In this document: positions 1 to 64,000 of the stretch, one piece after another
How the letters are laid out: every line of letters starts with the position of its first letter
Numbering within the stretch: position 1 is the stretch's first letter
Assembly: GCF_054482525.1 (NCBI RefSeq)
Contig: NZ_CM137006.1
Direction: 5' to 3' (one strand)
Length of the DNA stretch: 64,000 nucleotides
Program-made: the position numbers and the translations under genes
Notes under the pieces: generated by a model
Seen by the model: only the letters and a program-made list of their open reading frames with translations
What the model was told of the DNA's origin: nothing
Database searches by the model: none

Positions 1-2
1 AG

Positions 3-230
3 TTTGACGTCATCGCCGCGGTCGTGGTTGGCGGTACGGCGCTTTCCGGTGGTCGCGGCTCGTTGTTCGGTACGCTGCTTGGCGTACTGGTGATTACGCT
101 AATCGGTAACGGTCTGGTGCTGCTCGGGATTAACTCCTTTTTCCAGCAGGTGGTGCGCGGCGTCATCATCGTGGTGGCGGTGCTGGCGAATATCTTGCTG
201 ACTCAGCGAAGCAGTAAAGCGAAACGCTAA
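3..230 (+). CDS. yphD: ABC sugar transporter permease, C-terminal fragment (gene begins upstream of window)
   Basis: Open frame from window edge; hydrophobic RbsC-like C-terminus (…GGTALSGGRGSLFGTLLGVL…); position upstream of yphC. Confidence 0.6.
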   Translation, partial: FDVIAAVVVGGTALSGGRGSLFGTLLGVLVITLIGNGLVLLGINSFFQQVVRGVIIVVAVLANILLTQRSSKAKR

Positions 231-295
231 ACCTAAACGCCCCTGGCGCGGGTGCGGCAGGGATGAAAATTAATCGTATTGTTAATGAGGGATTT

Positions 296-1357
296 ATGAA
301 AACGATGCTGGCAGCTTATTTACCAGGAAATTCGACCGTCGATCTGCGGGAAGTTGCGGTGCCGACGCCGGGGATTAACCAGGTACTGATCAAAATGAAA
401 TCATCCGGAATTTGCGGAAGCGATGTCCACTATATCTACCACCAGCACCGTGCTACGGCGGCGGCACCCGATAAACCGTTATACCAGGGATTTATCAACG
501 GTCATGAACCGTGCGGGCAAATTGTGGCGATGGGGCAAGGCTGCCGCCATTTTAAAGAGGGCGACCGTGTGCTGGTGTATCATATTTCTGGCTGTGGTTT
601 TTGCCCGAACTGCCGCCGCGGCTTTCCTATCTCTTGTACTGGCAAAGGAAAAGCGGCTTACGGCTGGCAGCGTGACGGCGGTCATGCCGAATATCTGCTG
701 GCGGAAGAAAAAGATCTGATCCTCCTGCCGGATGCGCTGAGCTACGAAGATGGTGCGTTTATCAGTTGCGGCGTTGGCACGGCCTATGAAGGGATTTTGC
801 GCGGCGAAGTTTCCGGCAGCGATAACGTGCTGGTGGTCGGTCTGGGGCCGGTCGGCATGATGGCGATGATGCTGGCGAAAGGTCGCGGTGCAAAACGGAT
901 CATCGGCGTTGATATGCTGCCGGAACGTCTGGCGATGGCAAAACAGTTAGGGGTGATGGATCACGGCTATTTAGCAACGACCGAAGGTCTGTCGCAGATT
1001 ATCGCCGAACTCACCCACGGCGGCGCGGATGTTGCGCTCGATTGTTCCGGTAATGCCGCAGGTCGCTTGCTGGCACTGCAATCCACTGCTGACTGGGGAC
1101 GGGTGGTTTACATCGGGGAAACCGGAAAAGTGGAATTCGAGGTTAGCGCTGATCTGATGCATCATCAACGGCGGATTATTGGCTCCTGGGTGACCAGTCT
1201 ATTCCATATGGAAAAATGCGCCCACGATTTAACGGACTGGAAACTGTGGCCGCGTAATGCCATTACCCATCGCTTCTCACTGGAACAGGCAGGAGATGCC
1301 TATGCGCTGATGGCGAGCGGTAAATGCGGGAAAGTTGTGATTAACTTCCCGGATTAA
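296..1357 (+). CDS. yphC: Zn-dependent alcohol/threonine dehydrogenase family oxidoreductase
   Basis: ORF 263..1357; likely start at MKTMLAAY (296); GHEPCG zinc motif and GLGPVG Rossmann motif. Confidence 0.8.
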   Translation: MKTMLAAYLPGNSTVDLREVAVPTPGINQVLIKMKSSGICGSDVHYIYHQHRATAAAPDKPLYQGFINGHEPCGQIVAMGQGCRHFKEGDRVLVYHISGCGFCPNCRRGFPISCTGKGKAAYGWQRDGGHAEYLLAEEKDLILLPDALSYEDGAFISCGVGTAYEGILRGEVSGSDNVLVVGLGPVGMMAMMLAKGRGAKRIIGVDMLPERLAMAKQLGVMDHGYLATTEGLSQIIAELTHGGADVALDCSGNAAGRLLALQSTADWGRVVYIGETGKVEFEVSADLMHHQRRIIGSWVTSLFHMEKCAHDLTDWKLWPRNAITHRFSLEQAGDAYALMASGKCGKVVINFPD

Positions 1358-1368
1358 GGAGTCAGCGG

Positions 1369-2241
1369 ATGACCATCTATACCTTATCTCACGGGCCGCT
1401 AAAGCTGGACGTTTCTGACCGGGGCGGCGTCATCGAAGGCTTCTGGCGTGACGCGACGCCGCTCTTACGTCCCGGTAAAAAAAGCGGTGTGGCAACCGAT
1501 GCCTCTTGTTTTCCGCTGGTGCCGTTTGCAAACCGGGTGAGCGGCAATCGTTTTGTCTGGCAGGGGCGTGAGTATCAACTGCAACCGAATGTTGAGTGGG
1601 ATGCGCACTATCTGCACGGCGACGGCTGGCTGGGGCAGTGGCAATGTGTCTCGCGCAGCGAAGATAGCTTGTGTCTGGTGTATGAACATCGCAGCGGTGT
1701 TTATCACTATCGGGTAAGTCAGGCGTTTCATTTAACGGCAGATACGCTGACGGTGACGCTCTCTGTCACCAATCAAGGGGCAGAGACGCTGCCATTTGGT
1801 ACCGGCTGGCATCCTTATTTTCCGTTGTCACCACAAACGCGGATTCAGGCGCAGGCGAGCGGTTACTGGCTGGAGCGGGAGCAGTGGCTGGCGGGTGAGT
1901 TTTGCGAGCAGCTACCGCAAGAGCTGGATTTCAACCAGCTCGCGCCGTTGCCGTGCCAGTGGGTAAACAATGGCTTTGCCGGATGGAATGGTCAGGCCCG
2001 CATCGAGCAGCCGCAGGAGGGTTATGCCATCATCATGGAAACGACGCCACCTGCACCATGTTATTTCATCTTTGTTTCCGACCCGGCGTTTGATAAAGGA
2101 TATGCGTTTGATTTCTTCTGTCTGGAACCGATGAGCCATGCGCCGGATGACCATCATCGCCCGGAAGGGGGTGATCTCATTGCGCTTGCACCAGGGGAAT
2201 CAACAACTTCAGAGATGTCGTTGCGGGTTGCGTTACTGTAA
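1369..2241 (+). CDS. yphB: Aldose 1-epimerase family protein
   Basis: 290-aa ORF, RBS GGAG upstream, conserved neighbourhood. Confidence 0.75.
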   Translation: MTIYTLSHGPLKLDVSDRGGVIEGFWRDATPLLRPGKKSGVATDASCFPLVPFANRVSGNRFVWQGREYQLQPNVEWDAHYLHGDGWLGQWQCVSRSEDSLCLVYEHRSGVYHYRVSQAFHLTADTLTVTLSVTNQGAETLPFGTGWHPYFPLSPQTRIQAQASGYWLEREQWLAGEFCEQLPQELDFNQLAPLPCQWVNNGFAGWNGQARIEQPQEGYAIIMETTPPAPCYFIFVSDPAFDKGYAFDFFCLEPMSHAPDDHHRPEGGDLIALAPGESTTSEMSLRVALL

Positions 2242-2244
2242 TTT

Positions 2245-2290
2245 ATAAAATGCCGGATAAGGCGTTCACGCCGCATCCGGCATCTTTCCT
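2245..2290. repeat. REP (repetitive extragenic palindrome) unit
   Basis: gccggataaggcgttcacgccgcatccggc palindrome between convergent yphB and yphA. Confidence 0.7.
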
Positions 2291-2711
2291 AACGCCGATC
2301 GAGAGAAATTGCCCCCGGCCCGGTAATTGCCAACAGCAGGAATGCGCCAGCGATACTGACATTCTTCCAGAAATTAATCATATTTGGCCCAATCGCATCG
2401 CCGGTCATATCCCAGTAATGGTGACCAATTACCGCTGTACCCAGCGTGTAGAAAATAAACAGCACCGCCAGCGGACGGGTGAAAAAGCCAAGCACGATTA
2501 ATATTGCGGCGGGCACTTCCATAACTACCGCAATAATCGCTGCCAGCATTGGCATTGGCGCGCCCAGCGAGGCCATATATTGGACCGTACCGTCAAAGCC
2601 CATCATTTTGGGAAAACCAAAAATAATGAAAATCAAGACCACGGCGATACGGGCAATTAATAACAAAACGGGGCGTGCAGCACCAAAATCAAAATAACGT
2701 AGTGAGTTCAT
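2289..2711 (-). CDS. yphA: DoxX-family inner membrane protein
   Basis: ORF 2289..2756; likely start at MNSLRYF; multi-pass hydrophobic sequence. Confidence 0.7.
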
Positions 2712-2807
2712 AACCAATCCCTTTGCAAGATAATGTGATTTAAACGTAATACACACTCTGGTACCTCGCCACGCCCCAGGCGTTGAGATATTCGCTAATT
2801 ATCCTGG

Positions 2808-4019
<1,212 letters not shown>

Positions 4020-4832
4020 TTAAAGATCCAGCCCAGCCGCTACGTGGCGAATGCCGCGAATCGCTAAACCCGCATCAGCGTTGATCATCACACCGCTTAA
4101 TGCGCGATTATTGCGCCGCGATGCCAACATCACATACGGACCCGTAAAATCCGCCGGTTGCGGGAAAAATTGCAGCGGTAAAATGGCGGCAATTTTCTCC
4201 GGCGTCAGAGACTGCATTATCGAGGTTTCACTTTGCCCGAGCGCCTGTGGGCCGCGCAGGTCGCTGGCCATACCACACGGGCCGACGCCATTCACCCGCA
4301 CTTTCGGTGCCAGTTCATAAGCCAGTTGGCGAATAAGTCCGGTTGCGGCATGTTTACTGGCGGTGTACAGCGGGCCACCGCCGCCGGGATACCAGGCGGC
4401 GTTTGACAGTGTGAAAATCATGCTGCCTTCACTGGCGATTAACGCCGGAGCGCAGGCTTTTGCGCCCAGCAGGTAACCGAGTACGTTGACATTAAACAGC
4501 TCGTGGAAGCCGGTTTCGAGCGTCTCTGCGGGAGTGTTAACCAGTGAGGCATTGTGATCCCAGATGCCCGCATTGCCGATAAAACAATCCAGCTTGCCAG
4601 AACGAGTCAGGATCTGATTAACCGCGCGTTGATAATCGGCATAGCAGGTCACGTTACCTTCCACCGCCAGAATATGTTCGCCAAATCGCTGACGCAGACT
4701 GGCGACTTTTGCCGCCGACAGTTCCAGCGTGGCAACCTGCGCGCCTTCTTCGATAAATCGCTCGGCCAGCGCCAGGCCTAATCCCGATCCGCCGCCGGTA
4801 ATAAAGATGGACTCGTTATGCAGATCGCTCAT
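4020..4832 (-). CDS. hcaB: cis-dihydrodiol dehydrogenase (short-chain dehydrogenase)
   Basis: 270 aa; SDR N-terminus [10 protein letters not shown]; overlaps hcaC stop. Confidence 0.85.
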
Positions 4833-5148
4833 GGCTGCGCCTCCGGTAAGTCGATGAAGATGTCACCACCTTCAACGTGTACTGGATAAGTGGTTAGCGG
4901 ATCGGTGGCGGGCAGGCATAATGCTTTCCCCGTTTTCAGGCAAAAACTGGCGGCGTGCAGCGGGCACTCCACCGTGGCGTCATCTTCCAGATACCCTTCT
5001 GACATCGACGCATTACCATGGCTGCAACGATCGTTAATGGCATAAAACTCGCCGCCCACGTTGAACAAGGCGATGACGGGCGAGGTATCGATCCGGAGAG
5101 CCTCACCCTCCGGCACATCCGCAACGGGACACGCATAAATTCGATTCA

Positions 5149-5149
<1 letters not shown>
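4829..5149 (-). CDS. hcaC: Rieske ferredoxin of 3-phenylpropionate dioxygenase
   Basis: 106 aa; Rieske CxH…CxxH motifs (CSHG…CPLH). Confidence 0.85.
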
Positions 5150-7160
<2,011 letters not shown>

Positions 7161-8051
7161 ATGGAACTACGGCATTTACGCTATTTCGTCGCAGTGGCGC
7201 AGGCACTGAACTTTACCCGTGCGGCGGAAAAACTGCATACCTCACAGCCTTCGTTAAGCAGCCAGATCCGCGATCTTGAAAACTGTGTCGGTGTTCCGTT
7301 GCTGGTGAGGGATAAGCGCAAAGTCGCGTTGACGGCGGCGGGAGAATGTTTTCTCCAGGACGCGCTGGCAATCCTCGAACAAGCGGAAAATGCCAAATTA
7401 CGGGCGCGGAAAATTGTTCAGGAAGACAGACAATTAACCATTGGCTTTGTGCCATCGGCGGAAGTGAATTTACTGCCAAAAGTATTACCGATGTTTCGTC
7501 TCAGACAGCCAGACACCTTAATTGAGCTGGTGAGTTTAATCACCACGGAACAGGAAGAAAAAATTCGCCGTGGTGAACTCGACGTCGGCTTAATGCGCCA
7601 TCCTGTTTATAGCCCGGAGATTGATTATCTGGAGCTTTTTGACGAACCATTAGTGGTGGTGTTACCGGTTGATCACCCTTTAGCACATGAAAAAGAGATC
7701 ACTGCCGCGCAACTGGATGGCGTGAATTTCGTCAGTACTGATCCAGCGTATTCCGGTTCGCTTGCGCCGATCGTTAAAGCGTGGTTTGCGCAAGAAAACA
7801 GCCAGCCAAATATCGTCCAGGTGGCAACGAATATTCTGGTGACCATGAATCTGGTGGGGATGGGGCTGGGCGTCACTTTGATACCCGGTTATATGAATAA
7901 TTTTAATACCGGCCAGGTGGTATTTCGACCCATTGCCGGAAATGTGCCTTCTATTGCTTTACTGATGGCGTGGAAGAAAGGGGAGATGAAGCCGGCATTA
8001 CGCGATTTCATCGCCATTGTGCAGGAACGTTTGGCAAGCGTAACGGCATAA
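7161..8051 (+). CDS. hcaR: LysR-type transcriptional activator of hca operon
   Basis: ORF 7068..8051; start chosen at MELRHLRYFVAV (canonical LysR HTH N-terminus). Confidence 0.85.
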   Translation: MELRHLRYFVAVAQALNFTRAAEKLHTSQPSLSSQIRDLENCVGVPLLVRDKRKVALTAAGECFLQDALAILEQAENAKLRARKIVQEDRQLTIGFVPSAEVNLLPKVLPMFRLRQPDTLIELVSLITTEQEEKIRRGELDVGLMRHPVYSPEIDYLELFDEPLVVVLPVDHPLAHEKEITAAQLDGVNFVSTDPAYSGSLAPIVKAWFAQENSQPNIVQVATNILVTMNLVGMGLGVTLIPGYMNNFNTGQVVFRPIAGNVPSIALLMAWKKGEMKPALRDFIAIVQERLASVTA

Positions 8052-8210
8052 TTACGCATTATTTTTGCAACATGCGTCGCGGATCGCAGTTTTTTAGTGC
8101 TTGTGAACTGGTGTTACAGACATCGGGAAGCAGGCTCGAATATTCTTATTTTTCAACTTGCACCAACATTCGATTAACCCCAGACTAACGCCTCCTGACG
8201 GGAGGGACTC

Positions 8211-9350
8211 ATGGTTTTGCAATCCACGCGCTGGTTGGCGCTCGGCTATTTCACATACTTTTTTAGTTACGGCATTTTTCTACCTTTCTGGAGCGTTTGG
8301 CTTAAGGGGATTGGTTTAACGCCAGAAACCATCGGCCTGTTATTGGGGGCAGGTCTGGTTGCCCGTTTTCTCGGGAGCTTGCTCATCGCGCCCCGCGTCA
8401 GCGATCCTTCTCGCCTGATTTCCGCCTTGCGCGTGCTGGCACTGCTGACACTTCTCTTTGCTGTCGCCTTCTGGGCGGGGGCGCACGTAGCGTGGCTGAT
8501 GCTGGTGATGATTGGCTTTAACCTCTTTTTCTCACCGCTGGTACCGTTGACCGATGCACTGGCGAATACGTGGCAAAAGCAGTTCCCGCTTGATTACGGC
8601 AAAGTGCGATTGTGGGGCTCGGTAGCGTTTGTCATTGGCTCGGCGCTGACGGGCAAACTGGTCAGTATGTTTGATTATCGGGTGATCCTCGCGCTGTTGA
8701 CGTTGGGCGTGGCATCCATGCTGCTCGGCTTTCTCATCCGTCCGACGATTCAGCCACAAGGGGCAAGCCGCCAGCAGGAGAGCACCGGTTGGTCTGCGTG
8801 GTTGGCGTTGGTTCGCCAGAACTGGCGCTTTCTGGCCTGCGTTTGTTTATTGCAGGGGGCGCATGCGGCCTATTACGGTTTTAGCGCCATTTACTGGCAG
8901 GCTGCTGGCTACTCGGCCTCGGCGGTGGGCTATTTGTGGTCGCTGGGCGTGGTGGCGGAAGTCATTATCTTTGCGCTGAGTAATAAACTTTTCCGCCGTT
9001 GTAGTGCACGCGATATGCTGTTGATCTCAGCGATTTGCGGCGTAGTGCGCTGGGGCATTATGGGAGCAACTACGGCGTTGCCGTGGTTGATAGTGGTGCA
9101 AATTCTGCATTGTGGCACCTTCACGGTCTGCCACCTGGCCGCCATGCGCTATATTGCCGCTCGCCAGGGTAGCGAAGTCATCCGTTTACAGGCGGTTTAC
9201 TCTGCCGTCGCGATGGGCGGCAGTATTGCGATCATGACCGTTTTCGCCGGTTTCCTGTATCAATATCTGGGCCACGGCGTGTTCTGGGTGATGGCGCTGG
9301 TGGCGCTTCCGGCAATGTTTTTGCGCCCGAAAGTTGTTCCCTCATGCTGA
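8211..9350 (+). CDS. hcaT: MFS transporter (probable 3-phenylpropionate permease)
   Basis: 379 aa, highly hydrophobic. Confidence 0.8.
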   Translation: MVLQSTRWLALGYFTYFFSYGIFLPFWSVWLKGIGLTPETIGLLLGAGLVARFLGSLLIAPRVSDPSRLISALRVLALLTLLFAVAFWAGAHVAWLMLVMIGFNLFFSPLVPLTDALANTWQKQFPLDYGKVRLWGSVAFVIGSALTGKLVSMFDYRVILALLTLGVASMLLGFLIRPTIQPQGASRQQESTGWSAWLALVRQNWRFLACVCLLQGAHAAYYGFSAIYWQAAGYSASAVGYLWSLGVVAEVIIFALSNKLFRRCSARDMLLISAICGVVRWGIMGATTALPWLIVVQILHCGTFTVCHLAAMRYIAARQGSEVIRLQAVYSAVAMGGSIAIMTVFAGFLYQYLGHGVFWVMALVALPAMFLRPKVVPSC

Positions 9351-10622
9351 TTCGAGCATTTTGCGGATCTGCTCCTGTTGATGTGTTGTCAACGTCAGGT
9401 CCGTATAGATCAGCGGTGGTGAAAAGAGCGGTAACGGCATGGTATAAGGAGCAATAATCAGTGCCGCGCTGCGCGGAGCGCCTGTCTGCAAAAATACCTT
9501 TACCGACATATGTTTAATGTTGAGCGGCAGTAACGTTAGTTCGCGTAGCTGCTGCTCAATCTGCGCTTCTCGCTCGCTATCATTCCCGGTCAGTAGAATA
9601 ATCTGTTTCTCATGCAGGTCGTTTTCCTGCATTAGCCAGGCACCAAAAATCACCGCGACCAGACCGCTTTCCTCATCAGAAAGATGGACGCCGTATTCAC
9701 TTTCAAATCCGGTCAGCGCCGCGCGGGTGGTGCGCACCAGGCGTGGGTACAGGCGGGCGAACTCTTCCGGCAGGGTGTTATCAATACCGATGGCAAACAA
9801 ACTGCGATTTAACGCCTGGGCGAGGTGGGTATAAAGCTGATCGCATAACCCCTGTTCATCATAAAAACGAACATTTCCCAGCTCACGAAAATGGTTTACC
9901 AGACGTTTGATAGACTTACGCAGTTGTCTGTCCCGCTGATGCGCATCCCGCAGTGGATCGGGAACCCGCAACATGGAAAAAAGTAATGCCATAAACAGTG
10001 GCTCATCAGGCGGTACAGGCTGGAGCGCCCGACGCTGCCAGTGGCGTCCAATTTCCTGCGCTACCTGAAATTCAAGGCAGGATTCCGCCCAGCGACGTTG
10101 GAGCGGATTAAACTGAGGCGTAATTCCAGCGTGGTGTTGCAGCAAACAATATTGCAGATACAGACACAGGAAATGAATATCGCGCGTTTCAAAGCGTTTT
10201 TGCAGCCGTCGGGAGCAGAGATTCACTAACGCTTGTAGATTGGTATCGTCGTAAAAGTTACGCGCAATTCCGCGCCGCTTCAGTTCACTCTTCAGGGCGG
10301 GGGTGAAATGGCTGGTAATAAATGACGGACACAGACGGAAACCACGTCGTAGCCAGTGAAATAAACACAAACGTTGGTTAAGCACTGTACCTTCAACCCG
10401 GTAGCTACCGTCATAACCAGTAGTCAGTGTGAGTTGATGATAGCGCAGGATCTCCCGTCCTGTTTCGCTGATATCAAGACTGGCAATATCATCATCCACA
10501 CCATTAAGCTCGCTGAAAGTTGCCGTGGTGGCGGTCAACCCCGGCTGAAAGAGTGTCAGCAAGATCTGGCAGCGGCGCTGGGGAGCCGAAAGGACAGATG
10601 GTGGAGCAAGCGTAGGCATCAT
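9342..10622 (-). CDS. csiE: Stationary-phase inducible protein CsiE (PRD-domain regulator-like)
   Basis: ORF 9342..10643; start at MMPTLAPP assumed; conserved neighbourhood. Confidence 0.7.
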   Translation of the reverse strand: MMPTLAPPSVLSAPQRRCQILLTLFQPGLTATTATFSELNGVDDDIASLDISETGREILRYHQLTLTTGYDGSYRVEGTVLNQRLCLFHWLRRGFRLCPSFITSHFTPALKSELKRRGIARNFYDDTNLQALVNLCSRRLQKRFETRDIHFLCLYLQYCLLQHHAGITPQFNPLQRRWAESCLEFQVAQEIGRHWQRRALQPVPPDEPLFMALLFSMLRVPDPLRDAHQRDRQLRKSIKRLVNHFRELGNVRFYDEQGLCDQLYTHLAQALNRSLFAIGIDNTLPEEFARLYPRLVRTTRAALTGFESEYGVHLSDEESGLVAVIFGAWLMQENDLHEKQIILLTGNDSEREAQIEQQLRELTLLPLNIKHMSVKVFLQTGAPRSAALIIAPYTMPLPLFSPPLIYTDLTLTTHQQEQIRKMLESA

Positions 10623-10812
10623 CTGTAGATCTCCCATAAGCATAATTGATAAGAATAGCTAAAGTTTGCTCAGGGAAATGGCGAAGGGAATGCTAATCAT
10701 CAGAAATGTTGGCAAGCGTCACAGAATTTTTCTCATCTTAAACTGTTCTGACCAGTGGATTAGCATGTCTTAAGGTAGTTTTGTGAATGATTATCGTGCT
10801 AGCGATCATGGG

Positions 10813-11667
10813 TTAGTTCTGCGGATTCAACGCGCTAAGGATAAAATCCACTATCTGTTCGCGATAAACATCGCCGTGACGATCGGAAAAAGCATCAATG
10901 TGTTCGCCATCTGGGATTAGGATCAACCGTTTTGGCTCTTTTGCCAGGCTATACAACTTTTCGCTGTGCTGCCATGGGATAACGTGATCAGCTTTACCGT
11001 GAATCAGTAAAAGCGGGATCGGGCTGACGCTGGCGATGTAATTTTCGCCGCTGTAACTCTCATCAAGTAAGTAGCCACTGCCGGGGATCATCTGGTTGGC
11101 GATGGTCGCATAAGAGGCAAATGTGGAGTCGAGGATCACCGCACGTATGCCTTCACGATCACCCTGACCAATAACATCCAGAATATTCGCCCCGCCAATA
11201 CTCTGCCCGAACAGCACCAGCCGTTGTGGGTTTACATCACTGCGATGGCGCACCACATTGATGGCACTTTGCGTATCGTCCAGCAATCCGGCCTGGGACG
11301 GCGTGCCTTTTGATTTACCAAACCCGCGATAATCAAACATAAAAACGTTGAAATTACGCTCGGGTAACCAACTGACCAGCGGCCAGTGGGCGGACATATT
11401 TCCGGCATTGCCGTGAGCATGAATAATGGTAGCAATGGCGTTATCAGCAGGGCCCGTCGAAGAAGGGATAAACCAGCCTTGCAGATGAGTACCGTCCTTA
11501 GCCGTAAATTCGACGGATTCCGCCGACCAGGGTTCGGGACCGTAAATTTTGTCGTCAGGGTAATAGAAAAAATTGATGGCGATGCGCGGTATTAAATAAA
11601 TGCAGAAGGCAACAACAAAGAGAATAAACAGAATTTTGAGAACGCGTTTGTGCACTGGCAGCGCCAT
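10813..11667 (-). CDS. yfhR: Alpha/beta-hydrolase (S9 peptidase-like) membrane-anchored protein
   Basis: ORF 10813..11694; N-terminal TM helix; GQSIGG nucleophile elbow; start may be 11694 or 11667. Confidence 0.7.
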   Translation of the reverse strand: MALPVHKRVLKILFILFVVAFCIYLIPRIAINFFYYPDDKIYGPEPWSAESVEFTAKDGTHLQGWFIPSSTGPADNAIATIIHAHGNAGNMSAHWPLVSWLPERNFNVFMFDYRGFGKSKGTPSQAGLLDDTQSAINVVRHRSDVNPQRLVLFGQSIGGANILDVIGQGDREGIRAVILDSTFASYATIANQMIPGSGYLLDESYSGENYIASVSPIPLLLIHGKADHVIPWQHSEKLYSLAKEPKRLILIPDGEHIDAFSDRHGDVYREQIVDFILSALNPQN

Positions 11668-11811
11668 AACCTTTCCTTGCGACTTCTTTATCATCCATTA
11701 ATCGGGGAAAGATGGTGGGAGAGTGGCGAAAGAAAGTAAAGCGGTGAGGAAGTATTTCGGAATAGCGCCTGAAAGGCGAGGGCGGGTGAGTGACATCACC
11801 CGCCAGAGTCA

Positions 11812-12615
11812 TTAACGCTTCAGGGCGTCGCTTAACTCGTCACGCATGTTCGCCAGCATGGCTTTAACAACGCGCGGGTTACCAGCAACGATGTTACCGG
11901 TCAGCATGTAGTTATGACCACCGGTGAAGTCGCTGACGATGCCGCCCGCTTCACGAACCAGCAGCTCGCCTGCGGCGAAATCCCACGGACGCAGACCGAT
12001 TTCAAAGAAACCGTCAACGCGACCCGCAGCAACGTAAGCCAGATCCAGCGCCGCAGAACCGGTACGACGGAAGTCAGCGCATTCGTTGAACAGTTTGCCG
12101 ACGATGTTGATGTAGGTGGTGGCGTACTGTTTTGCTTTGAACGGGAAGCCGGTCGCCAGAATAGTACCGTCGAGATCGCGAGCGGTGCTGCCGCGCAGAC
12201 GGTAGCCGTTCAGCTGTGCGCCCTGACCGCGAGTGGCGGTGAACAGTTCGTTACGCATAGGATCGTAAACCACAGCAACTTCAGTGCGGCCTTTGATACG
12301 AACGGCGATAGATACCGCGAAGTGCGGCAGACGTTTGATAAAGTTGGTAGTGCCATCCAGTGGATCGATAACCCATTGAACATCCTGATCAGTACCTTCA
12401 AGTTCACCGCTTTCTTCGGTGATGATGGTGTGCTGTGGGTAAGATTTACGAATCGTGTCGATAATCACCGCTTCGGCAGCTTTATCTACGTTGGTCACGA
12501 AGTCGTTACTGCCTTTCTGGCTCGCTTCTACAGCGTCCGGGGTTTCATAGTTTTTGGCAATTAAATTACCCGCCTTGCGCGCTGCGCGCACGGCGATGTT
12601 CAGCATCGGATGCAT
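11812..12615 (-). CDS. suhB: Inositol monophosphatase
   Basis: 267 aa; IMPase motifs DPLDGT and WDFAAG. Confidence 0.9.
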   Translation of the reverse strand: MHPMLNIAVRAARKAGNLIAKNYETPDAVEASQKGSNDFVTNVDKAAEAVIIDTIRKSYPQHTIITEESGELEGTDQDVQWVIDPLDGTTNFIKRLPHFAVSIAVRIKGRTEVAVVYDPMRNELFTATRGQGAQLNGYRLRGSTARDLDGTILATGFPFKAKQYATTYINIVGKLFNECADFRRTGSAALDLAYVAAGRVDGFFEIGLRPWDFAAGELLVREAGGIVSDFTGGHNYMLTGNIVAGNPRVVKAMLANMRDELSDALKR

Positions 12616-12733
12616 CGGTCTCTCTCACTGGATGTTAAAGAACGGGAAAACGGCGCAGAGTATAGCAGCGAGATCGGCATCTGTCTTCGTTTTATGATAA
12701 GATGCGCGAATAATCTTTAGACGAAGAAAGACA

Positions 12734-13474
12734 ATGCTGCAAAATATTCGAATTGTGCTGGTGGAGACGTCACACACCGGCAATATGGGTTCTGTTGCCC
12801 GTGCCATGAAAACAATGGGATTAACCAATCTGTGGCTGGTTAATCCACTGGTGAAACCTGACTCCCAGGCGATTGCCCTGGCAGCAGGGGCCAGCGATGT
12901 GATTGGTAATGCTCATATCGTCGATACGCTCGACGAAGCGTTAGCCGGTTGTAGCCTGGTGGTGGGCACCAGCGCACGCTCCCGCACGCTGCCGTGGCCG
13001 ATGCTCGACCCGCGCGAATGCGGTCTGAAAAGCGTCGCTGAAGCGGCAAATACCCCGGTGGCGCTGGTTTTTGGTCGCGAGCGCGTCGGCTTGACCAATG
13101 AAGAGTTGCAGAAATGCCATTATCATGTCGCGATTGCCGCTAACCCGGAATACAGTTCGCTGAACCTGGCGATGGCGGTTCAGGTTATTGCCTATGAAGT
13201 GCGCATGGCCTGGCTTGCAACTCAGGAAAATGGTGAGCAGGTCGAGCATGAAGAGACGCCGTATCCGCTGGTCGATGATCTGGAGCGTTTTTATGGTCAT
13301 CTGGAACAAACGCTGCTGGCAACCGGTTTTATCCGTGAAAACCATCCGGGGCAGGTGATGAATAAATTGCGTCGTCTGTTTACCCGTGCGCGCCCGGAAA
13401 GCCAGGAATTGAATATCCTGCGCGGGATTCTGGCTTCTATAGAGCAGCAGAATAAAGGTAATAAGGCCGAATAA
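12734..13474 (+). CDS. trmJ: tRNA (cytidine/uridine-2'-O)-methyltransferase (SpoU family)
   Basis: 246 aa; SpoU-type sequence. Confidence 0.85.
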
Positions 13475-13477
13475 TAG

Positions 13478-13572
13478 TGGTTGCCTGATGCGACGCTTAA
13501 CGCGTCTTATCAGGCCTGCAGTGCACAGAGCCTCAGGTCGGATAAGGCGTTCACGTCGCATCCGACAACAGG
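13478..13572. repeat. REP/BIME repeat cluster
   Basis: Tandem imperfect palindromes gcctgatgcgacgc…gcgtcttatcaggcc and cggataaggcgttcacgtcgcatccg. Confidence 0.7.
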
Positions 13573-13619
13573 TACAAACGCCACGATAAAAAAATGGCAC
13601 TGAAGGTTAAATACCCGAC

Positions 13620-13743
13620 TAAATCAGTCAAGTAAATAGTTGACCAATTTACTCGGGAATGTCAGACTTGACCCTGCTATGCAATACCCCCACTTTTACA
13701 ATAAAAAACCCCGGGCAGGGGCGAGTTTGAGGTGAAGTAAGAC
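13620..13743 (+). promoter_or_regulatory. iscR promoter with IscR autoregulatory binding sites
   Basis: aaatagttgaccaatttactcgggaatg… resembles known IscR type-1 sites upstream of iscR. Confidence 0.55.
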
Positions 13744-14232
13744 ATGAGACTGACATCTAAAGGGCGCTATGCCGTGACCGCAATGCTTGACGTTGCGCTC
13801 AACTCTGAAGCGGGCCCGGTACCGTTGGCTGATATTTCCGAACGTCAGGGAATTTCCCTTTCTTATCTGGAACAACTGTTTTCCCGTCTGCGTAAAAATG
13901 GTCTGGTTTCCAGCGTACGTGGACCAGGCGGTGGTTATCTGTTAGGCAAAGATGCCAGCAGCATCGCCGTTGGCGAAGTGATTAGCGCCGTTGACGAATC
14001 TGTAGATGCCACCCGTTGTCAGGGTAAAGGCGGCTGCCAGGGCGGCGATAAATGCCTGACCCACGCGCTGTGGCGTGATTTGAGCGACCGTCTCACCGGT
14101 TTTCTCAACAACATTACTTTAGGCGAACTGGTTAATAACCAGGAAGTGCTGGATGTGTCTGGTCGTCAGCATACTCACGACGCGCCACGCACCCGCACAC
14201 AAGACGCGATCGATGTTAAGTTACGCGCTTAA
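13744..14232 (+). CDS. iscR: Fe-S cluster regulator IscR (Rrf2 family)
   Basis: 162 aa; Rrf2 HTH; Cys cluster C..C…C. Confidence 0.9.
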
Positions 14233-14244
14233 TTTAACCGTCCT

Positions 14245-14375
14245 GTTTCGTGTTGCATCTGCGTTGACTGCACATACTCACTCCGGTCACTTACTTATGT
14301 AAGCTCCCGGAGATTCGTAAGTTTGTCAACTTGCTGAAACCCGAAACAGTTAGGTTAAAGATAACAAGATATTAG
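14245..14375. repeat. ERIC/IRU-like intergenic repeat
   Basis: Reverse complement of cactccggtcacttacttatgtaagctcccggagattc closely matches the ERIC core (…GGAGCTTACATAAGTAAGTGAC…) as I recall it. Confidence 0.55.
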
Positions 14376-14472
14376 AATCAGGCCGGAGTGTTTAGCGCTC
14401 CGTAAACACGGTCGTACATCCAGCCGGTAGCCTGGTTCCTTGCATTGAGTGATGTACGGAGTTTATAGAGCA

Positions 14473-15687
14473 ATGAAATTACCGATTTATCTCGACTACT
14501 CCGCAACCACGCCGGTGGACCCGCGTGTTGCCGAGAAAATGATGCAGTTTATGACGATGGACGGAACCTTTGGTAACCCGGCCTCCCGTTCTCACCGTTT
14601 CGGCTGGCAGGCTGAAGAAGCGGTTGATATCGCCCGTAATCAGATTGCAGATCTGGTCGGCGCTGACCCGCGTGAAATCGTCTTTACCTCTGGTGCAACC
14701 GAATCTGACAACTTGGCGATCAAAGGTGCAGCCAACTTTTATCAGAAAAAAGGCAAGCACATTATCACCAGTAAAACCGAACACAAAGCGGTACTGGATA
14801 CCTGCCGTCAGCTGGAGCGCGAAGGTTTCGAAGTCACCTACCTGGCACCGCAGCGTAACGGCATTATCGACCTGAAAGAACTTGAAGCAGCGATGCGTGA
14901 CGACACCATCCTCGTTTCTATCATGCACGTGAACAACGAAATCGGCGTGGTGCAGGATATCGCGGCTATCGGCGAAATGTGCCGTGCTCGCGGCATTATC
15001 TATCACGTTGATGCAACCCAGAGCGTGGGCAAACTGCCTATCGACCTGAGCCAGTTGAAAGTTGACCTGATGTCATTCTCCGGTCACAAAATCTATGGCC
15101 CGAAAGGTATCGGTGCGCTGTATGTGCGCCGTAAACCGCGCGTACGCATCGAAGCGCAAATGCACGGCGGCGGTCACGAGCGCGGTATGCGTTCCGGCAC
15201 TCTGCCTGTTCACCAGATCGTCGGTATGGGCGAAGCCTATCGCATCGCAAAAGAAGAGATGGCGACCGAGATGGAACGTCTGCGCGGCCTGCGTAACCGT
15301 CTGTGGAACGGCATCAAAGATATCGAAGAAGTTTACCTGAACGGTGACCTGGAACACGGTGCGCCGAACATTCTCAACGTCAGCTTCAACTACGTTGAAG
15401 GTGAGTCGCTGATTATGGCGCTGAAAGACCTCGCGGTTTCTTCAGGTTCCGCCTGTACGTCAGCAAGCCTCGAACCGTCCTACGTGCTGCGCGCGCTGGG
15501 GCTGAACGACGAGCTGGCACATAGCTCTATCCGTTTCTCTTTAGGTCGTTTTACTACTGAAGAAGAGATCGACTACACCATCGAGTTAGTTCGTAAATCC
15601 ATCGGTCGTCTGCGTGACCTTTCTCCGCTGTGGGAAATGTACAAGCAGGGCGTGGATCTGAACAGCATCGAATGGGCTCATCATTAA
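14473..15687 (+). CDS. iscS: Cysteine desulfurase
   Basis: ORF 14449..15687; start at [14 protein letters not shown]; PLP-lysine motif [12 protein letters not shown]. Confidence 0.9.
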
Positions 15688-15714
15688 TCGGTATCGGAAT
15701 CAGGAGAATTTATA

Positions 15715-16101
15715 ATGGCTTACAGCGAAAAAGTTATCGACCATTACGAGAATCCGCGTAACGTGGGTTCCTTTGACAACAACGACGAGAACGTCGGCAG
15801 CGGCATGGTGGGTGCACCGGCTTGTGGCGACGTGATGAAGTTGCAGATTAAAGTCAACGATGAAGGTATCATTGAAGACGCGCGTTTTAAAACTTACGGC
15901 TGCGGTTCTGCTATCGCTTCCAGCTCCCTGGTCACCGAATGGGTGAAAGGGAAGTCTCTCGACGAAGCTCAGGCGATCAAAAACACCGATATTGCTGAAG
16001 AACTTGAACTGCCGCCGGTGAAAATTCACTGTTCTATTCTGGCAGAAGACGCGATCAAAGCCGCCATTGCGGACTATAAAAGCAAACGTGAAGCAAAATA
16101 A
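15715..16101 (+). CDS. iscU: Fe-S cluster scaffold protein
   Basis: 128 aa; conserved Cys (GAPACGD, YGCGSA) and LPPVK motif. Confidence 0.9.
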   Translation: MAYSEKVIDHYENPRNVGSFDNNDENVGSGMVGAPACGDVMKLQIKVNDEGIIEDARFKTYGCGSAIASSSLVTEWVKGKSLDEAQAIKNTDIAEELELPPVKIHCSILAEDAIKAAIADYKSKREAK

Positions 16102-16117
16102 GAGTTGAGGTTTGGTT

Positions 16118-16441
16118 ATGTCGATTACACTGAGCGACAGTGCAGCAGCGCGAGTAAATACCTTTCTGGCTAACCGCGGCAAAGGGTTTGGCCTGCGTCT
16201 GGGCGTGAGAACCTCCGGATGTTCAGGTATGGCTTATGTACTGGAATTTGTTGACGAACCGACGCCGGAAGACATCGTGTTTGAAGACAAAGGCGTGAAA
16301 GTCGTGGTCGATGGCAAAAGCCTGCAATTTCTGGACGGTACGCAACTGGACTTCGTAAAAGAAGGCCTGAACGAAGGGTTTAAATTCACCAACCCGAACG
16401 TCAAAGATGAGTGTGGTTGCGGCGAAAGCTTCCACGTCTAA
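16118..16441 (+). CDS. iscA: Fe-S cluster A-type carrier
   Basis: ORF 16112..16441; C-terminal CGCGESF motif. Confidence 0.9.
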
Positions 16442-16536
16442 TGCGCATACCGATAACCCCACCGTGGTCGCCTGCGCGTGGGGTTTGTTTTACCTGATTC
16501 GCCGTTATCGCGGCGGATCGCAGCCCTGAGAATGTT

Positions 16537-17052
16537 ATGGATTACTTCACCCTCTTTGGCTTGCCTGCCCGTTATCAACTCGATACCCAGGCGCTGAGCC
16601 TGCGTTTTCAGGATCTACAACGTCAGTATCATCCTGATAAATTCGCCAGCGGAAGCCAGGCGGAACAACTCGCCGCCGTACAGCAATCTGCAACCATTAA
16701 CCAGGCCTGGCAAACGCTGCGTCATCCGTTAATGCGCGCGGAATATTTGCTTTCTTTGCACGGTTTTGATCTCGCCAGCGAGCAGCATACTGTGCGCGAC
16801 ACCGCGTTCCTGATGGAACAGCTGGAACTGCGCGAAGAACTGGACGAGATCGAACAGGCGAAAGATGAAGCGCGGCTGGAAAGCTTTATCAAACGTGTGA
16901 AAAAGATGTTTGATACCCGCCATCAGTTGATGGTTGAACAGTTAGACAACGAGACGTGGGACGCGGCGGCGGATACCGTGCGTAAGCTGCGTTTTCTCGA
17001 TAAACTGCGAAGCAGTGCCGAACAACTCGAAGAAAAACTGCTCGATTTTTAA
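16537..17052 (+). CDS. hscB: J-domain co-chaperone HscB
   Basis: 171 aa; HPD motif (YHPDKF). Confidence 0.9.
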
Positions 17053-17068
17053 TTTCTGGAAGCTAAAC

Positions 17069-18919
17069 ATGGCCTTATTACAAATTAGTGAACCTGGTTT
17101 GAGTGCTGCGCCGCATCAGCGTCGTCTGGCGGCCGGTATTGACCTGGGCACAACCAACTCGCTGGTGGCGACAGTGCGCAGCGGTCAGGCCGAAACGTTA
17201 GCCGACCATGAAGGCCGTCACCTGCTGCCGTCTGTTGTTCACTATCAACAGCAAGGGCATTCGGTGGGTTATGACGCGCGTACTAACGCAGCGCTTGATA
17301 CCGCCAACACCATTAGTTCTGTTAAACGCCTGATGGGGCGCTCGCTGGCTGATATCCAGCAACGCTATCCACATCTGCCTTATCAATTCCAGGCCAGCGA
17401 AAACGGCCTGCCGATGATTGAAACGGCGGCGGGGCTGCTGAACCCGGTGCGCGTTTCTGCGGACATCCTCAAAGCACTGGCGGCGCGGGCAACTGAAGCC
17501 CTGGCAGGCGAGCTGGATGGTGTCGTTATCACCGTTCCGGCGTACTTTGACGATGCCCAGCGTCAGGGCACCAAAGACGCGGCGCGTCTGGCGGGGTTGC
17601 ATGTTCTGCGCTTACTTAACGAACCGACCGCTGCGGCTATCGCCTACGGGCTGGATTCCGGTCAGGAAGGCGTGATCGCCGTTTATGACCTCGGCGGCGG
17701 GACGTTTGATATTTCCATTCTGCGCTTAAGTCGCGGCGTGTTTGAAGTGCTGGCGACCGGCGGTGATTCCGCGCTCGGCGGCGATGATTTCGACCATCTG
17801 CTGGCGGATTACATTCGCGAGCAGGCGGGCATTCCTGATCGTAGCGATAACCGCGTTCAGCGTGAACTGCTGGATGCCGCCATTGCAGCCAAAATCGCGC
17901 TGAGCGATGCGGACTCCGTGACCGTTAACGTTGCGGGCTGGCAGGGCGAAATCAGCCGTGAACAATTCAATGAACTGATCGCGCCACTGGTAAAACGAAC
18001 CTTACTGGCTTGTCGTCGCGCGCTGAAAGACGCTGGCGTAGAAGCTGATGAAGTGCTGGAAGTGGTGATGGTTGGCGGTTCTACTCGCGTGCCGCTGGTG
18101 CGTGAACGAGTAGGCGAATTTTTCGGTCGTCCACCGCTGACTTCTATCGACCCGGATAAAGTCGTCGCTATTGGCGCGGCGATTCAGGCGGATATTCTGG
18201 TGGGTAACAAGCCGGACAGCGAAATGCTGTTGCTTGATGTGATCCCACTGTCGCTGGGCCTCGAAACGATGGGCGGCCTGGTGGAGAAAGTGATTCCGCG
18301 TAATACCACTATTCCTGTGGCCCGCGCTCAGGATTTCACCACCTTTAAAGATGGTCAGACGGCGATGTCTATCCATGTAATGCAGGGTGAGCGCGAACTG
18401 GTGCAGGACTGCCGCTCACTGGCGCGTTTTGCGCTGCGTGGTATTCCGGCGCTACCGGCTGGCGGTGCGCATATTCGCGTGACGTTCCAGGTCGATGCCG
18501 ACGGTCTTTTGAGCGTGACGGCGATGGAGAAATCCACCGGCGTTGAGGCGTCTATTCAGGTCAAACCGTCTTATGGTCTGACCGACAGCGAAATCGCCTC
18601 GATGATCAAAGACTCAATGAGCTATGCCGAGCAGGACGTAAAAGCCCGTATGCTGGCAGAACAAAAAGTAGAAGCGGCGCGTGTGCTGGAAAGTTTGCAC
18701 GGCGCGCTGGCTGCTGATGCCGCGCTGTTAAGCACCGCAGAGCGTCAGGTCATTGACGATGCTGCCGCTCACCTGAGTGAAGTGGCGCAGGGCGATGATG
18801 TTGACGCCATCGAACAAGCGATTAAAAACGTAGACAAACAAACCCAGGATTTCGCCGCTCGCCGCATGGACCAGTCGGTTCGTCGTGCGCTGAAAGGCCA
18901 TTCCGTGGACGAGGTTTAA
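17069..18919 (+). CDS. hscA: Hsp70-family chaperone HscA
   Basis: ORF 17015..18919; start at MALLQISEP; Hsp70 motifs [15 protein letters not shown]. Confidence 0.9.
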
Positions 18920-18920
18920 T

Positions 18921-19256
18921 ATGCCAAAGATTGTTATTTTGCCTCATCAGGATCTCTGCCCTGATGGCGCTGTTCTGGAAGCGAATAGTGGTGAAACCAT
19001 TCTCGACGTTGCGCTGCGTAACGGTATCGAGATTGAACACGCCTGTGAAAAATCCTGTGCTTGCACCACCTGCCACTGCATCGTTCGCGAAGGTTTTGAC
19101 TCGCTGCCGGAAAGCTCAGAGCAGGAAGACGACATGCTGGACAAAGCCTGGGGACTGGAGCCGGAAAGCCGTTTAAGCTGCCAGGCGCGCGTTACCGACG
19201 AAGATTTAGTGGTCGAAATCCCGCGTTACACTATCAACCATGCGCGTGAGCATTAA
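18921..19256 (+). CDS. fdx: [2Fe-2S] ferredoxin
   Basis: 111 aa; Cys ligands C-x5-C-x2-C…C. Confidence 0.9.
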
Positions 19257-19267
19257 CAGAGGTTAGT

Positions 19268-19468
19268 ATGGGACTTAAGTGGACCGATAGCCGCGAAATT
19301 GGCGAAGCACTGTACGATGCGTATCCCGATCTTGATCCGAAAACGGTTCGATTCACCGATATGCATCAGTGGATTTGCGATCTGGAAGATTTCGACGACG
19401 ACCCGCAGGCATCTAACGAAAAAATCCTCGAAGCGATTTTGTTAGTCTGGCTTGACGAAGCCGAGTGA
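19268..19468 (+). CDS. iscX: Fe-S assembly protein IscX
   Basis: 66 aa acidic protein immediately after fdx. Confidence 0.85.
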
Positions 19469-19712
19469 TTTCCGCGTCATGCTTCACGCCGCAGATGCGT
19501 TGGCTGCGCTCGTTCACCCCAGTCACATAGTTATCTATGCTCCTGGGGCTTCACTCACTTGCCGCGTGATTCGGCCTTTTGGCCTCACCCCTCCGGGGCC
19601 AGCGCAAGCGCTGTTCAAAACGCAATGCGTTTTGTCCTGCAACGCGAATCATTTAGCGGAAAAATCCTGGGGCTGCCAACTGGCGGCCCTTTTACAAAGA
19701 AGGATAACTAGA

Positions 19713-20996
19713 ATGACAGAAGCGATGAAGATTACCCTCTCTACCCAACCTGCCGACGCGCGCTGGGGAGAAAAAGCGACTTACAGCATTAATAATGATG
19801 GCATTACCCTGCATTTGAACGGGACAGACGATCTGGGGCTGATCCAGCGTGCGGCGCGCAAGATTGACGGTCTGGGCATCAAGCATGTTCAGTTAAGCGG
19901 TGAAGACTGGGATGCGGATCGCTGCTGGGCATTCTGGCAAGGTTACAAAGCCCCGAAAGGCACACGTAAAGTGGAGTGGCCGGATCTGGACGATGCCCAG
20001 CGCCAGGAACTGGATAACCGCCTGATGATCATCGACTGGGTGCGTGACACCATTAACGCACCGGCGGAAGAGTTGGGGCCATCGCAACTGGCACAGCGTG
20101 CTGTTGATCTGATCAGCAACGTCGCAGGCGATCGTGTGACTTATCGGATCACCAAAGGTGAAGATCTGCGTGATCAAGGTTATATGGGGCTGCACACGGT
20201 CGGGCGCGGTTCAGAACGTTCCCCGGTATTGCTGGCGCTGGATTACAACCCAACAGGCGATAAAGAAGCGCCAGTGTACGCGTGCCTGGTTGGTAAAGGC
20301 ATCACCTTTGATTCCGGCGGCTACAGTATCAAACAGACCGCATTTATGGACTCGATGAAGTCGGACATGGGCGGCGCGGCAACGGTTACCGGAGCGCTGG
20401 CGTTTGCCATTACGCGCGGACTGAACAAGCGCGTGAAGCTGTTCCTCTGCTGTGCGGATAACCTGATCAGCGGCAACGCGTTCAAACTGGGCGATATTAT
20501 TACCTATCGCAACGGTAAAAAAGTTGAAGTGATGAACACTGATGCGGAAGGGCGTCTGGTGCTGGCCGATGGCCTGATTGATGCCAGTGCGCAGAAACCG
20601 GAACTGATCATTGATGCGGCGACCCTCACCGGGGCGGCGAAAACTGCGCTGGGTAATGATTATCACGCGCTGTTCAGTTTTGACGATGCGCTTGCCGGTC
20701 GCTTGCTGGCGAGTGCCGCGCAGGAGAATGAACCGTTCTGGCGTCTGCCGCTGGCGGAGTTCCACCGCAGCCAGCTGCCGTCTAACTTTGCCGAACTGAA
20801 CAATACCGGAAGCGCGGCGTACCCGGCAGGTGCGAGCACGGCGGCGGGCTTCCTGTCGCACTTTGTTGAGAACTATCAGCAAGGCTGGCTGCATATCGAC
20901 TGCTCGGCGACTTACCGTAAAGCGCCGGTTGAACAGTGGTCTGCGGGTGCTACGGGACTTGGTGTGCGCACGATTGCTAATCTGTTAACGGCGTAA
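19713..20996 (+). CDS. pepB: Peptidase B (M17 leucyl aminopeptidase family)
   Basis: ORF 19452..20996; start at MTEAMKITL (427 aa); M17 motif NTDAEGRL. Confidence 0.85.
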
Positions 20997-20999
20997 ACT

Positions 21000-21105
<106 letters not shown>

Positions 21106-21137
21106 GTGCCCCGAACGTTGAATGAATTGTGGTTCTT

Positions 21138-21914
21138 ATGTCCGAAACAAAAAACGAACTTGAAGATCTGCTGGAAAAAGCAGCAACCGAACCGGCGCAC
21201 CGCCCGGCCTTTTTCCGTACGCTACTGGAATCCACCGTCTGGGTGCCTGGTACGGCGGCGCAGGGCGAGGCTGTGGTTGAAGATAGCGCGCTTGATTTAC
21301 AGCACTGGGAAAAAGAAGATGGCACCAGCGTCATTCCTTTTTTCACCTCGTTAGAAGCACTTCAACAGGCGGTTGAAGACGAACAGGCATTTGTCGTAAT
21401 GCCCGTTCGCACATTGTTTGAGATGACCCTTGGCGAAACGCTCTTCCTTAATGCCAAACTGCCAACCGGTAAAGAATTTATGCCGCGTGAAATCAGTTTG
21501 TTGATTGGTGAAGAAGGAAATCCGCTGAGCAGCCAGGAAGTACTGGAGGGCGGTGAATCGCTGATATTATCGGAAGTCGCAGAGCCACCAGCACAAATGA
21601 TTGATTCACTCACCACCTTATTTAAAACTATTAAGCCGGTGAAGCGTGCTTTTATTTGTTCAATTAAAGAGAACGAAGAGGCACAGCCTAATTTACTTAT
21701 TGGCATTGAAGCCGATGGTGATATCGAAGAAATTATTCAGGCGGCGGGAAGTGTAGCGACCGATACATTACCTGGCGATGAACCCATCGATATTTGTCAG
21801 GTGAAAAAAGGGGAAAAAGGAATTAGCCACTTTATTACCGAACATATTGCGCCATTCTATGAACGTCGCTGGGGTGGCTTTTTGCGTGACTTTAAACAGA
21901 ACCGGATAATCTAA
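21138..21914 (+). CDS. sseB: Enhanced serine sensitivity protein SseB
   Basis: ORF 21129..21914; start at MSETKNEL; conserved neighbourhood. Confidence 0.8.
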   Translation: MSETKNELEDLLEKAATEPAHRPAFFRTLLESTVWVPGTAAQGEAVVEDSALDLQHWEKEDGTSVIPFFTSLEALQQAVEDEQAFVVMPVRTLFEMTLGETLFLNAKLPTGKEFMPREISLLIGEEGNPLSSQEVLEGGESLILSEVAEPPAQMIDSLTTLFKTIKPVKRAFICSIKENEEAQPNLLIGIEADGDIEEIIQAAGSVATDTLPGDEPIDICQVKKGEKGISHFITEHIAPFYERRWGGFLRDFKQNRII

Positions 21915-21945
21915 AATATGCCGCCCCAAAGGGCGGCATTCGGGC
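21915..21945. terminator. Bidirectional rho-independent terminator (sseB and convergent small-ORF transcript)
   Basis: Hairpin gccgccccaaagggcggc flanked by A-run on one side and T-rich on the other. Confidence 0.6.
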
Positions 21946-22083
21946 TTACTTGCTGCTCTGAAGTTTGTTAACCACCAGTAAATTGTTACCGGAGAGACTC
22001 CGGTTATTATTTACCTCGGTTAACAGCGCACCAGAAACAATAAGTACGATACAAAAGCACCGTATCTTCATTGTGCGGTCCAT
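21946..22083 (-). CDS. Small hydrophobic peptide (candidate type I toxin, TimP-like) inside RyfA-like transcript
   Basis: Minus-strand ORF MDRTMKIRCFCIVLIVSGALLTEVNNNRSLSGNNLLVVNKLQSSK; hydrophobic core; followed by terminator hairpin; absent from supplied ORF track (below length cut-off). Confidence 0.4.
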   Translation of the reverse strand: MDRTMKIRCFCIVLIVSGALLTEVNNNRSLSGNNLLVVNKLQSSK

Positions 22084-22665
22084 GCGAAGACCGCATCACG
22101 ACAGCACCACTGGCGATATTGCCGCGATAGCAAGCGCTGAGACGCGCTTGCCCTAACGGTCGCGGAACATCCTTTCCTTGAGCCAGCGCCCGCTTGCGAG
22201 ACGGCGGAAAGGGCCGGTGTCGATAATACGCTAAATAAACAATGATTACTCTCTTTCGCTTGACAAAAAGAGAGTTACTGGCGAGTATTGTGTCCGCTGA
22301 GACGCGCTTGCATTACTACGGTAATACAATCTGCTGGAAAGGCCGCGAACCAAACCAGCAACAAATAACCGCCTGATTTTGGCGGTTTTTTGTTGCTTAA
22401 AGAAAGTGAATTTACATGTTTAAGTAATATCTTTTACCGGTTAGTATTTTTAATATTGAGCGGGATTTGTTTATATTTGTCTGAATTCGGACTGATAAGC
22501 CAAATGAATTCAAAATCTATCCTTTTTTATCTACTTGACATCGTTGATGCATAAAGCGAGTATTGAGTAGACGAGATACACTTGCAGTAATACAATCTGC
22601 TGGAAAGGCCGCGAACCAGACCAGCAATAAAAAACCGCCAAATTCGGCGGTTTTTTATTGCCTGT
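22084..22665. ncRNA. ryfA: RyfA-family small RNA locus with repeated sRNA-like units and terminator hairpins
   Basis: No long ORF; three related units sharing gctgagacgcgcttgc / aatacaatctgctggaaaggccgcgaacca; hairpin+U-run terminators at 22363-22392 and 22630-22662. Confidence 0.5.
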
Positions 22666-22672
22666 AAAAAGC

Positions 22673-23518
22673 TTATTTTACGGGCTCAACCGGTAAATCT
22701 GCTCGTGCGCCCCATTCACTCCATGCGCCGTCGTACAGTTTCACGTTTGGCACATCCAGCGTCGCGAGTGCCAACAAAACCACGGCTGCCGTTACACCAG
22801 AGCCGCAGCTGACGATAATCGGTTTGTCATAGCTGACGCCGCGACTAAAAAATATCGCATCCAGTTCATCGGTCGTTTTTAGTTCGCCTTCGCGCACCAG
22901 TTCCGTCCACGGAACGTTCAATGCACCGGGAATATGTCCGCGACGTAAACCTGGGCGAGGTTCATCAACTTCTGCGTTAAAACGTGCAGCCGGGCGGGCA
23001 TCAATAATTTGCGCCGTATTTTCATGGCTTGCCAATAACACATCGGTGACTTTCACCACGGCTTCAGGATTAAACTTGGCGTTAAACTCTCCTTCCGGCA
23101 GCTCTACTGCACCTTCTTCTAACAGCAGATCATCGCGCTGCCAGCCTGCAAGTCCACCCCCCAGAATCGACACTTTCTCTACACCAAAGGTGCGCAGCAT
23201 CCACCATGCTCGTGGGGCTGAGAAAAGATTACCTTCGTCATAGACAATCAGGTGCTTATCCTGGTTAACGCCTAACTCACGCATCGCCACGGCGAACGTT
23301 TCCGGGCGCGGCAGCATGTGCGGAAGCGGGGAAGTGTGATCAGAAAGCGCTTCGATATCAAAAAACACTGCGCCGGGAATATGTCCATTCAGATACTCCT
23401 GAGCAACGTTACGATCTTCCTGTCCAGGCGACGCCATGCGGGCATCGATAATCTGAATTTCCGGGTCATCAATATGTTCGGCGAGCCAGTCGGCTCCTAC
23501 AAACCATGTCGTGGACAT
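22673..23518 (-). CDS. sseA: 3-mercaptopyruvate sulfurtransferase (tandem rhodanese)
   Basis: ORF 22673..23677; start at MSTTWFVGADWL (281 aa); active-site CGSGVTA. Confidence 0.85.
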   Translation of the reverse strand: MSTTWFVGADWLAEHIDDPEIQIIDARMASPGQEDRNVAQEYLNGHIPGAVFFDIEALSDHTSPLPHMLPRPETFAVAMRELGVNQDKHLIVYDEGNLFSAPRAWWMLRTFGVEKVSILGGGLAGWQRDDLLLEEGAVELPEGEFNAKFNPEAVVKVTDVLLASHENTAQIIDARPAARFNAEVDEPRPGLRRGHIPGALNVPWTELVREGELKTTDELDAIFFSRGVSYDKPIIVSCGSGVTAAVVLLALATLDVPNVKLYDGAWSEWGARADLPVEPVK

Positions 23519-23724
23519 AGGCATCTCCATTTTTGCCGGGGTTAGGCTAAATTGTCGGATGTTTAGTGAAATGCGACAAGCAAAAGAGGCTGATTTGGCT
23601 GTCTGAGCCACAATTCTCACTAAAATTCGGATTGTATGGGCGTGATACTGAATTACATAACGTAAATTCTCACGCATAATAATTATTCGACGTTGCTAAC
23701 GGGCCATTGTGGCAGGGATGAAAA

Positions 23725-26700
23725 ATGAAAAAGTTACGCGTAGCCGCCTGCATGCTAATGCTGGCGCTGGCAGGGTGCGACAACAACGATAACGCGCCAA
23801 CAGCGGTGAAAAAAGATGCGCCTTCTGAAGTTACTAAAGCGGCCTCTTCAGAAAACGTGAGTTCAGCAAAACTTTCCGCGCCGGAGCGACAAAAACTGGC
23901 CCAACAGAGTGCCGGTAAGGCGCTGACATTGCTGGATCTCTCTGAAGTTCAACTTGATGGCGCAGCCGCGCTGGTGCTGACGTTCTCCATTCCTCTCGAC
24001 CCGGATCAGGATTTCTCACGCGTTATCCATGTCGTCGATAAGAAAAGCGGCAAAGTGGATGGTGCCTGGGAGCTGTCAGATAATCTTAAAGAGTTGCGTT
24101 TACGCCACCTCGAACCGAAACGTGATTTGATCGTCACTATTGGCAAGGAGGTCAAAGCACTCAACAACGCAACCTTCAGTAAAGATTACGAAAAAACTAT
24201 AACTACCCGCGATATCCAACCCAGCGTCGGTTTTGCCAGCCGTGGTTCGTTGTTACCTGGTAAAGTTATTGAAGGGCTGCCGGTAATGGCGCTCAACGTT
24301 AACAATGTTGATGTTAACTTCTTCCGTGTGAAGCCCGAATCTCTGCCTGCATTCATTAGCCAATGGGAATACCGCAATTCGCTGGCGAACTGGCAGTCTG
24401 AAAAACTGCTGCAGATGGCGGATCTGGTTTATACCGGACGGTTTGATCTCAATCCTGCGCGTAACACCCGTGAAAAATTATTGCTGCCGCTGGGTGATAT
24501 CAAACCGCTTCAGCAGGCAGGCGTGTATCTGGCTGTGATGAATCAGGCTGGACGTTACGATTACAGTAATCCCGCGACGCTGTTTACGTTAAGTGATATC
24601 GGCGTTTCAGCTCACCGTTATCACAATCGTCTGGATATCTTTACCCAAAGTCTGGAAAACGGCGCGGCCCAGCAAGGAATAGAAGTCTCTTTATTAAATG
24701 AGAAAGGGCAGACTCTGACTCAGGCAACCAGTGATGCTCAGGGGCATGTGCAGCTGGAAAATGATAAAAACGCGGCATTACTGCTGGCGCGTAAAGACGG
24801 TCAGACAACGCTACTCGATTTAAAACTTCCGGCGCTGGACTTAGCAGAATTTAACATTGCTGGCGCGCCAGGCTATAGCAAACAGTTTTTCATGTTTGGC
24901 CCGCGCGATCTTTATCGCCCTGGTGAAACAGTCATCCTCAATGGTTTATTGCGTGATGCAGATGGTAAAGCATTGCCCGATCAACCCATCAAGTTAGACG
25001 TGATTAAACCCGACGGGCAGGTACTCAGGAGCGTCGTTAGTCAGCCGGAGAATGGCCTCTACCACTTTACCTGGCCACTCGATAGCAATGCGGCAACCGG
25101 TATGTGGCATATTCGCGCTAACACGGGCGATAACCAGTACCGGATGTGGGATTTCCACGTCGAAGATTTTATGCCAGAGCGCATGGCGCTGAATCTGACC
25201 GGTGAGAAAACCCCGCTAACGCCGAAAGATGAAGTGAAATTCTTCGTGGTGGGGTACTACCTGTATGGTGCGCCTGCTAATGGTAATACTTTGCAAGGGC
25301 AACTTTTCCTGCGCCCACTGCGTGAAGCTGTGTCAGCCTTACCTGGTTTCGAATTCGGCGATATAGCTGCCGAAAATCTTTCCCGCACGCTGGATGAAGT
25401 TCAGTTGACGCTGGATGATAAAGGGCGTGGCGAAGTTTCTACAGAAAGCCAGTGGAAGGAAACGCATTCCCCATTGCAGGTTATTTTCCAGGGTAGTTTG
25501 CTGGAATCGGGCGGTCGCCCGGTGACGCGCCGCGCTGAGCAGGCTATCTGGCCTGCCGATGCATTGCCGGGGATCCGTCCGCAGTTCGCCTCGAAATCGG
25601 TTTACGATTATCGCACTGACAGCACGGTGAAACAGCCCATTGTTGATGAAGACAGTAACGCCGCTTTTGACATCGTTTATAGCGATGCGCAAGGCGTGAA
25701 AAAAGCCGTGTCGGGCTTGCAGGTGCGCCTGATTCGCGAACGCCGCGATTACTACTGGAACTGGTCAGAAGATGAAGGCTGGCAATCACAGTTTGATCAA
25801 AAAGATCTGATTGAAAATGAACAAACTCTGGATCTGAAAGCGGACGAAACCGGCAAGGTCAGTTTCCCGGTAGAGTGGGGCGCTTATCGTCTGGAAGTCA
25901 AAGCGCCGAATGAAGCGGTCAGTAGTGTGCGTTTCTGGGCTGGCTATAGCTGGCAGGACAACAGCGACGGGAGCGGTGCCGTGCGACCCGACCGTGTCAC
26001 GCTGAAACTGGATAAAGCCAGTTATCGCCCTGGCGATACCATTAAGTTGCATATTGCCGCGCCAACGGCGGGTAAAGGTTATGCGATGGTCGAGTCCAGT
26101 GAAGGGCCGCTGTGGTGGCAAGAGATTGATGTTTCGGCTCAAGGGCTGGATCTGACGATTCCGGTCGATAAAACCTGGAATCGTCATGATCTGTATTTAA
26201 GTACGCTGGTGGTACGTCCTGGCGATAAATCTCGCTCCGCGACGCCAAAACGCGCGGTTGGGGTGTTGCATCTGCCGCTTGGTGATGAAAACCGTCGCCT
26301 CGATCTGGCGCTGGAAACCCCCACCCAAATGCGCCCCAATCAGCCATTAACCGTGAAAATTAAAGCCAGCAATAAAAACGGTGAGATGCCAAAACAGGTG
26401 AATGTGCTGGTGTCTGCCGTTGATAGCGGTGTGCTGAATATTACTGATTACGTTACCCCCGATCCGTGGCAGGCGTTCTTTGGTCAGAAACGCTATGGTG
26501 CAGACATTTACGATATTTACGGTCAGGTCATTGAAGGTCAGGGGCGTCTGGCAGCTCTGCGTTTTGGTGGCGATGGTGATGAGCTGAAACGTGGTGGTAA
26601 ACCGCCGGTCAATCACGTCAAAATTGTCGCGCAGCAGGCGCTGCCGGTAACGCTCAACGAACAGGGTGAAGGCTCGGTTACACTGCCGATTGGTGATTTT

Positions 26701-28686
26701 AACGGTGAATTGCGCGTCATGGCGCAAGCCTGGACGGCAGATGACTTCGGTAGCAACGAAAGCAAAGTGATAGTTGCCGCACCGGTGATTGCTGAACTGA
26801 ACATGCCGCGCTTTATGGCGAGTGGCGATACCTCGCGTCTGACGCTGGATATCACTAATCTTACCGATAAACCGCAAAAACTGAACGTTGCCCTGACCGC
26901 CAGTGGTTTGCTTGAACTGGTTAGCAACTCTCCCGCACCTGTTGAATTAGCGCCAGGTGTGCGTACTACGCTGTTTATCCCGGTGCGAGCATTGCAAGGT
27001 TATGGCGATGGAGAAATTCAGGCCACCATTAGCGGGTTAGCGTTACCGGGTGAAACCGTTGCCGATCAGCATAAGCAGTGGAAAATCGGCGTCCGTCCGG
27101 CGTTCCCGGCACAAACGGTTAATTACGGTACGGCGATACAGCCTGGTGAGACATGGGCGATTCCGGCGGATGGATTGCAAAACTTCTCACCTGTTACGCT
27201 GGAAGGGCAATTGTTGTTGAGCGGCAAACCACCGCTGAACATCGCACGTTATATCAAAGAGTTAAAAGCGTATCCGTACGGCTGTCTTGAGCAAACCGCC
27301 AGCGGCCTGTTCCCGTCACTTTATACCGACGCAGCCCAACTGCAGGCGTTGGGCATCAAAGGCGACAGTGATGAGAAACGCCGTGCATCGGTCGATATCG
27401 GCATTTCCCGTTTGCTGCAAATGCAACGTGATAACGGCGGCTTTGCGCTGTGGGATAAAAACGGTGACGAAGAGTACTGGCTGACGGCTTACGTGTTGGA
27501 TTTCCTGGTCCGCGCAGGCGAACAGGGTTACAGCGTGCCGACAGACGCCATTAACCGGGGTAATGAGCGTCTGCTGCGCTATTTACAAGATCCGGGCATG
27601 ATGTCGATCCCGTACGCGGATAATCTCAAAGCCAGTAAATTCGCCGTACAGTCTTACGCTGCGCTGGTGCTGGCCCGTCAGCAAAAAGCTCCACTGGGTG
27701 CGCTGCGTGAAATCTGGGAGCATCGTGCAGATGCCGCTTCTGGTTTACCGCTGCTGCAACTTGGCGTTGCGCTGAAAACCATGGGTGATGCGACGCGTGG
27801 TGAAGAAGCAATTGCGTTGGCGCTGAAAACGCCGCGTAATAGTGATGAGCGGATATGGCTGGGTGATTACGGTAGTCCACTGCGCGACAACGCGTTAATG
27901 CTCTCCTTGCTGGAAGAAAATAAACAGCTACCCGATGAGCAGTACACTTTGCTGAACACACTTTCGCAGCAGGCGTTTGGTGAACGCTGGCTATCGACGC
28001 AGGAAAGTAACGCGTTGTTCCTGGCTGCCCGTACGATTCAGGATTTACCGGGTAAATGGCAGGCGCAAACCTCTTTCTCAGCTGAGCCGCTGACAGGCGA
28101 GAAAGCGCAAAACAGTAATCTGAATAGCGATCAACTTGCTACCTTACAGGTGACCAACAGTGGCGATCAGCCGTTATGGCTGCGTGTGGATGCCAGCGGT
28201 TATCCGCAATCCGCACCTTTACCGGCGAACAATGTGCTGCAAATCGAGCGTCATATTCTTGGTACTGATGGTAAGAGCAAATCGCTGGACTCGTTACGTA
28301 GCGGCGATCTGGTGCTGGTGTGGTTGCAGGTAAAAGCCAGCAACAGCGTGCCGGATGCGTTAGTCGTTGATTTACTGCCAGCGGGTCTGGAACTGGAAAA
28401 CCAGAATCTGGCGAACGGTAGCGCCAGCCTGGAGCAAAGTGGTGGCGAAGTGCAGAACTTACTGAACCAGATGCAGCAGGCGAGTATTAAGCACATTGAG
28501 TTCCGTGACGATCGCTTTGTGGCGGCGGTTGCCGTTGATGAATACCAACCGGTAACGCTGGTGTATCTGGCGCGGGCGGTGACGCCGGGAACGTATCAGG
28601 TGCCGCAGCCTATGGTGGAATCGATGTATGTTCCCCAATGGCGGGCGACCGGCGCGGCTGAAGATTTGCTGATTGTCAGACCGTAA
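23725..28686 (+). CDS. yfhM: Alpha-2-macroglobulin family lipoprotein
   Basis: 1653 aa; lipobox LALAGC; thioester motif CLEQ; A2M architecture. Confidence 0.9.
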   Translation: MKKLRVAACMLMLALAGCDNNDNAPTAVKKDAPSEVTKAASSENVSSAKLSAPERQKLAQQSAGKALTLLDLSEVQLDGAAALVLTFSIPLDPDQDFSRVIHVVDKKSGKVDGAWELSDNLKELRLRHLEPKRDLIVTIGKEVKALNNATFSKDYEKTITTRDIQPSVGFASRGSLLPGKVIEGLPVMALNVNNVDVNFFRVKPESLPAFISQWEYRNSLANWQSEKLLQMADLVYTGRFDLNPARNTREKLLLPLGDIKPLQQAGVYLAVMNQAGRYDYSNPATLFTLSDIGVSAHRYHNRLDIFTQSLENGAAQQGIEVSLLNEKGQTLTQATSDAQGHVQLENDKNAALLLARKDGQTTLLDLKLPALDLAEFNIAGAPGYSKQFFMFGPRDLYRPGETVILNGLLRDADGKALPDQPIKLDVIKPDGQVLRSVVSQPENGLYHFTWPLDSNAATGMWHIRANTGDNQYRMWDFHVEDFMPERMALNLTGEKTPLTPKDEVKFFVVGYYLYGAPANGNTLQGQLFLRPLREAVSALPGFEFGDIAAENLSRTLDEVQLTLDDKGRGEVSTESQWKETHSPLQVIFQGSLLESGGRPVTRRAEQAIWPADALPGIRPQFASKSVYDYRTDSTVKQPIVDEDSNAAFDIVYSDAQGVKKAVSGLQVRLIRERRDYYWNWSEDEGWQSQFDQKDLIENEQTLDLKADETGKVSFPVEWGAYRLEVKAPNEAVSSVRFWAGYSWQDNSDGSGAVRPDRVTLKLDKASYRPGDTIKLHIAAPTAGKGYAMVESSEGPLWWQEIDVSAQGLDLTIPVDKTWNRHDLYLSTLVVRPGDKSRSATPKRAVGVLHLPLGDENRRLDLALETPTQMRPNQPLTVKIKASNKNGEMPKQVNVLVSAVDSGVLNITDYVTPDPWQAFFGQKRYGADIYDIYGQVIEGQGRLAALRFGGDGDELKRGGKPPVNHVKIVAQQALPVTLNEQGEGSVTLPIGDFNGELRVMAQAWTADDFGSNESKVIVAAPVIAELNMPRFMASGDTSRLTLDITNLTDKPQKLNVALTASGLLELVSNSPAPVELAPGVRTTLFIPVRALQGYGDGEIQATISGLALPGETVADQHKQWKIGVRPAFPAQTVNYGTAIQPGETWAIPADGLQNFSPVTLEGQLLLSGKPPLNIARYIKELKAYPYGCLEQTASGLFPSLYTDAAQLQALGIKGDSDEKRRASVDIGISRLLQMQRDNGGFALWDKNGDEEYWLTAYVLDFLVRAGEQGYSVPTDAINRGNERLLRYLQDPGMMSIPYADNLKASKFAVQSYAALVLARQQKAPLGALREIWEHRADAASGLPLLQLGVALKTMGDATRGEEAIALALKTPRNSDERIWLGDYGSPLRDNALMLSLLEENKQLPDEQYTLLNTLSQQAFGERWLSTQESNALFLAARTIQDLPGKWQAQTSFSAEPLTGEKAQNSNLNSDQLATLQVTNSGDQPLWLRVDASGYPQSAPLPANNVLQIERHILGTDGKSKSLDSLRSGDLVLVWLQVKASNSVPDALVVDLLPAGLELENQNLANGSASLEQSGGEVQNLLNQMQQASIKHIEFRDDRFVAAVAVDEYQPVTLVYLARAVTPGTYQVPQPMVESMYVPQWRATGAAEDLLIVRP

Positions 28687-30999
28687 ATGCCTCGCCAGTT
28701 AACAAAACGCGGCTGCTGGATAATGCTGGCAGCTGCGCCCTTTCTCCTTTTTCTTGCAGCGTGGGGAGCTGATAAACTCTGGCCTCTACCGCTGCATGAA
28801 GTCAATCCCGCACGAGTGGTCGTGGCGCAGGATGGTACGCCGCTCTGGCGTTTCGCCGATGCTGAGGGCATCTGGCGTTATCCGGTAACAATCGAAGATG
28901 TTTCTCCACGTTACCTTGAAGCGCTGATCAATTATGAAGATCGCTGGTTCTGGAAGCATCCGGGGGTGAATCCATTCTCGGTGGCGCGCGCAGCATGGCA
29001 AGATCTTGCTTCGGGACGGGTTATTTCCGGTGGCAGCACGCTCACTATGCAGGTTGCTCGTTTGCTTGATCCTCACCCCAAAACATTTGGCGGCAAAATT
29101 CGCCAACTCTGGCGCGCGTTGCAACTGGAGTGGCATCTGTCTAAGCGTGAAATTCTGACCTTGTATCTAAACCGCGCTCCGTTTGGCGGTACGTTGCAGG
29201 GGATCGGTGCGGCAAGTTGGGCTTATCTCGGAAAATCGCCTGCGAATTTAAGCTATTCCGAGGCGGCAATGCTGGCGGTGTTGCCGCAAGCGCCCAGCCG
29301 ACTACGCCCGGATCGCTGGCCGGAACGTGCCGAAGCCGCGCGTAATAAAGTTCTCGAACGGATGGCCGTGCAAGGTGTGTGGTCCCGTGAGCAGGTAAAA
29401 GAGTCAAGGGAAGAACCCATCTGGCTGGCACCCCGACAAATGCCGCAATTGGCACCGCTGTTTTCGCGCATGATGCTCGGTAAAAGCAAAAGCGACAAAA
29501 TCGTTACTACGCTGGATGCCGGTCTTCAACGACGTCTGGAAGAACTGGCGCAAAACTGGAAAGGACGATTACCACCGCGCAGCTCACTGGCGATGATCGT
29601 GGTTGACCATACCGATATGCGTGTTCGCGGTTGGGTGGGATCGGTTGATCTCAACGATGATTCACGCTTTGGTCATGTTGATATGGTCAATGCGATCCGA
29701 TCGCCAGGATCGGTGCTCAAACCGTTTGTTTATGGTCTGGCGTTGGGTGAAGGTTTGATCCACCCGGCATCACTGCTGCAAGACGTCCCCCGGCGCACCG
29801 GTGATTATCGACCTGGCAACTTTGACAGCGGTTTTCATGGCCCGATCAGCATGAGTGAGGCGCTGGTGCGCTCGCTGAACTTACCTGCTGTGCAGGTGCT
29901 GGAAGCCTATGGACCGAAACGGTTTGCGGCAAAGTTACGCAATGTTGGATTGCCGTTATATTTGCCCAACGGTGCTGCACCGAATCTTTCGCTCATTCTC
30001 GGCGGCGCTGGTGCAAAACTGGAAGATATGGCGGCAGCGTATACCGCGTTTGCTCGCCACGGCAAGGCAGGCAAATTGCGCTTACAGCCTGACGATCCGC
30101 TGCTTGAACGGCCTTTAATGTCGTCGGGGGCGGCGTGGATCATTCGCCGGATTATGGCTGATGAAGCGCAACCCTTACCGGATAGTGCCTTGCCGCGCGT
30201 CGCCCCACTGGCATGGAAAACGGGCACCAGCTATGGCTATCGTGATGCCTGGGCGATTGGGGTTAACGCTCGCTATGTTATTGGGATCTGGACTGGCAGA
30301 CCGGACGGCACGCCCGTTGTTGGTCAGTTTGGCTTTGCCAGCGCCGTACCATTGTTGAATCAGGTCAATAATATCTTACTGTCGCGCAGTGCGAATCTGC
30401 CGGAAGACCCACGTCCTGACTCTGTAAGTCGTGGCGTTATCTGCTGGCCGGGCGGACAGTCTTTGCCGGAAGGTGACGGTAACTGCCGCCGCCGCCTGGC
30501 AACCTGGCTGCTGGACGGGAGTCAGCCGCCAACTCTATTACTGCCGGAGCAGGAAGGCATTAATGGCATTCGTTTCCCCATCTGGCTGGATGAAAACGGC
30601 AAACGTGTTGCCGCTGATTGCCCTCAGGCGCGACAAGAAATGATAAATGTCTGGCCGCTACCGCTGGAACCCTGGTTGCCCGCATCAGAACGCCGCGCTG
30701 TGCGCTTACCACCAGCCTCGACAATTTGCCCGCCATACGGTCACGATGCACAACTCCCGCTGCAGCTGACAGGCGTGCGCGATGGCGCGATTATTAAACG
30801 CTTACCGGGGGCAGCGGAAGCGACTTTGCCGTTGCAATCAAGTGGAGGGGCAGGTGAACGCTGGTGGTTTCTGAATGGCGAACCGCTAACTGAACGCGGG
30901 CGCAACGTGACCCTGCATTTGACGGACAAAGGCGATTATCAATTGCTGGTGATGGATGAGGTGGGGCAAATAGCAGCAGTGAAATTTGTCATGCAATAG
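28687..30999 (+). CDS. pbpC: Penicillin-binding protein 1C (glycosyltransferase/transpeptidase)
   Basis: 770 aa; glycosyltransferase motifs (EDRWFWKHPGVN, GGSTLTMQ) and transpeptidase SxxK; adjacent to yfhM. Confidence 0.9.
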   Translation: MPRQLTKRGCWIMLAAAPFLLFLAAWGADKLWPLPLHEVNPARVVVAQDGTPLWRFADAEGIWRYPVTIEDVSPRYLEALINYEDRWFWKHPGVNPFSVARAAWQDLASGRVISGGSTLTMQVARLLDPHPKTFGGKIRQLWRALQLEWHLSKREILTLYLNRAPFGGTLQGIGAASWAYLGKSPANLSYSEAAMLAVLPQAPSRLRPDRWPERAEAARNKVLERMAVQGVWSREQVKESREEPIWLAPRQMPQLAPLFSRMMLGKSKSDKIVTTLDAGLQRRLEELAQNWKGRLPPRSSLAMIVVDHTDMRVRGWVGSVDLNDDSRFGHVDMVNAIRSPGSVLKPFVYGLALGEGLIHPASLLQDVPRRTGDYRPGNFDSGFHGPISMSEALVRSLNLPAVQVLEAYGPKRFAAKLRNVGLPLYLPNGAAPNLSLILGGAGAKLEDMAAAYTAFARHGKAGKLRLQPDDPLLERPLMSSGAAWIIRRIMADEAQPLPDSALPRVAPLAWKTGTSYGYRDAWAIGVNARYVIGIWTGRPDGTPVVGQFGFASAVPLLNQVNNILLSRSANLPEDPRPDSVSRGVICWPGGQSLPEGDGNCRRRLATWLLDGSQPPTLLLPEQEGINGIRFPIWLDENGKRVAADCPQARQEMINVWPLPLEPWLPASERRAVRLPPASTICPPYGHDAQLPLQLTGVRDGAIIKRLPGAAEATLPLQSSGGAGERWWFLNGEPLTERGRNVTLHLTDKGDYQLLVMDEVGQIAAVKFVMQ

Positions 31000-31147
31000 T
31001 CTGTTTTGTCCCTGATTGTTGCTTAAACTGGGTTTATTTTAAAAAAATGTTACCTTCATCAATAGTCAACGGCCTTGTTGCTCATTATAATCCGCGCCAT
31101 CTCGTACGCTGGTACAGACAACAACAGAACAATTTACAGAGGTAAAA

Positions 31148-31579
31148 ATGGCTATTGAACGTACTTTTTCCATCATCAAACCGAACGCGGTAGCAAAAAA
31201 CGTCATAGGTAATATCTTTGCGCGCTTTGAAGCTGCAGGGTTCAAAATTGTCGGCACCAAAATGCTGCACCTGACCGTTGAACAGGCTCGTGGCTTTTAT
31301 GCTGAACACGATGGAAAACCGTTCTTTGATGGTCTGGTTGAATTCATGACTTCTGGCCCGATCGTTGTTTCCGTGCTGGAAGGTGAAAATGCTGTTCAGC
31401 GTCACCGCGATCTGCTGGGCGCGACCAATCCGGCAAATGCACTGGCCGGTACTCTGCGTGCTGATTACGCTGACAGCCTGACCGAAAATGGTACCCACGG
31501 TTCTGATTCCGTCGAATCTGCCGCTCGCGAAATCGCTTTTTTCTTCGGCGAAGGCGAAGTGTGCCCGCGCACCCGTTAA
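31148..31579 (+). CDS. ndk: Nucleoside diphosphate kinase
   Basis: 143 aa; NGTHGSDS active-site His motif. Confidence 0.95.
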
Positions 31580-31640
31580 TAATTTCGTAAATGCCGCGTG
31601 CAAACGTGGCATCCGTGCGCCAGAATTTGTACAATGCAGC

Positions 31641-31682
31641 GCCCCCGGACGAGCAGCCGCTCACCGGGGCGTTTCTTTTTTC
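31641..31682 (+). terminator. Putative rho-independent terminator after ndk
   Basis: GC hairpin gcccccgg…ccggggc followed by tttctttttt. Confidence 0.45.
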
Positions 31683-31728
31683 AACCCTCCAGGGGCCATA
31701 ACGTGTAATAACGAGGCCGGAATAGCAT

Positions 31729-32883
31729 ATGTCTGAACAATTAGTCACACCTGAAAACGTCACCACGAAAGATGGAAAAATCAACCTGCTGGATCTCAAC
31801 CGTCAGCAGATGCGGGAGTTTTTTAAAGATTTAGGTGAAAAACCCTTCCGCGCCGATCAGGTGATGAAGTGGATGTATCACTATTGCTGCGACAACTTTG
31901 ATGAGATGACCGACATCAACAAAGTGTTGCGCGGCAAGCTGAAAGAGGTGGCGGAAATCCGCGCACCGGAAGTGGTTGAAGAACAGCGTTCATCTGACGG
32001 CACCATTAAATGGGCGATCGCCGTTGGCGATCAGCGCGTTGAAACGGTGTATATCCCGGAAGACGACCGTGCCACGCTCTGCGTCTCTTCGCAGGTGGGG
32101 TGTGCGCTGGAGTGTAAATTCTGTTCCACCGCCCAGCAGGGCTTTAACCGCAACCTGCGGGTATCGGAAATTATCGGCCAGGTGTGGCGTGCGGCGAAAA
32201 TTGTCGGCGCAGCAAAAGTCACCGGTCAGCGTCCAATCACTAACGTAGTGATGATGGGTATGGGCGAGCCGCTGCTCAACCTGAACAACGTCGTTCCGGC
32301 GATGGAAATCATGCTTGATGATTTCGGTTTTGGCCTGTCAAAACGTCGCGTCACGCTTTCCACTTCCGGTGTGGTTCCGGCGCTGGATAAACTGGGCGAT
32401 ATGATCGACGTTGCGCTGGCTATCTCCCTGCACGCGCCGAACGACGAAATTCGTGACGAAATTGTGCCGATCAACAAAAAGTACAATATCGAAACGTTCC
32501 TTGCGGCGGTGCGCCGTTATCTGGAGAAATCCAACGCCAATCAGGGCCGAGTCACTATTGAATACGTGATGCTTGACCACGTTAACGACGGCACTGAACA
32601 CGCGCACCAACTGGCGGAACTGCTGAAAGATACGCCGTGTAAGATCAACCTGATCCCGTGGAATCCCTTCCCGGGCGCGCCGTATGGACGCAGCTCGAAC
32701 AGCCGTATCGACCGTTTCTCAAAAGTGCTGATGAGCTACGGTTTCACCACTATTGTGCGTAAAACCCGTGGTGATGATATTGATGCTGCCTGTGGTCAGT
32801 TGGCGGGCGATGTTATCGACCGTACGAAACGTACCCTGCGTAAACGGATGCAGGGTGAAGCCATCGACATTAAAGCGGTCTGA
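31729..32883 (+). CDS. rlmN: 23S rRNA/tRNA m2A methyltransferase (radical SAM)
   Basis: 384 aa; radical-SAM CxxxCxxC (CALECKFC). Confidence 0.9.
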
Positions 32884-33167
32884 TAGCCATTACGCCACGG
32901 TTACTTTATGTACCGTGGCGTAATCTTTTATGAATGAAGTATTAAGTTGCAATTGTCTGGTCAATATTAACGGTGCGTTTTTGCTGACTTTAAGGCAGTA
33001 TGTAACGATGCAACAGTAAGTTAGCCTTAGTGAATGTGGGCTTTGTCACGAGCACACAGACGGTCTTATACTGTATGATAACGGTTAACTTAACGGATGT
33101 TTCGCGGTGTGGGTGAGCATGATGGTTCACCGGCATCTCAATTCTCATTTAAACGTACCTGCAGCGA

Positions 33168-34181
33168 ATGAATACTGAAGCCACGCACGACCAAAATGAA
33201 GCACTTACTACCGGCGCTCGCCTGCGTAATGCTCGCGAACAACTAGGACTTAGTCAGCAGGCCGTTGCCGAGCGACTTTGCCTGAAGGTTTCCACGGTAC
33301 GCGACATTGAAGAAGATAAGGCACCCGCCGATCTTGCTTCAACATTCCTGCGCGGATATATCCGCTCTTATGCGCGTCTGGTACATATTCCAGAAGAAGA
33401 ACTGCTGCCAGGGCTGGAAAAGCAGGCTCCACTACGGGCTGCAAAAGTTGCGCCGATGCAGAGTTTTTCCCTTGGTAAACGCCGCAAAAAACGTGACGGC
33501 TGGCTGATGACCTTCACCTGGCTGGTGTTGTTTGTGGTTATCGGCCTGAGCGGTGCCTGGTGGTGGCAAGACCACAAAGCTCAGCAGGAAGAGATCACCA
33601 CTATGGCCGATCAATCTTCGGCGGAATTGAGCAGTAATAGCGAGCAGGGGCAGAGTGTTCCGTTAAATACGTCGACAACTACAGACCCGGCTACAACGTC
33701 CACGCCGCCAGCGTCTGTGGATACTACCGCAACCAACACGCAAACACCTGCCGTAACTGCGCCAGCACCAGCTGTTGATCCGCAACAGAATGCGGTTGTT
33801 TCGCCTTCGCAGGCAAATGTTGATACCGCCGCGACCCCGGCACCAACGGCAACAACAACGCCAGATGGTGCTGCGCCGTTGCCAACCGATCAGGCTGGCG
33901 TGACCACGCCGGTGGCTGATCCGAATGCGCTGGTGATGAACTTTACTGCCGATTGCTGGCTGGAGGTCACTGATGCTACCGGTAAAAAATTGTTTAGCGG
34001 TATGCAGCGTAAAGACGGTAATTTGAACTTAACCGGCCAGGCACCGTACAAACTGAAAATTGGTGCGCCAGCCGCAGTACAGATCCAGTATCAAGGGAAA
34101 CCTGTCGATCTGAGTCGTTTTATCAGAACTAACCAGGTTGCGCGTCTGACCCTCAATGCCGAACAATCACCGGCGCAGTAA
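33168..34181 (+). CDS. rodZ: Cytoskeleton protein RodZ
   Basis: 337 aa; N-terminal XRE HTH, single TM helix, Pro/Thr-rich linker. Confidence 0.85.
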
Positions 34182-34207
34182 CAGACGGGTAACGCGGGAG
34201 ATTTTTC

Positions 34208-35326
34208 ATGCATAACCAGGCTCCAATTCAACGTAGAAAATCAACACGTATTTACGTTGGGAATGTGCCGATTGGCGATGGTGCTCCCATCGCCGTACAG
34301 TCCATGACCAATACGCGCACGACAGACGTCGAAGCAACGGTCAATCAAATCAAGGCGTTGGAACGTGTTGGCGCTGATATCGTCCGTGTCTCCGTACCGA
34401 CGATGGACGCGGCAGAAGCGTTCAAACTCATCAAACAGCAGGTTAACGTGCCGCTGGTGGCTGACATCCATTTCGACTATCGCATTGCGCTGAAAGTAGC
34501 GGAATACGGCGTCGATTGTCTGCGTATTAACCCTGGCAATATCGGTAATGAAGAGCGTATTCGCATGGTGGTTGACTGTGCGCGCGATAAAAACATTCCG
34601 ATCCGTATTGGCGTTAACGCCGGATCGCTGGAAAAAGATCTGCAAGAAAAGTATGGCGAACCGACGCCGCAGGCATTGCTGGAATCCGCCATGCGCCATG
34701 TTGATCATCTTGATCGCCTGAACTTCGATCAGTTCAAAGTCAGCGTGAAAGCGTCAGACGTCTTCCTCGCTGTTGAGTCTTATCGTTTGCTGGCAAAACA
34801 GATCGATCAGCCGCTGCATCTGGGGATCACCGAAGCGGGTGGCGCGCGCAGCGGGGCGGTTAAATCCGCCATTGGTTTAGGTCTGCTGCTGTCTGAAGGC
34901 ATCGGCGACACGCTGCGCGTATCGCTGGCGGCCGATCCGGTTGAAGAGATCAAAGTCGGTTTCGATATTTTGAAATCGCTGCGTATCCGTTCGCGAGGGA
35001 TCAACTTCATCGCCTGCCCGACCTGTTCGCGTCAGGAATTTGATGTTATCGGTACGGTTAACGCGCTGGAGCAACGCCTGGAAGATATCATCACTCCGAT
35101 GGACGTTTCGATTATCGGCTGCGTGGTGAATGGCCCAGGTGAGGCGCTGGTTTCTACACTCGGCGTCACCGGCGGCAACAAGAAAAGCGGCCTCTATGAA
35201 GATGGCGTGCGCAAAGACCGTCTGGACAACAACGATATGATCGACCAGCTGGAAGCACGCATTCGTGCGAAAGCCAGTCAGCTGGACGAAGCGCGTCGAA
35301 TTGACGTTCAGCAGGTTGAAAAATAA
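34208..35326 (+). CDS. ispG: 4-hydroxy-3-methylbut-2-enyl diphosphate synthase
   Basis: 372 aa; Cys ligands CPTCSR…GCVVNGPGE. Confidence 0.9.
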
Positions 35327-35436
35327 TAACGTGATGGGAAGCGCCTCGCTTCCCGTGTATGATTGAACCCGCATGGCTCCCGAAACATTGAGGGAAGCGT
35401 TGAGGGTTCATTTTTATATTCAGAAAGAGAATAAAC

Positions 35437-36711
35437 GTGGCAAAAAACATTCAAGCCATTCGCGGCATGAACGATTACCTGCCTGGCGAAACGGCCATCT
35501 GGCAGCGCATTGAAGGCACACTGAAAAACGTGCTCGGCAGCTACGGTTACAGTGAAATCCGCTTGCCGATTGTAGAGCAGACCCCGCTATTCAAACGTGC
35601 GATTGGTGAAGTCACCGACGTGGTTGAAAAAGAGATGTACACCTTTGAGGATCGCAATGGCGACAGCCTGACTCTGCGCCCTGAAGGGACGGCGGGCTGT
35701 GTACGCGCCGGCATCGAGCATGGTCTTCTGTACAATCAGGAACAGCGTCTGTGGTATATCGGGCCGATGTTCCGTCACGAGCGTCCTCAGAAAGGGCGTT
35801 ATCGTCAGTTCCATCAGTTGGGCTGCGAAGTTTTCGGTCTGCAAGGCCCGGATATCGACGCTGAACTGATTATGCTCACCGCCCGCTGGTGGCGCGCGCT
35901 GGGTATCTCCGAGCACGTAACTCTTGAGCTGAACTCTATCGGTTCGCTGGAAGCACGAGCCAATTACCGCGATGCGCTGGTGGCATTCCTTGAGCAGCAT
36001 AAAGAAAAGCTGGACGAAGACTGCAAACGCCGCATGTACACTAACCCGCTGCGCGTGCTGGATTCAAAAAATCCGGAAGTGCAGGCGCTTCTCAACGACG
36101 CTCCGGCATTAGGCGATTATCTGGACGAGGAATCTCGTGAGCATTTTGCCGGTCTGTGCAAACTGCTGGAGAGCGCGGGGATCGCTTACACCGTCAACCA
36201 GCGTCTGGTGCGTGGTCTGGATTACTATAACCGTACCGTTTTCGAGTGGGTGACTAACAGTCTCGGCTCCCAGGGCACCGTGTGTGCAGGCGGTCGTTAT
36301 GACGGTCTGGTGGAACAACTGGGCGGTCGTGCAACACCGGCTGTCGGTTTTGCGATGGGCCTCGAACGTCTTGTATTGTTAGTACAGGCCGTTAATCCGG
36401 AATTTAAAGCCGATCCTGTTGTCGATATATACCTGGTGGCTTCAGGTGCTGATACACAATCTGCGGCTATGGCATTAGCTGAGCGTCTGCGTGATGAATT
36501 ACCGGGCGTGAAATTGATGACCAACCACGGCGGCGGCAACTTTAAGAAACAGTTTGCCCGTGCTGATAAATGGGGTGCCCGCGTTGCTGTGGTGCTGGGT
36601 GAGTCTGAAGTGGCTAACGGCACAGCAGTAGTGAAGGATTTGCGCTCTGGTGAGCAAACGGCAGTTGCGCAGGATAGCGTAGCCGCGCATTTGCGCACGT
36701 TACTGGGTTAA
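35437..36711 (+). CDS. hisS: Histidyl-tRNA synthetase
   Basis: 424 aa; class II aaRS motifs ([17 protein letters not shown]). Confidence 0.9.
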
Positions 36712-36728
36712 GGAAGGAGAAGGACAGC

Positions 36729-37349
36729 GTGGAAATTTACGAGAACGAAAACGACCAGGTAGAAGCGGTTAAACGCTTTTTTGCTGAAAATGGCAAAGCA
36801 CTGGCTGTTGGGGTGATTTTGGGCGTTGGTGCACTGATTGGCTGGCGCTACTGGAACAGCCATCAGGTTGATTCTGCACGCTCCGCTTCTCTTGCCTATC
36901 AAAATGCGGTTACCGCAGTGAGCGAAGGCAAACCGGATAGCATTCCGGCGGCGGAAAAATTTGCTGCTGAAAATAAAAATACTTATGGTGCGCTGGCTTC
37001 TTTGGAACTTGCGCAGCAATTTGTTGACAAAAATGAACTAGAGAAAGCTGCCGCCCAGTTACAACAGGGGCTGGCAGACACGAGCGATGAAAATCTCAAA
37101 GCCGTGATAAATCTGCGTCTTGCTCGCGTTCAGGTTCAGCTCAAGCAGGCTGATGCCGCGCTGAAAACCCTTGATGCCATCAAAGGTGAAGGGTGGGCTG
37201 CCATTGTTGCCGACCTGCGTGGTGAAGCATTGCTGAGCAAAGGTGATAAGCAAGGTGCGCGTAGTGCATGGGAAGCAGGCGTGAAAAGCGATGTTACCCC
37301 GGCACTGAGCGAAATGATGCAGATGAAAATTAATAATTTGTCCATCTGA
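36729..37349 (+). CDS. yfgM: TPR-like membrane-anchored protein YfgM
   Basis: 206 aa; conserved position between hisS and bamB. Confidence 0.8.
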   Translation: MEIYENENDQVEAVKRFFAENGKALAVGVILGVGALIGWRYWNSHQVDSARSASLAYQNAVTAVSEGKPDSIPAAEKFAAENKNTYGALASLELAQQFVDKNELEKAAAQLQQGLADTSDENLKAVINLRLARVQVQLKQADAALKTLDAIKGEGWAAIVADLRGEALLSKGDKQGARSAWEAGVKSDVTPALSEMMQMKINNLSI

Positions 37350-37359
37350 GAGGGACCCG

Positions 37360-38538
37360 ATGCAATTGCGTAAATTACTGCTGCCAGGACTGCTTTCCGT
37401 TACCCTTTTAAGCGGCTGTTCGCTGTTTAACAGCGAAGAAGATGTGGTAAAGATGTCCCCATTGCCGACCGTTGAAAACCAGTTTACGCCGACCACGGCG
37501 TGGAGCACTTCCGTTGGTAGCGGCATTGGCAACTTCTATTCCAATCTTCATCCGGCACTGGCGGACAACGTTGTCTATGCAGCGGACCGCGCTGGTTTAG
37601 TAAAAGCGCTGAATGCGGATGATGGCAAAGAAATCTGGTCTGTCAGCCTGGCCGAGAAAGATGGCTGGTTCTCTAAAGAGCCTGCATTACTTTCTGGCGG
37701 TGTGACCGTGTCTGGTGGGCATGTCTACATTGGCAGCGAAAAGGCGCAGGTTTACGCGCTGAATACCAGCGATGGTACTGTGGCATGGCAAACTAAAGTC
37801 GCGGGTGAAGCACTTTCGCGTCCGGTGGTCAGCGACGGTCTGGTGTTAATCCACACCAGTAACGGTCAGTTACAAGCGCTGAACGAAGCTGACGGCGCTG
37901 TCAAATGGACAGTTAACCTCGATATGCCTTCGCTCTCTTTGCGTGGCGAGTCTGCGCCGGCAACGGCTTTTGGTGCGGCCGTCGTGGGTGGCGATAATGG
38001 TCGCGTCAGCGCAGTGCTGATGGAACAGGGCCAGATGATTTGGCAGCAGCGTATTTCCCAGGCGACCGGTTCTACCGAAATTGACCGTCTGAGCGATGTT
38101 GACACGACTCCCGTCGTTGTTAACGGTGTTGTTTTCGCGCTGGCCTATAATGGTAACCTGACGGCGCTTGATCTGCGCAGTGGTCAGATTATGTGGAAAC
38201 GCGAACTGGGTTCGGTGAATGATTTCATCGTCGACGGCAATCGCATCTATCTGGTCGATCAAAATGACCGGGTGATGGCGTTGACCATTGATGGCGGCGT
38301 TACGCTGTGGACACAAAGCGATCTGTTGCATCGCCTGCTGACTTCTCCGGTGCTGTATAATGGCAACCTGGTGGTAGGTGACAGCGAAGGTTATCTGCAC
38401 TGGATTAACGTCGAAGATGGTCGTTTCGTTGCCCAGCAAAAAGTTGATAGTTCCGGTTTCCAGACTGAACCGGTTGCCGCTGATGGCAAACTGCTGATCC
38501 AGGCAAAAGACGGAACCGTGTACTCTATTACACGTTAA
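37360..38538 (+). CDS. bamB: Outer-membrane assembly lipoprotein BamB (beta-propeller)
   Basis: 392 aa; lipobox LLSGCS; repeated propeller blades. Confidence 0.9.
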   Translation: MQLRKLLLPGLLSVTLLSGCSLFNSEEDVVKMSPLPTVENQFTPTTAWSTSVGSGIGNFYSNLHPALADNVVYAADRAGLVKALNADDGKEIWSVSLAEKDGWFSKEPALLSGGVTVSGGHVYIGSEKAQVYALNTSDGTVAWQTKVAGEALSRPVVSDGLVLIHTSNGQLQALNEADGAVKWTVNLDMPSLSLRGESAPATAFGAAVVGGDNGRVSAVLMEQGQMIWQQRISQATGSTEIDRLSDVDTTPVVVNGVVFALAYNGNLTALDLRSGQIMWKRELGSVNDFIVDGNRIYLVDQNDRVMALTIDGGVTLWTQSDLLHRLLTSPVLYNGNLVVGDSEGYLHWINVEDGRFVAQQKVDSSGFQTEPVAADGKLLIQAKDGTVYSITR

Positions 38539-38559
38539 TCGTCTCTGTCGTTCACTTTG

Positions 38560-38597
38560 AAAACGGCTCCTGGACAGGGGCCGTTTTCCTGTTTTTA
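38560..38597 (+). terminator. Rho-independent terminator after bamB
   Basis: aacggctcctggacaggggccgtt hairpin followed by ttcctgttttt. Confidence 0.55.
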
Positions 38598-38655
38598 ACA
38601 ACGACACGAATATAGCGTGCGTTGTCTGATGATGTATAAAAATGAGGCTTTAAAC

Positions 38656-40128
38656 ATGGTACCTGTGGTCGCGCTTGTCGGGCGCCCTAACGTAGGAAAA
38701 TCCACGTTATTTAACCGTCTAACTCGCACCCGAGATGCGCTGGTTGCGGATTTCCCGGGTCTGACTCGTGACCGTAAGTACGGTCGTGCAGAAATTGAAG
38801 GCCGTGAGTTTATCTGCATTGATACCGGCGGGATTGATGGTACAGAAGACGGTGTAGAAACCCGTATGGCGGAACAGTCGCTGCTGGCGATTGAAGAAGC
38901 GGACGTCGTACTGTTTATGGTGGATGCGCGCGCGGGCCTGATGCCGGCGGATGAAGCGATTGCCAAACATCTGCGCTCCCGTGAAAAACCGACCTTCCTG
39001 GTGGCAAACAAAACTGACGGGCTGGATCCCGATCAGGCGGTGGTTGATTTCTACTCGCTTGGTTTAGGGGAAATCTACCCGATCGCCGCGTCTCACGGTC
39101 GTGGCGTATTAAGTCTGCTGGAGCACGTGCTGCTGCCGTGGATGGAAGATCTCGCACCACAAGAAGAAGTGGATGAAGACGCTGAATACTGGGCGCAATT
39201 TGAAGCAGAAGAAAACGGCGAAGAAGAAGAGGAAGATGACTTCGACCCGCAAAGTCTGCCGATCAAACTGGCGATTGTGGGTCGTCCGAACGTAGGTAAG
39301 TCTACACTCACTAACCGTATTCTTGGTGAAGAGCGCGTTGTTGTTTACGACATGCCTGGCACCACGCGTGACAGTATCTACATTCCAATGGAACGCGACG
39401 GACGTGAGTATGTGCTCATTGACACCGCTGGCGTACGTAAACGCGGCAAAATCACCGATGCTGTAGAGAAGTTCTCGGTAATCAAAACGTTGCAGGCCAT
39501 TGAAGATGCCAACGTGGTGATGTTGGTGATTGATGCGCGCGAAGGTATTTCCGATCAGGATCTCTCCCTGCTGGGCTTTATTCTCAATAGTGGGCGCTCA
39601 CTTGTCATTGTGGTGAATAAGTGGGATGGCCTGAGCCAGGAAGTGAAAGAGCAGGTGAAAGAAACGCTGGACTTCCGTCTGGGCTTTATCGATTTTGCTC
39701 GTGTGCACTTTATCTCAGCCTTGCACGGCAGTGGTGTTGGTAATCTGTTTGAATCAGTACGTGAAGCGTATGACAGCTCCACCCGTCGTGTGGGGACCTC
39801 TATGCTGACGCGCATCATGACGATGGCTGTTGAAGATCACCAGCCGCCGCTGGTACGTGGTCGTCGTGTGAAGCTGAAATATGCCCACGCCGGTGGTTAT
39901 AACCCGCCGATTGTGGTGATTCACGGTAATCAGGTGAAAGACCTGCCTGATTCCTACAAGCGTTACTTGATGAACTACTTCCGCAAATCGCTGGACGTAA
40001 TGGGATCGCCGATTCGTATTCAGTTCAAAGAAGGGGAAAACCCGTATGCGAACAAGCGTAACACCCTGACGCCAACCCAGATGCGTAAACGTAAGCGTCT
40101 GATGAAGCACATCAAGAAAAATAAATAA
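38656..40128 (+). CDS. der: Ribosome-associated GTPase Der/EngA (double GTPase domain)
   Basis: ORF 38617..40128; start at [16 protein letters not shown]; two P-loops (GRPNVGKS twice). Confidence 0.9.
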
Positions 40129-40196
40129 TTATCCGTAAGTATTTTATCTGCCATTCCCTCTATAAATGTAGAGGGATGGCTACTGGAGGAATTCAT

Positions 40197-41809
<1,613 letters not shown>

Positions 41810-41849
41810 TTATTCAGTCGATAGTAACCCGCCCTTCGGGGATAGCAAG

Positions 41850-41940
41850 CATTTTTTGCAAAAAGGGGTAGATGCAATCGGTTACGCTCTGTATAATGCC
41901 GCGGCAATATTTATTAACCACTCTGGTCGAGATATTGCCC
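41850..41940 (+). promoter_or_regulatory. guaBA promoter region
   Basis: tataat -10 hexamer at 41892-41897, AT-rich upstream; the -35 is weak. Confidence 0.4.
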
Positions 41941-43407
41941 ATGCTACGTATCGCTAAAGAAGCTCTGACGTTTGACGACGTTCTCCTCGTTCCTGCTCAT
42001 TCTACCGTTCTGCCGAATACTGCTGACCTCAGCACCCAGCTGACGAAAACTATTCGTCTGAATATCCCTATGCTTTCCGCAGCAATGGATACCGTAACGG
42101 AAGCGCGCCTGGCTATTGCTCTGGCTCAGGAAGGCGGTATCGGCTTTATCCACAAAAACATGTCCATTGAACGCCAGGCAGAAGAAGTTCGCCGTGTGAA
42201 AAAACACGAATCTGGCGTGGTAACTGATCCGCAGACTGTTCTGCCAACCACGACGCTGCGCGAAGTGAAAGAACTGACCGAGCGTAACGGTTTTGCGGGC
42301 TATCCGGTCGTTACCGAAGAAAACGAACTGGTGGGTATTATCACCGGTCGTGACGTACGTTTTGTTACCGACCTGAGCCAGCCGGTTAGCGTTTACATGA
42401 CGCCGAAAGAACGTCTGGTCACCGTGCGTGAAGGTGAAGCCCGTGAAGTTGTGCTGGCAAAAATGCACGAAAAACGCGTTGAAAAAGCGCTGGTGGTTGA
42501 TGACGAATTCCACCTGATCGGCATGATCACCGTCAAAGACTTCCAGAAAGCGGAACGTAAACCGAACGCCTGTAAAGACGAGCAAGGCCGTCTGCGTGTT
42601 GGTGCAGCGGTTGGCGCGGGTGCGGGTAACGAAGAGCGTGTTGACGCGCTGGTTGCCGCAGGCGTTGACGTTCTGCTGATCGACTCCTCTCACGGTCACT
42701 CAGAAGGCGTTCTGCAACGTATCCGTGAAACCCGTGCTAAATATCCTGATCTGCAAATCATCGGCGGCAACGTGGCAACAGCTGCAGGTGCACGCGCTCT
42801 GGCAGAAGCTGGTTGCAGCGCGGTTAAAGTCGGTATCGGCCCAGGCTCTATCTGTACGACTCGTATCGTGACTGGCGTCGGTGTTCCACAGATCACCGCC
42901 GTTGCTGATGCAGTAGAAGCCCTGGAAGGCACCGGTATTCCGGTTATCGCTGACGGCGGTATCCGTTTCTCAGGCGATATCGCCAAAGCTATCGCCGCAG
43001 GCGCAAGCGCGGTGATGGTGGGTTCCATGCTGGCGGGTACTGAAGAATCTCCGGGTGAAATCGAACTCTACCAGGGCCGTTCTTACAAATCTTACCGTGG
43101 GATGGGCTCTCTGGGTGCGATGTCCAAAGGTTCTTCTGACCGTTACTTCCAGAGTGACAACGCTGCCGACAAACTGGTGCCGGAAGGTATCGAAGGTCGC
43201 GTGGCCTATAAAGGTCGCCTGAAAGAGATCATTCACCAGCAGATGGGCGGCCTGCGCTCCTGTATGGGCCTGACCGGCTGTGGTACTATCGACGAACTGC
43301 GTACTAAAGCGGAGTTTGTACGTATCAGCGGTGCGGGCATTCAGGAAAGCCACGTTCACGACGTGACCATTACTAAAGAGTCCCCGAACTACCGTCTGGG
43401 CTCCTGA
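41941..43407 (+). CDS. guaB: IMP dehydrogenase
   Basis: ORF 41872..43407; start at [14 protein letters not shown] (488 aa); CBS pair and catalytic [11 protein letters not shown] loop. Confidence 0.95.
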
Positions 43408-43475
43408 TTCTCTTCGCCCGACTTCATGTCGGGCGATTTATATTATCTGTTTCACTTGCCTCGGAATAAGCGTCA

Positions 43476-45053
43476 ATGACGGAAAACATTCATAAGCATC
43501 GCATCCTCATTCTGGACTTCGGTTCTCAGTACACTCAACTGGTTGCGCGCCGCGTGCGTGAACTGGGTGTTTACTGCGAACTGTGGGCGTGGGATGTGAC
43601 AGAAGCACAAATTCGTGACTTCAACCCAAGCGGCATTATTCTTTCCGGCGGCCCGGAAAGCACCACCGAAGAAAACAGCCCGCGCGCGCCGCAGTATGTC
43701 TTTGAAGCAGGCGTACCGGTATTCGGCGTTTGCTATGGCATGCAGACCATGGCAATGCAGTTGGGCGGTCACGTTGAAGCCTCTAACGAACGTGAATTTG
43801 GCTACGCGCAGGTTGAAGTCGTAAACGACAGCGCACTGGTTCGCGGTATCGAAGATGCGCTGACCGCAGACGGTAAACCGCTGCTCGATGTCTGGATGAG
43901 CCACGGCGATAAAGTTACCGCTATCCCGTCCGACTTCGTCACCGTAGCCAGCACCGAAAGCTGCCCGTTTGCCATTATGGCTAACGAAGAAAAACGCTTC
44001 TATGGCGTACAGTTCCACCCGGAAGTGACTCACACCCGCCAGGGTATGCGCATGCTGGAGCGTTTTGTGCGTGATATCTGCCAGTGTGAAGCCCTGTGGA
44101 CGCCAGCGAAAATTATCGACGATGCTGTAGCTCGCATCCGCGAGCAGGTAGGCGACGATAAAGTCATCCTCGGCCTCTCTGGTGGTGTGGATTCCTCCGT
44201 AACCGCAATGCTGCTGCACCGCGCTATCGGTAAAAACCTGACTTGCGTATTCGTCGACAACGGCCTGCTGCGTCTCAACGAAGCAGAGCAGGTTCTGGAT
44301 ATGTTTGGCGATCACTTTGGTCTGAACATTGTTCACGTTCCGGCAGAAGCTCGCTTCCTGTCAGCGTTGGCCGGCGAAAACGATCCGGAAGCAAAACGTA
44401 AAATCATCGGGCGCGTTTTCGTTGAAGTATTCGATGAAGAAGCACTGAAACTGGAAGACGTGAAGTGGCTGGCGCAGGGCACTATCTACCCTGACGTTAT
44501 TGAATCTGCCGCATCTGCAACCGGTAAAGCACACGTCATCAAATCTCACCACAACGTGGGCGGCCTGCCGAAAGAGATGAAGATGGGGCTGGTTGAACCG
44601 CTGAAAGAGCTGTTCAAAGACGAAGTGCGTAAGATTGGTCTGGAGCTGGGCCTGCCGTACGACATGCTGTACCGTCACCCGTTCCCGGGACCAGGCCTCG
44701 GCGTTCGTGTACTGGGCGAAGTGAAGAAAGAGTACTGCGACCTGCTGCGCCGTGCTGACGCCATCTTCATTGAAGAACTGCGTAAAGCGGACCTGTACGA
44801 CAAAGTCAGCCAGGCATTCACCGTCTTCCTGCCGGTACGTTCCGTTGGCGTAATGGGCGATGGTCGTAAGTATGACTGGGTTGTCTCTCTGCGTGCTGTC
44901 GAAACCATCGACTTTATGACCGCACACTGGGCGCACCTGCCGTATGACTTCCTCGGTCGCGTTTCCAACCGCATTATCAATGAAGTGAACGGTATTTCCC
45001 GCGTGGTGTATGACATCAGCGGCAAGCCACCAGCGACTATTGAGTGGGAATGA
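43476..45053 (+). CDS. guaA: GMP synthase (glutamine-hydrolysing)
   Basis: 525 aa; GATase active site CYGMQ; ATP-PPase SGGVDSS; C-terminus …KPPATIEWE appears intact. Confidence 0.95.
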
Positions 45054-45099
45054 TTAACAGCTAACTCATAGCAACTCATTTCTATTCAGATATTAACTC

Positions 45100-45131
45100 A
45101 ACCCTCTGTTTTTACAGAGGGTTTTTGTTTT
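45100..45131 (+). terminator. Rho-independent terminator after guaA
   Basis: accctctgtttttacagagggt hairpin followed by ttttgttttt. Confidence 0.7.
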
Positions 45132-45245
45132 TATGTATTCATCTCTATTCACTCTACACCATATTTTTCGGCGGTACAGGTGACGGTATTACCCTAAAGG
45201 TATACTCTCATACCGTCATGAAAATGGTTTCTATACGGGTGAATT

Positions 45246-46496
45246 GTGCTTACCGATACAAAATTAAAAAACCTCAAGCCGCAGGACAAACTGTACAAGG
45301 TCTCCGATCGTGACGGGCTGTATGTAGCTGTGCTTACGTCAGGCACGGTCTCGTTTCGCTATGACTACCGTATCAACGGTCGTCGCGAAACACTGGTAAT
45401 CGGGCAGTATGGGCGTGACGGTATCAGCCTGGCAGAAGCGCGAGAAGAACTGATTGCTGCAAAGAAGCTGCTTAAAGCAGGCCAGTCGCCGGCTGCGGCT
45501 AAACGTGACGGTATCAAAAAGATTCGTGGTGCCGAGACGTTTGCGGTACATACCGACAGTTATATGAAACACGTCATCCTGGCTGACAGTACCCGCGCAA
45601 TGAAGCAGGCGGTGATTGACCGTGACATACTTCCGGTTCTTGGTAACAAAATGATGGCTGAAATTACCACATCGATGGTTCGTGATTTGTGTGACCGGAT
45701 TGTCGAACGCGGTGGTCGGGCAACAGCAGTACAGGCCAGGGAGATCATCAGCAGCGTATACCGTCACGCCAATGACCGTGGTCATGGTTTGTTTAATCCT
45801 GCGGCTGACATTAAACCTTCGTCTATCGCCATATTTAAACCACGAGAGCGAACACTGACACCAGAAGAAATTGGCCTGTTCTTCCGCACGCTGGATGCCA
45901 TTGGTGCTATGGGCACTATGAAAATGGCTTTAAAGCTGGTGCTTATCACTATGGTTCGTAAAGGCGAATTCACCAACGCAACGTGGGATGAAATAGATTT
46001 TAAAAAATGGACATGGACAATTCCTTCAGACCGCATGAAGGGAAGCCGGGCGCACGTTATTTACCTGCCTAAACAGGCTCAGGATATATTGGTCGGGTTG
46101 CAGATGTGCGCTGGTGGAAGTGAATATCTGGTTCCTGGTCGTTACAATTTCCGGAAGCCATTATCTAATGCCGCGCTGAACTCTCTGATCGACAGAACGG
46201 TGAAAATAATAAATGAAGATGGTGAGCATATTCAGGGCTTCACCGTACACGATATGCGCCGTACAGCCAGTACGTTGTTGCATGAGGCTGGTTATCCTTC
46301 AGACTGGATTGAAAAGGCTCTGGCACATGAGCAGAAAGGTGTGCGCGCCGTATATAACAAAGCGGAATACGCCAGACAGCGCGCCTACATGTTGCAGCAG
46401 TGGGCCGATATGATTGATTCCTGGATTAACGGGGAGCATACGGATCTGATTCCGTTCTCCCCGTCGAAGTTTGAGAAGTGGATGGCGGGGGAATAA
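45246..46496 (+). CDS. int: Phage tyrosine integrase (P4/CP4-57-like, N-terminal arm-binding domain)
   Basis: 416 aa; C-terminal catalytic region with HDMRRTASTLL and conserved R/H/Y context; first gene after guaA. Confidence 0.9.
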   Translation: MLTDTKLKNLKPQDKLYKVSDRDGLYVAVLTSGTVSFRYDYRINGRRETLVIGQYGRDGISLAEAREELIAAKKLLKAGQSPAAAKRDGIKKIRGAETFAVHTDSYMKHVILADSTRAMKQAVIDRDILPVLGNKMMAEITTSMVRDLCDRIVERGGRATAVQAREIISSVYRHANDRGHGLFNPAADIKPSSIAIFKPRERTLTPEEIGLFFRTLDAIGAMGTMKMALKLVLITMVRKGEFTNATWDEIDFKKWTWTIPSDRMKGSRAHVIYLPKQAQDILVGLQMCAGGSEYLVPGRYNFRKPLSNAALNSLIDRTVKIINEDGEHIQGFTVHDMRRTASTLLHEAGYPSDWIEKALAHEQKGVRAVYNKAEYARQRAYMLQQWADMIDSWINGEHTDLIPFSPSKFEKWMAGE

Positions 46497-46499
46497 CGT

Positions 46500-46694
46500 T
46501 TAATAGTTCTGCTGATTTTCTTCCATCTCTGCTTCTGCTGCCAGTGATTCAATTTTGTTTTCGAATATTGCTGACAGTGTTGCAAATTCAGCATCAGTGA
46601 CAGCGGGAATTGGAACAAACCTGATCCCGCTGTGTGCAAGCATGTTTGCAGTTTCAAGGCATTTTCTTAAATCTGCTGGTGATGCCCTGTTCAT
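46500..46694 (-). CDS. Hypothetical small phage protein (start uncertain)
   Basis: ORF 46500..46814 overlaps methyltransferase 3' end in another frame; internal Met at 46694 would abut the methyltransferase stop. Confidence 0.3.
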   Translation of the reverse strand: MNRASPADLRKCLETANMLAHSGIRFVPIPAVTDAEFATLSAIFENKIESLAAEAEMEENQQNY

Positions 46695-47353
46695 GCAGCA
46701 CGCTCCCGCCCCTGGTTGTCTGTTGGTGACATCGGAGAATTGCTGAATGCATTTGTTAATCCGCCAATATCCAACGCGTATCCTGGGTGTAGTTGCACTG
46801 CCGGGCCTTCGCACTGGTTACCCCAAACATCGAAGCCATGAGACGTCTGGCGGGCGAACAGTTCAATGCGAGAAACATCGCCTAACAATTGCACAAGTTT
46901 TTCACGAACGACATCTGGTTTTCTTGAATGCTCAAGCCGCGGTGCGGTAAATGACTGAACGATACCTGCATTAATGCGCGGAGGTAGTTTTCCCTTTACT
47001 GCAAACAGGCAATCTTCACTATTGGCGCGAGTCATGTGTCCCATACCCATAACCAGTTTATCTGGTTGTCGACTACCACATTTTATCCACGTGAAGCCCT
47101 TCATGGTCATCAGACGGAATCCCCAGGCTTCAACAACTTTTAGTGCTTCGAGTGGTTGTGTTGGCACCCACCACATGGCCAACAGACAGTTTTCATCGGC
47201 CAAATCCCACACAGGAAGGCGGCAGATATCCAGCACACTCATAACAGGATATTTAAAACCGGCACCGCGATTACCATCTGCGGCTTTGTCCCGGTATACC
47301 CAGGGTGGATCTGCATAGATTAGTGTGTATTTCTTAGTCATAAACCACCCCAC
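46691..47353 (-). CDS. MT-A70 family DNA N6-adenine methyltransferase (orphan, phage-encoded)
   Basis: DPPW catalytic motif (LIYADPPWVY); no adjacent restriction endonuclease. Confidence 0.8.
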   Translation of the reverse strand: MGWFMTKKYTLIYADPPWVYRDKAADGNRGAGFKYPVMSVLDICRLPVWDLADENCLLAMWWVPTQPLEALKVVEAWGFRLMTMKGFTWIKCGSRQPDKLVMGMGHMTRANSEDCLFAVKGKLPPRINAGIVQSFTAPRLEHSRKPDVVREKLVQLLGDVSRIELFARQTSHGFDVWGNQCEGPAVQLHPGYALDIGGLTNAFSNSPMSPTDNQGRERAA

Positions 47354-47633
47354 AACATCCTATGCCGCTATAGTCGCCACGGCGAAGGCCGTTACCTTTT
47401 GTGATACATTGGTCCCTGCGAACCGCGATCCTTGCACGTTCAACATCACCAGAAGCAACATCCATACACTGAAGCCAAAGGTGAGCGGCAATGCGGAATT
47501 GCCCTTTTTTCTCTCTTTCAATCGCGCGTTTTTCGATCTCTATCGCCGCAGGAGTAACGGCGACAATCTTTGAAGGGCTGCGCATTGAAACCTTGTTCAT
47601 GTGATATTTTTCAAGTCGGCTTAACTTTCTCAC
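47334..47633 (-). CDS. Hypothetical phage protein
   Basis: 99-aa ORF between excisionase and methyltransferase; no recognisable motif. Confidence 0.4.
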   Translation of the reverse strand: MRKLSRLEKYHMNKVSMRSPSKIVAVTPAAIEIEKRAIEREKKGQFRIAAHLWLQCMDVASGDVERARIAVRRDQCITKGNGLRRGDYSGIGCCGVVYD

Positions 47634-47742
47634 TTAATCCAACCCTCTCTGAAAATTAATGCCAGCAGATAAAGCCATGCTGAAACAGAGGCCAGGAATA
47701 AGTACCATCCTGACCATTTGCTCCAGTGCCTTAGCAGCACAC

Positions 47743-47991
47743 TCATGCAGCGTTGCTCACAGGACGATATACACGTTGCTGAACAGGAGGCTTTTTACCC
47801 TGGAACTCTGCCGGGCTTGCTGCCTGACGTTCATCAAGCCAACGCTCAACTTCATCACGGTTCCATGCGCAGCGTTTATCGGTGATATACCAGCGTTTAG
47901 GAAATTCCCCTGCGCGCTCCATACGGTCGATAGTGCTCCATGACAGTGGCACCACCGCCAGGAGTTCCTTCTTACCTAATGCACCTTTCAT
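47743..47991 (-). CDS. AlpA-family excisionase/transcriptional regulator (MerR-like HTH)
   Basis: 82 aa; AlpA-like pattern (…LSWSTIDRMERAGEFPK…WNRDEVERWL). Confidence 0.75.
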   Translation of the reverse strand: MKGALGKKELLAVVPLSWSTIDRMERAGEFPKRWYITDKRCAWNRDEVERWLDERQAASPAEFQGKKPPVQQRVYRPVSNAA

Positions 47992-48040
47992 AAATACCTC
48001 TCTTGGTTGCAGTGCGGCGCGCGTGGCGCCGCGGTGGTGG

Positions 48041-48922
48041 TTACATAGATGTTTCGTTTAATTCTTCCCGACGAACGCTGTAAACGTCGGTGGCTTTTGC
48101 CAGCAGTTCGTCATCATCTGAAAGTTTTTGTGCAATGTATTTGTAAGCCTTATCCAGTTCGGAGACAGTGCTGTAATTCATCGCTGCGCTGGTAAAGGCC
48201 ATCAGCATTTCTTCTGGCTCACGGCTATCCGCTTTACGCGTTTGCTCATCAGGCTTTTTCACTGATTTAGCGTTGATCAGACTGTTCATTCCCGCAGCCG
48301 TAGTCATTTGCGGAGTAATGTCTCGCTCAACGCGCGGTGCCGTTTCCTGTAATTCGTCAGGGGTGTAAACACCGAGAAGTACATCAGGAGCGTGCAGGCG
48401 AGCCCATCGTTTCGTGCAAAGATAGGCAAGTTGCTGGCGCGGATCCTGTTCCCACAATGGAGAGTTACGCACTCCTGCTTGCGCCATACTGATGGTAAGC
48501 TCACGTGGTTCTGCTTCTCCTTTAAGAACTGCTGACACAGTTACCGTCAGATTCGGTGATTTATCTGTTTTGCCGTTAACATTCGACCAGTCACCGCTCC
48601 AGCGATAATTCAGGCGTGTCGCCAGCAGGCTGGAAGAGGATACGACCGCGTTTACCAACTGTGCTTCGTAGCCTAACGTTCCGTTTACCACATGCGTTTT
48701 CTGCGCCACGGCGAAAGGGTTCATTCCCCACTGTGCCGCCTGCATGGTCACCGCCAGGCAATCGGCAGGTTTGCCTTCAAGATGTTTCGGTACAGTCGCT
48801 TTGCTTTGTGACATCAACTCCGCGAAACGCACCAGTTGATTCATGCCCTCGGGGCTGAAGATTGCCGCAGCAGTGCCTACAGTTGCGCCTGGTTGTGATG
48901 TGATTGCGATATCATTGCTCAT
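48041..48922 (-). CDS. Bet/Red-beta family single-strand annealing recombinase
   Basis: 293 aa; alignable by eye to lambda Bet (…ERDITP… and W..P…L…ARL…Y..DE segments). Confidence 0.75.
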   Translation of the reverse strand: MSNDIAITSQPGATVGTAAAIFSPEGMNQLVRFAELMSQSKATVPKHLEGKPADCLAVTMQAAQWGMNPFAVAQKTHVVNGTLGYEAQLVNAVVSSSSLLATRLNYRWSGDWSNVNGKTDKSPNLTVTVSAVLKGEAEPRELTISMAQAGVRNSPLWEQDPRQQLAYLCTKRWARLHAPDVLLGVYTPDELQETAPRVERDITPQMTTAAGMNSLINAKSVKKPDEQTRKADSREPEEMLMAFTSAAMNYSTVSELDKAYKYIAQKLSDDDELLAKATDVYSVRREELNETSM

Positions 48923-49740
48923 ACGTACATATCCTGTTTACGTGCCCAGTCAGGGCGTTTAATAATTTCCACTCCGCCCCATTCATCGTTGATGCGGCAT
49001 TCGTGATAGGTATTCAGATCCCGGCGGAACAGAGCGTGCCCGGCATCGACATCCGGCGCATCCAGCTCGAACACGCGTACCGGATACCGACCACAATCAA
49101 TGCTTTCGCTCACGGCAAGAAAGAAAAAACCATGTGGCTGACCAGTAACCCTCATTGCGCCTTCGCGGTACATTGCGTCCTGCACGTGGTAGCGGAACTC
49201 CTCGATGTGGCGTGCAAAACGGTCCATATCTGTAACCTTTTTCACGTCGACGATCACGTTGTGCTCTTTCAGCCATTTGTCTGGACGAATGCGGCACAAC
49301 TCACCAGTCTCTTCATCGTTCCAGTACATTGATGCTTCGCAGTAACCAGGTGCTTCCAGCATCCAGCGTGCCGCCGGGTGAGCCATTGCGCTATCACGCA
49401 TCAGCTCCAGTTTCCGCCACTGCTCGGCATCAAGTACCGTAATCCCCATATCCGCCACATCACGAAGAAATGCCTCTTCGTCAGCTTTACCTTGTTTCGT
49501 CCGACGATCGAATTTCGGCGAAACAATGAAGCGTTTGTCGAACTCTCCAGGCTCCAGAAGCAGACAGTGCAATGCGGTTCCCATATCCAGTGCAGACTTT
49601 TTCTCTTCGTCTTCTGGTGCTGCCTGAACCCATTTAAGAAGCGCCGGATTCTTGGCAACCATGTCCAGTTGCGACTTACTCACGCCGTCCCCGGCGTGGT
49701 AGTCTTCGTTGCTGATGTCGAAATAAATTCCCGGCTTCAT
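48919..49740 (-). CDS. RecE-like / exodeoxyribonuclease VIII-family PD-(D/E)XK exonuclease
   Basis: 273 aa; N-terminus YHAG…SKSQLD typical of prophage exodeoxyribonuclease VIII-like proteins; translationally coupled to Bet gene. Confidence 0.7.
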   Translation of the reverse strand: MKPGIYFDISNEDYHAGDGVSKSQLDMVAKNPALLKWVQAAPEDEEKKSALDMGTALHCLLLEPGEFDKRFIVSPKFDRRTKQGKADEEAFLRDVADMGITVLDAEQWRKLELMRDSAMAHPAARWMLEAPGYCEASMYWNDEETGELCRIRPDKWLKEHNVIVDVKKVTDMDRFARHIEEFRYHVQDAMYREGAMRVTGQPHGFFFLAVSESIDCGRYPVRVFELDAPDVDAGHALFRRDLNTYHECRINDEWGGVEIIKRPDWARKQDMYV

Positions 49741-50051
49741 GCCGCGTCCCTCTGCCCATCAAGCTGATCAGCCAGATCCCAGCGGGCGATAATTGCCATT
49801 GCCTCGCGCCGGTAGGAATCCATCAGTTCTTCGAACTCAGGGCTGTCTTTAGCTGCTTCCAGCACTTCCTGGCGAACTCCTTTGCCTGTTACAACGTCGA
49901 AAGTTGAGGCCAGTTGATGAAGCCGGATGCTCTCAATCAGTTCAACTTGTCGGTCATATAGCTGTTCTGACAGGCGGTAGTCCTTGTCGAATGCCAGCAT
50001 GATTTTTTGAAGATTTTTCTGCTGATTAACGTTCATTATCAGCCCTCCCAT
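49737..50051 (-). CDS. Hypothetical early-left operon protein (Gam/Kil position)
   Basis: 104-aa ORF (likely start MNVNQQ at 50036) directly upstream of exo. Confidence 0.45.
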   Translation of the reverse strand: MGGLIMNVNQQKNLQKIMLAFDKDYRLSEQLYDRQVELIESIRLHQLASTFDVVTGKGVRQEVLEAAKDSPEFEELMDSYRREAMAIIARWDLADQLDGQRDAA

Positions 50052-50190
50052 ATCTCGTTATCGTTGGCCACATCGCGAGCTTCTTTGCTGACGAAAGCCC
50101 ACTTAATACCTTCCTGTAAGGTGCGGAACTTCCAGCTCATGAATCCGCATGCAGTAACGCAGTACCAACCGTTGATGATTTTCCACTGCA
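50041..50190 (-). CDS. Small protein, possibly CIII-like
   Basis: 49-aa ORF MQWKIINGWYCVTACGF… with GAGG RBS; weak resemblance to lambda CIII N-terminus (MQYAIAGWPVAGC); not in ORF track (under 60 aa). Confidence 0.35.
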
Positions 50191-50297
50191 TAACTTGTTA
50201 CCTCGGTTTGTTACCGTTGAGGTAATGATTATGCGTATTTGGTTTGGTGTCAATAGATATGAGTTAAAAAAATTACCCACAAGGTAATCTTGCTGGC

Positions 50298-50325
50298 AAT
50301 AAAAAAGCCGCCATGAGGCGGCTTA
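50298..50325 (-). terminator. Rho-independent terminator after repressor gene
   Basis: On minus strand: aagccgcctcatggcggctt hairpin followed by ttttttatt. Confidence 0.65.
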
Positions 50326-50344
50326 CTTGCTGAAAACTATAGTT

Positions 50345-50929
50345 TTATTGTTTGCTTTTTTCGTTCTGGTTGATGACAAATTCAATGTAACTTTCGATCT
50401 TTGCTTTCTCGGTTTCGGGTAACAATGCGTAGCGCGAGCGGTCATAGTTGATAGTCGCAGGGTCGTGCGGGTGAATCAGTAATTCATAGCCGTGACGCCC
50501 GAATGCGGATGCAACATTCTCCAGGGTGGAAATGGAAACGCTGACCTCATTGTTTAACAGGCGGCTGATTGTCACCTGGGCGACGCCGGATGCGCGGTGA
50601 AGTTTTCCCTGTGTTGAAAGGTCGCGGCTTTCGCTCATCCAGCGTTCCAGGTTGTGAGCCGCCAGCTGACCAATGTCGCTTGGGCCGACAGGCTGAAAAC
50701 CTTCCTGAGAAAGCGAGCGATCGATATCAAGCCAGTTACGGGGTTTATTGGCGGCAGCTTCAATTTTTCGCGCAACCTGGTCGCCGATAACCTTCTTACC
50801 AAGAGCCCAGCGGTTTACCAGATTTGCCTGAGTTCCAAGTTTTTCTGCCATCCGCGTCTGAACACCATTGAATTCACGGTCGATCAAGTCGTTGAGATTT
50901 TGCCTGCGGACGTCCTGGATACTTTTCAT
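50345..50929 (-). CDS. CI-like prophage repressor with two HTH segments, no S24 peptidase domain
   Basis: 194 aa; HTH-like segments (TRMAEKLGTQANLVNRW and GVAQVTISRLLNNE); divergent from Cro-like gene; no Ala-Gly/Ser-Lys autocleavage motifs seen. Confidence 0.7.
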   Translation of the reverse strand: MKSIQDVRRQNLNDLIDREFNGVQTRMAEKLGTQANLVNRWALGKKVIGDQVARKIEAAANKPRNWLDIDRSLSQEGFQPVGPSDIGQLAAHNLERWMSESRDLSTQGKLHRASGVAQVTISRLLNNEVSVSISTLENVASAFGRHGYELLIHPHDPATINYDRSRYALLPETEKAKIESYIEFVINQNEKSKQ

Positions 50930-51083
50930 TTTCTGGAAAATCGCCTCATATATGAATCAGTAGATGATTCAATTTAAAGCAATATTACCCAACAGGTAAA
51001 TGCACCCCATAGGTAACTATCCTTGATTTTTGTTACCTTATGGGTGAATATTTATTATCTGAAATAAATATCAGGCAATAGCT
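50930..51083. promoter_or_regulatory. Immunity-region divergent promoter/operator (PRM/PR equivalent)
   Basis: Contains TTACCCAACAGGTAA (50985-50999) and near-copy TTACCTTATGGGTGA (51033-51047). Confidence 0.7.
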
Positions 51084-51314
51084 ATGAGCGATAACGGACA
51101 TTTCGATTTCAAAAAGCACTGGCTTGCACTTACTCCGGATGAGCGTGAAGCCTTCGCACAGGAAGCCGGAACGACGAGTCACTATATACAGACTCACTTA
51201 ACAGGTAAGCGCAAAATGCCAGGTAAGGTATTGATGAATGGGCTTTTTAAAGCCTGTAAAACAAGACAATGGCTGCGCTCAAAAGCAGAACTGGCATACT
51301 TCTTCTACTCATGA
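51084..51314 (+). CDS. Cro/CII-like HTH regulator
   Basis: 76-aa ORF divergent from repressor, followed by terminator. Confidence 0.55.
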   Translation: MSDNGHFDFKKHWLALTPDEREAFAQEAGTTSHYIQTHLTGKRKMPGKVLMNGLFKACKTRQWLRSKAELAYFFYS

Positions 51315-51336
51315 TATCCAGCCACAACCCTCTGTA

Positions 51337-51360
51337 GACCGCCACCCGGCGGTCTTTTCA
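51337..51360 (+). terminator. Rho-independent terminator (tR1-like) after cro-like gene
   Basis: gaccgccacccggcggtc hairpin followed by ttttca. Confidence 0.6.
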
Positions 51361-51462
51361 TATCTATTCGTACCTCAAAGGTAATAAAAAACCAAATCTG
51401 GTTGATCAAATTTTCCAATTGTGCAAAATAGCCAATATCAATAACAAAAAGGGGCGGAAAAA

Positions 51463-51675
51463 TTGAAGATAGTAACCAGAATGGAGGCCGCAAAAGCCGG
51501 GTTAAATCGCTATTTCACAGGAAAGCGGTGCCGTCACGGCCATCTCTCTGAAAGGTATGTTCTGAACGGAACATGTGTTGAATGTGCAATGAATAGCGCC
51601 AACCGCCATCGTAATGAATTTGCTTGTGCACTAAAGAGTGCAAGAGGGGAAACCTATGGCAAGCAGCTGGATTAA
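51463..51675 (+). CDS. Small Cys/His-rich (zinc-binding?) phage protein
   Basis: 70 aa; C-x-H-G-H…C-x2-C pattern; 3' end overlaps O-like gene. Confidence 0.45.
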   Translation: MKIVTRMEAAKAGLNRYFTGKRCRHGHLSERYVLNGTCVECAMNSANRHRNEFACALKSARGETYGKQLD

Positions 51676-52486
51676 GGTTGAAGTTATCACTCCTGATAAA
51701 CCTGAAATTTTTCAGATAGCAGAAATTCTGGGTATTGATCCAGATGCTGTTCTTGGAAAGCTGGTTCGTATATGGGCATGGGCTGACCAGCAAACAATAG
51801 ACGGTAACGCTGGCAGCGTTACAAAAGGAGTACTTGATAGACTCGCTTTTATTACAGGATTTGCTGACGCCCTCATTAGCGTCGGATGGCTTGCTTATCA
51901 TGACGGCAAACTAATTCTTCCAAACTTTGAGCGACACAATGGAGAATCATCGAAAAAACGTGCACTTACGAATAGAAGAGTGGCAGAGCATCGAAAACGA
52001 GTAACGCAAAAAGTAACGCCAACAGCGTTACAAAAGGAGTTACCAGAGGAAGAGGAAGAGGAAGATATATATAAAACCCCACACATAGCGCACGTGCGCG
52101 AGGGTGCTCCGACCAGTGAAGCGAACAGTACGCCGTTGCAGGTGGCAGAACCTGAATTTCTGGATGGCCTGAGTGAACCCATCGGGAAATTTCCGATGAC
52201 AGATGGCTGGCTACCGTCGCCAGATTTTCGGCGGCGTGCTGCGCTGTGGGGAACGGCCCTGCCGGAACCGGAATTTACACCTGCTGAACTTGCTGCATTC
52301 CGGGATTACTGGATGGCTGAGGGCAAAGTGTTCACGCAGGTTCAGTGGGAACAAAAATTCGCCAGGCACGTAAATCATATCAGGGGAAAATCAAAAAATG
52401 CCGGGAAAAGCGATGAGCTTGACTGGAATAACACTGACTGGATAGAAGGGGTGTGGGATGAAATCAACTCCAGAACTTCTCAATGA
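51656..52486 (+). CDS. Replication initiator (O-like) with DnaT-like C-terminal domain
   Basis: ORF 51638..52486 (start at MASSWIKVEV assumed); internal iterons; acidic EEEEEED linker; followed by P-like gene. Confidence 0.7.
   Translation: MASSWIKVEVITPDKPEIFQIAEILGIDPDAVLGKLVRIWAWADQQTIDGNAGSVTKGVLDRLAFITGFADALISVGWLAYHDGKLILPNFERHNGESSKKRALTNRRVAEHRKRVTQKVTPTALQKELPEEEEEEDIYKTPHIAHVREGAPTSEANSTPLQVAEPEFLDGLSEPIGKFPMTDGWLPSPDFRRRAALWGTALPEPEFTPAELAAFRDYWMAEGKVFTQVQWEQKFARHVNHIRGKSKNAGKSDELDWNNTDWIEGVWDEINSRTSQ
51800..52080. promoter_or_regulatory. Putative phage replication origin (iterons + AT-rich segment inside O-like gene)
   Basis: Repeated GTAACGC/GCGTTAC motifs; 17-bp exact repeat agcgttacaaaaggagt at ~51813 and ~52024; then gaagaggaagaggaagatatatataaaa. 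Confidence 0.55.
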
Positions 52487-53234
52487 GTACGATCGCTTAC
52501 GTGAGCATGGTGTTGCTGTGCATGAAGAGCGGCGTGACAGCAATGGCAAAAAGGAGCAGGTTGCTAGAATTTTCAATGAACTATTTGTCCAGTTACAGGC
52601 TGCATTTCCTGCAAGCGTTTCGACCATAAGGGAGCAGAACAAACTTAATGAATTCCGTAAGCAATGGATGCTTGCGTTTCTGGAGAATGGGATCACTACA
52701 ATGGAACAGGTTAACGCTGGTATGCGCCACGCCCGCGCCAGTGAATCTCCGTTCTGGCCGTCGCCAGGGCAATTCATCAAGTGGTGCAAAGACAGCAAGA
52801 TGGTTCTTGGCGTCACCATTGACGATGTGATGGCGGAGTTTCACCGGTACAGCAAGGAAAAAAGTTTATATCCTGGTGGTCCCGAAAGATTCCCGTGGCG
52901 ACATCCGGTTATGTACTGGGTCGTATGTGATACCCGCCGTGCAATGTATCAGCGCCAGCTTAGCGAGATTGAGGTTGAGAAACACGCGCGCAGGCTGCTC
53001 GATGATTGGGCGAAAAAGGTGGCTTCCGGACAGCAGATACCCGATCCGGTGATCAGCATACAGGCAAAGCCAGAACCCATGAGTACGCCTCCTGACACTG
53101 GGAGAGACGTTTACCATCCACCAGGGCGAAGTTTCGGGTGCATGCCTAACGCCGCCACCCTGGGGGGAATAACACCGGCGCAGTGGCTGATAGAGGAATA
53201 CAGGCGGGGAAAGGCGGCAGGATTTATCAAGTAA
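52458..53234 (+). CDS. Replication protein P-like helicase loader
   Basis: 258 aa; strong similarity to lambda P as I recall it (…FPASV…REQNKLNEFRKQWMLAFLENGITTMEQVNAGMR…). Confidence 0.85.
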   Translation: MKSTPELLNEYDRLREHGVAVHEERRDSNGKKEQVARIFNELFVQLQAAFPASVSTIREQNKLNEFRKQWMLAFLENGITTMEQVNAGMRHARASESPFWPSPGQFIKWCKDSKMVLGVTIDDVMAEFHRYSKEKSLYPGGPERFPWRHPVMYWVVCDTRRAMYQRQLSEIEVEKHARRLLDDWAKKVASGQQIPDPVISIQAKPEPMSTPPDTGRDVYHPPGRSFGCMPNAATLGGITPAQWLIEEYRRGKAAGFIK

Positions 53235-53351
53235 TACCAGCGCGATAGCGCATTTTTTTACGCCTACATGATTACCTGTTGGGTAATAAAATGTTCTAAT
53301 CTCTATTGATTTCATGTCTTATGTGGTTTTTAATTACCTAAGGGGTAAATC

Positions 53352-53696
53352 ATGAGAAAACAGATACAGGCTCTTGGTCGACTCAAAACAGGCCAAATGA
53401 ACAAAACAGAATCTGCGTATTGCCAGCACCTTGAGCTGCGTAAACGTGCAGGAGAAATCGTCTGGTATCGATTTGAGGGTATCAAGCTGCGGTTAGCTGA
53501 CAACACGTTCTATACGCCCGATTTTGCTGTGATGCTCGCCACCGGCGAGATGGAACTGCACGAAGTGAAAGGTTTCTGGACCGACGACGCCAGGGTGAAA
53601 ACCAAAGTCGCCGCAGATCAGTATCCGTTCCGAATCATCGGGGTAACGGTTAAACCAAAGAAAGCAGGTGGTGGCTGGAACATCGAAGAGTTCTGA
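53352..53696 (+). CDS. Small PD-(D/E)XK-motif protein (DUF1064-like)
   Basis: 114 aa; YTPDF … ELHEVKG resembles PD…(D/E)xK. Confidence 0.5.
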   Translation: MRKQIQALGRLKTGQMNKTESAYCQHLELRKRAGEIVWYRFEGIKLRLADNTFYTPDFAVMLATGEMELHEVKGFWTDDARVKTKVAADQYPFRIIGVTVKPKKAGGGWNIEEF

Positions 53697-53757
53697 AGCG
53701 ACGATCTTTTTAGTTATCAATGTAATCAATAAGTTATGTGGATAAGCGAGGGTAAAG

Positions 53758-54276
53758 ATGGAAAGTAATATCAAAGGGTTAGTTGCCGCCGGGCATGAGA
53801 TGGCTTCGGAACTGAAAGCAGAATGTGGTGCCGTTGATATGCGCAGTGTGGCAAAGCTGATCAGCGATTTGGCAACGCAACTGGAAGTGCAACTGGTGCG
53901 TGCTAATGCGCTGGCGGCGGAGAATGAGCTGGCTCGTAAGGCAGTTCAGGCATTCTGCGATGTTGTTGGCGACAACACCGAGGTTATCGCTGAGGTGGTT
54001 GGGCGAGATGGCGTTCTGGTTATTTTGGAGGCCATGAAGGCAACAGGAAATATGCCAGCCACCGATGCTTTCCTGGCTGAAGTGCGGGCGCAGGGCGTGG
54101 ATGCTGCTATAGAAGCTGCAAAAAATCTGGTGGCCCAAGAATATGAGTATAAGGATTTCAAAGCGGCGCAGAGTGATTGCTGTATGCACCCTGGTTCAGA
54201 TCTGGTAGGGAAGGTTGAAATGACTGAGTGGTTAGTTGACTTTGCTGCCCAGCTTCGCAAAGGAGGCAACCAGTGA
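53758..54276 (+). CDS. ead/Ea22-like phage protein
   Basis: 172-aa acidic coiled-coil-like ORF in nin-like region. Confidence 0.45.
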   Translation: MESNIKGLVAAGHEMASELKAECGAVDMRSVAKLISDLATQLEVQLVRANALAAENELARKAVQAFCDVVGDNTEVIAEVVGRDGVLVILEAMKATGNMPATDAFLAEVRAQGVDAAIEAAKNLVAQEYEYKDFKAAQSDCCMHPGSDLVGKVEMTEWLVDFAAQLRKGGNQ

Positions 54277-54761
54277 GCGAAATTAATTACCAGGCACTGC
54301 GTGAGGCGGCGGAACGTGCAATTCCAGCAATGGAACGCCTGTTAATGTTGCCAGCTGATGATGATTTGTTAAGTGAACAGGAACTTAAAGATTACGGTGT
54401 GGATATTGATGCGCTCAACGCCTTCAAATTTCTGGCCGGACCAGAAACCGTGCTGGCACTACTGGATGAACGGGAAAGGAACCAGCAATACATCAAATCC
54501 CGCGACCAGGAGAACGAGGATATTGCGCTAACGGTAGGGAAGTTGCGCGTTGAGCTTGAGGCAGAAAAACAGCGGGCAAAGGATCTGTTTATGGAAAATG
54601 CTCGGCTTAAGTCAGGTATAGCCGGTCTGATACACCTCGGTATTCGATATGCAGATGTTGATGTCATGAAAATTGCTGGAGATGCCCAGCTTTCTACCCC
54701 ATGCACTGACAGCATCATAAACAGCATTGCAACAGGCATTCGCATCAACGGAGGTGAGTAG
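54273..54761 (+). CDS. ead/Ea22-like phage protein
   Basis: 162 aa; MSEINYQALREAAE… N-terminus typical of Ea22-like proteins; overlaps previous gene stop. Confidence 0.5.
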   Translation: MSEINYQALREAAERAIPAMERLLMLPADDDLLSEQELKDYGVDIDALNAFKFLAGPETVLALLDERERNQQYIKSRDQENEDIALTVGKLRVELEAEKQRAKDLFMENARLKSGIAGLIHLGIRYADVDVMKIAGDAQLSTPCTDSIINSIATGIRINGGE

Positions 54762-54841
54762 TGCGTGTGGCATGTATTGGCTTGTTACCGTACCCGACTC
54801 GTTTTTGGGCTTCTGCGCTAATTGCAAAGCCACAGGTCCTG

Positions 54842-54937
54842 ATGGCTGACAACATCACCCCAGCACCAAAGCGCCGCCATACCGGTATTGCAGCGGCACG
54901 ACGAGCAGCAAAGAGACGCAGGAGAGCAAAGCGATGA
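54842..54937 (+). CDS. Arg-rich micro-ORF (A)
   Basis: MADNITPAPKRRHTGIAAARRAAKRRRRAKR; its TGA overlaps the next ATG (ATGA); start could be GTG at 54761. Confidence 0.35.
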   Translation: MADNITPAPKRRHTGIAAARRAAKRRRRAKR

Positions 54938-55110
54938 AAAACCGTAAGGCAAAACGACTTTTTTTACAGCGACCTGTGCGTGTGGTGGAGCTGGTTATTA
55001 GCAACCATAAGATAGCGGTACTCCATCCATTTGGTCAGGTGGCTTTTGCCGCAAAGCGTAAGCCTACTGCGTCACAGAACAGGCGGAAGAAAGGGTACGC
55101 AGTAAGATGA
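54934..55110 (+). CDS. Basic micro-protein (B), paralogous N-terminus MKNRKAK
   Basis: 58 aa; ATGA-coupled to next ORF. Confidence 0.4.
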   Translation: MKNRKAKRLFLQRPVRVVELVISNHKIAVLHPFGQVAFAAKRKPTASQNRRKKGYAVR

Positions 55111-55295
55111 AAAACCGTAAAGCAAAGATTCTGTTAGTTCGTAGAAACGCTCCTGGCGTCTGGCAGTGGGTGAGACTCAGCAACCGACGGATGGGGTTGA
55201 TGAAATATTACGGGATGATGGATTGTGGTTTTTGCAAAAAGCCCAGCGCGGCGCAAAACCGCTGGAAAAACCATTTGCGCACTAAAGGAGAGTGA
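55107..55295 (+). CDS. Basic micro-protein (C), paralogous N-terminus MKNRKAK, Cys pair
   Basis: 62-aa ORF in track; same MKNRKAK start as ORF B. Confidence 0.5.
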   Translation: MKNRKAKILLVRRNAPGVWQWVRLSNRRMGLMKYYGMMDCGFCKKPSAAQNRWKNHLRTKGE

Positions 55296-55296
55296 T

Positions 55297-55812
55297 ATGG
55301 CGTTAACACACCGCGAACTCTGTCAGATTGCGTACAAGTTCCTTAAGCGCAACGGGTTCAAGGTTTGTTTTCATGACCGCTTTATAGCTGTAACCAGTAC
55401 CGGAGAACAGCCAGATGCTATGGGGTTCAGAAATTCAGCATCATGCCTGATAGAGGCGAAGTGTTCTCGTGCTGATTTGTTGGCAGATAGAAAAAAGCGT
55501 TTTCGTAAAAATCCGTCTCTTGGAATGGGCGACTGGCGATTCTTTATTAGTGAGCCGGGAATTATTTCAATTGAGGATTTACCACCTGGCTGGGGATTAC
55601 TTCACGTTGTTAACGGAAGAGTACGGAAAGTACATGGGTGGCCCAAGGGTAATTGCTGTTGGGGTAACCCTGAAGATAAACCTTTTATTGGGAATAAGCA
55701 GGTTGAATGCGATTACATGTTATCTGCATTAAGGCGCATGGAGTTGAGAGGGCACCTTAATGAAATATATGACGGTGTAATTGTTAATAAGAAAGAAGGA
55801 AACGCGGCATGA
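55297..55812 (+). CDS. Hypothetical protein with PD-(D/E)XK-like motif
   Basis: ORF 55225..55812, start at MALTHREL assumed (RBS ggag); motif …QPDAMGF…CLIEAKCS…. Confidence 0.5.
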   Translation: MALTHRELCQIAYKFLKRNGFKVCFHDRFIAVTSTGEQPDAMGFRNSASCLIEAKCSRADLLADRKKRFRKNPSLGMGDWRFFISEPGIISIEDLPPGWGLLHVVNGRVRKVHGWPKGNCCWGNPEDKPFIGNKQVECDYMLSALRRMELRGHLNEIYDGVIVNKKEGNAA

Positions 55813-56204
55813 TCACTATTACCAATAAGAAACAGTATCCCAGCGAGCAATATCTTAATGAGCTGATCACCAACATAGAGTTTGCTGCAAGGGCACCAGT
55901 TGAAGTCGTGAGAGCAATGGCAGCAGAGCTACAGAAGCGGCGCGAAGCTGATAGCGCAGAACCAGTTGCTTATATTTTCAAACATCCGGCCGGGAAATTA
56001 TTCTGGGCTTTAACGGATGAAAGTAATAAAGAGCAAGCGGACGTTATTCCTGTTTATGCCGCCCCTCCAGTGCCAGTAGTACCTGAAGAAAAACCAATGC
56101 CTAACCCTCTTAAAATGTACGCGGTCGATGCTGTTGCCGCTATTGCAGAGGTGAGAGGCTGGAATGCCTGCCGCGCCGCCATGCTTCAGGGTAAAGGAGA
56201 GTGA
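55809..56204 (+). CDS. Hypothetical phage protein
   Basis: 131 aa, overlapping start/stop with neighbours. Confidence 0.45.
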   Translation: MITITNKKQYPSEQYLNELITNIEFAARAPVEVVRAMAAELQKRREADSAEPVAYIFKHPAGKLFWALTDESNKEQADVIPVYAAPPVPVVPEEKPMPNPLKMYAVDAVAAIAEVRGWNACRAAMLQGKGE

Positions 56205-56205
56205 T

Positions 56206-56415
56206 ATGGCTATTGCCGCAAGTTACACCATGCATCTCTATTGTGACTGCCGCCAGTGTACGGAAGGTGTATATCCAGTGCCAGACTTCGGTGAGTATAT
56301 CGGTACGTCATGGTCTGGTTGTGCAAAAGAGGCCCGTAAAGACGGGTGGCGAATAAGCGCCGACAAAACACGTGCTTTTGCGCCCGGGCATAAAGTTTTG
56401 AGGATTAACACATGA
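56206..56415 (+). CDS. Hypothetical Cys-rich small phage protein
   Basis: 69 aa from ATG at 56206 (ORF track 56164..56415); CDC…C…C pattern. Confidence 0.4.
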   Translation: MAIAASYTMHLYCDCRQCTEGVYPVPDFGEYIGTSWSGCAKEARKDGWRISADKTRAFAPGHKVLRINT

Positions 56416-57215
56416 CCACTATTACCAAAGAACGTATTGAATTGTTCATTAAAAATCCGCTTGAAAACGGGCTTACTCGTGGCGAACAAATGGAACTGGC
56501 ACGAATTGCACTGGCATCACTGGAACGCGAACAGATTCGCCACGAGCATGCCAAATGGTCTGACTCCACATTTGGCTGCGTTGGCCCCATTGGTCCACTG
56601 AAACACCTCTCAAAAGAGGCACTGGAAGCCGCAGCCGAACCAGACGATCTTAGCGAGTGGGCTGATATGCAGTTTCTGTTGTGGGATGCACAGCGCCGTG
56701 CTGGCATCAGCGATGCTGAAATTAACGTTGCTATGGAAGATAAATTGAAGATCAACATGGAGCGCCAGTGGCCTGAGCCAAAAGATGGTGAGCCTCGCTT
56801 GCACATTAAAGAACCCGGCAACTCTCCGGTAATTCCGGATGGTTTATCCACGGTATGCGCTGAGGCTTATCAGGTTGTAGGAGTTATGGCAGATGCGCTT
56901 GGTGTATTCGGTGATGCAGCAGTACAGAACGTTCTGGATAACCTGTCACAGCAAAAACTTGTTCACAGAGATGTGCTGCCGTTCTCGCTTCCGGCAACTC
57001 CGGATGGTTGGATAAGCTGTAGTGATCTAATGCCGGAAGACACCAAAATGTTACTGGCATTTAGTCAAGGTGAAATCGTGGCAGCATATTGGAACTGGGT
57101 TGTAAATCCAATTGATTACAAAAAATATAGAGCTTTCACGTATTTATCAGGAAATATCTTGGATGACGTAACCCACTGGATGCCGCTACCAGAACCGCCG
57201 CAGGAGGTGAAGTGA
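56412..57215 (+). CDS. DUF550/DUF551-like nin-region protein
   Basis: 267 aa; C-terminal …WISCSDLMPED…HWMPLPEPP typical of DUF551 as I recall it. Confidence 0.5.
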   Translation: MTTITKERIELFIKNPLENGLTRGEQMELARIALASLEREQIRHEHAKWSDSTFGCVGPIGPLKHLSKEALEAAAEPDDLSEWADMQFLLWDAQRRAGISDAEINVAMEDKLKINMERQWPEPKDGEPRLHIKEPGNSPVIPDGLSTVCAEAYQVVGVMADALGVFGDAAVQNVLDNLSQQKLVHRDVLPFSLPATPDGWISCSDLMPEDTKMLLAFSQGEIVAAYWNWVVNPIDYKKYRAFTYLSGNILDDVTHWMPLPEPPQEVK

Positions 57216-57565
57216 TGGACTATTCACAGTTAAGTGATTTTGAAATTAACAGAATGGTAGGAGACATAATTTTTAAAGGCCTTTGGGCGTGTAAACCGGA
57301 AACATCAGGGAATAACACCAACAAATGGTATTACGGAAATACTGATACAACTTTTGAGCCATTAAACCCTTTACCTGACTACTGCAATAATCCATCGGAT
57401 GCATGGCCTATTATTGTTGATAATAAAATCAGTCTAACCTGCCACCAATCTCGCGGTGAGTGGTCAGCTGTTTTTAATGTCGAGAACATTTGCTTTCATG
57501 CGAATAATCCACTCCGAGCCGCCATGATTGTATTTCTCATGATGCAGGAAAATCAGAATGGCTAA
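57212..57565 (+). CDS. NinX-like protein
   Basis: 117 aa; N-terminus MDYSQLSDFEIN resembles NinX/DUF2591 family. Confidence 0.5.
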   Translation: MMDYSQLSDFEINRMVGDIIFKGLWACKPETSGNNTNKWYYGNTDTTFEPLNPLPDYCNNPSDAWPIIVDNKISLTCHQSRGEWSAVFNVENICFHANNPLRAAMIVFLMMQENQNG

Positions 57566-57896
57566 ATCAGCAGCAGAGCGCAAAGCCGCTCAGAGAGCCA
57601 GACAAGCTGCATCTGGTGTGCGTAAGCTGGAGATTGTGCTTGATGCTCAGGAAATTGAAATGCTTGAGCGTAACTGTGCCGCACGTCGCCCCGGGCGTGC
57701 GCCTTACGAATTTGGTGAGTATATAGCGTTACTGATCCGCCAGGATGATGCACGCGTGCGCGGGCGTATAAAATCGATCAGTAGAAAACGTTGCGGTAAG
57801 TGCGGCGAGAGAGTTCCCGTTAATTCATGCCCGTGTAATGGTGACTCGCAATGCTGGGTGACTAAAGGCTGGTATGAAACGAAATTAATAGTGTGA
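57558..57896 (+). CDS. Small basic protein with C-terminal Cys cluster (possible regulator)
   Basis: 112 aa; CGKCGERVPVNSCPCNGDSQC zinc-ribbon-like; last gene before terminator and terminase. Confidence 0.45.
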   Translation: MAKSAAERKAAQRARQAASGVRKLEIVLDAQEIEMLERNCAARRPGRAPYEFGEYIALLIRQDDARVRGRIKSISRKRCGKCGERVPVNSCPCNGDSQCWVTKGWYETKLIV

Positions 57897-57945
57897 CATG
57901 TCACGAGTAGATTATGCATGATGAATTTGACGGGTTTTGAATACT

Positions 57946-57971
57946 GCCGCCAACTATGGCGGCTTTATTTT
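57946..57971 (+). terminator. Rho-independent terminator upstream of terminase small subunit
   Basis: gccgccaactatggcggc hairpin followed by tttatttt. Confidence 0.6.
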
Positions 57972-58014
57972 GCATGGTACTATTACCACAACGGTAACTA
58001 TTACCACGGTGGTT

Positions 58015-58611
58015 ATGATGCCTGCTGAACCTAAAACCTATAAACGCAAATCAACGCAATTTAAGCCACTAACAGCAATGCAGGAGGCTTATTGCCAGTC
58101 ATACATCAAAACGCCTGAAAACCAGACTCAGGCAGCGATTAACGCAGGATTCTCCCCAAATACAGCGGCAGTTAAAGCCAGTGTCATGATGCGCGATGAA
58201 CGCATTCAGAAACGGATTGCCGAGTTGATGGAGGAGCGCAACAAACGAATGCGCGTCAGTGCTGATTACGTTCTCATGCGCCTGGTGGAGATCGACCAGA
58301 TGGACGTTATCGACATCCTCAACGACGATGGGAGCCTTAAACCAATCCGTGAGTGGCCGAAAATCTGGCGCACTACGCTTAGTGGCTTTGATCTGTCATC
58401 GACCATCATGAACATGAACGAGGATTCGATAGAGACAATCCTCAAAAAAATTAAATGGCCTGACAAGGTGAAGAACCTTGAGCTGATTGGTAAGCATGTT
58501 GATGTCAATGCGTTCAAAGAACGTCTGGATGTTAATGTGAATGTGACAATTGCTGATCGCATAGCGGCAGCCAGGAAGAGACTGAAAGAACGTCAGGATG
58601 GCAATCAGTGA
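58015..58611 (+). CDS. Terminase small subunit
   Basis: ORF 57937..58611; start placed after terminator at MMPAEPK; sequence resembles small-terminase proteins; directly precedes large subunit. Confidence 0.7.
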   Translation: MMPAEPKTYKRKSTQFKPLTAMQEAYCQSYIKTPENQTQAAINAGFSPNTAAVKASVMMRDERIQKRIAELMEERNKRMRVSADYVLMRLVEIDQMDVIDILNDDGSLKPIREWPKIWRTTLSGFDLSSTIMNMNEDSIETILKKIKWPDKVKNLELIGKHVDVNAFKERLDVNVNVTIADRIAAARKRLKERQDGNQ

Positions 58612-60083
58612 CAGATACAGCGTTATCTCCTGAAGAGCAGTTAATTGAGGATATTGCAGGGTTCACTCACGATCCGCTTGGCTATGCCCTCTATGCGTTC
58701 CCGTGGGGGGAAGAGGGGACTGAACTGGCACATGCTACCGGCCCACGTCAGTGGCAGGCCGATGCGTTCCGAGAGATACGTGATCACCTGCAGAATCCAG
58801 AGACGCGTTATCAGCCGCTTATGCTGGCACGTGCTTCTGGTCACGGTATTGGTAAATCCGCATTCATCTCAATGCTCATCAACTGGGGCATGTCCACTTG
58901 CGAGGATTGTAAGGTCGTGGTGACCGCCAACACCGACAACCAGCTACGAACGAAGACCTGGCCGGAAATTATCAAGTGGTCGAACCTTGCTATCACGAAA
59001 GACTGGTTTACCTGTACCGCTACCGCGATGTACAGCAATGACCCTGGGCACGACAAGCGGTGGCGGGCTGACGCAATACCCTGGTCTGAGCACAACACTG
59101 AGGCATTCGCCGGACTACACAACGAGCGCAAACGCATCATCGTGGTGTTTGATGAAGCGTCGAACATTGCGGATCTGGTGTGGGAAGTTGCCGAGGGTGC
59201 GCTTACGGACGAAGACACTGAGATTATTTGGGTGGCGTTCGGAAACCCTACACGTAACACCGGGCGTTTTCGCGAATGTTTCCGCAAATATAAACACCGC
59301 TGGAAAACTGCGCAGATTGACAGCCGGACGGTGGAAGGCACTAACAAACAGCAGTTGCAGAAATGGGTTGATGACTACGGGGAAGACAGCGACTTCGTTA
59401 AAATCCGTGTGCGTGGCATATTCCCTGATGCATCTGAATTGCAGTTTATCCCTACCGGTCTTACTGACGAGGCAATGAAACGGGTGGTAACCGCTGCGCA
59501 GGTTGCACATGCTCCGGTGATAATCGGCGTTGACCCGGCATACTCCGGCGTTGATGACGCTGTGATATACCTGCGGCAGGGGCTACACAGTAAGGTGCTG
59601 TGGACTGGCAACAAGACTACCGACGATCTGATTATGGCGAAGCGTATCGCTGACTTTGAAGACCAGTATCAGGCTGACGCGGTGTTCATCGACTTCGGTT
59701 ACGGAACCGGTTTGAAGTCAATCGGTGACGGCTGGGGTCGTACATGGCAACTTGTTCCGTTCGGTGGCGCGTCTACTGACCCGCAGATGCTCAACAAGCG
59801 TGGGGAGATGTTCAACTCATGCAAGACATGGCTGAGGCTCGGTGGCATGCTGGATGACCAGGAAACAGCGGACGACCTGTCGGCAGCAGAGTACAAAGTT
59901 CGAGTGGACGGTAAAATCGTTATCGAACCGAAGGAAGATATCAAAGAGCGACTTGGGCGTTCTCCTGGTAAAGGCGATGCGCTACTGCTGACGTTTGCGT
60001 TCCCTGTGTCGAAGCGTCTGCGAATTCCCGGTCAGCAGAACCAGCAAGGCAAGGCCATCACAGATTACGATCCCTATGCTTAA
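58608..60083 (+). CDS. Terminase large subunit (ATPase + nuclease)
   Basis: 491 aa; Walker A-like GHGIGKS; overlaps small subunit stop. Confidence 0.85.
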   Translation: MTDTALSPEEQLIEDIAGFTHDPLGYALYAFPWGEEGTELAHATGPRQWQADAFREIRDHLQNPETRYQPLMLARASGHGIGKSAFISMLINWGMSTCEDCKVVVTANTDNQLRTKTWPEIIKWSNLAITKDWFTCTATAMYSNDPGHDKRWRADAIPWSEHNTEAFAGLHNERKRIIVVFDEASNIADLVWEVAEGALTDEDTEIIWVAFGNPTRNTGRFRECFRKYKHRWKTAQIDSRTVEGTNKQQLQKWVDDYGEDSDFVKIRVRGIFPDASELQFIPTGLTDEAMKRVVTAAQVAHAPVIIGVDPAYSGVDDAVIYLRQGLHSKVLWTGNKTTDDLIMAKRIADFEDQYQADAVFIDFGYGTGLKSIGDGWGRTWQLVPFGGASTDPQMLNKRGEMFNSCKTWLRLGGMLDDQETADDLSAAEYKVRVDGKIVIEPKEDIKERLGRSPGKGDALLLTFAFPVSKRLRIPGQQNQQGKAITDYDPYA

Positions 60084-60129
60084 TCCGCTGGTGGGGATAA
60101 TGTCGTTGATATCCTCTGGTGAGGATAAA

Positions 60130-60156
60130 ACAAAGCCAGCTCATAGGCTGGCTGTT
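60130..60156 (-). terminator. Terminator of reverse-strand moron transcript
   Basis: On minus strand: agccagcctatgagctggct hairpin followed by ttgtttt. Confidence 0.5.
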
Positions 60157-60173
60157 TGTGACATGTCACAGAG

Positions 60174-60596
60174 CTAGAAAATAATTTCATCAAATGCAGC
60201 ATTTATTGCCTTTGCTTCGCTAATGGCGCCTTGTTTATCGACAATAGCTTTTTTACCAAGCACCTCGGCAAGGCACTGTAGCTTCATGTTGTATAAGTGT
60301 TCGCTCATGTAATCATTATCACTTTTTGCTTTAGCGCAAACAGAGCGAGAAATATCAAACACATCGCCTTTTTCCATTTCAGAACGTTGTGCTGTTATCC
60401 AGTCATGGAACGTAACGCTAGTACCATGGTCTTCGCTAAGAGTTAACCCGGTCAGTCCCTCACTCTGAATTACTTCGTAATGCATTTCATTACCAGCAAA
60501 AACGCCATAAAAAACGCAGTCTTCAGCCTGAACGATACGAGAATATTTTAATGGCCATTCATTTAGATACTTAGCCAACATATCAATTGTTTTCAT
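60174..60596 (-). CDS. Hypothetical 140-aa protein (reverse-oriented moron)
   Basis: Opposite strand to flanking terminase and portal genes; no recognisable motif; own terminator. Confidence 0.55.
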   Translation of the reverse strand: MKTIDMLAKYLNEWPLKYSRIVQAEDCVFYGVFAGNEMHYEVIQSEGLTGLTLSEDHGTSVTFHDWITAQRSEMEKGDVFDISRSVCAKAKSDNDYMSEHLYNMKLQCLAEVLGKKAIVDKQGAISEAKAINAAFDEIIF

Positions 60597-60794
60597 GATC
60601 TCACCTTAAAAAAATGCCCGGCGAACCGGGCGAACTGGAAGCAATGAGTTATGCCTTCCGTGGCTGTACGGGTTTACAGCATGAAGTCATCGCAATGGCG
60701 TCCTGCTGTAAAAAGGGCGGTGATAGTCCTTCAAGGGAAACCATCACCGCCAAGCACCTGGAACTTCTGGCATCACGGTCCTTAGGCGTGATTC

Positions 60795-60871
60795 TGGCGC
60801 GGCATGCAGGATTCGAACCTGCGACCAACCGCTTAGAAGGCGGTTGCTCTGTCCAACTGAGCTAATGCCAC
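60795..60871 (-). tRNA. tRNA-Arg (anticodon UCU), phage-encoded
   Basis: Hand-folded cloverleaf: acceptor GUGGCAU/AUGCCGC, D-arm GCUCAGUUGGACAGAGC, anticodon stem ACCGC/GCGGU with loop CUUCUAA, T-arm CGCAGGUUCGAAUCCUGC, 3' GCCA encoded. Confidence 0.85.
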
Positions 60872-61298
60872 AACGCTGAGAGCACTTAGCCTGTTAAGGC
60901 GCCACACTTTGTCGCGGCTCCATAAATGCTCTCATCGTTGTACCCTCGTCTCTTCCGAGGTGTCACACCGAATCGCCGGGATGGTGAATCCCCGTGCGCG
61001 GAATAAAACCGCTCGACTTGCACATTCCGGCTACCTGGTTCGTTTGCCCGAGCAAGGGAGGGTGCCCCTTAAACGTATCCAGACCGCTATCGGCGCATGT
61101 GCCATACGCCGTACTGCTCAAAATAAAAGCTCACCCCACCTGTTCAATTTAACGACAAGCCAGTCAGATTAGTAACTGGAGTGAATTCTTTGGTTACCTG
61201 AAAGGTAATAATTCGTGCGTTAAATGTCAACTGTCTACGATAAATAAATCATATGTGGTTAAATTGGTAATAATTTAATTGCGTACGGAGTCATTGAT
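60872..61298. promoter_or_regulatory. ~430-bp non-coding region upstream of portal; likely promoters for tRNA/moron (leftward) and portal operon (rightward)
   Basis: No credible ORF; contains TTACCTGAAAGGTAA at 61204-61218 and AT-rich -10-like sequences. Confidence 0.45.
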
Positions 61299-61505
61299 AT
61301 GTGCATGGGTAGCTCACCATCAGTGCCTGCAACACCAGAAGTTCAGGCAGCACCACAGGAGCAGGATGCCGCCGTTGTTGATGCCCGCGACGAAGAAACT
61401 CGTCGCCGTCGCGCTGCTGCTGGTCGTAGTTCTACGCTGCTTACCGGTTCTCAGGGCGACACATCAACCGCTAATACCAGCGGTAAAACGCTGCTTGGTC
61501 AGTAA
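61299..61505 (+). CDS. Small Ala/Gln/Arg-rich protein preceding portal
   Basis: 68 aa; RBS context ggagtcattga-ATG nearly identical to that of portal gene. Confidence 0.5.
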   Translation: MCMGSSPSVPATPEVQAAPQEQDAAVVDARDEETRRRRAAAGRSSTLLTGSQGDTSTANTSGKTLLGQ

Positions 61506-61519
61506 CCGGAGTCATTGAA

Positions 61520-63199
61520 ATGGCGGAAACAACTAAAGAGCGATTGAACAAACAGTTCGCACAACTTGAAAGCGAGCGTCAGTCGTTCGAGCCGCACTGG
61601 CGCGAGTTGAGTGATTACATCAACCCGCGTGGTTCCCGCTTTCTGACTTCTGAGGTCAACCGTAACGATCGGCGCAATACACGCATTATTGATTCGACCG
61701 GGACTATGGCGGCGCGCACTCTCGCCAGCGGCATGATGTCAGGCATCACAAGCCCCGCGCGTCCGTGGTTTCGCCTGGCTACGCCAGATCCTGAAATGAT
61801 GGATTATGGCCCTGTTAAGTTGTGGCTTGAGGCAGTTCAGAACCGCATGAACGATATGTTCAATAAGTCGAATCTCTACCAGTCTCTTCCGCAGTTATAC
61901 GGAAGCCTCGGCACATACAGCACTGGTGCAATGGCAGTGCTGGAGGATGACGAGGACATCATTCGCACAATGCCATTCCCGATAGGCAGTTACTACCTGG
62001 CTAACTCACCTCGTGGCAGTGTTGACACCTGTTTTCGCAAGTTCTCTATGACTGTTCGTCAGCTTGTTCAGGAGTTCGGGCTAAATAACGTCAGCGAATC
62101 CGTAAAAAGCATGTGGGAAAGCGGCACCTACGAGAAGTGGATCGAAGTGATGCATTCGGTTTACCCGAACATTGACCGCGATACATCGAAGCTGGATAGC
62201 AAGAACAAGCCATTCAAATCGGTTTATTACGAGGTTGGTGGAGATAACGACAAGTTGTTGCGTGAGTCCGGATTCGATGAGTTTCCAATTATGGCTCCGC
62301 GCTGGGAAGTTAACGGCGAAGATGTTTATGGATCATCATGCCCGGGTATGCTGGCGCTTGGACCTGTTAAGGCATTGCAGCTTCTCCAGAAGCGCAAGTC
62401 GCAGTTGATTGATAAAGCCACCAATCCGCCGATGGTTGCTCCGACTTCCCTCAAGAATCAGCGCGCCTCCCTTCTTCCTGGCGACATCACGTATATCGAT
62501 CAGATTACTGGTCAGGATGGCTTCAGGCCTGCTTATCTGGTTAACCCCAGTACAGCAGATTTGGTGGCAGACATTCAGGACACTCGTCAAATCATTAACA
62601 GCGCCTACTTTGTCGATCTGTTCATGATGTTGCAGAACATCAATACCCGCTCGATGCCTGTTGAAGCGGTGATCGAAATGAAAGAAGAAAAACTTCTGAT
62701 GTTGGGGCCGGTTCTGGAGCGTCTGAACGACGAATGTCTTAATCCTCTCATTGACCGCGCTTTCTCGATGATGGTGCGCAAAAACATGCTGCCGCCACCG
62801 CCTGACGCGATGGAAGGCATGCCCCTGAAGGTCGAATACATTTCCGTCATGGCTCAGGCGCAGAAGTCTATCGGCCTGTCCAGTCTGGCGTCCACGGTTA
62901 ACTTCATTGGTCAACTTGCGCAAGCGAAACCAGAAGCTCTCGACAAACTCAACGTTGATCAGGCGATCGATGCATTCGCTGATATGTCCGGAGTGTCTCC
63001 AACCGTCATTGTTCCGCAGGAACAGGTTGAGCAGGCTCGCCAGCAACGGGCACAGCAACAACAGCAGCAACAAATGATGGCGATGGGGATGGCGGCGGCA
63101 CAGGGGGCCAAGACGCTAAGCGAAGCTAAAACTTCGGATCCGAGTGTGTTGTCAGCTATGGCGAATGCAGTTAGTGGTCAGGGTGGGCAATCACAATGA
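61520..63199 (+). CDS. Portal protein
   Basis: 559 aa; follows terminase large subunit; C-terminal Gln/Ala-rich tail; portal-like size and position. Confidence 0.75.
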   Translation: MAETTKERLNKQFAQLESERQSFEPHWRELSDYINPRGSRFLTSEVNRNDRRNTRIIDSTGTMAARTLASGMMSGITSPARPWFRLATPDPEMMDYGPVKLWLEAVQNRMNDMFNKSNLYQSLPQLYGSLGTYSTGAMAVLEDDEDIIRTMPFPIGSYYLANSPRGSVDTCFRKFSMTVRQLVQEFGLNNVSESVKSMWESGTYEKWIEVMHSVYPNIDRDTSKLDSKNKPFKSVYYEVGGDNDKLLRESGFDEFPIMAPRWEVNGEDVYGSSCPGMLALGPVKALQLLQKRKSQLIDKATNPPMVAPTSLKNQRASLLPGDITYIDQITGQDGFRPAYLVNPSTADLVADIQDTRQIINSAYFVDLFMMLQNINTRSMPVEAVIEMKEEKLLMLGPVLERLNDECLNPLIDRAFSMMVRKNMLPPPPDAMEGMPLKVEYISVMAQAQKSIGLSSLASTVNFIGQLAQAKPEALDKLNVDQAIDAFADMSGVSPTVIVPQEQVEQARQQRAQQQQQQQMMAMGMAAAQGAKTLSEAKTSDPSVLSAMANAVSGQGGQSQ

Positions 63200-63492
63200 C
63201 AGATTACGAAGACGATCAACTGAAAGAAGAAAACGCCCGTAAGCAACGTGACATGGCGCAGCGTGAAATTGATGACATTCGCTTTGTCATGAGCAGTGAA
63301 CAGGGGCGTCGCGTTGTCTGGTCGGTGCTGGAGAAAGGCCGTGTGTTTTCCGCTATCTCACCGATGGACGCTATGGCAATGGCATTTAATGAGGGGCAAC
63401 GCAATCTGGCGCTGGAACTGTTTCAGCGCGTTATGGCGCATTGCCCTGAACAGTATTTGAAGATGGCCAAAGAGGCCAGTGAACAGGAGTGA
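63196..63492 (+). CDS. Hypothetical head-morphogenesis protein
   Basis: 98 aa, overlapping portal stop. Confidence 0.45.
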   Translation: MTDYEDDQLKEENARKQRDMAQREIDDIRFVMSSEQGRRVVWSVLEKGRVFSAISPMDAMAMAFNEGQRNLALELFQRVMAHCPEQYLKMAKEASEQE

Positions 63493-63495
63493 TCA

Positions 63496-64000
63496 TGAAT
63501 TTATTTGAGCGTTTGCTGTATCGCCGTCTTTGCAATGAGCAACCAGTCGATGGTGGAGCAGCTCCGGCTGCGTCAGAACCGTCAGCGCCTGCAGGTGATA
63601 ACCATGCTCCAGTTGGTGATCCATCACAACCGGAAGGTGATAAGTCACAACCTGTTGCTGATGGCGATAAACCTGCTGATGACAAAAATCCTGAAAACGA
63701 TAAGCAGGATGAAAAAAAGGACGGCGATAAACCAGAGGGTGCGCCTGAGAAGTACGAGTTTCAGGCTGCCGAAGGCGTAGAGCTGGATACAGAAGCGTTG
63801 AAGGAATTCGAGCCGGTGGCGCGAGAACTAAACCTGACCAACGAGCAAGCGCAAAAGCTGGTTGATGCTTATCCGAAGATTCTGGCAGGTGTTCAGCAGC
63901 GCCAGGTAGAAGCCTGGCAGAAAACAACCGAGCAGTGGGCTGCGGATGTAAAAGCTGACAAAGAAATCGGTGGCGACAAGTTGATTTCTAACCTTAGCGC
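63496..64000 (+). CDS. Putative scaffolding protein, N-terminal part (runs off window end)
   Basis: Open frame from ATG 63496 (MNLFERLL…) to window end; acidic Lys/Asp/Pro-rich low-complexity sequence; not in ORF track because no stop in window. Confidence 0.5.

Follow-up and report, generated by a model that had tools for sequence, protein, structure and literature searches.

The immunity region of a phiV10-like Escherichia coli prophage is very probably an SPC32H-type Rep switch, and its first leftward gene is not a CIII homologue

A closely comparable described system is the Rep/Ant antirepression switch of the Salmonella podophage SPC32H, which is reportedly the subject of Kim & Ryu 2013 (J Virol), Kim et al. 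2016 (PNAS) and the PDB entries 5D50 and 5D4Z. The first of these entries bears the title 'Rep-Ant complex from Salmonella-temperate phage'. According to later papers that summarise this work, the DNA-bound form of Rep is a tetramer, which Ant, itself tetrameric, separates into dimers (PMC9638917, citing Kim 2016), SPC32H Rep has the architecture DBD-MDD-CAD (PMC9986798, citing Kim et al. 2016), and the antirepressor is produced once LexA is cleaved (PMC7380047, citing Kim & Ryu 2013). Salmonella prophage antirepressors have also been described as homologous to 186 Tum (PMC7380047). In the Gifsy-type and 186 Tum-type systems (Lemire et al. 2011, PMC3121763; Shearwin et al. 1998), SOS signals reach the switch by way of an antirepressor gene that LexA represses and that lies apart from the immunity region, and the logic of a non-cleavable repressor is common to them and to the locus described here. 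What the locus has in common with the S24 repressors of the lambda CI/LexA type is a divergent switch of the pL/pR kind with a lysogeny repressor, several palindromic operators and, on the opposite side, a cro-like gene; in contrast, its repressor has no S24 domain with a Ser-Lys dyad and no cleavage site, and Rep-type oligomerisation, unlike that of lambda CI, is attributed in the relevant section of PMC9986798 to a p53-like tetramerisation element. Closer still is phage ZX5, in which overexpression of the repressor abolishes free phage and overexpression of the antirepressor lowers lysogeny (PMC9782041), although the 'anti-repressor' tested in that study was a BRO-N protein (ORF4) and differs from the small Ant under LexA control. 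Finally, a DNA-damaging microcin induces Uetakevirus prophages of the phiV10 type 21- to 47-fold (bioRxiv 10.64898/2026.05.26.727859).

The window that we analysed, that is, the whole 64-kb stretch of DNA, contains 45 kb of E. coli chromosome and 18.9 kb of a phiV10/epsilon15-like Uetakevirus prophage, which is integrated at the 3′ end of guaA and extends beyond base 64000. The attL core lies at 45039-45055 and the integrase gene at 45246-46496. The prophage segment is 97-100% identical to phiV10, TL-2011b, ZX5 and HEMP4, HEMP4 being the closest complete phage (99.6% identity over 84% of the window's prophage part), and its immunity region is present in 561 of 5426 complete E. coli genomes (~10%). 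In our reading, the interval is very probably the immunity (lysis-lysogeny) switch of this prophage, with a repressor of the SPC32H Rep type, induction driven by Ant and a small leftward ORF that is not CIII.

The lysogeny repressor gene, rep, occupies 50345..50929 on the minus strand, starts with ATG and encodes 194 aa. The protein differs by one residue (99.5% identity) from the repressor of phiV10 (PhiV10p40) and vB_EcoP_ZX5 (ORF21), phages with which the prophage also shares the locus and the guaA attachment site, so that there is essentially no difference between them in this respect. As the preliminary description had proposed, the ORF encodes two HTH-like segments and no S24 domain: Pfam places an HTH_3 domain at aa 106-147, which passes the cut-off (E=1.2e-9), and gives a weaker match to a Cro/YdaS-type HTH at aa 21-61, which does not (E=3e-4). 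A phmmer search of the PDB aligned aa 1-190 of Rep with residues 2-197 of 5D50_A (E=3.5e-42), and aa 89-190 also match 5D4Z_A. By tblastn against SPC32H rep, 99% of the query aligns at 42.7% identity, and the alignment spans all three domains, with 54%, 34% and 47% identity. On the basis of this alignment, and with domain names taken from section 3.3 of PMC9986798 (citing Kim et al. 2016), the approximate domains would be a DNA-binding HTH (aa 1-70), a variable linker (aa 71-88), a middle dimerisation domain of HTH_3 fold (aa 89-152) and a C-terminal tetramerisation/Ant-binding domain (aa 153-190). The AlphaFold model of Rep, whose confidence is low for the linker and for some of the C-terminal domain, is all-helical, with two helical bundles followed by a C-terminal helix; used as a Foldseek query, it gave strong PDB matches only to SPC32H Rep (5D50/5D4Z), followed by HTH-only proteins. 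Judged from its sequence, Rep is thus an SPC32H-type repressor and belongs to an already characterised family. It resembles SPC32H Rep in full-length homology (43%), size (194 vs 198 aa), three-domain layout and lack of S24. Nevertheless, because identity to the crystallised protein is just 43%, we only infer the oligomeric state of the present Rep and its docking by Ant.

The DNA around rep carries the predicted elements of a divergent switch. A rho-independent terminator of the rep transcript was found by terminator scan at 50297..50324 on the minus strand, with a stem-loop at 50305-50324 followed by a T-run, and the phiV10 annotation has a terminator at the equivalent site. Downstream of it lies pL, a predicted sigma-70-like promoter on the minus strand (50225..50253), whose -35 box TTGACA (50253-50248) is separated by a 17-nt spacer from a -10 box AATCAT ending at 50225; the promoter scan gave 10/12 consensus matches, and pL is conserved in the aligned relatives. 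Two predicted operators bracket it, both perfect matches to TTACC-N5-GGTAA: OL2, TTACCCACAAGGTAA, at 50273..50287, upstream of the -35 box, and OL1, TTACCGTTGAGGTAA, at 50211..50225, which abuts the -10 box, overlaps the predicted transcription start and keeps its place immediately before the small ORF in every aligned relative. The 62 bp that separate OL1 and OL2 are also found in phiV10, HEMP4 and SPC32H. On the other side of rep, a predicted OR cluster (50985..51047) comprises one perfect site (50985-50999), one with 2 mismatches (51002-51016) and one with 1 mismatch (51033-51047), and overlaps the predicted pR, the -35 box of which begins at 51030 and the -10 box of which ends at 51058. 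The starts of these sites are spaced by 17 and 31 bp, compared with 17 and 30 bp in SPC32H (34390/34407/34437). Rightward transcription would begin with a cro-like gene of 76 aa (51084..51314, plus strand), which belongs to phrog_35 ('transcriptional repressor'), is the first gene of the rightward operon and is followed by a terminator at 51336-51355 (terminator scan). The perfect motif occurs 7 times in the 18.9-kb prophage part and not once in the 45 kb of chromosome, and sites with at most one mismatch number 13 in the whole window, against 1.1 expected. Both the motif and the spacings are common to SPC32H, phiV10 and HEMP4, and the epsilon15 record annotates the equivalent sites as repressor-binding. 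The locus and SPC32H thus have the half-sites TTACC/GGTAA in common and space their OL and OR sites similarly, whereas the operator centres contain G/C here and are A/T-rich in SPC32H, there are two perfect OL sites here instead of three, and the host is E. coli with a different immunity type.

Behind pL, the first gene is a small ORF on the minus strand (50039..50191, stop codon included), whose product is MQWKIINGWYCVTACGFMSWKFRTLQEGIKWAFVSKEARDVANDNEIWEG. The preliminary description had rightly recognised an ORF here, but as one of 49 aa at 50041-50190; the product has 50 aa, and the limits were off by 1-2 bases and one residue. A good ribosome binding site had been noted and is indeed present (GAGG, 9 nt before the ATG), and the position given to the ORF, at the head of the leftward operon, is correct because pL lies downstream of the rep terminator (50305-50324). 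The ORF had also been called unannotated, whereas public records already list the identical protein as hypothetical, namely WP_001198620.1 in RefSeq, PhiV10p39 in phiV10 and gp37 in epsilon15. Its PHROG family is the narrow phrog_898, the profile of which is matched from end to end (residues 1-50 on profile positions 1-50, E=1.9e-38). All of the 36 phage records that carry the small ORF also carry a Rep homologue, and the ORF comes first after rep and pL in phiV10, epsilon15, SPC32H, BUCT711 and most metagenomic and genomic contigs, even in members that are only 42-46% identical; in one contig (L013), a called ORF of 70 aa separates rep from the small ORF. When 1.84 billion representatives were searched with a profile, there were 18 matches, about 16 of them genuine, and P0029 and P0040 were discarded as relatives, being translated tandem-repeat artefacts. 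The small ORF matches no Pfam or NCBIfam family, a profile search of the PDB returned nothing meaningful for it, and its accession numbers were mentioned in no paper found by literature search. The next gene, on the same strand, is a gp36-like ORF (phrog_856; 49737..50036, 99 aa from the ATG at 50036), identified by PHROG match and by the RefSeq annotation of the identical segment, for which no relative was found in PDB, Pfam or NCBIfam. The junction between the two reads TGA-TA-ATG and a GGGAGGG lies within the last codons of the small ORF, an arrangement in which the gp36-like ORF is probably translationally coupled to the small ORF. According to PHROG/Pfam matches, the leftward operon continues with a RecE-like nuclease gene (48919..49740) and then RecT (48041..48922), so the order rep, 49/50-aa ORF, ~100-aa ORF, RecE, RecT is that of SPC32H.

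Is the small ORF a gene at all, and if so, is it a CIII? It might be argued that it is a chance ORF in the pL leader, whose conservation reflects a cis-acting DNA or RNA element or a gene on the opposite strand: it is short, lacks a Pfam or NCBIfam family, has a low-confidence structure model, and the annotation of phage Tyrion calls an opposite-strand ORF at this position. Substitutions, however, are concentrated at the third codon position of its own frame (297 differences, vs 150 and 146 at positions 1 and 2; in close pairs, 17 vs 3-5), synonymous changes outnumber non-synonymous ones (by 8:1 over the first 28 codons in the comparison with the same phage Tyrion), and the length of 49-50 codons, the start codon and the GAGG site persist down to the 42% protein identity of Serratia-type relatives. 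Together with the PHROG match, this pattern makes a chance ORF very unlikely, and by its sequence the small ORF is a genuine conserved protein under purifying selection, found only in phages that have this switch. As for its identity, the preliminary description had seen a weak resemblance to lambda CIII, and it is conceivable that the protein is distantly homologous to CIII or functions like it, as a competitive FtsH inhibitor that would stabilise a lysogeny-promoting factor. The two are small proteins (50 vs 54 aa) of an early leftward operon and have in common a loose N-terminal pattern, MQ...GW..C; the AlphaFold model (19-sequence alignment, pLDDT 54) also has low-confidence helices at aa 25-44. 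But the motif as it had been formulated, MQ-x-x-I-x-GW, fits MQWKIINGW only with a one-residue gap, and neither the N-terminal Cys residues nor the 'GW' are kept in divergent members. All four homology tests were negative, so that the resemblance does not hold and a CIII homologue is rejected: BLASTP of the small ORF against lambda CIII gave no alignment at E<=100; the Pfam model Lambda_CIII (PF02061) gave no match at E<=10; in PHROG (E<=10), CIII goes to phrog_550 and the small ORF to phrog_898 only; and hhalign of the two family alignments returned 0.7% probability over 3 columns. The lambda CIII query was validated by its own match to PF02061 (1.5e-30) and by a 98% match to CIII proteins in the database. 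Moreover, the core helix ESLLERITRKLRxGWKRL, which varies little or not at all among 20 CIII sequences, is not present in the 15-member alignment of the small ORF, and CIII is distal in its operon, unlike the small ORF. Lambda CII is the protein that CIII protects, and a Pfam scan of eight ORFs around the switch turned up no lambda-type CII (Phage_CII). We therefore consider an FtsH inhibitor of the CIII kind highly improbable. A zinc-binding or disulfide motif formed by C11 and C15 was likewise dropped because neither Cys is conserved in the divergent members, in which both are replaced. Returning to the conserved protein that we favour, it may most plausibly be an early factor of the leftward (recombination) operon, accessory in role or directed at the host. 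That it is a small regulator, or an inhibitor of a host factor, and thereby tips the choice between lysis and lysogeny or influences early Uetakevirus development seems unlikely; if true, the small ORF would be a functional counterpart of small lambda pL proteins such as CIII, Kil or Gam, with homology to none of them.

The other point at which the reading could fail is the fate of Rep after DNA damage. Rep could be inactivated by proteolysis, through RecA-stimulated cleavage at a cryptic site or through a metalloprotease of the ImmA/IrrE type, as for ImmR and DdrO; COG2856 proteases sometimes cleave XRE-type HTH repressors without S24, and DdrO, albeit with weak E-values, is among the fold matches of Rep. 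Against this, Peptidase_S24 (PF00717) gave no Pfam match in Rep at E<=0.1 and is found in 0 of 86 Rep homologues, AlphaFold and Foldseek revealed no cryptic S24 fold (the sole LexA entry among the 50 PDB matches listed, 2kpj, aligns over 72 columns, like the HTH-only matches), and no Ala-Gly or Cys-Gly cleavage dipeptide exists anywhere in the 194 aa. All these lines agree with the earlier statement that the repressor lacks a LexA/CI-type autocleavage domain. In addition, no gene for an ImmA/IrrE-type protease adjoins rep or is listed by PGAP for the near-identical EC332 prophage, the crystal structure of the homologous Rep contains Ant as its partner, and close relatives carry ant with a LexA box. 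Proteolytic inactivation is thus very unlikely. Since Rep is without an S24 autocleavage domain, induction would need an antirepressor; this had been anticipated, and is borne out by the full-length homology to SPC32H Rep, the protein crystallised with Ant (5D50), but is no discovery because the mechanism has already been published for this family.

The Ant-driven switch that we favour would operate as follows. By homology, the N-terminal HTH of Rep would read the 15-bp TTACC-N5-GGTAA palindromes, the second HTH-fold domain would be a dimerisation module, and the C-terminal ~40 residues would serve for tetramerisation and as the docking site of the antirepressor. In the lysogen, Rep would sit on OL1 and OL2, 62 bp apart around pL, on the three OR sites over pR and on further sites at the heads of other operons, thereby silencing lytic transcription. 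Rep would be unable to cleave itself. Upon DNA damage, host LexA would be cleaved and leave the SOS box that precedes the small ant gene; the Ant produced (~85 aa) would bind the C-terminal domain of Rep and break the DNA-binding tetramer into dimers, and pL and pR would fire. Tetramer binding, Ant-mediated disassembly and LexA control we infer from the SPC32H and ZX5 literature. The repressor is better labelled an SPC32H/phiV10-type Rep (with a LexA-controlled antirepressor) than 'HTH protein', 'VapI antidote' or 'CI-like'. Beyond correct annotation, the switch matters little as a finding, although knowledge of the Ant route bears on the prediction of how prophages respond to DNA-damaging drugs and bacteriocins.

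Where is ant? Using SPC32H Ant, HEMP4 Ant and the BRO-N fusion as tblastn queries, no homologue was found in the 64-kb window, in contrast to SPC32H, probably because the prophage runs past base 64000; by comparison with HEMP4, ant is expected ~16 kb beyond the right end. Nor does the window contain a credible LexA box. Its single CTGT-N8-ACAG, at 60664, was rejected as a candidate, having a GC-rich centre and no TA flanks and lying just upstream of a terminator hairpin, with 0.83 such matches per window expected by chance. As the window holds neither ant nor a credible LexA box, the antirepressor step for the present prophage rests on its relatives, and the prophage could be truncated or carry a different ant. 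In HEMP4, Ant has 85 aa, is 87% identical to SPC32H Ant and is preceded by a perfect LexA box, CTGTATAAATATACAG, 22 bp upstream of the start codon, a layout alike in SPC32H. Indeed, ant with a perfect SOS box is present in HEMP4, EC332, SPC32H and epsilon15, and the ant region was found in 528 complete E. coli genomes, compared with the 561 that have the immunity region. Relatives of the prophage, unlike SPC32H, carry extra Ant-domain genes, namely the BRO-N fusion and one adjoining int. The small Ant continues to be named 'hypothetical protein' in the E. coli genomes of RefSeq.

The immunity region lies inside a prophage of ~39 kb that starts at the 3′ end of guaA (43476-45053; guaB at 41872-43407), the reported attachment site of phiV10, epsilon15 and vB_EcoP_ZX5 (PMC9782041), with the att core ATTGAGTGGGAATGATT at 45039-45055 and the integrase gene at 45246-46496. 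Only its left ~19 kb, running from the integrase gene into early structural genes, lies in the window. A 1.7-kb stretch around the immunity region is 100% identical to Escherichia phage HEMP4, which matches 84% of the prophage part at 99.6% identity, and 97-98% identical to phiV10, TL-2011b, ZX5 and other Uetakevirus podophages. The region is present in 561 of 5426 complete E. coli genomes.

The repressor, Rep, is encoded at 50345-50929 on the minus strand. As the preliminary description had it, Rep is a 194-aa protein with two HTH-like segments, which Pfam matched as HTH_3 at residues 106-147 (E=1.2e-9) and, more weakly, as a Cro/YdaS-type HTH at residues 21-61, and it lacks an S24 peptidase domain: Peptidase_S24 had no Pfam match in Rep at E<=0.1. 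The AlphaFold model (21 homologues, mean pLDDT 79) is entirely helical, with two helical bundles and a long C-terminal helix. Compared with the PDB by Foldseek, it gave 12 significant matches, all of them chains of Rep from Salmonella phage SPC32H, below which came only HTH proteins (SinR, DdrO, Stl, HigA, C.Esp1396I); among the 50 listed matches, the sole LexA entry (2kpj) aligned over 72 columns, like the other HTH-only matches. Because the S24 domain was found in none of 86 database homologues (193-198 aa), no S24 catalytic domain was among those 50 fold matches and Rep contains neither an Ala-Gly nor a Cys-Gly dipeptide, we see no cryptic S24 fold in this protein.

A PDB sequence search matched Rep over its full length to 5D50 chain A, ‘Repressor’ (residues 1-190, E=3.5e-42), and in part to 5D4Z (residues 89-190); both are SPC32H Rep, 5D50 in complex with the antirepressor Ant. 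By tblastn, Rep is 42.7% identical to SPC32H Rep and 99.5% to the phiV10 and ZX5 repressors; the record of phage BP9 labels its own Rep ‘plasmid maintenance system antidote protein VapI’. SPC32H Rep is described as having an N-terminal DNA-binding domain, a middle dimerisation domain (MDD) and ~40 C-terminal residues (CAD) through which Rep forms tetramers and is bound by the antirepressor (PMC9986798, citing Kim et al. 2016). These roles therefore add a nuance to the two HTH-like segments: by homology, residues 106-147, the stronger Pfam HTH, would be the dimerisation module and the weaker N-terminal HTH the DNA reader. Identity to SPC32H is highest in the N-terminal domain (54%), compared with 34% in the MDD and 47% in the CAD.

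How would such a repressor be removed? Of the earlier proposals, that SOS induction, if any, would probably need an antirepressor or another mechanism, the antirepressor was correct, yet this mechanism is already established for the Rep family: the structures became public in 2016, work on ZX5 appeared in 2022 and the epsilon15 operators are annotated. On DNA, SPC32H Rep is described as a tetramer that tetrameric Ant splits into dimers (PMC9638917), and antirepressor production is described as following LexA self-cleavage (PMC7380047, citing Kim & Ryu 2013). Direct evidence for the E. coli phages themselves comes from ZX5, where free phage disappeared and lysis-gene transcripts fell by >99.9% when the repressor was overexpressed, and where overexpression of an antirepressor lowered lysogeny (PMC9782041), and from phiV10-species prophages, for which 21- to 47-fold induction by a DNA-damaging microcin is reported (bioRxiv 10.64898/2026.05.26.727859).

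In the 64-kb window, tblastn detected no Ant homologue, and no credible LexA box was present. The lone CTGT-N8-ACAG match (60664-60679), located between tRNA-Arg(TCT) (60795-60871) and the terminator hairpin that precedes a phrog_4846 ORF (60174-60596), is GC-rich at its centre, lacks TA flanks and, with 0.83 matches expected, is probably fortuitous. In SPC32H, ant (86 aa) is flanked by the tailspike gene and the last of the injection genes, and CTGTATAAACATACAG lies a short way upstream of it. An 85-aa HEMP4 ORF (34832-35086) is 87% identical to SPC32H Ant (19676-19936) and carries CTGTATAAATATACAG 22 bp upstream of its start codon; its position corresponds to ~16 kb past the window end. The ant region was found in 528 complete E. 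coli genomes, compared with 561 for the immunity region. An antirepressor step is thus very likely in this prophage as well, by analogy with its relatives rather than from the window itself. In RefSeq E. coli genomes this LexA-controlled gene is labelled only ‘hypothetical protein’, despite its characterised SPC32H homologue. The E. coli and Salmonella phage versions of Ant share 87% identity whereas those of Rep share only 43%, and the operator half-sites are the same; Uetakeviruses from different hosts might cross-induce or be partly cross-immune. Three Ant-domain genes are found in close relatives: the 85-aa Ant with its LexA box, a 241-aa BRO-N::Ant-C fusion with 43% identity to Ant in its C-terminal part, and an ‘Ant’ adjoining the integrase. 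Such genes lie at 33803-34528 and 1603-1968 in HEMP4 and at 11870-12580 and 43688-44344 in the EC332 prophage. The integrase-adjacent copy is missing from the window, where int is directly followed (46497-46500) by a phrog_292 ORF (46500-46814).

The 15-bp palindrome TTACC-N5-GGTAA, the putative Rep operator, has seven perfect copies within the 18.9 kb of prophage and none in the 45-kb chromosomal part; allowing one mismatch, the whole window has 13 sites where 1.1 are expected. The leftward promoter pL is a good sigma-70-type promoter (50253-50225; TTGACA, 17-nt spacer, AATCAT) and comes after the rho-independent terminator of the repressor transcript (50305-50324). Putative operator OL1 (50211-50225) directly adjoins the -10 hexamer and covers the predicted start of transcription; OL2 (50273-50287) is placed 62 bp from OL1, on the upstream side of the -35 hexamer. 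Such a pair bracketing pL at about six helical turns would fit a single tetramer engaging two palindromes. Three putative OR sites (50985, 51002, 51033) overlap the rightward promoter pR. SPC32H, phiV10 and HEMP4 share the motif, the 62-bp pairing and a closely similar OR spacing (17/30 bp; 17/31 in the window). The epsilon15 GenBank record already annotates the equivalent elements as repressor-binding sites, including some before terS, before the portal operon and in the ant/tailspike intergenic region. Rep-type operators also head other transcription units (53272-53348, 57983-58015, 61194-61208, 51370-51384): a 62-bp-spaced pair between the P gene and a DUF1064/resolvase-like gene, two sites where terS begins, a single site ahead of the portal operon and another beyond the cro terminator. 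Such a distribution suggests that Rep directly represses most operons, late ones included.

The small ORF said to head the leftward operon is indeed the first behind pL, and has the good ribosome-binding site ascribed to it (GAGG, 9 nt upstream of ATG). It spans 50039-50191 on the minus strand and encodes 50 aa, so that the earlier limits (50041-50190, 49 aa) were 1-2 bases and one residue off. Nor was it unannotated, the identical protein being public as ‘hypothetical protein’ (WP_001198620.1, PhiV10p39, epsilon15 gp37). Its substitution pattern marks it as a real gene: summed over pairs of six orthologues down to 42% identity, differences number 297 at codon position 3 versus 150 and 146 at the others; close pairs show 17 versus 3-5; and the first 28 codons compared with Enterobacter phage Tyrion give a synonymous to non-synonymous ratio of 8:1. 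Start codon, ribosome-binding site and 49-50-codon length are kept in orthologues. In Tyrion the conserved 49-aa ORF (2250-2399, plus strand) itself has no annotation, and GenBank calls over it an opposite-strand ‘gp39’ (2154-2366, minus strand), probably a mis-call given the codon-position pattern.

Could this protein be a CIII-like FtsH inhibitor, as its cysteines and GW had led the preliminary description to propose? Those residues vary in divergent members, and the CIII core helix is absent. BLASTP against lambda CIII returned nothing at E<=100; the Pfam CIII model gave no match at E<=10, compared with 1.5e-30 for lambda CIII itself; the PHROG families differ (898, of unknown function, E=1.9e-38, and 550 for CIII); and hhalign of a 15-member small-ORF alignment with 20 CIII members gave a probability of 0.7%, from three aligned columns (NGW against AGW). 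Of the ORFs around the switch that were scanned, none was recognised as a lambda-type CII. We thus reject the CIII assignment. Where lambda has cII there is a 70-aa phrog_1081 ORF of unknown function (51463-51675, plus strand) with a CxHGH...CxxC zinc-ribbon-like motif and no Pfam or NCBIfam family; it overlaps the start of a DnaT-like replication gene (51638).

This early protein is narrowly distributed. A profile search of 1.84 billion proteins yielded 18 cluster representatives, two of them repeat artefacts, and all 36 phage records carrying the small ORF also have a Rep homologue. In divergent genomic and metagenomic contigs it follows closely on a Rep-type gene of 193-198 aa and, in all contigs but one, is the first gene called after it; more small ORFs and then RecE-like and RecT genes come next. 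Searches of the PDB, NCBIfam and the literature gave no leads, and its predicted structure has a pLDDT of 54. From position, our best guess is that it would serve the leftward recombination operon as an early factor, accessory or host-directed. The stop codon of the small ORF (TGA, 50041-50039) is 2 nt before the ATG (50036) of the next gene, a gp36-like ORF whose ribosome-binding site, GGGAGGG, lies within the last codons of the small ORF, an arrangement that suggests translational coupling. The distal part of the operon (46691-47991, minus strand) encodes an MT-A70 adenine methyltransferase (46691-47353), a PerC-family activator (47334-47633) and an AlpA-type excisionase/regulator (47743-47991), with a 38-aa ORF bearing hydrophobic stretches (47630-47746) between the latter two.

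Follow-up and report, generated by a model that had tools for sequence, protein, structure and literature searches.

Prophage context and repressor gene

The window analysed here (the whole 64-kb stretch of DNA) carries 45 kb of host DNA followed by part of a prophage (45039-64000). The prophage is a Uetakevirus of the epsilon15/phiV10 type inserted at guaA; the attL core ATTGAGTGGGAATGATT (45039-45055, plus strand), located at the 3' end of guaA and forming the left prophage end, matches the ZX5 att core exactly. From the report on ZX5, whose DNA is 98% identical, overexpression of the repressor shifts the phage towards lysogeny and alters phage gene transcription.

The prophage repressor gene rep (50345-50929, minus strand) encodes a full-length homologue of SPC32H Rep, the match to PDB 5D50 spanning residues 1-190 (E=3.5e-42). 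The protein is 99-100% identical to the repressors of phiV10 and HEMP4 and only 43% identical to epsilon15 Rep, and its N-terminal NLVNRW helix is invariant throughout the genus. Pfam found only HTH families in it and no peptidase S24 domain. In the published outline of the SPC32H Rep/Ant/LexA switch (PDB 5D50, 5D4Z), Rep is described as a tetramer that binds palindromic sites and is inactivated by an antirepressor, not cleaved by RecA; it is composed of N-terminal DNA-binding, middle dimerisation and C-terminal tetramerisation domains, with the pairs of dimerisation domains about 100 Å apart. The protein had been called a two-HTH repressor in a first-pass annotation of this DNA, but in the SPC32H structure the part read as a second HTH serves for dimerisation, and DNA is bound by the N-terminal domain only. 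A 2023 paper notes that how Rep represses has not been extensively characterised in structural terms. The related phage phiV10 has an Ant homologue that is 88% identical to SPC32H Ant, with a LexA box (CTGT-N8-ACAG) upstream of ant; in our prophage the corresponding region falls outside the window, past base 64000.

Census of the TTACC-N5-GGTAA palindrome

Scanning of the whole window for the 15-bp palindrome TTACC-N5-GGTAA revealed seven perfect copies against 0.05 expected, a number reached in 0 of 100 shuffles, and 13 copies with at most one mismatch against 1.1 expected. The perfect copies are located at 50211-50225, 50273-50287, 50985-50999, 53272-53286, 53334-53348, 57983-57997, and 61194-61208, and thus all fall within 50.2-61.2 kb. 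The recurrence of the motif and its chance expectation of well under one, both proposed in the first-pass annotation, are borne out, and the enrichment exceeds what had been noted there. Its perfect copies at 50211, 50273, 50985, and 53272 were correct, the last one was the right string placed at 61204-61218 instead of 61194-61208, and those at 53334-53348 and 57983-57997 had been overlooked. Likewise, its one-mismatch copies at 45189, 51033, and 51370 were correct, while 58001-58015 (one mismatch) and 51002-51016 (two mismatches) had been missed.

In the prophage part, all 11 copies with at most one mismatch (seven perfect, four with one mismatch) are intergenic, as had been stated for every copy; intergenic DNA makes up 10.5% of this part, which gives P ~2e-11. 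Two-mismatch copies behaved differently: 11 of the 12 in the prophage part fall within genes, where they are as frequent as in the host DNA, and the only non-coding one is the rep/cro-gap site 51002-51016. The 45 kb of host DNA contained no perfect copy and two one-mismatch copies, which is the chance level. Operons in the prophage contain many short junctions between genes, and the scan detected no copy in any of these.

Palindromes at predicted promoters

We then compared the palindromes with promoter-like hexamers, all promoter assignments being consensus matches. The leftward early promoter PL on the minus strand reads TTGACA (50253-48), a 17-bp spacer, and AATCAT (50230-25), and its -10 ends in a T with which the predicted OL proximal operator (50211-50225, perfect) begins; this operator lies over the PL start site. 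This register is the same in phiV10, epsilon15, SPC32H, Tyrion, and BUCT711. The predicted OL distal operator (50273-50287, perfect) is located about 20 bp upstream of the PL -35 and 62 bp centre-to-centre from its partner, a spacing found in five of six genomes and replaced by 63 bp in BUCT711.

The gap between rep and the cro-like gene holds three predicted OR operators. The first (50985-50999) is perfect; the second, GCACCccataGGTAA (51002-51016), has two mismatches and lies 17 bp from it, and its counterpart is perfect in epsilon15, SPC32H, and BUCT711 at the same 17-bp spacing; the third (51033-51047), with one mismatch, runs from the -35 into the spacer of the putative rightward promoter of the cro-like gene, TTGTTA (51030-35)-17-TATTAT (51053-58). 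The cro-like gene (51084-51314, plus strand) encodes a small HTH protein of phrog_35 (transcriptional repressor), in which the recognition region AGTTSHYIQ.HLT (G29-T40) is conserved, with variation at position 37 only (T/V). A one-mismatch copy, GTACCtcaaaGGTAA (51370-51384), follows the cro terminator (51336-55), and its G variant is kept in phiV10 and Tyrion.

After the replication genes, a conserved terminator-like hairpin (GCGC-gata-GCGC-T7) is found upstream of the distal palindrome at 53272-53286, a perfect copy whose half-sites are invariant in six genomes. The following promoter, TTGATT-17-TTTAAT (53306-53334, plus strand), is predicted to drive the 53352-53696 gene block and is conserved in 6/6 genomes. 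The proximal palindrome (53334-53348, perfect), 62 bp from its distal partner, shares its first base with the final T of the -10, and its loop contains the ribosome-binding site (Shine-Dalgarno) of the next gene. A similar arrangement was observed at terS, where an extended -10 promoter, TGgTACTAT (57975-57983, plus strand), comes directly after the terminator at 57946-63, and TGnTACTAT is kept in phiV10, Tyrion, and epsilon15. Here the first palindrome (57983-57997) is perfect, and the epsilon15 record lists its counterpart (positions 12-27) among the repressor sites; the second (58001-58015, one mismatch) lies 18 bp from the first and adjoins the terS start codon. The terS pair is present in four genomes; SPC32H has a single site, and the BUCT711 region was unreadable.

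The perfect copy at 61194-61208 lies between the tRNA gene and gp3/portal, and its epsilon15 counterpart (2931-47) is annotated as a repressor site. On the minus strand we found an invariant TTGACA (61230-25), 17 bp, and TACCTT (61207-02) within the palindrome, or, in an alternative leftward reading, TAGACA-18-AATTAT. Any plausible gp3/portal start is about 70-80 bp downstream of the palindrome. The site likely overlaps a conserved leftward promoter aimed at tRNA-Arg(UCU) (60795-60871, minus strand) and the moron gene (60174-60596, minus strand). The proposal that the repressor controls the late/packaging region is retained for the packaging genes; at this distance from gp3/portal, direct control of the structural operon from the 61.2-kb site is no more than a possibility. 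The single upstream sites (61194 and 51370, and the lysis and tailspike sites of relatives) overlap no obvious rightward promoter; therefore, simple occlusion does not explain them.

The copy TTACCCTAAAGGTAT (45189-45203), 43 bp upstream of int, has one mismatch, GGTAT, which is the same genus-wide. It is ambiguous, either part of a cluster of integrase arm-type sites or a Rep operator, because it is surrounded by cGGTAT, aGGTAT, and ATACCg repeats, and because the first repeat there (cGGTAT, in a 10-mer adjoining the 45189-type site with a one-base overlap) is an integrase site and not a repressor site in the epsilon15 record.

Conservation in relatives

Relatives from E. coli, Salmonella, Enterobacter, and Klebsiella share the motif together with its positions and spacings, with conservation in six genomes whose Rep proteins are only 43-78% identical. 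The alignments showed invariant half-sites with a variable N5 spacer and flanks, pairs spaced by 62 bp both at PL and at the post-replication promoter, an OR pair with 17-18 bp spacing in 6/6 genomes, and a conserved -10/operator register at PL, the post-replication promoter, and terS. The epsilon15 record (GenBank AY150271.2; Kropinski et al. 2007) contains the identical palindrome ATTACC-N5-GGTAAT together with a homologous repressor gene, and marks seven copies at homologous positions as 'repressor / lysogeny', an annotation that is a prediction and not an experiment. All seven read TTACC-N5-GGTAA; epsilon15 has 11 perfect copies in total, and those of the OR cluster and at the proximal post-replication position are without annotation in the record. 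Both phages have sites before terS, before gp3/portal, downstream of the replication genes, and around PL, where epsilon15 has three and our prophage two.

A second palindrome

A different conserved palindrome, AACCA-N4-TGGTT, is located at fixed distances (19.5, 40.5-43.5, or 52.5 bp) from the centres of the predicted Rep operators. It occupies the spacer of early promoters and, on a consensus reading, coincides with the weak -35 of the gp3, tailspike, and lysis promoters, which are late. One copy, AACCAAATCTGGTT (51390-51403), lies 19.5 bp after the 51370 copy. Another, AATCATATGTGGTT (61247-61260, plus strand), overlaps a half-operator, TGGTT-aaatt-GGTAA (61256-70), whose centre is 62 bp from the 61194 palindrome, and both elements (61247-61270) fall within a nearly invariant block of about 60 bp upstream of gp3. 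The upstream Rep sites at late promoters are found at about -62, -70, and -80 on consensus promoter readings, roughly one helical turn apart.

Discussion

We consider, with a probability of about 80%, that the TTACC-N5-GGTAA palindromes are operators of Rep. The earlier proposal of one regulator (50345-50929) with sites on several transcription units is the best reading, with the homology to SPC32H Rep, the epsilon15 annotation, and the overlap with promoter hexamers pointing the same way. The prophage would be organised in short transcription units, most of which end in a terminator and restart from their own sigma-70-type promoter, and Rep would occupy nearly all of these unit promoters. At PL, the post-replication promoter, and terS, the operator begins on the last -10 base and would therefore cover the start site, so that RNA polymerase is blocked. 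The partner operator is found 62 bp further upstream in the case of PL and the post-replication promoter, and at a distance of 17-18 bp in the case of OR and terS; these pairs match a tetramer with two pairs of DNA-binding domains, which might hold two palindromes at once, in a small loop or side by side. Rep, Ant, and LexA reportedly form the lytic switch of SPC32H. Induction may proceed as in that phage, with a LexA-controlled antirepressor dismantling the tetramer and all units being derepressed together.

Binding of the palindromes, or of a subset such as the OR cluster, by the cro-like protein instead of or alongside Rep is unlikely, though it is the alternative we take most seriously. 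Its membership of a repressor family, its genus-wide HTH region with one variable position, the three sites between rep and cro, and the precedent of lambda Cro and CI on common operators fit such a role. However, late genes would be silenced in lytic growth if Cro bound the promoters of terS, lysis, and tailspike, the epsilon15 curators assigned the palindromes to the repressor, and paired sites suit a tetramer with two DNA-binding-domain pairs. The cro-like protein, with its near-invariant recognition helix, might nevertheless share some sites. That some other factor (a late activator, terminase, host regulator, or integrase) binds the motif is very improbable: the GGTAT/ATACC repeats around the 45189 copy, the adjoining integrase 10-mer of epsilon15, and the location of the terS pair where packaging signals could be would agree with it, but the same motif stands at PL and OR of the immunity region, no perfect copy occurs in the 45 kb of host sequence, and it follows the Rep family across hosts. 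An action at the RNA level, as hairpins with a 5-bp stem and a 5-nt loop that serve, for instance, in translational control at ribosome-binding sites, could be imagined from the Shine-Dalgarno sequence in the 53334 loop and the position of the 58001 site beside the terS start codon. It is the least credible alternative, as the stem sequence is invariant and shows no covariation, conserved one-mismatch variants (TCACC, GTACC, GGTTA, GGTAT) break the stem and are uncompensated, the distal sites lie upstream of the -35 directly after terminators and would be mostly untranscribed, and an Rfam search gave no match.

The first-pass annotation had likened the sites to stoperators. In the Cluster A mycobacteriophages (L5 gp71 type), stoperators are asymmetric 13-mers that block elongation in short intergenic gaps in an orientation-dependent manner, and their monomeric repressor uses both an HTH and a stoperator domain for binding. 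Both systems have a single immunity repressor whose many sites are spread over the genome, the late gene region included; the scattering of the sites, and the location of the second terS site (+12 to +26) and of the proximal operators within transcribed leaders, would suit roadblocks to elongating RNA polymerase. In contrast, the prophage sites are perfect, symmetric 15-mers without orientation in place of asymmetric 13-mers following the direction of transcription; they are often paired, most coincide with promoter-like hexamers after terminators (consensus matches), and they are missing from short within-operon junctions. Moreover, Rep shares homology with SPC32H Rep, which is tetrameric and not a monomer. 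The likeness thus fails on the defining features; a chief role as roadblocks is improbable, and from their sequence context the palindromes are very probably promoter operators, not stoperators.

The immunity region resembles lambda OL/OR in that the divergent rep and cro-like genes are separated by an OR with three sites (50985, 51002, 51033) and the leftward early promoter has its own operators. It differs in that predicted operators also lie outside the immunity region (51370, 53272/53334, 57983/58001, 61194), OL consists of two sites 62 bp apart on either side of the promoter, and Rep has no RecA-stimulated self-cleaving domain (only HTH families in Pfam). Rco of pLS20, whose operators are 75 bp apart, also has an N-terminal DNA-binding and a C-terminal tetramerisation domain; the 62-bp pairs are compatible with a small loop as in Rco, and looping by Rep is what we infer from them, although Rco acts on direct-repeat arrays and the Rep sites are single palindromes. 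Further dispersed operators are known in the conserved inverted repeats of P1 C1 and phiC31.

We tentatively suggest, as a possibility short of an expectation, that promoters throughout the genus follow a two-part grammar, of which Rep operators are one part. Another regulator, acting on AACCA-N4-TGGTT, would turn early promoters off and late ones on, and the upstream Rep sites would loop to half-operators, silencing late promoters. The PerC-like activator (47334-47633) or the cro-like protein may be this regulator, and half-operators such as TGGTT-N5-GGTAA (61256-70) may be the loop partners. The palindrome is already annotated as a repressor-binding site in the epsilon15 GenBank record; the new details are the -10/operator register, the 62-bp and 17-18-bp partner spacings, the likely leftward promoter at 61.2 kb, and the second palindrome.

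Distribution of the palindrome in the window

We scanned the 64-kb window for the 15-bp palindrome TTACC-N5-GGTAA and found seven perfect copies, starting at 50211, 50273, 50985, 53272, 53334, 57983, and 61194, against a mean of 0.05 in shuffled sequences, none of which reached seven. With at most one mismatch allowed, 13 copies were present where 1.1 were expected. The first-pass annotation, which had put the chance expectation well under one, was right on this point and in every string that it listed; its last coordinate was 10 off (61194-61208, not 61204-61218), and it had overlooked four copies: two perfect ones (53334 and 57983), one with a single mismatch (58001), and one with two mismatches (51002), the last in the gap between the repressor gene (rep) and the cro-like gene. 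Placement was assessed with a gene model built for the prophage part (45039-64000), of which 10.5% is intergenic. All of the prophage copies with at most one mismatch were intergenic (11/11, P ~2e-11), as had been claimed, whereas 11 of the 12 two-mismatch copies lay in coding DNA at the density of host DNA, the remaining one being 51002. The 45 kb of host DNA in the window contained no perfect copy, so the comparison with coding and host DNA also came out in favor of the claim. The excess over shuffles, together with the intergenic placement, rules out a chance origin.

The prophage and its repressor

The prophage region shares 97-99.9% identity with HEMP4, ZX5, and TL-2011b, phages of the phiV10 type (genus Uetakevirus, epsilon15 group), and phiV10 itself matches over 62% of it. 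Among 5,426 complete E. coli genomes, 75 carried the prophage at a coverage of at least 80%. The end of guaA holds, at 45039-45055, the att core that was described for ZX5. The 194-residue repressor Rep (50345-50929, minus strand) aligned over its full length with the repressor of the Salmonella phage SPC32H (PDB 5D50, E = 3.5e-42), and a Pfam search returned HTH matches only, with no self-cleaving peptidase domain. According to papers citing the SPC32H work, that Rep is a tetramer on palindromic sites, is composed of N-terminal DNA-binding, middle dimerisation, and C-terminal tetramerisation domains, and is inactivated by the antirepressor Ant. The window's Rep had been described as a two-HTH repressor, but the "second HTH" corresponds to the middle dimerisation domain as these citing papers describe it.

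An Ant homologue is encoded in phiV10 (88% identical). A LexA-box-like sequence, CTGTATAAATACACAG, lies upstream of it (phiV10 20822-20837) and matches the SPC32H induction circuit; the prophage counterpart of this region is past the window end. Upstream of the rep start codon we found no obvious Shine-Dalgarno sequence (50930-50945, …gattttccagaaaATG), and no convincing sigma-70 promoter for rep was recognized by eye. The rep transcript may be leaderless or carry a very short leader.

Conservation and prior record of the probable operators

In a comparison of six genomes, whose hosts are E. coli, Salmonella, Enterobacter, and Klebsiella, the motif recurred in nine shared kinds of intergenic position. 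Pairs 62 bp apart are found at the leftward early promoter PL and behind the replication genes, and a cluster spaced at 17 bp fills the rep/cro gap (OR). The other positions are before the terminase gene terS (a pair 18 bp apart in four genomes), upstream of int with a GGTAT mismatch every time, upstream of the portal gene gp3, at ant/tailspike, at the lysis genes, and after cro. All 56 perfect copies were intergenic save three within doubtful ORF calls. One of these is in phiV10 terS (41-715), whose start is set upstream of the operator pair, while terS of epsilon15 and Tyrion starts directly after it; the other two are in Tyrion "gp39" (34059-34271), a call overlying the PL operators and an apparent annotation error. 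Both ORFs look mis-called. The Rep proteins are just 43-78% identical to that of the window; nonetheless, all of them share the N-terminal helix NLVNRW unchanged. When two of the intergenic regions were aligned, the half-sites proved invariant, with drift in the N5 spacer and flanks. In phiV10, the operator directly 3' of ant lies inside a perfect palindrome with 18-bp arms, GGAGTGCTTATATTTACC-tttgc-GGTAAATATAAGCACTCC (20484-20524), which would also make a strong hairpin.

The GenBank record of epsilon15 (AY150271.2) holds seven "protein_bind: repressor, lysogeny" features, all of which read (A)TTACC-N5-GGTAA(T). Three of them are located in the PL region, one follows the replication genes, and the others precede terS, gp3/portal, and the tailspike gene; these are the window's places except for the tailspike site, whose counterpart lies past the window end. 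Since palindrome and places are the same, the motif is a curated, though predicted, epsilon15 feature found again. The proposal that one regulator acts on several transcription units appears right in substance. The operators are not annotated in the phiV10, SPC32H, Tyrion, and BUCT711 records, the ZX5 paper tested its repressor through overexpression and left operators undefined, and a full-text literature search on TTACC/GGTAA and on Uetakevirus plus repressor returned nothing specific. The feature is already known for the phage genus: records on epsilon15 and SPC32H cover both the sites and the one-repressor principle, and no new biology comes from the window.

Geometry of predicted promoters and operators

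On the minus strand, the consensus PL promoter (TTGACA-17-AATCAT) shares its last base with the start of the proximal operator (50211). The promoter of the 53352-53696 gene block, after the replication genes (TTGATT-17-TTTAAT), is followed in the same register by operator 53334, and the terS promoter, with an extended -10 (TGgTACTAT), by operator 57983. This register is kept in every relative at PL and the post-replication promoter, and at terS in the relatives where it is readable, indicating that these operators cover the start sites. At PL and the post-replication promoter, the partner operator lies 62 bp upstream, which is about 20 bp past the -35; at OR and terS the spacing is 17-18 bp. 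Most units come after a terminator (50305-24, 51336-55, 57946-63, and a conserved GCGC hairpin at 53240-59).

We propose that Rep, as a tetramer whose DNA-binding domains form two pairs, would grip two palindromes together, either in a small promoter-spanning loop or side by side, and that each unit would be silenced separately. A 2023 structural paper describes the repression mechanism as still not well characterised. As for the suggested control of the late/packaging region, this geometry supports direct control of terS/terL well, but control of the portal operon from the 61.2-kb site is unproven.

On the minus strand at 61.2 kb, all six genomes have an invariant TTGACA (61230-25) separated by exactly 17 bp from a TACCTT that is part of the operator, and a promoter scan gave an alternative leftward promoter, TAGACA-18-AATTAT. 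Either predicted promoter would face left, to tRNA-Arg(UCU) (60795-60871, minus strand) and the moron (phrog_4846, 60174-60596, opposite strand), both between terL and gp3, and away from the portal gene. The tRNA and moron are apparently served by a conserved leftward promoter (61202-61230, minus strand) with its -10 within the Rep operator. Upstream of gp3, a block of some 60 bp (61232-61295, CTACG.TAAATAAATCATATGTGGTTAAATTGGTAATAATTTAATTGCGTACGGAG) hardly varies among the six genomes, which come from four host genera; the adjacent intergenic DNA is far less conserved. Any rightward gp3 promoter must sit within this block, which places the 61194 operator about 70-80 bp upstream of it and makes direct control of the structural operon plausible, not proven.

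A second motif at fixed distances from the operators

A second palindrome, AACCA-N4-TGGTT, was found in the window at 51390-51403, 61247-61260, and 53318-53328 (best copy AACCATATATGGTT), in phiV10 at 24736-24749, 20918-20931, 20539-20552, and 33132-33145, and in Tyrion at 26452-65, 34215-28, 35385-98, and 37308-21. Its distance from the operator centers is 19.5 bp at the early promoters, namely post-cro, PL, and post-replication, and at the latter two the motif falls between the -35 and the -10. The distance is 40.5-43.5 bp at ant, tailspike, and lysis and 52.5 bp at gp3. At gp3 its right half, with five further bases and GGTAA, forms a half-operator (TGGTT-N5-GGTAA) centered 62 bp from the 61194 site and located inside the near-invariant block. 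Copies within 60 bp of an operator made up five of six in phiV10 (binomial P 3e-7) and five of five in Tyrion (P 6e-8). Within the window by itself the motif does not reach significance, which comes only from the fixed operator distance across genomes. A second regulator may bind to it. One copy with two mismatches, AACGACATCTGGTT (46907-46920), is found within a coding part of the left operon, with no operator closer than 1.7 kb; phiV10 has the identical sequence (28588-28601), and the copy may be due to chance.

Alternative readings of the sites

That the palindromes act as RNA hairpins is unlikely and was rejected, because the stems lack covariation, no compensating change accompanies the conserved mismatches, the distal sites precede the promoters, and an Rfam search matched the tRNA only. 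The resemblance to stoperators suggested in the first-pass annotation is wrong. Stoperators are asymmetric, orientation-dependent 13-mers bound by a monomer, and these defining features are all absent here; the sole likeness is a single repressor with many dispersed sites. The cro-like protein (51084-51314, plus strand), whose recognition helix is near-invariant, may also bind the OR sites.

Two weaker copies stand apart. The 45189 copy is set among cGGTAT / aGGTAT / ATACCg repeats, and this cluster (45184-45216), just upstream of int, overlaps the one-mismatch palindrome. In the epsilon15 record the adjacent or equivalent 10-mer is an integrase site, and the palindrome there carries no repressor label; the 45189 copy may be either a repressor operator or an integrase site. 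The 51370 copy (GTACC) is kept in phiV10 and Tyrion, and BUCT711 has a mirrored GGTAT variant in its place; no convincing rightward sigma-70 promoter for it was found by eye after cro.

Significance

Judged from sequence comparison, the palindromes are probably, in substance, repressor operators at many transcription units, and their control of the portal operon is uncertain. Relatives of phiV10-type prophages convert serotypes, and some serve as reporter phages. Looping and late-gene control could be tested on concrete constructs built from the second motif and from the fixed geometry of promoters and operators. The sites show the route by which a widespread prophage type silences its whole genome through one repressor, so that inactivating Rep alone would be enough for induction.

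Follow-up and report, generated by a model that had tools for sequence, protein, structure and literature searches.

[quoted passage not shown] In Cellvibrionales and Oceanospirillales, DopC, which joins an O-like N-domain of the HTH_36 type to a DnaT C-terminal domain, is the product of a gene immediately upstream of one that is lambda-P-like; the setting is chromosomal and not that of a phage, and iterons were reported to be absent (DopC/DopE; Brezellec et al. 2017, PMC5509034). The DnaT C-terminal domain itself forms filaments on ssDNA and marks the site of helicase loading (PMC13377028), and the Rac prophage of K-12 has been reported to contain an active origin, oriJ (PMC3945230). In the literature, we found nothing relevant on the origin of phiV10 or epsilon15 or on GTAACGC as an iteron, and no experiments on binding, unwinding, or initiation for the element described here or for any relative.

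We analyzed the replication genes in a 64-kb stretch of Escherichia coli DNA, referred to below as the window. As judged by sequence comparison, this E. coli prophage of the epsilon15/phiV10 type very probably has its origin of replication within the gene for its own initiator. The best explanation for the region, with a probability of roughly 0.8, is that an integrated Uetakevirus (epsilon15/phiV10/TL-2011b type) has its replication module here, with the origin within the initiator gene. The design of this origin is the expected lambda-like scheme, made of unfamiliar parts. Like DopC/DopE, the locus encodes a DnaT C-terminal domain fused to a putative origin-binding domain, directly upstream of a lambda-P-like gene, but here the pair is found in a prophage and is accompanied by iterons.

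Replication genes of the prophage

The window and lambda have a common gene order: repressor, cro-like gene, terminator, initiator, and loader. A terminator-like hairpin on the plus strand (51336..51355) separates the cro-like gene (51084-51314) from the replication genes and is at the same place as a terminator annotated in phiV10; an Rfam scan found no RNA family in the region. On the plus strand, a gene for a 70-aa zinc-ribbon-like protein (51463..51675, with a TTG start) overlaps by 20 nt the initiator gene (51656..52486, beginning with ATG), and the stop of the latter is overlapped by the gene for a lambda-P-like helicase loader (52458..53234). The loader is a true member of the lambda-P family, matching PF06992 over the full profile (E=1.7e-55, 187.7 bits, cut-off 26) and phrog_109, "P-like helicase loader" (E=3e-88).

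The 276-aa initiator has a putative origin-binding domain at its N-terminus, which an acidic linker joins to a DnaT-like C-terminal domain. The protein matches phrog_2509, "replication initiation protein" (E=9e-130), and its RefSeq name is "DnaT-like ssDNA-binding domain-containing protein." In an alignment, its ATG and Shine-Dalgarno sequence line up with those of every homologue. The family is present in 236 of 5426 complete E. coli genomes, and also in other Enterobacterales, in Pseudomonas and marine phages, and in prophages of Planctomycetes.

An earlier note on this DNA, made from the letters alone, had proposed that the C-terminal half of the protein resembles DnaT, and a domain search of the initiator bears this out while leaving the N-domain without a family. 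The DnaT-like domain spans residues 165-251 (52148..52408, plus strand); residues 179-249 match PF17948 (E=1.6e-18, 66.6 bits, cut-off 25), and the DnaT C-terminal domains in the PDB (6aep, 4ou6, 9zbt, and 2ru8) match at E=1.5e-20 to 1e-17 with about 55% identity. The NF002770 DnaT equivalog model scored 92.4 bits, below its cut-off of 201, and aligned only over profile positions 81-161, the C-terminal domain; full-length equivalence to DnaT, including its N-terminal oligomerization domain, was not found with this model. These matches indicate that the C-terminus of the initiator is a true DnaT C-terminal domain.

The corresponding part of E. coli DnaT, residues 76-157, is about 55% identical to the initiator domain. 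Of the proposed ssDNA-binding residues of DnaT, W140, K143, and R146 are kept in the initiator (PMC4129139), while T and Q stand in place of H136 and H137. At the other end of the protein, DnaT has its oligomerization domain, whereas the initiator has the putative origin-binding domain. Both proteins have an acidic stretch upstream of the C-terminal domain, and the acidic linker described in the earlier note (PEEEEEEDIY) is present; unlike the linker of DnaT, however, this stretch is part of the iteron module. We considered it as a mimic of the PriB-binding linker of DnaT and rejected this, since it follows the iteron/N-domain module and not the DnaT domain, being present in relatives with Rac-type C-domains and absent from the DnaT-type initiator of phiV10. 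The pairing of a DnaT-type C-terminal domain with P is not obligatory, because seven loci contain a DnaT-type initiator without a loader gene nearby.

The region coding for the N-terminal domain (51656..52030, plus strand; approximately residues 1-125) is presumed to specify iteron binding and belongs to no Pfam family. When the whole initiator was scanned against Pfam-A at E<=0.1, only DnaT (PF17948) and one chance match were recovered; the N-terminal 165 residues matched nothing, and the lambda O family was detected in neither half. The term "O-like," used previously for this protein, is apt for its role and gene order but not for its family, and its N-domain remains unclassified. The predicted model of the N-domain suggests a winged helix similar to those of replisome organizers, and the nearest predicted folds outside its own family are Phage_rep_org_N, Lin1244_N, and DUF1376 (Foldseek E=1e-4 to 0.3, weak matches among predicted structures only). 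These are origin-binding N-domains of phage initiators, as in G38P of SPP1, and the same role is presumed here, but they have no sequence-level match in Pfam to the N-domain of the window. Homology to phiV10 p43 was rejected for this domain (hhalign probability, 0.1%).

The 70-aa product is predicted to be a conserved Cys-His-Cys-Cys zinc protein. Its overlap with the initiator start and its C-x-H-G-H...C-x2-C pattern (C23-R-H-G-H27...C38-x2-C41) had both been noticed previously, but the first His of the pattern is variable: C23, H27, C38, and C41 are invariant in 51 sequences, in the order C-H-C-C, and the conserved ligands are C-x3-H...C-x2-C. The protein matches phrog_1081, of unknown function (E=2e-27), and its 260 homologues are all named "hypothetical." We assign it to no named family because it has no Pfam or NCBIfam match, zinc-finger models included, and because its AF2 model (pLDDT 89) found no fold match in a Foldseek search of the PDB. 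In most relatives, the stop of this gene overlaps the initiator ATG. The zinc protein appears to be cotranslated with the initiator and to stand outside iteron recognition; with low confidence, it could be an accessory or regulatory DNA-binding factor.

Heptamer repeats and their conservation

Embedded GTAACGC/GCGTTAC iterons, first pointed out in the earlier note, are present in the initiator gene as described. The exact repeat that it gave as 17 bp in two copies about 210 bp apart does occur twice, but it is 18 nt long (CAGCGTTACAAAAGGAGT), and its copies (51814-51831 and 52023-52040) are 209 bp apart. CAGCGTTACAAAAGGAGT forms the 3' portion of a longer unit of 28 nt, GTAACGC-N5-GCGTTAC-AAAAGGAGT, the two copies of which (51804-51831 and 52013-52040) are 89% identical. 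GTAACGC is found at 51804, 52001, and 52013, and GCGTTAC is found at 51816 and 52025. Site A (51804..51831) reads GTAACGC-TGGCA-GCGTTAC followed by AAAAGGAGT and codes for a loop segment, residues 50-56 of the predicted model. Site B (52013..52043) reads GTAACGC-CAACA-GCGTTAC, then AAAAG, then a degenerate heptamer, GAGTTAC (52037-52043), and an extra GTAACGC in direct orientation (52001..52007) lies 12 bp upstream of it, such that the heptamers at site B follow a 12-bp period. The gene therefore holds two perfect 7+5+7 palindromes and two further heptamers. Chance is excluded as the origin of these repeats, because five of the 21 heptamers in the 64-kb window fall within 228 bp of the initiator gene and because the palindrome pattern, allowing up to two mismatches, occurs twice in the window, both times in this gene, compared to 0.19 occurrences expected from shuffles. 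A possible third, degenerate copy 210 bp upstream of site A (51594-51612) shows six mismatches and is indistinguishable from chance. Sites A and B are candidate iterons, the presumed targets of the initiator N-terminal domain.

On its 3' side, site B is adjoined by both the longest polypurine run and the least stable 16-mer of the window. The polypurine tract (52045..52065, plus strand) consists of 21 nt of (GAGGAA)n that code for the acidic linker EEEEEED, and it is the longest run of purines or pyrimidines in the window. In all relatives, it is kept as DNA, as (GAGGAA)n or (GAGAA)n, while its translations differ (EEEEEE versus EKRREE). The tract is followed by an 11-nt A/T run, TATATATAAAA (52066..52076), where melting would presumably start; the GC content in a 40-bp interval at this run is 0.375, and the 16-bp segment GAAGATATATATAAAA (52061-52076) ranks at the 99.99th percentile for duplex instability within the window. 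TATAAA-like runs are also seen after the polypurine tract in relatives. The AT-rich stretch proposed previously is borne out only in part, the element being a polypurine tract plus a very short A/T run. A perfect 12-bp palindrome, GCGCACGTGCGC (52088..52099), lies to the right of the A/T run, and its membership in the origin is doubtful (shuffle P of about 0.06 in the window). Lambda has a conserved palindrome to the right of its A/T-rich tract. As a family feature, we rejected such a palindrome: it is absent in most enterobacterial relatives, and strong palindromes at this place are limited to the (GAGAA)n subgroup (L006 and L092-L095).

The earlier note had named lack of conservation in homologous initiator genes as the outcome that would speak against its reading, and we found the repeats to be conserved, at synonymous positions as well. 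Heptamer clusters occupy the same two positions in 64 of 64 distinct homologous genes, the heptamers themselves being invariant at both, and GTAACGC is kept in relatives with 40 to 58% protein identity, a Planctomycetes prophage included. When 26 relatives of below 93% identity are compared, no invariant stretch of DNA is longer than the four heptamers, while the 5-nt spacers between them vary; third codon positions are invariant at 8 of 8 sites within heptamers and at 8 of 121 outside (Fisher P=8e-9). Copy number shifts by whole 12-bp units, with 2 to 3 copies at site A and 2 to 6 at site B. Relatives have zero to three extra direct GTAACGC copies upstream of site B, on the same 12-bp period, and the extra site A heptamer of Rac-like relatives is a 12-bp insertion. 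Translation of the two 28-nt copies runs in different frames (GNAGSVT versus VTPTALQ), and the site B frame of Rac-like and other relatives differs from that of the gene in the window (offsets, 357 and 367). Since frames differ and synonymous positions are frozen within the heptamers while the spacers vary, this comparison indicates that selection on DNA, not on protein, keeps the heptamers.

In distant relatives (L092-L096), the heptamer is altered in concert at both sites of one gene. The variants include GTTGCGC/GCGCAAC (8 copies), GTGACGC/GCGTCAC, and GTGACGC/GCGTAAC, with the same variant at both sites of each gene; each site of L092 holds three consecutive GCGCAAC copies. L092 and L095 have alterations in both arms that preserve complementarity, and in L094 and L096, a non-complementary arm pair (GTGACGC/GCGTAAC, and GTAACGA or GTAACGG with GCGTTAC) is the same at both sites. 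Heptamers are found whether or not the zinc protein is present, in combination with DnaT-type as well as Rac-type C-domains, and next to P-like, DnaC/IstB-like, or DnaB-like genes or no loader at all. By this distribution, they are independent of the zinc protein, the C-domain, and the loader, and iteron specificity appears to travel with the initiator N-domain.

Two related prophage types bear on this point. The phiV10 p43/epsilon15-type "primosomal protein" comes from the same phage genus and has the same flanking genes, a DnaT-like C-terminal domain, a P-like loader, and a zinc protein 62% identical to that of the window. In contrast, its N-domain is HTH_36, unrelated to the one studied here, and the repeats within its gene are six lambda-like CCCAAAAACGGG units at 18- to 24-bp spacing, with no GTAACGC. 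The repeats are thus replaced when the N-domain is replaced, and the comparison points to a module swap of initiator specificity in one phage backbone. The "Rac" of strain 442/2 and phages 666R9 and 673R7 share with the window the N-domain, at about 70% identity, as well as the GTAACGC clusters, and the Rac-type C-domain pairs with a DnaC-like loader. YdaU of K-12 Rac, on the other hand, has a DUF1376 N-domain, a third type of repeat, and no GTAACGC, so the published oriJ work does not cover the GTAACGC type of iteron. From the concerted changes of the heptamer and the presence of other repeats with other N-domains, it follows that the iterons are matched to the initiator N-domain. The zinc protein was rejected as the heptamer binder, as many loci have heptamers without it and phiV10 has it without GTAACGC.

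The lambda-type layout proposed previously holds in that repeats with dyad symmetry lie inside the initiator gene, but they form two clusters and not tandem 19-bp iterons. As in lambda, the candidate origin is at the junction of N-domain and linker within the initiator gene, and dyad-symmetric sites are followed by a tract, here predicted to melt easily, with a strong purine strand bias (PMC7466680). Lambda, however, has four tandem 19-bp iterons at about 20-bp spacing, whereas the locus studied here has two clusters, separated by 209 bp, in which 7-bp half-sites recur every 12 bp; its AT-rich unwinding region is about 40 bp, compared to an A/T run of about 11 nt; and the C-terminal domain of O binds P, whereas that of the window initiator is DnaT-like.

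Alternative readings of the repeats

The palindromes could be operators controlling the replication genes, bound by the initiator itself, the zinc protein, or the prophage repressor, with the origin elsewhere; we consider this unlikely. Many plasmid initiators autoregulate through inverted half-iterons, and five Rac-like relatives have a third identical palindrome 20 to 30 bp upstream of the initiator ATG, a typical place for an autoregulatory operator. The two sites in the window, however, are deep in the coding region beside a conserved polypurine and A/T element, which is not where operators act, and a site B copy number of 2 to 6 is typical of iteron arrays. Binding by the zinc protein or the repressor is further disfavored by the many heptamer loci without the zinc protein and by phiV10, which lacks heptamers even though it shares the zinc protein, the repressor, and the cro-like gene with the window. 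Autoregulation by the initiator is not a true alternative, because it is compatible with origin function.

A reading of the inverted repeats as hairpins instead of initiator-binding sites, acting in mRNA stability, in translational pausing or coupling, as a cruciform, or as an ssDNA hairpin, seems to us less probable still. Either palindrome can fold into a stem of 7 bp and a loop of 5 nt, both are picked up on the minus strand by a terminator scan, and the arm changes of L092 and L095, which keep complementarity, resemble stem covariation. Yet the arms are invariant in the 26 relatives, without compensatory changes, and L094 and L096 keep their non-complementary pairs at both sites. The same arm sequence is found at both sites of each gene, a match that independent hairpins do not need, and the direct-orientation copies, which cannot pair locally, are equally conserved and change in concert. 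That the repeat is a by-product of coding, either a peptide motif that was duplicated or a functionless product of duplication in place not long ago, is highly improbable: the peptide footprints of the heptamers (GNA...SVT) do recur in the protein, but the copies are read in different frames, with the site B frame varying among relatives, synonymous positions are frozen within the heptamers only, and the repeat is ancient, being common to relatives of 40% identity. The frame and synonymous-site analysis refutes this reading.

Proposed origin mechanism and its implications

If the heptamers are initiator-binding sites of an origin, the N-domain, probably a winged-helix-like dimer, would bind 7-bp GTAACGC half-sites, set as palindromes with a 5-bp spacer plus extra direct copies on a 12-bp period. 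About 20 helical turns of DNA would separate the cluster at site A (51804) from that at site B (52001-52043), and filling both could produce an O-some-like, possibly looped, complex. Together with negative supercoiling, this complex would open the polypurine tract and A/T run (52045-52076), and the single strand thereby exposed would be covered by the DnaT-like C-terminal domain, in the manner of DnaT, and so marked for the loading of host DnaB by the lambda-P-like protein. Binding of the heptamers by the initiator, looping, the place where melting begins, the contacts of the DnaT-like domain, and the start of replication at this candidate origin are steps that we infer from the sequence features.

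A more speculative proposal, possible but in our estimate rather doubtful, is that the phage initiator works like DnaA, with the origin-binding domain reading duplex iterons and the DnaT C-terminal domain polymerizing on the melted polypurine/A-T strand, leading to DnaB loading. This would amount to an origin-specific "preprimosome" that bypasses PriA and PriB, and relatives without a loader (L037 and L054) would rely on host DnaC through the DnaT-like domain. Under the same proposal, the fusion would be the direct phage ancestor of chromosomal DopC/DopE, and the zinc protein might be a further origin factor.

These results provide a candidate origin and a specificity, the GTAACGC half-sites, both defined by sequence, for a widespread family annotated so far only by its DnaT-like tail. 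They also show that phage initiators are modular, with an iteron-plus-N-domain cassette, a C-domain, and a loader as three exchangeable parts. The pairing of an HTH/DnaT C-terminal protein with P, discussed for bacterial DopC/DopE, is now seen in true phages that still have iterons, so that a DnaT fusion of the DopC kind already exists in phages, and the role of a DnaT C-terminal domain at an origin becomes a new question. The heptamer signature could serve to predict where such prophages have their origins and which incompatibility or exclusion groups they form, and it could help in building compatible replicons.

Prophage setting and the overlapping gene pair

The host DNA of the window is E. 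coli chromosome, as iscRS, ryfA, and sroE were found in it, and a prophage of the epsilon15/phiV10 group (Uetakevirus) runs from about 45040 through the window end. Between 51300 and 53300, the prophage is 99.9% identical to phage HEMP4, 99.0% identical to vB_EcoP_ZX5, and 97.8% identical to TL-2011b. The gene order, which is identical in the phiV10 annotation, comprises a double-HTH repressor (50345-50929, minus strand), a cro-like gene of 76 aa (51084-51314), a terminator-like hairpin (51336-51355), a 70-aa open reading frame (ORF) (51463-51675), the initiator (51656-52486), a lambda-P-like loader (52458-53234; PF06992, E = 1.7e-55), and a DUF1064 gene (53352-53696). The hairpin, a strong one, is followed by 100 bp at 27 to 37% GC and then by the 70-aa gene, and a simple promoter scan found no promoter between the two (51336-51460). 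Because this hairpin follows the cro-like gene, the replication genes would require antitermination or a promoter of their own. A tRNA-Arg(TCT) gene (60795-60871, minus strand) also lies within the region that aligns with Uetakevirus genomes.

We placed the initiator start at ATG 51656 rather than GTG 51638, with the ATG and its Shine-Dalgarno sequence aligning with those of all relatives; thus, the small ORF overlaps the initiator by 20 nt, in agreement with the overlap reported in the earlier note. The DnaT-like C terminus proposed there was also borne out: by domain and structure matches, residues 165 to 251 form a genuine C-terminal domain of DnaT (PF17948, E = 1.6e-18; about 55% identity to the E. 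coli and Klebsiella DnaT structures, E values down to 1.5e-20). Among the single-stranded DNA (ssDNA)-binding residues proposed for DnaT (PMC4129139), W140, K143, and R146 are kept, but H136 and H137 are not. The initiator is not a DnaT orthologue, as its score of 92 bits falls short of the cut-off, 201, and the DnaT N-terminal domain is missing. Such tails have long been annotated, both in phiV10 and under the names "primosomal protein I" and, in RefSeq, "DnaT-like ssDNA-binding domain-containing protein."

The 70-aa ORF is, judged by its conservation, a real gene, with 260 homologues across Enterobacterales, none of which has a name or a Pfam domain. Its TTG start is backed by a conserved N terminus, MKI(I/V)TR (51463-51480), in relatives with an ATG or GTG start, while many database entries carry the identical protein as 64 aa from an internal ATG (51481). 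Of the C-x-H-G-H...C-x2-C pattern noted earlier, C23, H27, C38, and C41 are invariant, as are G13, T19, G20, R31, and G36, but the first histidine varies (H, R, or N). In a structural model (pLDDT 89), a helix of 29 residues comes after a small beta knuckle, and comparison of this model with solved structures gave no match. In most relatives, the stop codon of this putative zinc protein overlaps the initiator ATG, which suggests that the two genes are translationally coupled. The zinc protein is found with both types of initiator N-terminal domain and is missing from many heptamer-bearing loci, a distribution that rules it out as the reader of the repeats described below; an accessory or regulatory nucleic-acid-binding role is our low-confidence guess.

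Repeats conserved as DNA within the initiator gene

The earlier note had described a 17-bp exact repeat occurring twice about 210 bp apart; the two copies are there (51814 and 52023), but the repeat, CAGCGTTACAAAAGGAGT, measures 18 nt and the spacing 209 bp. Each copy is contained in a 28-nt unit, GTAACGC-N5-GCGTTAC-AAAAGGAGT, starting at 51804 (site A) and 52013. Site B (52001-52043) consists of four heptamers at a 12-bp period, since one more GTAACGC lies at 52001 and GAGTTAC, a degenerate copy, at 52037. Five perfect heptamers fall within 228 bp, compared to 21 across the whole 64-kb window, and the full palindrome (two or fewer mismatches) occurs in the window only at sites A and B, with 0.19 expected from shuffles. 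Because a spacing of 209 bp is not divisible by three, the reading frame differs between the copies, which encode GNAGSVT (site A) and VTPTALQ (site B).

We then drew relatives from annotated phages, 80 viral contigs, and metagenome and genome contigs. Clusters of GTAACGC/GCGTTAC stand in the same two places, near +148 and at about +335 to +426, in each of the 64 distinct N-terminal gene regions, so the repeats are conserved in homologous initiator genes, a test that the earlier note had set for its origin reading. Copy number among these regions varies by whole 12-bp units; at site A of Rac-like genes, for example, a 12-bp (four-codon) insertion adds one heptamer and its spacer. In an alignment of 26 representatives with mutual identity below 93%, the longest invariant stretches are the window's four heptamers, whereas the 5-nt spacers vary. 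Within heptamers, all 8 third codon positions are invariant, compared to 8 of the remaining 121 in the part of the gene that encodes the N-domain (Fisher P = 8e-9). Site B changes frame between subgroups, with offset 357 in that of the window and a second frame (offsets 367, 364, and 346) in the Rac-like and other ones. The different frames and the frozen third codon positions together exclude the explanation that the repeat is a by-product of coding.

The last heptamer is followed immediately, in every relative, by CCAGAG(G)AAGAG(G)AAGAG(G)AAGA and then by a short TATAAA-like run. This tract takes the form (GAGGAA)n, translated as EEEEEE, or (GAGAA)n, translated as EKRREE, so its polypurine character is kept while the peptide changes. 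In the window, the tract (52045-52065, 21 nt) is the longest purine or pyrimidine run, and the A/T run TATATATAAAA (52066-52076) follows, with a GC content of 0.375 over 40 bp; GAAGATATATATAAAA is at the 99.99th percentile of the window for nearest-neighbor duplex instability. The AT-rich stretch of the earlier note is highly unstable but short. Its acidic linker is present as EEEEEED and recalls the PriB-binding acidic linker of DnaT, but this stretch travels with the iteron module, being present with Rac-type C-terminal domains and absent in phiV10, and we read it as a by-product of the polypurine tract. The (GAGAA)n subgroup (L006 and L092 to L095) has a strong palindrome with 8- to 12-nt arms of nonconserved sequence 0 to 40 bp past the tract (shuffle P < 0.01 each). 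For the counterpart in the window, GCGCACGTGCGC (52088-52099), significance is borderline (P about 0.06), and no palindrome follows the tract in most enterobacterial relatives, so we do not treat it as a defining part.

Linkage of the heptamers to the N-terminal domain

Across the loci compared, the heptamers are linked to the N-terminal domain and to nothing else. The window-type N-domain always occurs with them, mostly in combination with a DnaT-type C-domain and a P-like loader, but also with a Rac-type C-domain and a DnaC-like loader, beside IstB/DnaC-like or DnaB-like neighbors, at loci with no loader gene nearby, and with or without the zinc protein. At two loci (L037:1501-3762 and L054:1501-3663), a window-type N-domain joined to a DnaT C-terminal domain is directly followed by a RuvC-like or DUF1064 gene, with no P-like or DnaC-like loader within 1.3 to 1.5 kb. 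GTAACGC is kept in relatives at 40% identity and in a prophage in a Planctomycetes genome. The latter, a prophage-like region in the 10.8-Mb chromosome of Planctomycetes bacterium TBK1r (CP036432; L088:3001-3708), encodes an N-domain 58% identical to that of E. coli and has GTAACGC sites as in E. coli plus a (GAGAA)n tract, an unusually wide phylogenetic spread for a single initiator and iteron cassette.

In distant relatives with an altered heptamer, both sites of a gene bear the same alteration: GTTGCGC/GCGCAAC in eight copies in L092 (165-812), GTGACGC/GCGTCAC in L095 (1501-2154), GTGACGC/GCGTAAC in L094 (1501-2211), GTTGCGG/CCGCAAC in L093 (257-967), and a GTAACGA/G variant in L096 (1501-2169). 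Dispersed copies should change in concert in this way if a single co-evolving protein recognizes them, and the sole protein always linked to the heptamers is the product of the gene that contains them. These five loci are natural specificity variants that could be used in swap experiments.

The palindromes would also fit RNA or DNA hairpins, and the arm changes in L092 and L095 do keep complementarity. However, both sites within one gene always have identical arms, directly oriented copies are just as conserved and vary in step with the rest, and L094 and L096 hold the same noncomplementary arm pairs at both sites. Operator function is suggested, alongside origin function, by a third identical palindrome 20 to 30 bp upstream of the initiator ATG at five Rac-like loci (L004:1458-1476, L005:1195-1213, L052, L063, and L075), possibly as an autoregulatory operator; the window lacks this palindrome, its place being filled by the zinc-protein gene. 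Autoregulation leaves unexplained, however, the two intragenic clusters beside a conserved meltable element.

A candidate origin and its relation to known systems

[quoted passage not shown] On ssDNA of the lagging strand, the C-terminal domain of DnaT assembles into a helical filament, which marks where the helicase is to be loaded, an arrangement that the authors of that work likened to DnaA (PMC13377028). For the prophage, we infer that N-domain dimers would occupy sites A and B, that the two clusters, about 20 helical turns apart, would be brought together, and that superhelical stress would melt the polypurine/A-T element. The tethered DnaT-like domains might then coat the exposed strand and the P-like protein deliver DnaB, these being the least secure steps.

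The lambda-type layout seen in the earlier note holds as a design, in which a probable origin within the initiator gene has a loader gene behind it, but the prophage builds it from other parts. phiV10 shares the zinc protein (62% identity), cro-like gene, DnaT-type C-domain, P-like loader, and DUF1064 gene, but its initiator gene encodes an HTH_36 N-domain and lacks GTAACGC. Within that gene, p43, six lambda-like repeats with a CCCAAAAACGGG core at 18- to 24-bp spacing precede three tandem copies of AACCAGTCATAT (L001:3136-3325), and together they make a likely phiV10 origin. YdaU of K-12 Rac has a DUF1376 N-domain, no GTAACGC, and its own repeats with core GATGTTCAA/GATGTTGAA (L007:3120-3977; NC_000913.3 1421119-1421976), with 211 bp separating a copy at about +141 from a cluster at +352 to +430; this layout is split as in the window, although the repeat sequence differs, and it may mark the position of oriJ.

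The pairing of an O-like N-domain with a DnaT C-domain and P is also found in bacterial DopC/DopE (PMC5509034), and the loci analyzed here show that iteron-bearing phages have this fusion as well. Our search of the non-subscription literature turned up no description of this N-domain family, the GTAACGC half-sites, or the split two-cluster layout. The repeats are real, and the origin reading, as judged by homologue conservation, held up. The element is common, being present in 236 of 5,426 complete E. coli genomes, and is, in principle, predictable.

Follow-up and report, generated by a model that had tools for sequence, protein, structure and literature searches.

A predicted PD-(D/E)XK nuclease gene of the DUF1064 family behind a twin-operator cassette in a Uetakevirus-type prophage of Escherichia coli

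The 114-aa open reading frame that an earlier note had picked out directly after a P-like gene, by the motifs YTPDF and ELHEVKG in its translation, was confirmed at 53352..53696 of the window (the whole stretch of 64,000 nucleotides that was analyzed). Homology and modeling supported its product as a PD-(D/E)XK nuclease of predicted activity, and the layout of the gap in front of it suggested that the gene probably heads an operon of its own under the control of the prophage repressor (Rep). The explanation as a whole, in which a DUF1064 junction resolvase or debranching nuclease heads a separate, Rep-controlled operon, is one that we regard as fairly probable. The locus is real and the earlier reading of it was correct, but it is an ordinary one: its importance is modest, and every element falls within known kinds. 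The RefSeq and phage annotation, the superfamily assignment of 2005, the resolvase label in PHROGs, and the repressor site of epsilon15 were already known.

The DUF1064 gene, its family, and its predicted active site

The region matched Escherichia phage HEMP4 at 99.9% identity and vB_EcoP_ZX5, TL-2011b, and phiV10 at 97-98%; because of this near-identity, we assign it to a Uetakevirus (epsilon15/phiV10-like) prophage of E. coli. The list of open reading frames showed that the same prophage also encodes RecT and RecE-like genes. Of 5426 complete E. coli genomes, 528 (about 10%) carried the gap and the 114-aa ORF; in these, the gene is named 'DUF1064 domain-containing protein', and RefSeq names the orthologues DUF1064. 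The gene and its upstream neighbor are as follows.

52458..53234, + strand: lambda-P-like replication gene (Pfam Phage_lambda_P, E=1.7e-55), last gene of the preceding transcription unit
53352..53696, + strand: DUF1064 gene, 114 aa, predicted PD-(D/E)XK, T7-endonuclease-I-like structure-specific nuclease
53409-11, + strand: predicted catalytic codon E20
53520-22, + strand: predicted catalytic codon D57
53562-64, + strand: predicted catalytic codon E71
53568-70, + strand: predicted catalytic codon K73

The gene starts with ATG, six nucleotides upstream of which lies AAGGGG, and YTPDF and ELHEVKG correspond to residues 54-58 and 68-74 of the protein. The product matched PHROG_190 ('Holliday junction resolvase') with E=7e-43. 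With Pfam DUF1064 (PF06356) it scored 31.3 bits over residues 18-92 (E=2.9e-7); as the gathering threshold is 24.7, it belongs to that family. The 90% collection contained 6854 homologues at E<=1e-3, and at 50% identity the family comprised 4671 clusters. The two family matches and the 6854 homologues show that the ORF is a real gene. The protein was 97% identical to phiV10 gp45, 94% identical to SPC32H_045, and 81% identical to gp36 of Pseudomonas phage F116, all of equal length and with common motifs, and it showed no substantive difference from the Pfam DUF1064 family, which is that of phage phiH ORF25. This family was first placed in the PD-(D/E)XK superfamily by computational prediction (Kosinski, Feder and Bujnicki, 2005). 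No biochemical assay of any DUF1064 protein was found in the searched literature, and a sequence search of the PDB gave no DUF1064 structure and only marginal matches, to T7 endonuclease I and Bax1.

Some database entries of the family were irregular. In TL-2011b (JQ011317, 8307..8649) and YDC107_2 (CP025713, 16418..16760), the DUF1064 homologue matched in two pieces over 343 nt; this points to a one-base frameshift, whether from an error in sequencing or because the gene is a pseudogene. In vB_EcoP_PAS61 (OQ921333) and EC.W1-9 (PP445227), a 97%-identical orthologue is labeled 'helicase subunit of the DNA excision repair complex', which looks like a mis-annotation. Bacillus subtilis YqaN, considered as a further DUF1064 member, was dropped, as the SPP1 G44P paper calls YqaN a RusA homologue.

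An AlphaFold2 monomer model built on a 61-sequence alignment had a pLDDT of 92.3 and a pTM of 0.82, with uncertainty only in the first 10-17 residues. Its secondary-structure elements followed the order helix-strands-helix-strands, and it had the restriction-endonuclease-like alpha/beta core of PD-(D/E)XK proteins. The nearest PDB neighbors of the model found by Foldseek were all PD-(D/E)XK nucleases (Hjc, Hje, VRR_NUC, TnsA, and Bax1), with weak E-values of 4e-3 or higher. In BFVD, the top match was an 'Endonuclease I-like superfamily protein' (E=4e-15, TM 0.90), followed at lower ranks by T7-type endonuclease I and the T4 gp4-type head-completion nuclease. The catalytic motif was recognized as E20 on helix 1, P56-D57, and E71-V-K73; in the 61-sequence alignment E20, D57, and G74 were invariant, and P56, E71, and K73 were at least 90% conserved. 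The earlier note had proposed structure prediction and had named a fold lacking the nuclease active site as the outcome that would speak against its reading; the predicted fold keeps these residues.

Profile comparison with T7 endonuclease I by hhalign gave a probability of 94% (E=1e-7). The catalytic tetrad of the T7 enzyme, which is E20/D55/E65/K67 according to the established literature, shared columns with E20/D57/E71/K73 both in a joint MAFFT alignment and in the hhalign alignment. The DUF1064 score, the confident model, and this aligned tetrad thus bear out the minimal PD-(D/E)XK nuclease of the earlier note. The two proteins also have in common the motifs (S/T)xE...LE, YTPDF, and hhE.KG.W..D.R.K and a conserved P (T7 gene 3; PDB 1fzr/1m0d). 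T7 endonuclease I is, however, 35 aa longer and carries a basic C-terminal extension of roughly 40 aa that is absent from the DUF1064 protein; the Pfam Phage_endo_I (PF05367) score was 14.9 bits, below the threshold of 29.1, and phmmer against the PDB matched the T7 enzyme only with E=0.2. Because of the sub-threshold score and the missing extension, we regard the DUF1064 protein as a relative, and not a member, of the T7 endonuclease I family. Judged by these profile alignments, T7 endonuclease I is its nearest characterized relative; the archaeal Hjc and Hje (PDB 1gef, 2wcw, 1ob8, 1hh1) showed 10-14% identity and no detectable sequence relation. The settings also differ: T7 is a lytic phage whose endonuclease gene is free of repressor control, whereas the DUF1064 gene stands in a prophage cassette that is probably under repressor control.

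The upstream gap and its correspondence to the PL region

The gap between the P-like gene and the DUF1064 gene (53235..53351, 117 bp) was described in the earlier note as containing a perfect copy of TTACC-N5-GGTAA. This copy, at 53334, is real; it is not the only one, a second perfect copy being located at 53272. The elements of the gap are listed below.

53240..53259, + strand: weak terminator-like element, a GCGC-GATA-GCGC hairpin (53240-53251) followed by A and then T7 (53253-53259)
53272..53286, no strand assigned: distal operator TTACCTGTTGGGTAA, perfect TTACC-N5-GGTAA; the orthologous site of epsilon15 is annotated 'protein_bind: repressor'
53306..53311, + strand: -35-like hexamer TTGATT, with 19 nt between it and the distal operator; its TTGA is invariant in the 12 cassettes compared below
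53329..53334, + strand: -10-like hexamer TTTAAT, separated from the -35 by 17 nt and sharing its final T with the proximal operator, which begins there
53334..53348, no strand assigned: proximal operator TTACCTAAGGGGTAA, perfect TTACC-N5-GGTAA; it includes the Shine-Dalgarno sequence AAGGGG (53340-53345)

The two operators lie 62 bp apart from center to center. The right half of the proximal operator supplies the G-run of the Shine-Dalgarno sequence, and the distance from the end of this operator to the ATG was 3 nt in six phages and 5 nt in BUCT711. The position of the proximal operator was conserved in phiV10, BUCT554, Tyrion, epsilon15, and SPC32H. The predicted start site at about 53341 would give a leader of 10-12 nt with the Shine-Dalgarno sequence at its 5' end.

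The repressor gene of the prophage lies upstream on the opposite strand, together with a region of the PL type.

50345..50929, - strand: prophage repressor gene, full-length homologue of SPC32H Rep (PDB 5d50), E=3.5e-42
50324-50305, - strand: rep terminator before the PL-type cassette
50211..50287, - strand: PL-type cassette, with operators at 50273-50287 and 50211-50225, -35 TTGACA at 50253-50248, and -10 AATCAT at 50230-50225

The gap and the PL region (in reverse complement) of the window and five relatives made up 12 cassettes. All 12 followed the same order without any indel: a 15-bp operator, 19 nt, TTGAnn, 17 nt, nnnnAT, and a second 15-bp operator. The N5 and the spacers varied, while there was no change in the half-sites, in TA-TTGA, or in the AT of the -10, and in all 12 the -10 overlapped the second operator by a single T, the last of the one and the first of the other. 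A hairpin with a T-run preceded the first operator by about 12 nt in 10 of the 12, the PL cassettes of epsilon15 and SPC32H being those without the T-run. The gap thus repeats the PL layout of hairpin, operator, -35, -10, and operator; therefore, the DUF1064 gene probably heads its own repressor-controlled operon. This comparison, with two operators that bracket the -35 and -10 in PL geometry behind a hairpin, also supports the separately regulated expression suggested by the earlier note, as far as an arrangement of sites can indicate it.

A strict sigma-70 promoter scan called no promoter in the gap at 53235..53351, and the promoter claim consequently rests on the 12-cassette comparison. The candidate was rejected by the scan only because position 2 of its -10 is T; at PL, the scan called TTGACA-17-AATCAT. 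The absence of a call in the gap would fit an alternative in which the gap sites have no promoter of their own and transcription from PR passes through the hairpin, the sites serving as Rep roadblocks, as looping anchors, or as sites bound by a Cro-like protein. The leader from a start at about 53341 would indeed be very short, and the hairpin has a stem of only 4 bp (fold dG -7.4 kcal/mol, z -3.4). The sequence GCGC-N4-GCGC-A-T7 after P was present in six of seven phages, with a variant in BUCT711, so that a hairpin was recognizable in all seven, and a putative terminator is marked at this point in the phiV10 record; in two phages the hairpin folded no better than shuffled sequence. Because of the 4-bp stem and these two phages, read-through from PR may contribute. 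As the sole source of transcription, however, it is unlikely, since the TTGA of the -35 and the AT of the -10 stood at fixed distances from the operators in 12 of 12 cassettes, and the layout is that of PL, where the scan does call a promoter.

The palindrome itself was strongly enriched. The window contained seven perfect copies of TTACC-N5-GGTAA, where 100 shuffles led to an expectation of 0.05, and 13 copies, compared with an expected 1.1, when one mismatch was allowed; all seven perfect copies lay between 50211 and 61194, and those at 50211, 50273, and 50985 flank rep in the immunity region. The motif was also present at the immunity region of phiV10, epsilon15, SPC32H, BUCT554, Tyrion, and BUCT711, and with one mismatch allowed there were 14 copies in phiV10, 15 in epsilon15, and 18 in SPC32H, mostly intergenic. 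The half-sites were identical in the seven phages examined, none of which is a heteroimmune Uetakevirus. In having a homologous repressor and the same 15-bp palindrome at the immunity region and genome-wide, the prophage resembles the Uetakevirus Rep system typified by SPC32H Rep, and the repressor encoded at 50345..50929 is presumed from this resemblance to bind the TTACC-N5-GGTAA sites. A later paper describes SPC32H Rep as a tetramer on palindromic sites, with DNA-binding domains contributed by different dimers (PMC9638917). The twin-operator layout could help in interpreting this tetrameric 'trans' model of DNA binding.

In the epsilon15 record (NC_004775), seven palindromes carry the predicted label 'protein_bind: repressor', one of which is the distal site 35906..35922 before its RuvC gene, orthologous to 53272..53286. 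A perfect proximal palindrome at 35969..35983 of epsilon15, overlapping the ribosome-binding site, carries no annotation.

From this arrangement, we propose that the PR unit would end at the weak hairpin after gene P and that the DUF1064 gene would be the first of an early or middle operon extending from 53352 to about 57896, transcribed from a candidate sigma-70-type promoter, TTGATT-17-TTTAAT, bracketed by the two 15-bp operators. In the lysogen, Rep would occupy both operators and block RNA polymerase, so that the nuclease gene would be silent; the proximal operator would cover the edge of the -10, the start site, and the Shine-Dalgarno sequence. Release of Rep mediated by an antirepressor would allow the promoter to fire, and the transcript would contain the nuclease gene and the packed same-strand genes up to the regulator gene at 57558..57896. 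The early right arm appears to be made up of terminator-bounded units with their own repressor-controlled promoters instead of antitermination. For epsilon15-like phages, this would mean early transcription in successive hairpin-bounded units under one repressor, without antitermination of the lambda type. The 62-bp twin-operator layout recurs exactly at PL and at the putative resolvase operon.

Exchange with RuvC and the candidate role of the nuclease

In epsilon15 (gp43) and Tyrion (gp45), the equivalent slot after the replication genes is taken by a 154-aa RuvC-family resolvase (Pfam RuvC, E=1.9e-5), and this RuvC gene stands behind the same operator pair with equal spacing. By tblastn of six phages, each had either DUF1064 or RuvC and never both: DUF1064 was found in the window, phiV10, SPC32H, and BUCT554, and RuvC in epsilon15 (Salmonella) and Tyrion (Enterobacter). 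Klebsiella phage BUCT711, which was read separately, had DUF1064 in the slot after the replication genes. When DUF1064-bearing and RuvC-bearing phage records were compared across the database, no accession was common to both among the matches listed. The two proteins are unrelated, the RuvC fold being RNase H-like and the DUF1064 fold PD-(D/E)XK; sharing slot and cassette and being mutually exclusive, they likely do the same job. The genomic pattern reads as non-orthologous displacement, with one junction nuclease in the place of the other, and not as homology.

The exact match between the cassettes at PL and at the putative resolvase operon, the unannotated proximal operator with the Shine-Dalgarno sequence inside it, and the RuvC/DUF1064 swap as functional evidence all appear to be unstated in the literature searched, which did not take in the primary papers on epsilon15 and SPC32H, and each may already be known.

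Resolution of Holliday junctions, or debranching, is the best reading of the role of the DUF1064 protein. Its strongest evidence is positional, namely that RuvC takes the identical slot and cassette in epsilon15 and Tyrion. Further grounds are the PHROG_190 label, the neighbors of its homologues, the RecE/RecT genes of the prophage itself, and the absence of another recognized resolvase. The 81%-identical homologue of Pseudomonas phage F116 is located near the NinB/Orf recombination mediator, with one HNH gene between them, just before the terminase genes; in a Vibrio phage, a DUF1064 homologue shares a region with RdgC and an exonuclease; and no RusA, Rap, or RuvC was recognized in the remainder of the 53352..57896 operon. 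According to this reading, E20, D57, E71, and K73 would bind Mg2+ and nick branched DNA arising from RecE/RecT-type recombination and from replication of the phage, and, with the junctions cleaved, the remaining concatemers would be fit for packaging. By analogy with T7 endonuclease I and Hjc, the protein may act as a dimer. The swap with RuvC predicts junction-resolving activity and makes these four residues the ones of interest, and for so large a DUF family, present in thousands of phage lineages, this is a concrete and cheap hypothesis. We are slightly more doubtful than confident of a broader version, in which DUF1064 would constitute a distinct, widespread, and compact family of T7-endonuclease-I-like phage resolvases, freely interchangeable in Uetakeviruses with RuvC within a rigid 'caged promoter' cassette, a Rep tetramer would clamp the two operators 62 bp apart, and the proximal one would double as the ribosome-binding site for the first gene.

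A different target is conceivable: the nuclease could mainly attack host DNA, for nucleotides, for recombinogenic ends, or in a restriction-like manner, and not the recombination intermediates of the phage. Such a role was speculated on for Pfam06356 (Kosinski, Feder and Bujnicki, 2005), the SPC32H record labels its 94%-identical orthologue 'putative restriction endonuclease', and T7 endonuclease I takes part in host DNA breakdown (PMC3485210). The phage is, however, temperate and has its own RecE/RecT module, no adjacent methyltransferase partner was found in the window, and a RuvC-family resolvase can stand in for the gene at this slot and in this cassette. Attack on host DNA as the main function is thus improbable, although the two roles are not mutually exclusive and may coexist, since T7 endonuclease I does both jobs (PMC3485210).

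The earlier note had remarked that the gene sits where lambda has ren and had hinted at an exclusion phenotype. The position does agree, as both genes immediately follow P, and it is the only point in favor of a Ren-like, superinfection-exclusion, or defense function. There is no relation between the proteins: hhalign against lambda Ren gave a probability of 0.45% (E=0.13), and on this direct profile comparison the Ren analogy was rejected. The arrangements differ as well, since lambda ren, as given in its record, overlaps the end of P without a gap, whereas the DUF1064 gene has its own operators and a terminator-like hairpin. A defense or exclusion role was likewise rejected, as neither PADLOC nor NCBIfam gave a match; because a gene whose promoter lies under operators is expected to be silent in the lysogen, just when exclusion would be needed, such a function is highly improbable. 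In function, a likelier lambda counterpart is Rap/NinG, from a later part of the nin region; Rap/NinG and RusA are the functional counterparts in lambdoid nin regions. Equally improbable is a protein that has retained the nuclease fold for DNA binding but lost catalysis, since the four catalytic positions were invariant or nearly so among 61 diverse homologues and aligned with those of T7 endonuclease I.

Downstream genes and other control regions of the prophage

The genes that follow the DUF1064 gene on the same strand are tightly packed and probably form one transcription unit with it.

53758..57896, + strand: tightly packed genes, of which the first are a PHROG_492 protein (in the slot of the eae-like gene in the phiV10 record), Ead/Ea22, and small ORFs
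55297..55812, + strand: 171-aa ORF, PHROG_9263/631
56412..57215, + strand: dATP/dGTP pyrophosphohydrolase-DUF551 fusion (pyrophosphohydrolase domain, Pfam E=2.4e-41)
57212..57565, + strand: NinX homologue
57558..57896, + strand: PHROG_536 transcriptional regulator, directly before the packaging genes

The 171-aa ORF at 55297..55812 had no match in Pfam, NCBIfam, or PADLOC. It carries '...GEQPDAMGF...CLIEAKCS...', possibly a second PD-(D/E)XK motif in the operon.

A third control region of similar design was observed at 51336..51430, after the cro-like gene and ahead of a 70-aa ORF and the replication genes. Its parts are as follows.

51336-51355: strong terminator
51370-51384: operator GTACCTCAAAGGTAA, with one mismatch
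within 51336..51430: conserved promoter-like sequence GGTTGATC...CAAAAT

The PR/PRM region at 50985..51058 contains a perfect operator at 50985 and one with a single mismatch at 51033, 48 bp apart, compared with spacings of 17 and 30 bp in the Salmonella phages. The 51033 site sits between the -35 TTGTTA and the -10 TATTAT of this region.

Just upstream of the terminase small-subunit gene (region 57983..58015), there is a perfect operator at 57983 and one with a single mismatch at 58001. Because these sites fall inside the extension that begins at the TTG start at 57937, this start is probably too early. A further operator at 61194..61208 lies ahead of a gp3-like gene, and the sites at terS and gp3 mirror those of phiV10 and epsilon15.

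Follow-up and report, generated by a model that had tools for sequence, protein, structure and literature searches.

ORFs A, B, and C encode highly basic proteins and lie head-to-tail with a gene for a nuclease-fold protein (D) in an E. coli prophage, as part of its early operon, within a 64,000-nt stretch of contig NZ_CM137006.1 (hereafter the window). This arrangement raises two questions, namely whether ORFs of this size are genuine genes and whether they form a functional unit with the protein encoded next to them, as suggested by the initial annotation, in which the microproteins were regarded as possible nucleic-acid-binding modulators of the nuclease-like protein or as a host-takeover cassette.

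Organization of the operon and its gene junctions

All four ORFs were found as first described, on the plus strand: A (54761..54937; 58 aa, pI 12.0, net charge +14), B (54934..55110; 58 aa beginning with MKNRKAKRLF, pI 12.0, +15), C (55107..55295; 62 aa beginning with MKNRKAKILLV, pI 11.3, +14), and D (55297..55812; 171 aa, containing EQPDAMGF and LIEAKCS). An Ea22-like gene of the ead/Ea22 family (54273..54761, plus strand; phrog_368/250) is located directly upstream of A, and its TAG stop shares one base with the GTG of A; in the identical record NZ_CP067237 it is labelled as an ead/Ea22-like family protein. The A/B and B/C junctions are the ATGA overlaps reported initially, and the stop of C, which had been said to abut the start of D, is separated from its ATG by a single base (TGA-T-ATG). 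That only C was present in the annotation track agrees with the PGAP calls on the identical plasmid sequence, in which A and B are uncalled. The translational coupling of duplicated, highly basic microproteins had also been considered unusual. Between 53758 and 57565, ten successive gene junctions are overlaps of 1-8 nt or 1-nt gaps; such close spacing is a general feature of the operon, not one special to A, B, and C.

Some of these junctions are conserved in sequence. The C/D boundary is formed by a linker containing a Shine-Dalgarno (SD) sequence, a stop, and a start (AAAGGAGAGTGATATGG; 55284..55300, plus strand), and a second copy (56193..56209, plus strand) precedes a gene for a 69-aa Cys-rich protein (56206..56415, plus strand; phrog_926), giving two copies in the window versus 0.14 expected. 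This linker was found upstream of D in 80/80 loci irrespective of the preceding gene, and the last six codons of C (LRTKGE) fall within it. The junction before MKNRKAK genes, ACGACGAGCAGCAAAGAGACGCAGGAGAGCAAAGCG-ATG (54898..54936, plus strand), contains the SD sequence for B; the approximately 36 nt ahead of MKNRKAK starts are identical in most loci, where they encode the end of either A or an Ea22-like gene (...GEQSDEKP), and hybrids of the two linker types occur. Whatever the neighboring genes, the boundaries of the cassettes carry conserved short SD-stop-start linkers. Such linkers would re-initiate translation and would also act as joints for homologous recombination that reshuffles the cassettes, a double role that would explain both the identical gene ends (KGE followed by the stop) and the ATGA overlaps. 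A scan of 54761-55812 detected no promoter-like site and no same-strand terminator-like site, and Rfam gave nothing at E<=1 for 54000-56500. A structured RNA at 54740-55310 was considered and rejected (folding z=+0.93).

Paralogy and coding constraint of the basic micro-ORFs

B and C share 37% identity in BLASTP (E=5e-10) and both match phrog_1380 over the whole profile (6.5e-23 for B and 1e-40 for C), which indicates that they are true paralogs of a family of approximately 60-aa proteins with pI 11-12, in line with the initial proposal. Its members are found in prophages of Enterobacteriaceae only (179 clusters), and the exact B sequence occurs on at least 1000 public contigs. Eight residues are invariant among 28 sequences (M1, N3, R4, A6, S25, N26, N51, and R52), and the conserved segments of C are MKNRKAK, (I/V)SN(R/H)(R/K), and SAAQNRWKNH. 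The Cys pair noted in C is present (Cys40 and Cys43) but not conserved across the family. A belongs to phrog_13831 (match of 5e-40), which is found in Escherichia only (79 clusters); its N-terminal half is conserved as MRVAcIGLLPyPtRfW and its tail is Arg-rich (KRRHTGIAAARRAAKRRRRAKR). The possibility that A is a third paralog was rejected (hhalign probability of 0.3% between the A and B/C families), and in the loci examined A is invariably followed by a B/C-type gene. A is an unrelated third basic microprotein gene that carries the ribosome-binding site of the following B/C-type gene. We also rejected the idea that A, B, and C are pieces of one decayed longer gene, as B and C each contain a complete family domain; longer database 'fusions' of the family are upstream-extended calls or deletion chimeras.

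Conservation of the reading frames had been named beforehand as a check; it is clear in the case of B and C, whereas A shows it more weakly. Among 25 (A), 11 (B), and 28 (C) distinct nucleotide alleles, all length differences are multiples of 3. Values of dN/dS, which are pooled pairwise estimates that ignore phylogeny and use alleles from overlapping lists of the best 80 matches favoring close relatives, are 0.50-0.53 for A, 0.26-0.29 for B, and 0.34-0.40 for C in the called frame versus 0.8-1.4 in the other two frames (0.8-1.3 for A), the called frame being lowest in each case. Because of these length differences and the lowest dN/dS in the called frame, the frames of the micro-ORFs are conserved beyond chance, and we infer from this evolutionary pattern that A, B, and C are conserved coding genes that are translated. 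Within B, dN/dS is 0.085 over codons 1-8 and reaches 0.13 over codons 45-58; within C it is 0.17 for codons 46-62, and variation in MKNRKAK is synonymous-only (codons 1-8, pN=0 and pS=0.13). Taken together, the basic termini of B and C have values of 0-0.17 and the core 0.41-0.48, pointing to strong selection on the basic N- and C-terminal segments and a fast-evolving core, and B/C alleles at 33-60% identity retain frame, length, and motifs. A T7 homopolymer in B (codons 9-11; 54959..54965, plus strand) is a frameshift hot spot: the frame is shifted there in three loci, and two proteins (P0337 and P0346) are out of frame downstream of the run.

The pattern in A indicates weaker constraint than in B and C. 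Its alleles at 53-56% identity retain the N-terminal motif and the tail, and its indels (21 and 6 nt) are in frame. Its variable sites are distributed nearly evenly across codon positions (8, 10, and 14), the tail region is open in all three reading frames, and three independent 1-nt deletions shift the tail to an acidic frame ending in ...DEKP, one such variant being present on 95 contigs. Considering a dN/dS of approximately 0.5 and at least three independent frameshift variants, A may be dispensable or decaying.

Searches for the function of these proteins yielded little. NCBIfam gave no match for any of seven ORFs, and Pfam nothing meaningful for the B/C family. PADLOC, searched with A, B, C, D, and two downstream ORFs, returned nothing at E<=0.1. 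In PDB sequence searches the A profile had no match, and the single similarity seen with the B/C profile, 'SSAQNRK' in the MS2 coat protein, was non-significant (E=3). The AF2 model of C (alpha-beta3-alpha) has low confidence (pLDDT 68), and the best Foldseek hit of this model in PDB (E 0.65) is meaningless. A resemblance of the ILLVRR segment of C to the CsrA N-terminus was considered and dropped, since no family member has a CsrA Pfam match. A literature search for 'MKNRKAK' found no papers. For the A tail and the C-terminal helix of C we take Arg-rich-motif RNA-binding antiterminators of the lambda N type as a presumptive lead; similarity of A, B, and C to such antiterminators produced no database match of any kind.

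The predicted PD-(D/E)XK fold of D

D is represented by 53 alleles, all of 516 nt, with a dN/dS of 0.05, and its family comprises 2616 representatives. The 'frameshifted' pseudogene label given to D by PGAP in the identical record is an annotation artefact, the ORF being intact and alignable over its full length with distant homologues, and dN/dS being as low as stated. The AF2 model (pLDDT 93.4) has the PD-(D/E)XK core (alpha-beta-beta-beta-alpha-beta) with the D...(D/E)xK motif, that is, predicted acidic and Lys catalytic residues on strands 2 and 3. Among 38 relatives at 34-56% identity, five residues are invariant (P39, D40, D60, R81, and E137) and three are near-invariant, with >=90% conservation (E37, E53, and K55). 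The candidate active site consists of E37, P39-D40, E53-x-K55, and D60. Structure prediction and family conservation thus bear out both the fold and the motif pointed out earlier; the D protein is intact, is strongly conserved, and has a nuclease fold of the PD-(D/E)XK type.

The closest solved structure and profile relative of D is 3DNX, a member of PF06319; the D profile matches it with E=3.4e-4 and the common motif IECKxSRxDFxAD. With D alone, a Pfam search found nothing at threshold (PF06319 was absent even at E<=10, and there was no Hjc match), and a PDB sequence search returned noise only. When the 38 relatives were compared with PF06319, 0/38 matched at E<=0.001 and 9/38 at E<=0.1, and 3/38 matched Hjc (PF01870) at E<=0.001. 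The conserved Glu in helix 1 that characterizes Hjc was not found in the D family, in which H5 and L8 are conserved instead. D aligns end to end with distant homologues and matches phrog_631 and phrog_9263 with 9e-94 and 1e-121, respectively. On this sequence evidence, the D family is an uncharacterised phage-borne family whose nearest relatives are MmcB-like and Hjc-like nucleases.

Cassette mosaicism, rival explanations, and known systems

The genomic context is that of a mosaic phage region. A 22-kb query from approximately 45040 of the window is covered to 64-74% by TL-2011b and HEMP4 and to 40% by phiV10, at 95.5-99.6% identity, and a P1-like plasmid contains the region at 100% identity. 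The cassettes were found in prophages of the phiV10/TL-2011b-like type, in P1-like plasmids, and in Stx phages, 933W among them, and they show an early co-directional operon, independent presence or absence, and conserved boundary sequences, as mosaic accessory cassettes do. The loci also reveal how loosely the micro-ORFs and D are associated. In 47/80 D loci the Ea22-like gene is directly upstream and no micro-ORFs are present, and in 41/79 C loci the next gene is not D but usually that for the 69-aa Cys-rich protein, which replaces D directly after C in approximately 40% of C-anchored loci. Phage 933W has A and a C-type gene and lacks D, and no basic micro-ORFs were found upstream of distant D homologues. 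The obligate co-occurrence of a nuclease with a dedicated small partner was not observed, and the genes appear to be shuffled independently between phages, which argues against a dedicated microprotein-nuclease system. The proposed coupling of the micro-ORFs to the nuclease, or modulation of the latter by them, is therefore not supported.

We consider it probable that A, B, C, and D are accessory genes, each a cassette of its own, in the early operon of a temperate enterobacterial phage, an operon that is long, co-directional, and translationally coupled. The cassettes lie between the replication genes and the terminase of a phiV10/TL-2011b-like prophage, and the microproteins and D would function independently. 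A net charge of +14 to +15 in approximately 60 aa is more typical of nucleic-acid binders, and the charge suggests nucleic acid binding by the microproteins; charge and operon position would also be compatible with a host-takeover role. Our tentative best guess is that, soon after infection or induction, the microproteins bind to nucleic acid or else to an acidic target in the host. For D, cleavage of branched or damaged DNA in phage recombination or replication is the most likely activity, although we regard its being correct as evenly balanced. Improbable is the idea that A and a B/C-type gene represent a conserved two-gene module of nucleic-acid-binding microproteins, shared by 933W (exo-xis region), phiV10-like prophages, and P1-like plasmids. 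Such a module would use its constrained basic termini to bind RNA or DNA and would thereby change the expression of host or phage genes, with effects on, for example, the lysis-lysogeny balance or Stx-phage induction.

Other explanations have to be weighed against the preferred reading of independent cassettes. That the microproteins are dedicated partners of the nuclease (modulators, inhibitors, antitoxin-like proteins, or a DNA-targeting subunit), with stoichiometry set by translational coupling, would fit the adjacency of C and D across a 1-nt gap, the presence of D after C in about half of C loci and of C before D in approximately 40% of D loci, phrog_9263 (230 aa), which aligns as C followed by D and resembles a C-D fusion, several distant D homologues called with basic N-terminal extensions, and one such homologue with an HU-like gene upstream. 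Nevertheless, we find this highly improbable, given the frequent occurrence of either gene without the other (including 933W), the distant D homologues preceded by no basic micro-ORF, the constant linker before D whatever gene precedes it, and the tight junctions throughout the operon. The C and D alleles also show no co-variation, because D alleles are 98-100% identical while the adjoining C alleles are 50-100% identical. The microproteins might instead inhibit host growth or serve in take-over, with a host protein, for example RNA polymerase, the ribosome, or the division machinery, as their target and not nucleic acid. Other small early phage proteins act in this way, the genes lie in the earliest-transcribed accessory region, and a fast mosaic core with conserved termini would fit adaptation to a variable target; exo-xis genes have also been reported to affect the lysis-lysogeny decision (PMC8614690). 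We rate this as rather unlikely, since no known family of inhibitors, anti-defence proteins, or defence proteins showed similarity to them, dN/dS of the core is below, not above, 1, and the strong positive charge is more typical of nucleic-acid binders.

It is also conceivable that some or all of the micro-ORFs, most plausibly A, are by-products of DNA kept as linker, ribosome-binding, or recombination sequence. A offers most of the evidence for this, including its relaxed dN/dS, the even spread of its variable sites, its tail with three open frames and recurrent 1-nt deletions, one of them common, and the conservation of its last approximately 36 nt even when they are part of another gene; neither A nor B is called by PGAP. 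For B and C, however, the low dN/dS, particularly at termini that do undergo synonymous changes, and the retention of frame, length, and motifs among divergent alleles argue for selection on the protein, and even in A dN/dS remains lowest in the called frame, the indels remain in frame, and the motif and tail persist. We regard this explanation as quite unlikely.

The analysis shows that very common E. coli prophages contain two or three poorly annotated micro-genes that are real and under selection. Shiga-toxin phages such as 933W have them too, within the exo-xis region, the genes of which reportedly influence induction. A fold and a candidate active site are assigned to a large phage family (approximately 2,600 cluster representatives) that has no Pfam model, and the SD-stop-start linkers provide a clean example of boundaries between the cassettes of mosaic phages. 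In practical terms the value is modest, and no new mechanism is revealed; if the two-gene module were true, it would be a new class of phage regulatory microprotein.

Several known systems can be compared with this locus. Matches to phrog_1380, phrog_13831, and phrog_631/phrog_9263 are full-length, and all of these families are labelled 'unknown function'. The MmcB-like family (PF06319; 3DNX, SPO1766; Caulobacter MmcB) is the closest relative of D. Whereas MmcB-type genes are SOS-regulated and chromosomal, D is phage-borne in an early operon, and its chain is longer, with an extra conserved C-terminal part (W99-G-L, E137, S143, and R146). Similarity of D to the archaeal Holliday-junction resolvase Hjc (PF01870) is weak, any resolvase activity being putative, and D may be likened to the phage resolvases of nin regions by analogy of position. 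The lambda/Stx exo-xis accessory genes downstream of ea22 are likewise small and mosaic, and within 933W's exo-xis region the order is Ea22-like gene, A, and C-type gene, with A and the C-type gene directly after the Ea22-like one. Genes of this region were reported to influence the lysis-lysogeny decision; the modelled proteins are Orf60a, Orf63, Orf61, Orf73, Ea22, Orf55, and Gp05, A, B, C, and D not being among them, and only Ea8.5 has a solved structure (PMC8614690). In lambda and Stx phages such genes lie between exo and xis, whereas here the cassette lies between the replication and terminase genes of a podovirus-type prophage.

Genomic setting and gene junctions

Because the sequence from about 45040 to the window end matches phages of the phiV10, TL-2011b, and HEMP4 type (integrase, RecT, replication genes, and terminase), ORFs A, B, and C (three small basic micro-ORFs) and ORF D (a nuclease-motif protein directly 3' of them) lie inside a prophage. 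They belong to an early operon with replication genes on one side and DUF551, DUF2591, regulator, and terminase genes on the other. The right-hand 19 kb (about 45040-64000) is a phiV10/TL-2011b/HEMP4-like podovirus-type prophage beginning near the integrase; the sole phage match in the first 45 kb of the window is a Klebsiella phage record (81% identity) annotated with guaA/guaB-like genes. P1-like plasmids, pSBF22b among them, carry a 2.1-kb segment of the region at 100% identity; portions of this segment turn up in 392 phage records and, among 5,426 complete E. coli genomes, in 2,732.

Sequence reading and the ORF listing (54300-56500) agree with the initial annotation on the four ORFs, their ATGA chain, and the abutment of C on D. 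ORF A (54761-54937, 58 aa, ending in ...KRRHTGIAAARRAAKRRRRAKR) starts with a GTG that shares one base with the TAG stop of the Ea22-like gene 5' of it and overlaps ORF B (54934-55110, 58 aa, MKNRKAKRLF...) by ATGA, as B does ORF C (55107-55295, 62 aa, MKNRKAKILLV...), and one base separates the TGA of C from the ATG of D (55297-55812, 171 aa). The pI and net charge of A, B, and C are 12.0, 12.0, and 11.3 and +14, +15, and +14, respectively. The chained overlaps are not specific to the micro-ORFs because ten junctions in a row (53758-57565) are overlaps of 1-8 nt or gaps of 1 nt; the junction of D and the next ORF is also an ATGA overlap.

Conservation of the micro-ORFs

Full-length PHROG matches place A in phrog_13831 and both B and C in phrog_1380, families labelled as function unknown. 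The proposed paralogy of B and C holds, with 37% identity (E=5e-10) and a common family, and A is not related to either (hhalign probability 0.3%). By profile search, the B/C family comprises 179 clusters at 90% identity, which are from Enterobacteriaceae throughout, carry only "hypothetical" or "prophage protein" names, and contain no Pfam domain (0/179); every named member of the 79 clusters of the A family is from Escherichia. Public databases already contain all four sequences exactly as in the window: 120 contigs carry A, and at least 1000 carry each of B, C, and D.

Allele sets were drawn from 245 related loci, taken from source lists biased towards close relatives; they comprise 25 distinct nucleotide alleles for A, 11 for B, and 28 for C, and their length differences are all multiples of three. 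Pooled Nei-Gojobori estimates of dN/dS, uncorrected for phylogeny, were 0.50-0.53 for A, 0.26-0.29 for B, and 0.34-0.40 for C in the called frames and 0.8-1.4 in other frames, with D giving 0.05 as a positive control. dN/dS is thus lowest in the called frame for all three, and the case for frame conservation is consistent for B and C and weaker for A. By the same uncorrected measure, constraint on B and C is concentrated in the basic termini (B codons 1-8, 0.085, and 45-58, 0.13; C codons 1-8, pN=0 and pS=0.13, and 46-62, 0.17; cores, 0.41-0.48), and the motifs MKNRKAK, (I/V)SN(R/H)(R/K), and SAAQNR(W)K are kept in relatives down to 33% identity. The Cys pair pointed out in C is present (Cys40 and Cys43) but unconserved in the family. 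Residues 45-53 of C (SAAQNRWK) resemble SSAQNRK in the RNA-binding strand of MS2 coat protein, a non-significant likeness (E=3) that was taken as chance. As for an alternative reading by an RNA or regulatory signal, searches at the micro-ORFs revealed no Rfam family, no internal promoter or terminator, and no excess RNA structure (z=+0.93). Despite biased and phylogeny-uncorrected estimates, the evidence is consistent and, at the sequence level, shows B and C to be conserved paralogous microprotein genes.

ORF A is a weakly constrained, constant companion of B/C-type genes. Its variable sites are spread nearly evenly over codon positions (8, 10, and 14), all three reading frames are open in its tail (54850-54937), and three natural deletions of 1 nt, independent of one another, shift the Arg-rich tail into an acidic frame (...QRHDEQQRNAGEQNDEKP, ending DEKP) that stops within the MKNRKAK codons of the gene that follows; one such variant is present on 95 contigs. 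Frameshifted copies of B arise at a T7 homopolymer (54959-54965), with one T more or fewer in three IMG/VR loci and in the database proteins P0337 and P0346, and either slippage-prone mutation or sequencing error could be the cause.

Independent assortment of the micro-ORFs and ORF D

The coupling of the micro-ORFs to D that the initial annotation had proposed is not borne out by related loci. Among 80 loci retrieved via D, micro-ORFs lie upstream of D in 33 (20 A-B-C-D, 11 A-C-D, and 2 C-D), whereas an Ea22-like gene abuts D directly in 47; among the 79 assessable loci retrieved via C, it is followed by D in 38 and by another gene in 41, mostly that of a 69-aa Cys-rich protein (MAIAASYTMHLYCDC..., phrog_926), the commonest alternative directly 3' of C, which lies here at 56206-56415. 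In 933W, from which D is absent, the RefSeq product at the position homologous to the phrog_926 gene has the odd name "released from the phage upon host infection". Distant D homologues have no basic micro-ORFs upstream, and D alleles are 98-100% identical while neighbouring C alleles range from 50 to 100%. An MKNRKAK gene follows A in 77/77 assessable A loci, and C is also found without A. Since A is always followed by an MKNRKAK gene and D assorts apart, the unit is A plus one or two B/C-type genes, with D as a separate cassette, and the cassettes assort independently.

In all 80 loci, the 24 nt 5' of the D ATG carry a CGCAyyAAAGGAGAGTGAkATG pattern, which is constant whether the gene ending there is C (LRTKGE stop) or an Ea22-like one (IRIKGE stop). 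Two gene boundaries (55284-55300 and 56193-56209) share one and the same 17-nt SD-stop-start linker, AAAGGAGAGTGATATGG, so that the genes 5' of them, although unrelated, have identical terminal residues (KGE). A different junction (...GCAGGAGAGCAAAGCG-ATG) precedes the MKNRKAK genes, read as the A tail or, in another frame, as the Ea22-like tail, and hybrids between this junction and the D-type linker exist. Such linkers may act in translational re-initiation and also as sites at which cassettes are exchanged by homology, which would account for the shared gene ends and the ATGA chains without dedicated functional coupling. The 131-aa ORF after D (55809-56204), labelled incomplete by PGAP, looks chimeric: its residues 1-98 match phrog_6847, its C-terminus matches other families, and it ends in the same linker (...MLQGKGE).

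Fold of ORF D and proposed roles

Searched on its own, D matches nothing in Pfam, NCBIfam, PADLOC, or PDB; its family has 2,616 representatives at E<=1e-3. In an alignment of 38 relatives (34-56% identity), P39, D40, D60, G78, R81, and E137 are invariant and H5, E37, E53, K55, F61, D64, K67, R70, W99-G-L, S143, and R146 near-invariant, and the nuclease motif noticed initially is exactly PD...ExK (P39/D40 and E53/K55). The family profile matches 3DNX (SPO1766, MmcB-like; E=3.4e-4) via xPD...IECKxSRxDFxAD and, weakly, Hjc, and single members have weak Pfam matches to Hjc and MmcB-like. Together with a confident AlphaFold model (pLDDT 93.4, pTM 0.87), these results show D to be intact and to have a PD-(D/E)XK fold. 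In a 100% identical plasmid (NZ_CP067237, 5025-5203), PGAP annotates D over its first 179 nt only, as a "frameshifted" pseudogene; we regard this as an annotation artefact, all 53 of 53 alleles being 516 nt long with a dN/dS of 0.05. Given the intact ORF and strong purifying selection, the label looks like a systematic mis-annotation. In two public proteins (P0012 and P0072), the C-terminal part of D, starting at residue 87 or 117, is joined directly to the product of the Ea22-like gene of this window or of the gene preceding that one; these deletion derivatives (relative to 53758-55812) lack the three micro-ORFs as well as the catalytic half of D. Distant D homologues are located in phage early regions or beside terminase, and a 59%-identical homologue (P0007; loci L248 and L249) lies directly 3' of an HU-family DNA-binding protein gene, adjoining an integrase.

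A structure model of C (pLDDT 68) and its fold search were uninformative. We tentatively suggest that the microproteins, soon after infection or induction, might bind nucleic acid via the basic termini that are under constraint. For D, the chances appear evenly balanced that it cleaves branched or damaged DNA in phage recombination or replication. The MmcB-like family is closest to D, yet D falls outside its Pfam model; in Caulobacter, MmcB is reported to be a PD-(D/E)XK endonuclease with a protective effect against mitomycin C (PMC9578287). The finding is real, yet it belongs to the ordinary "dark matter" of phage accessory genes and is not a new system.
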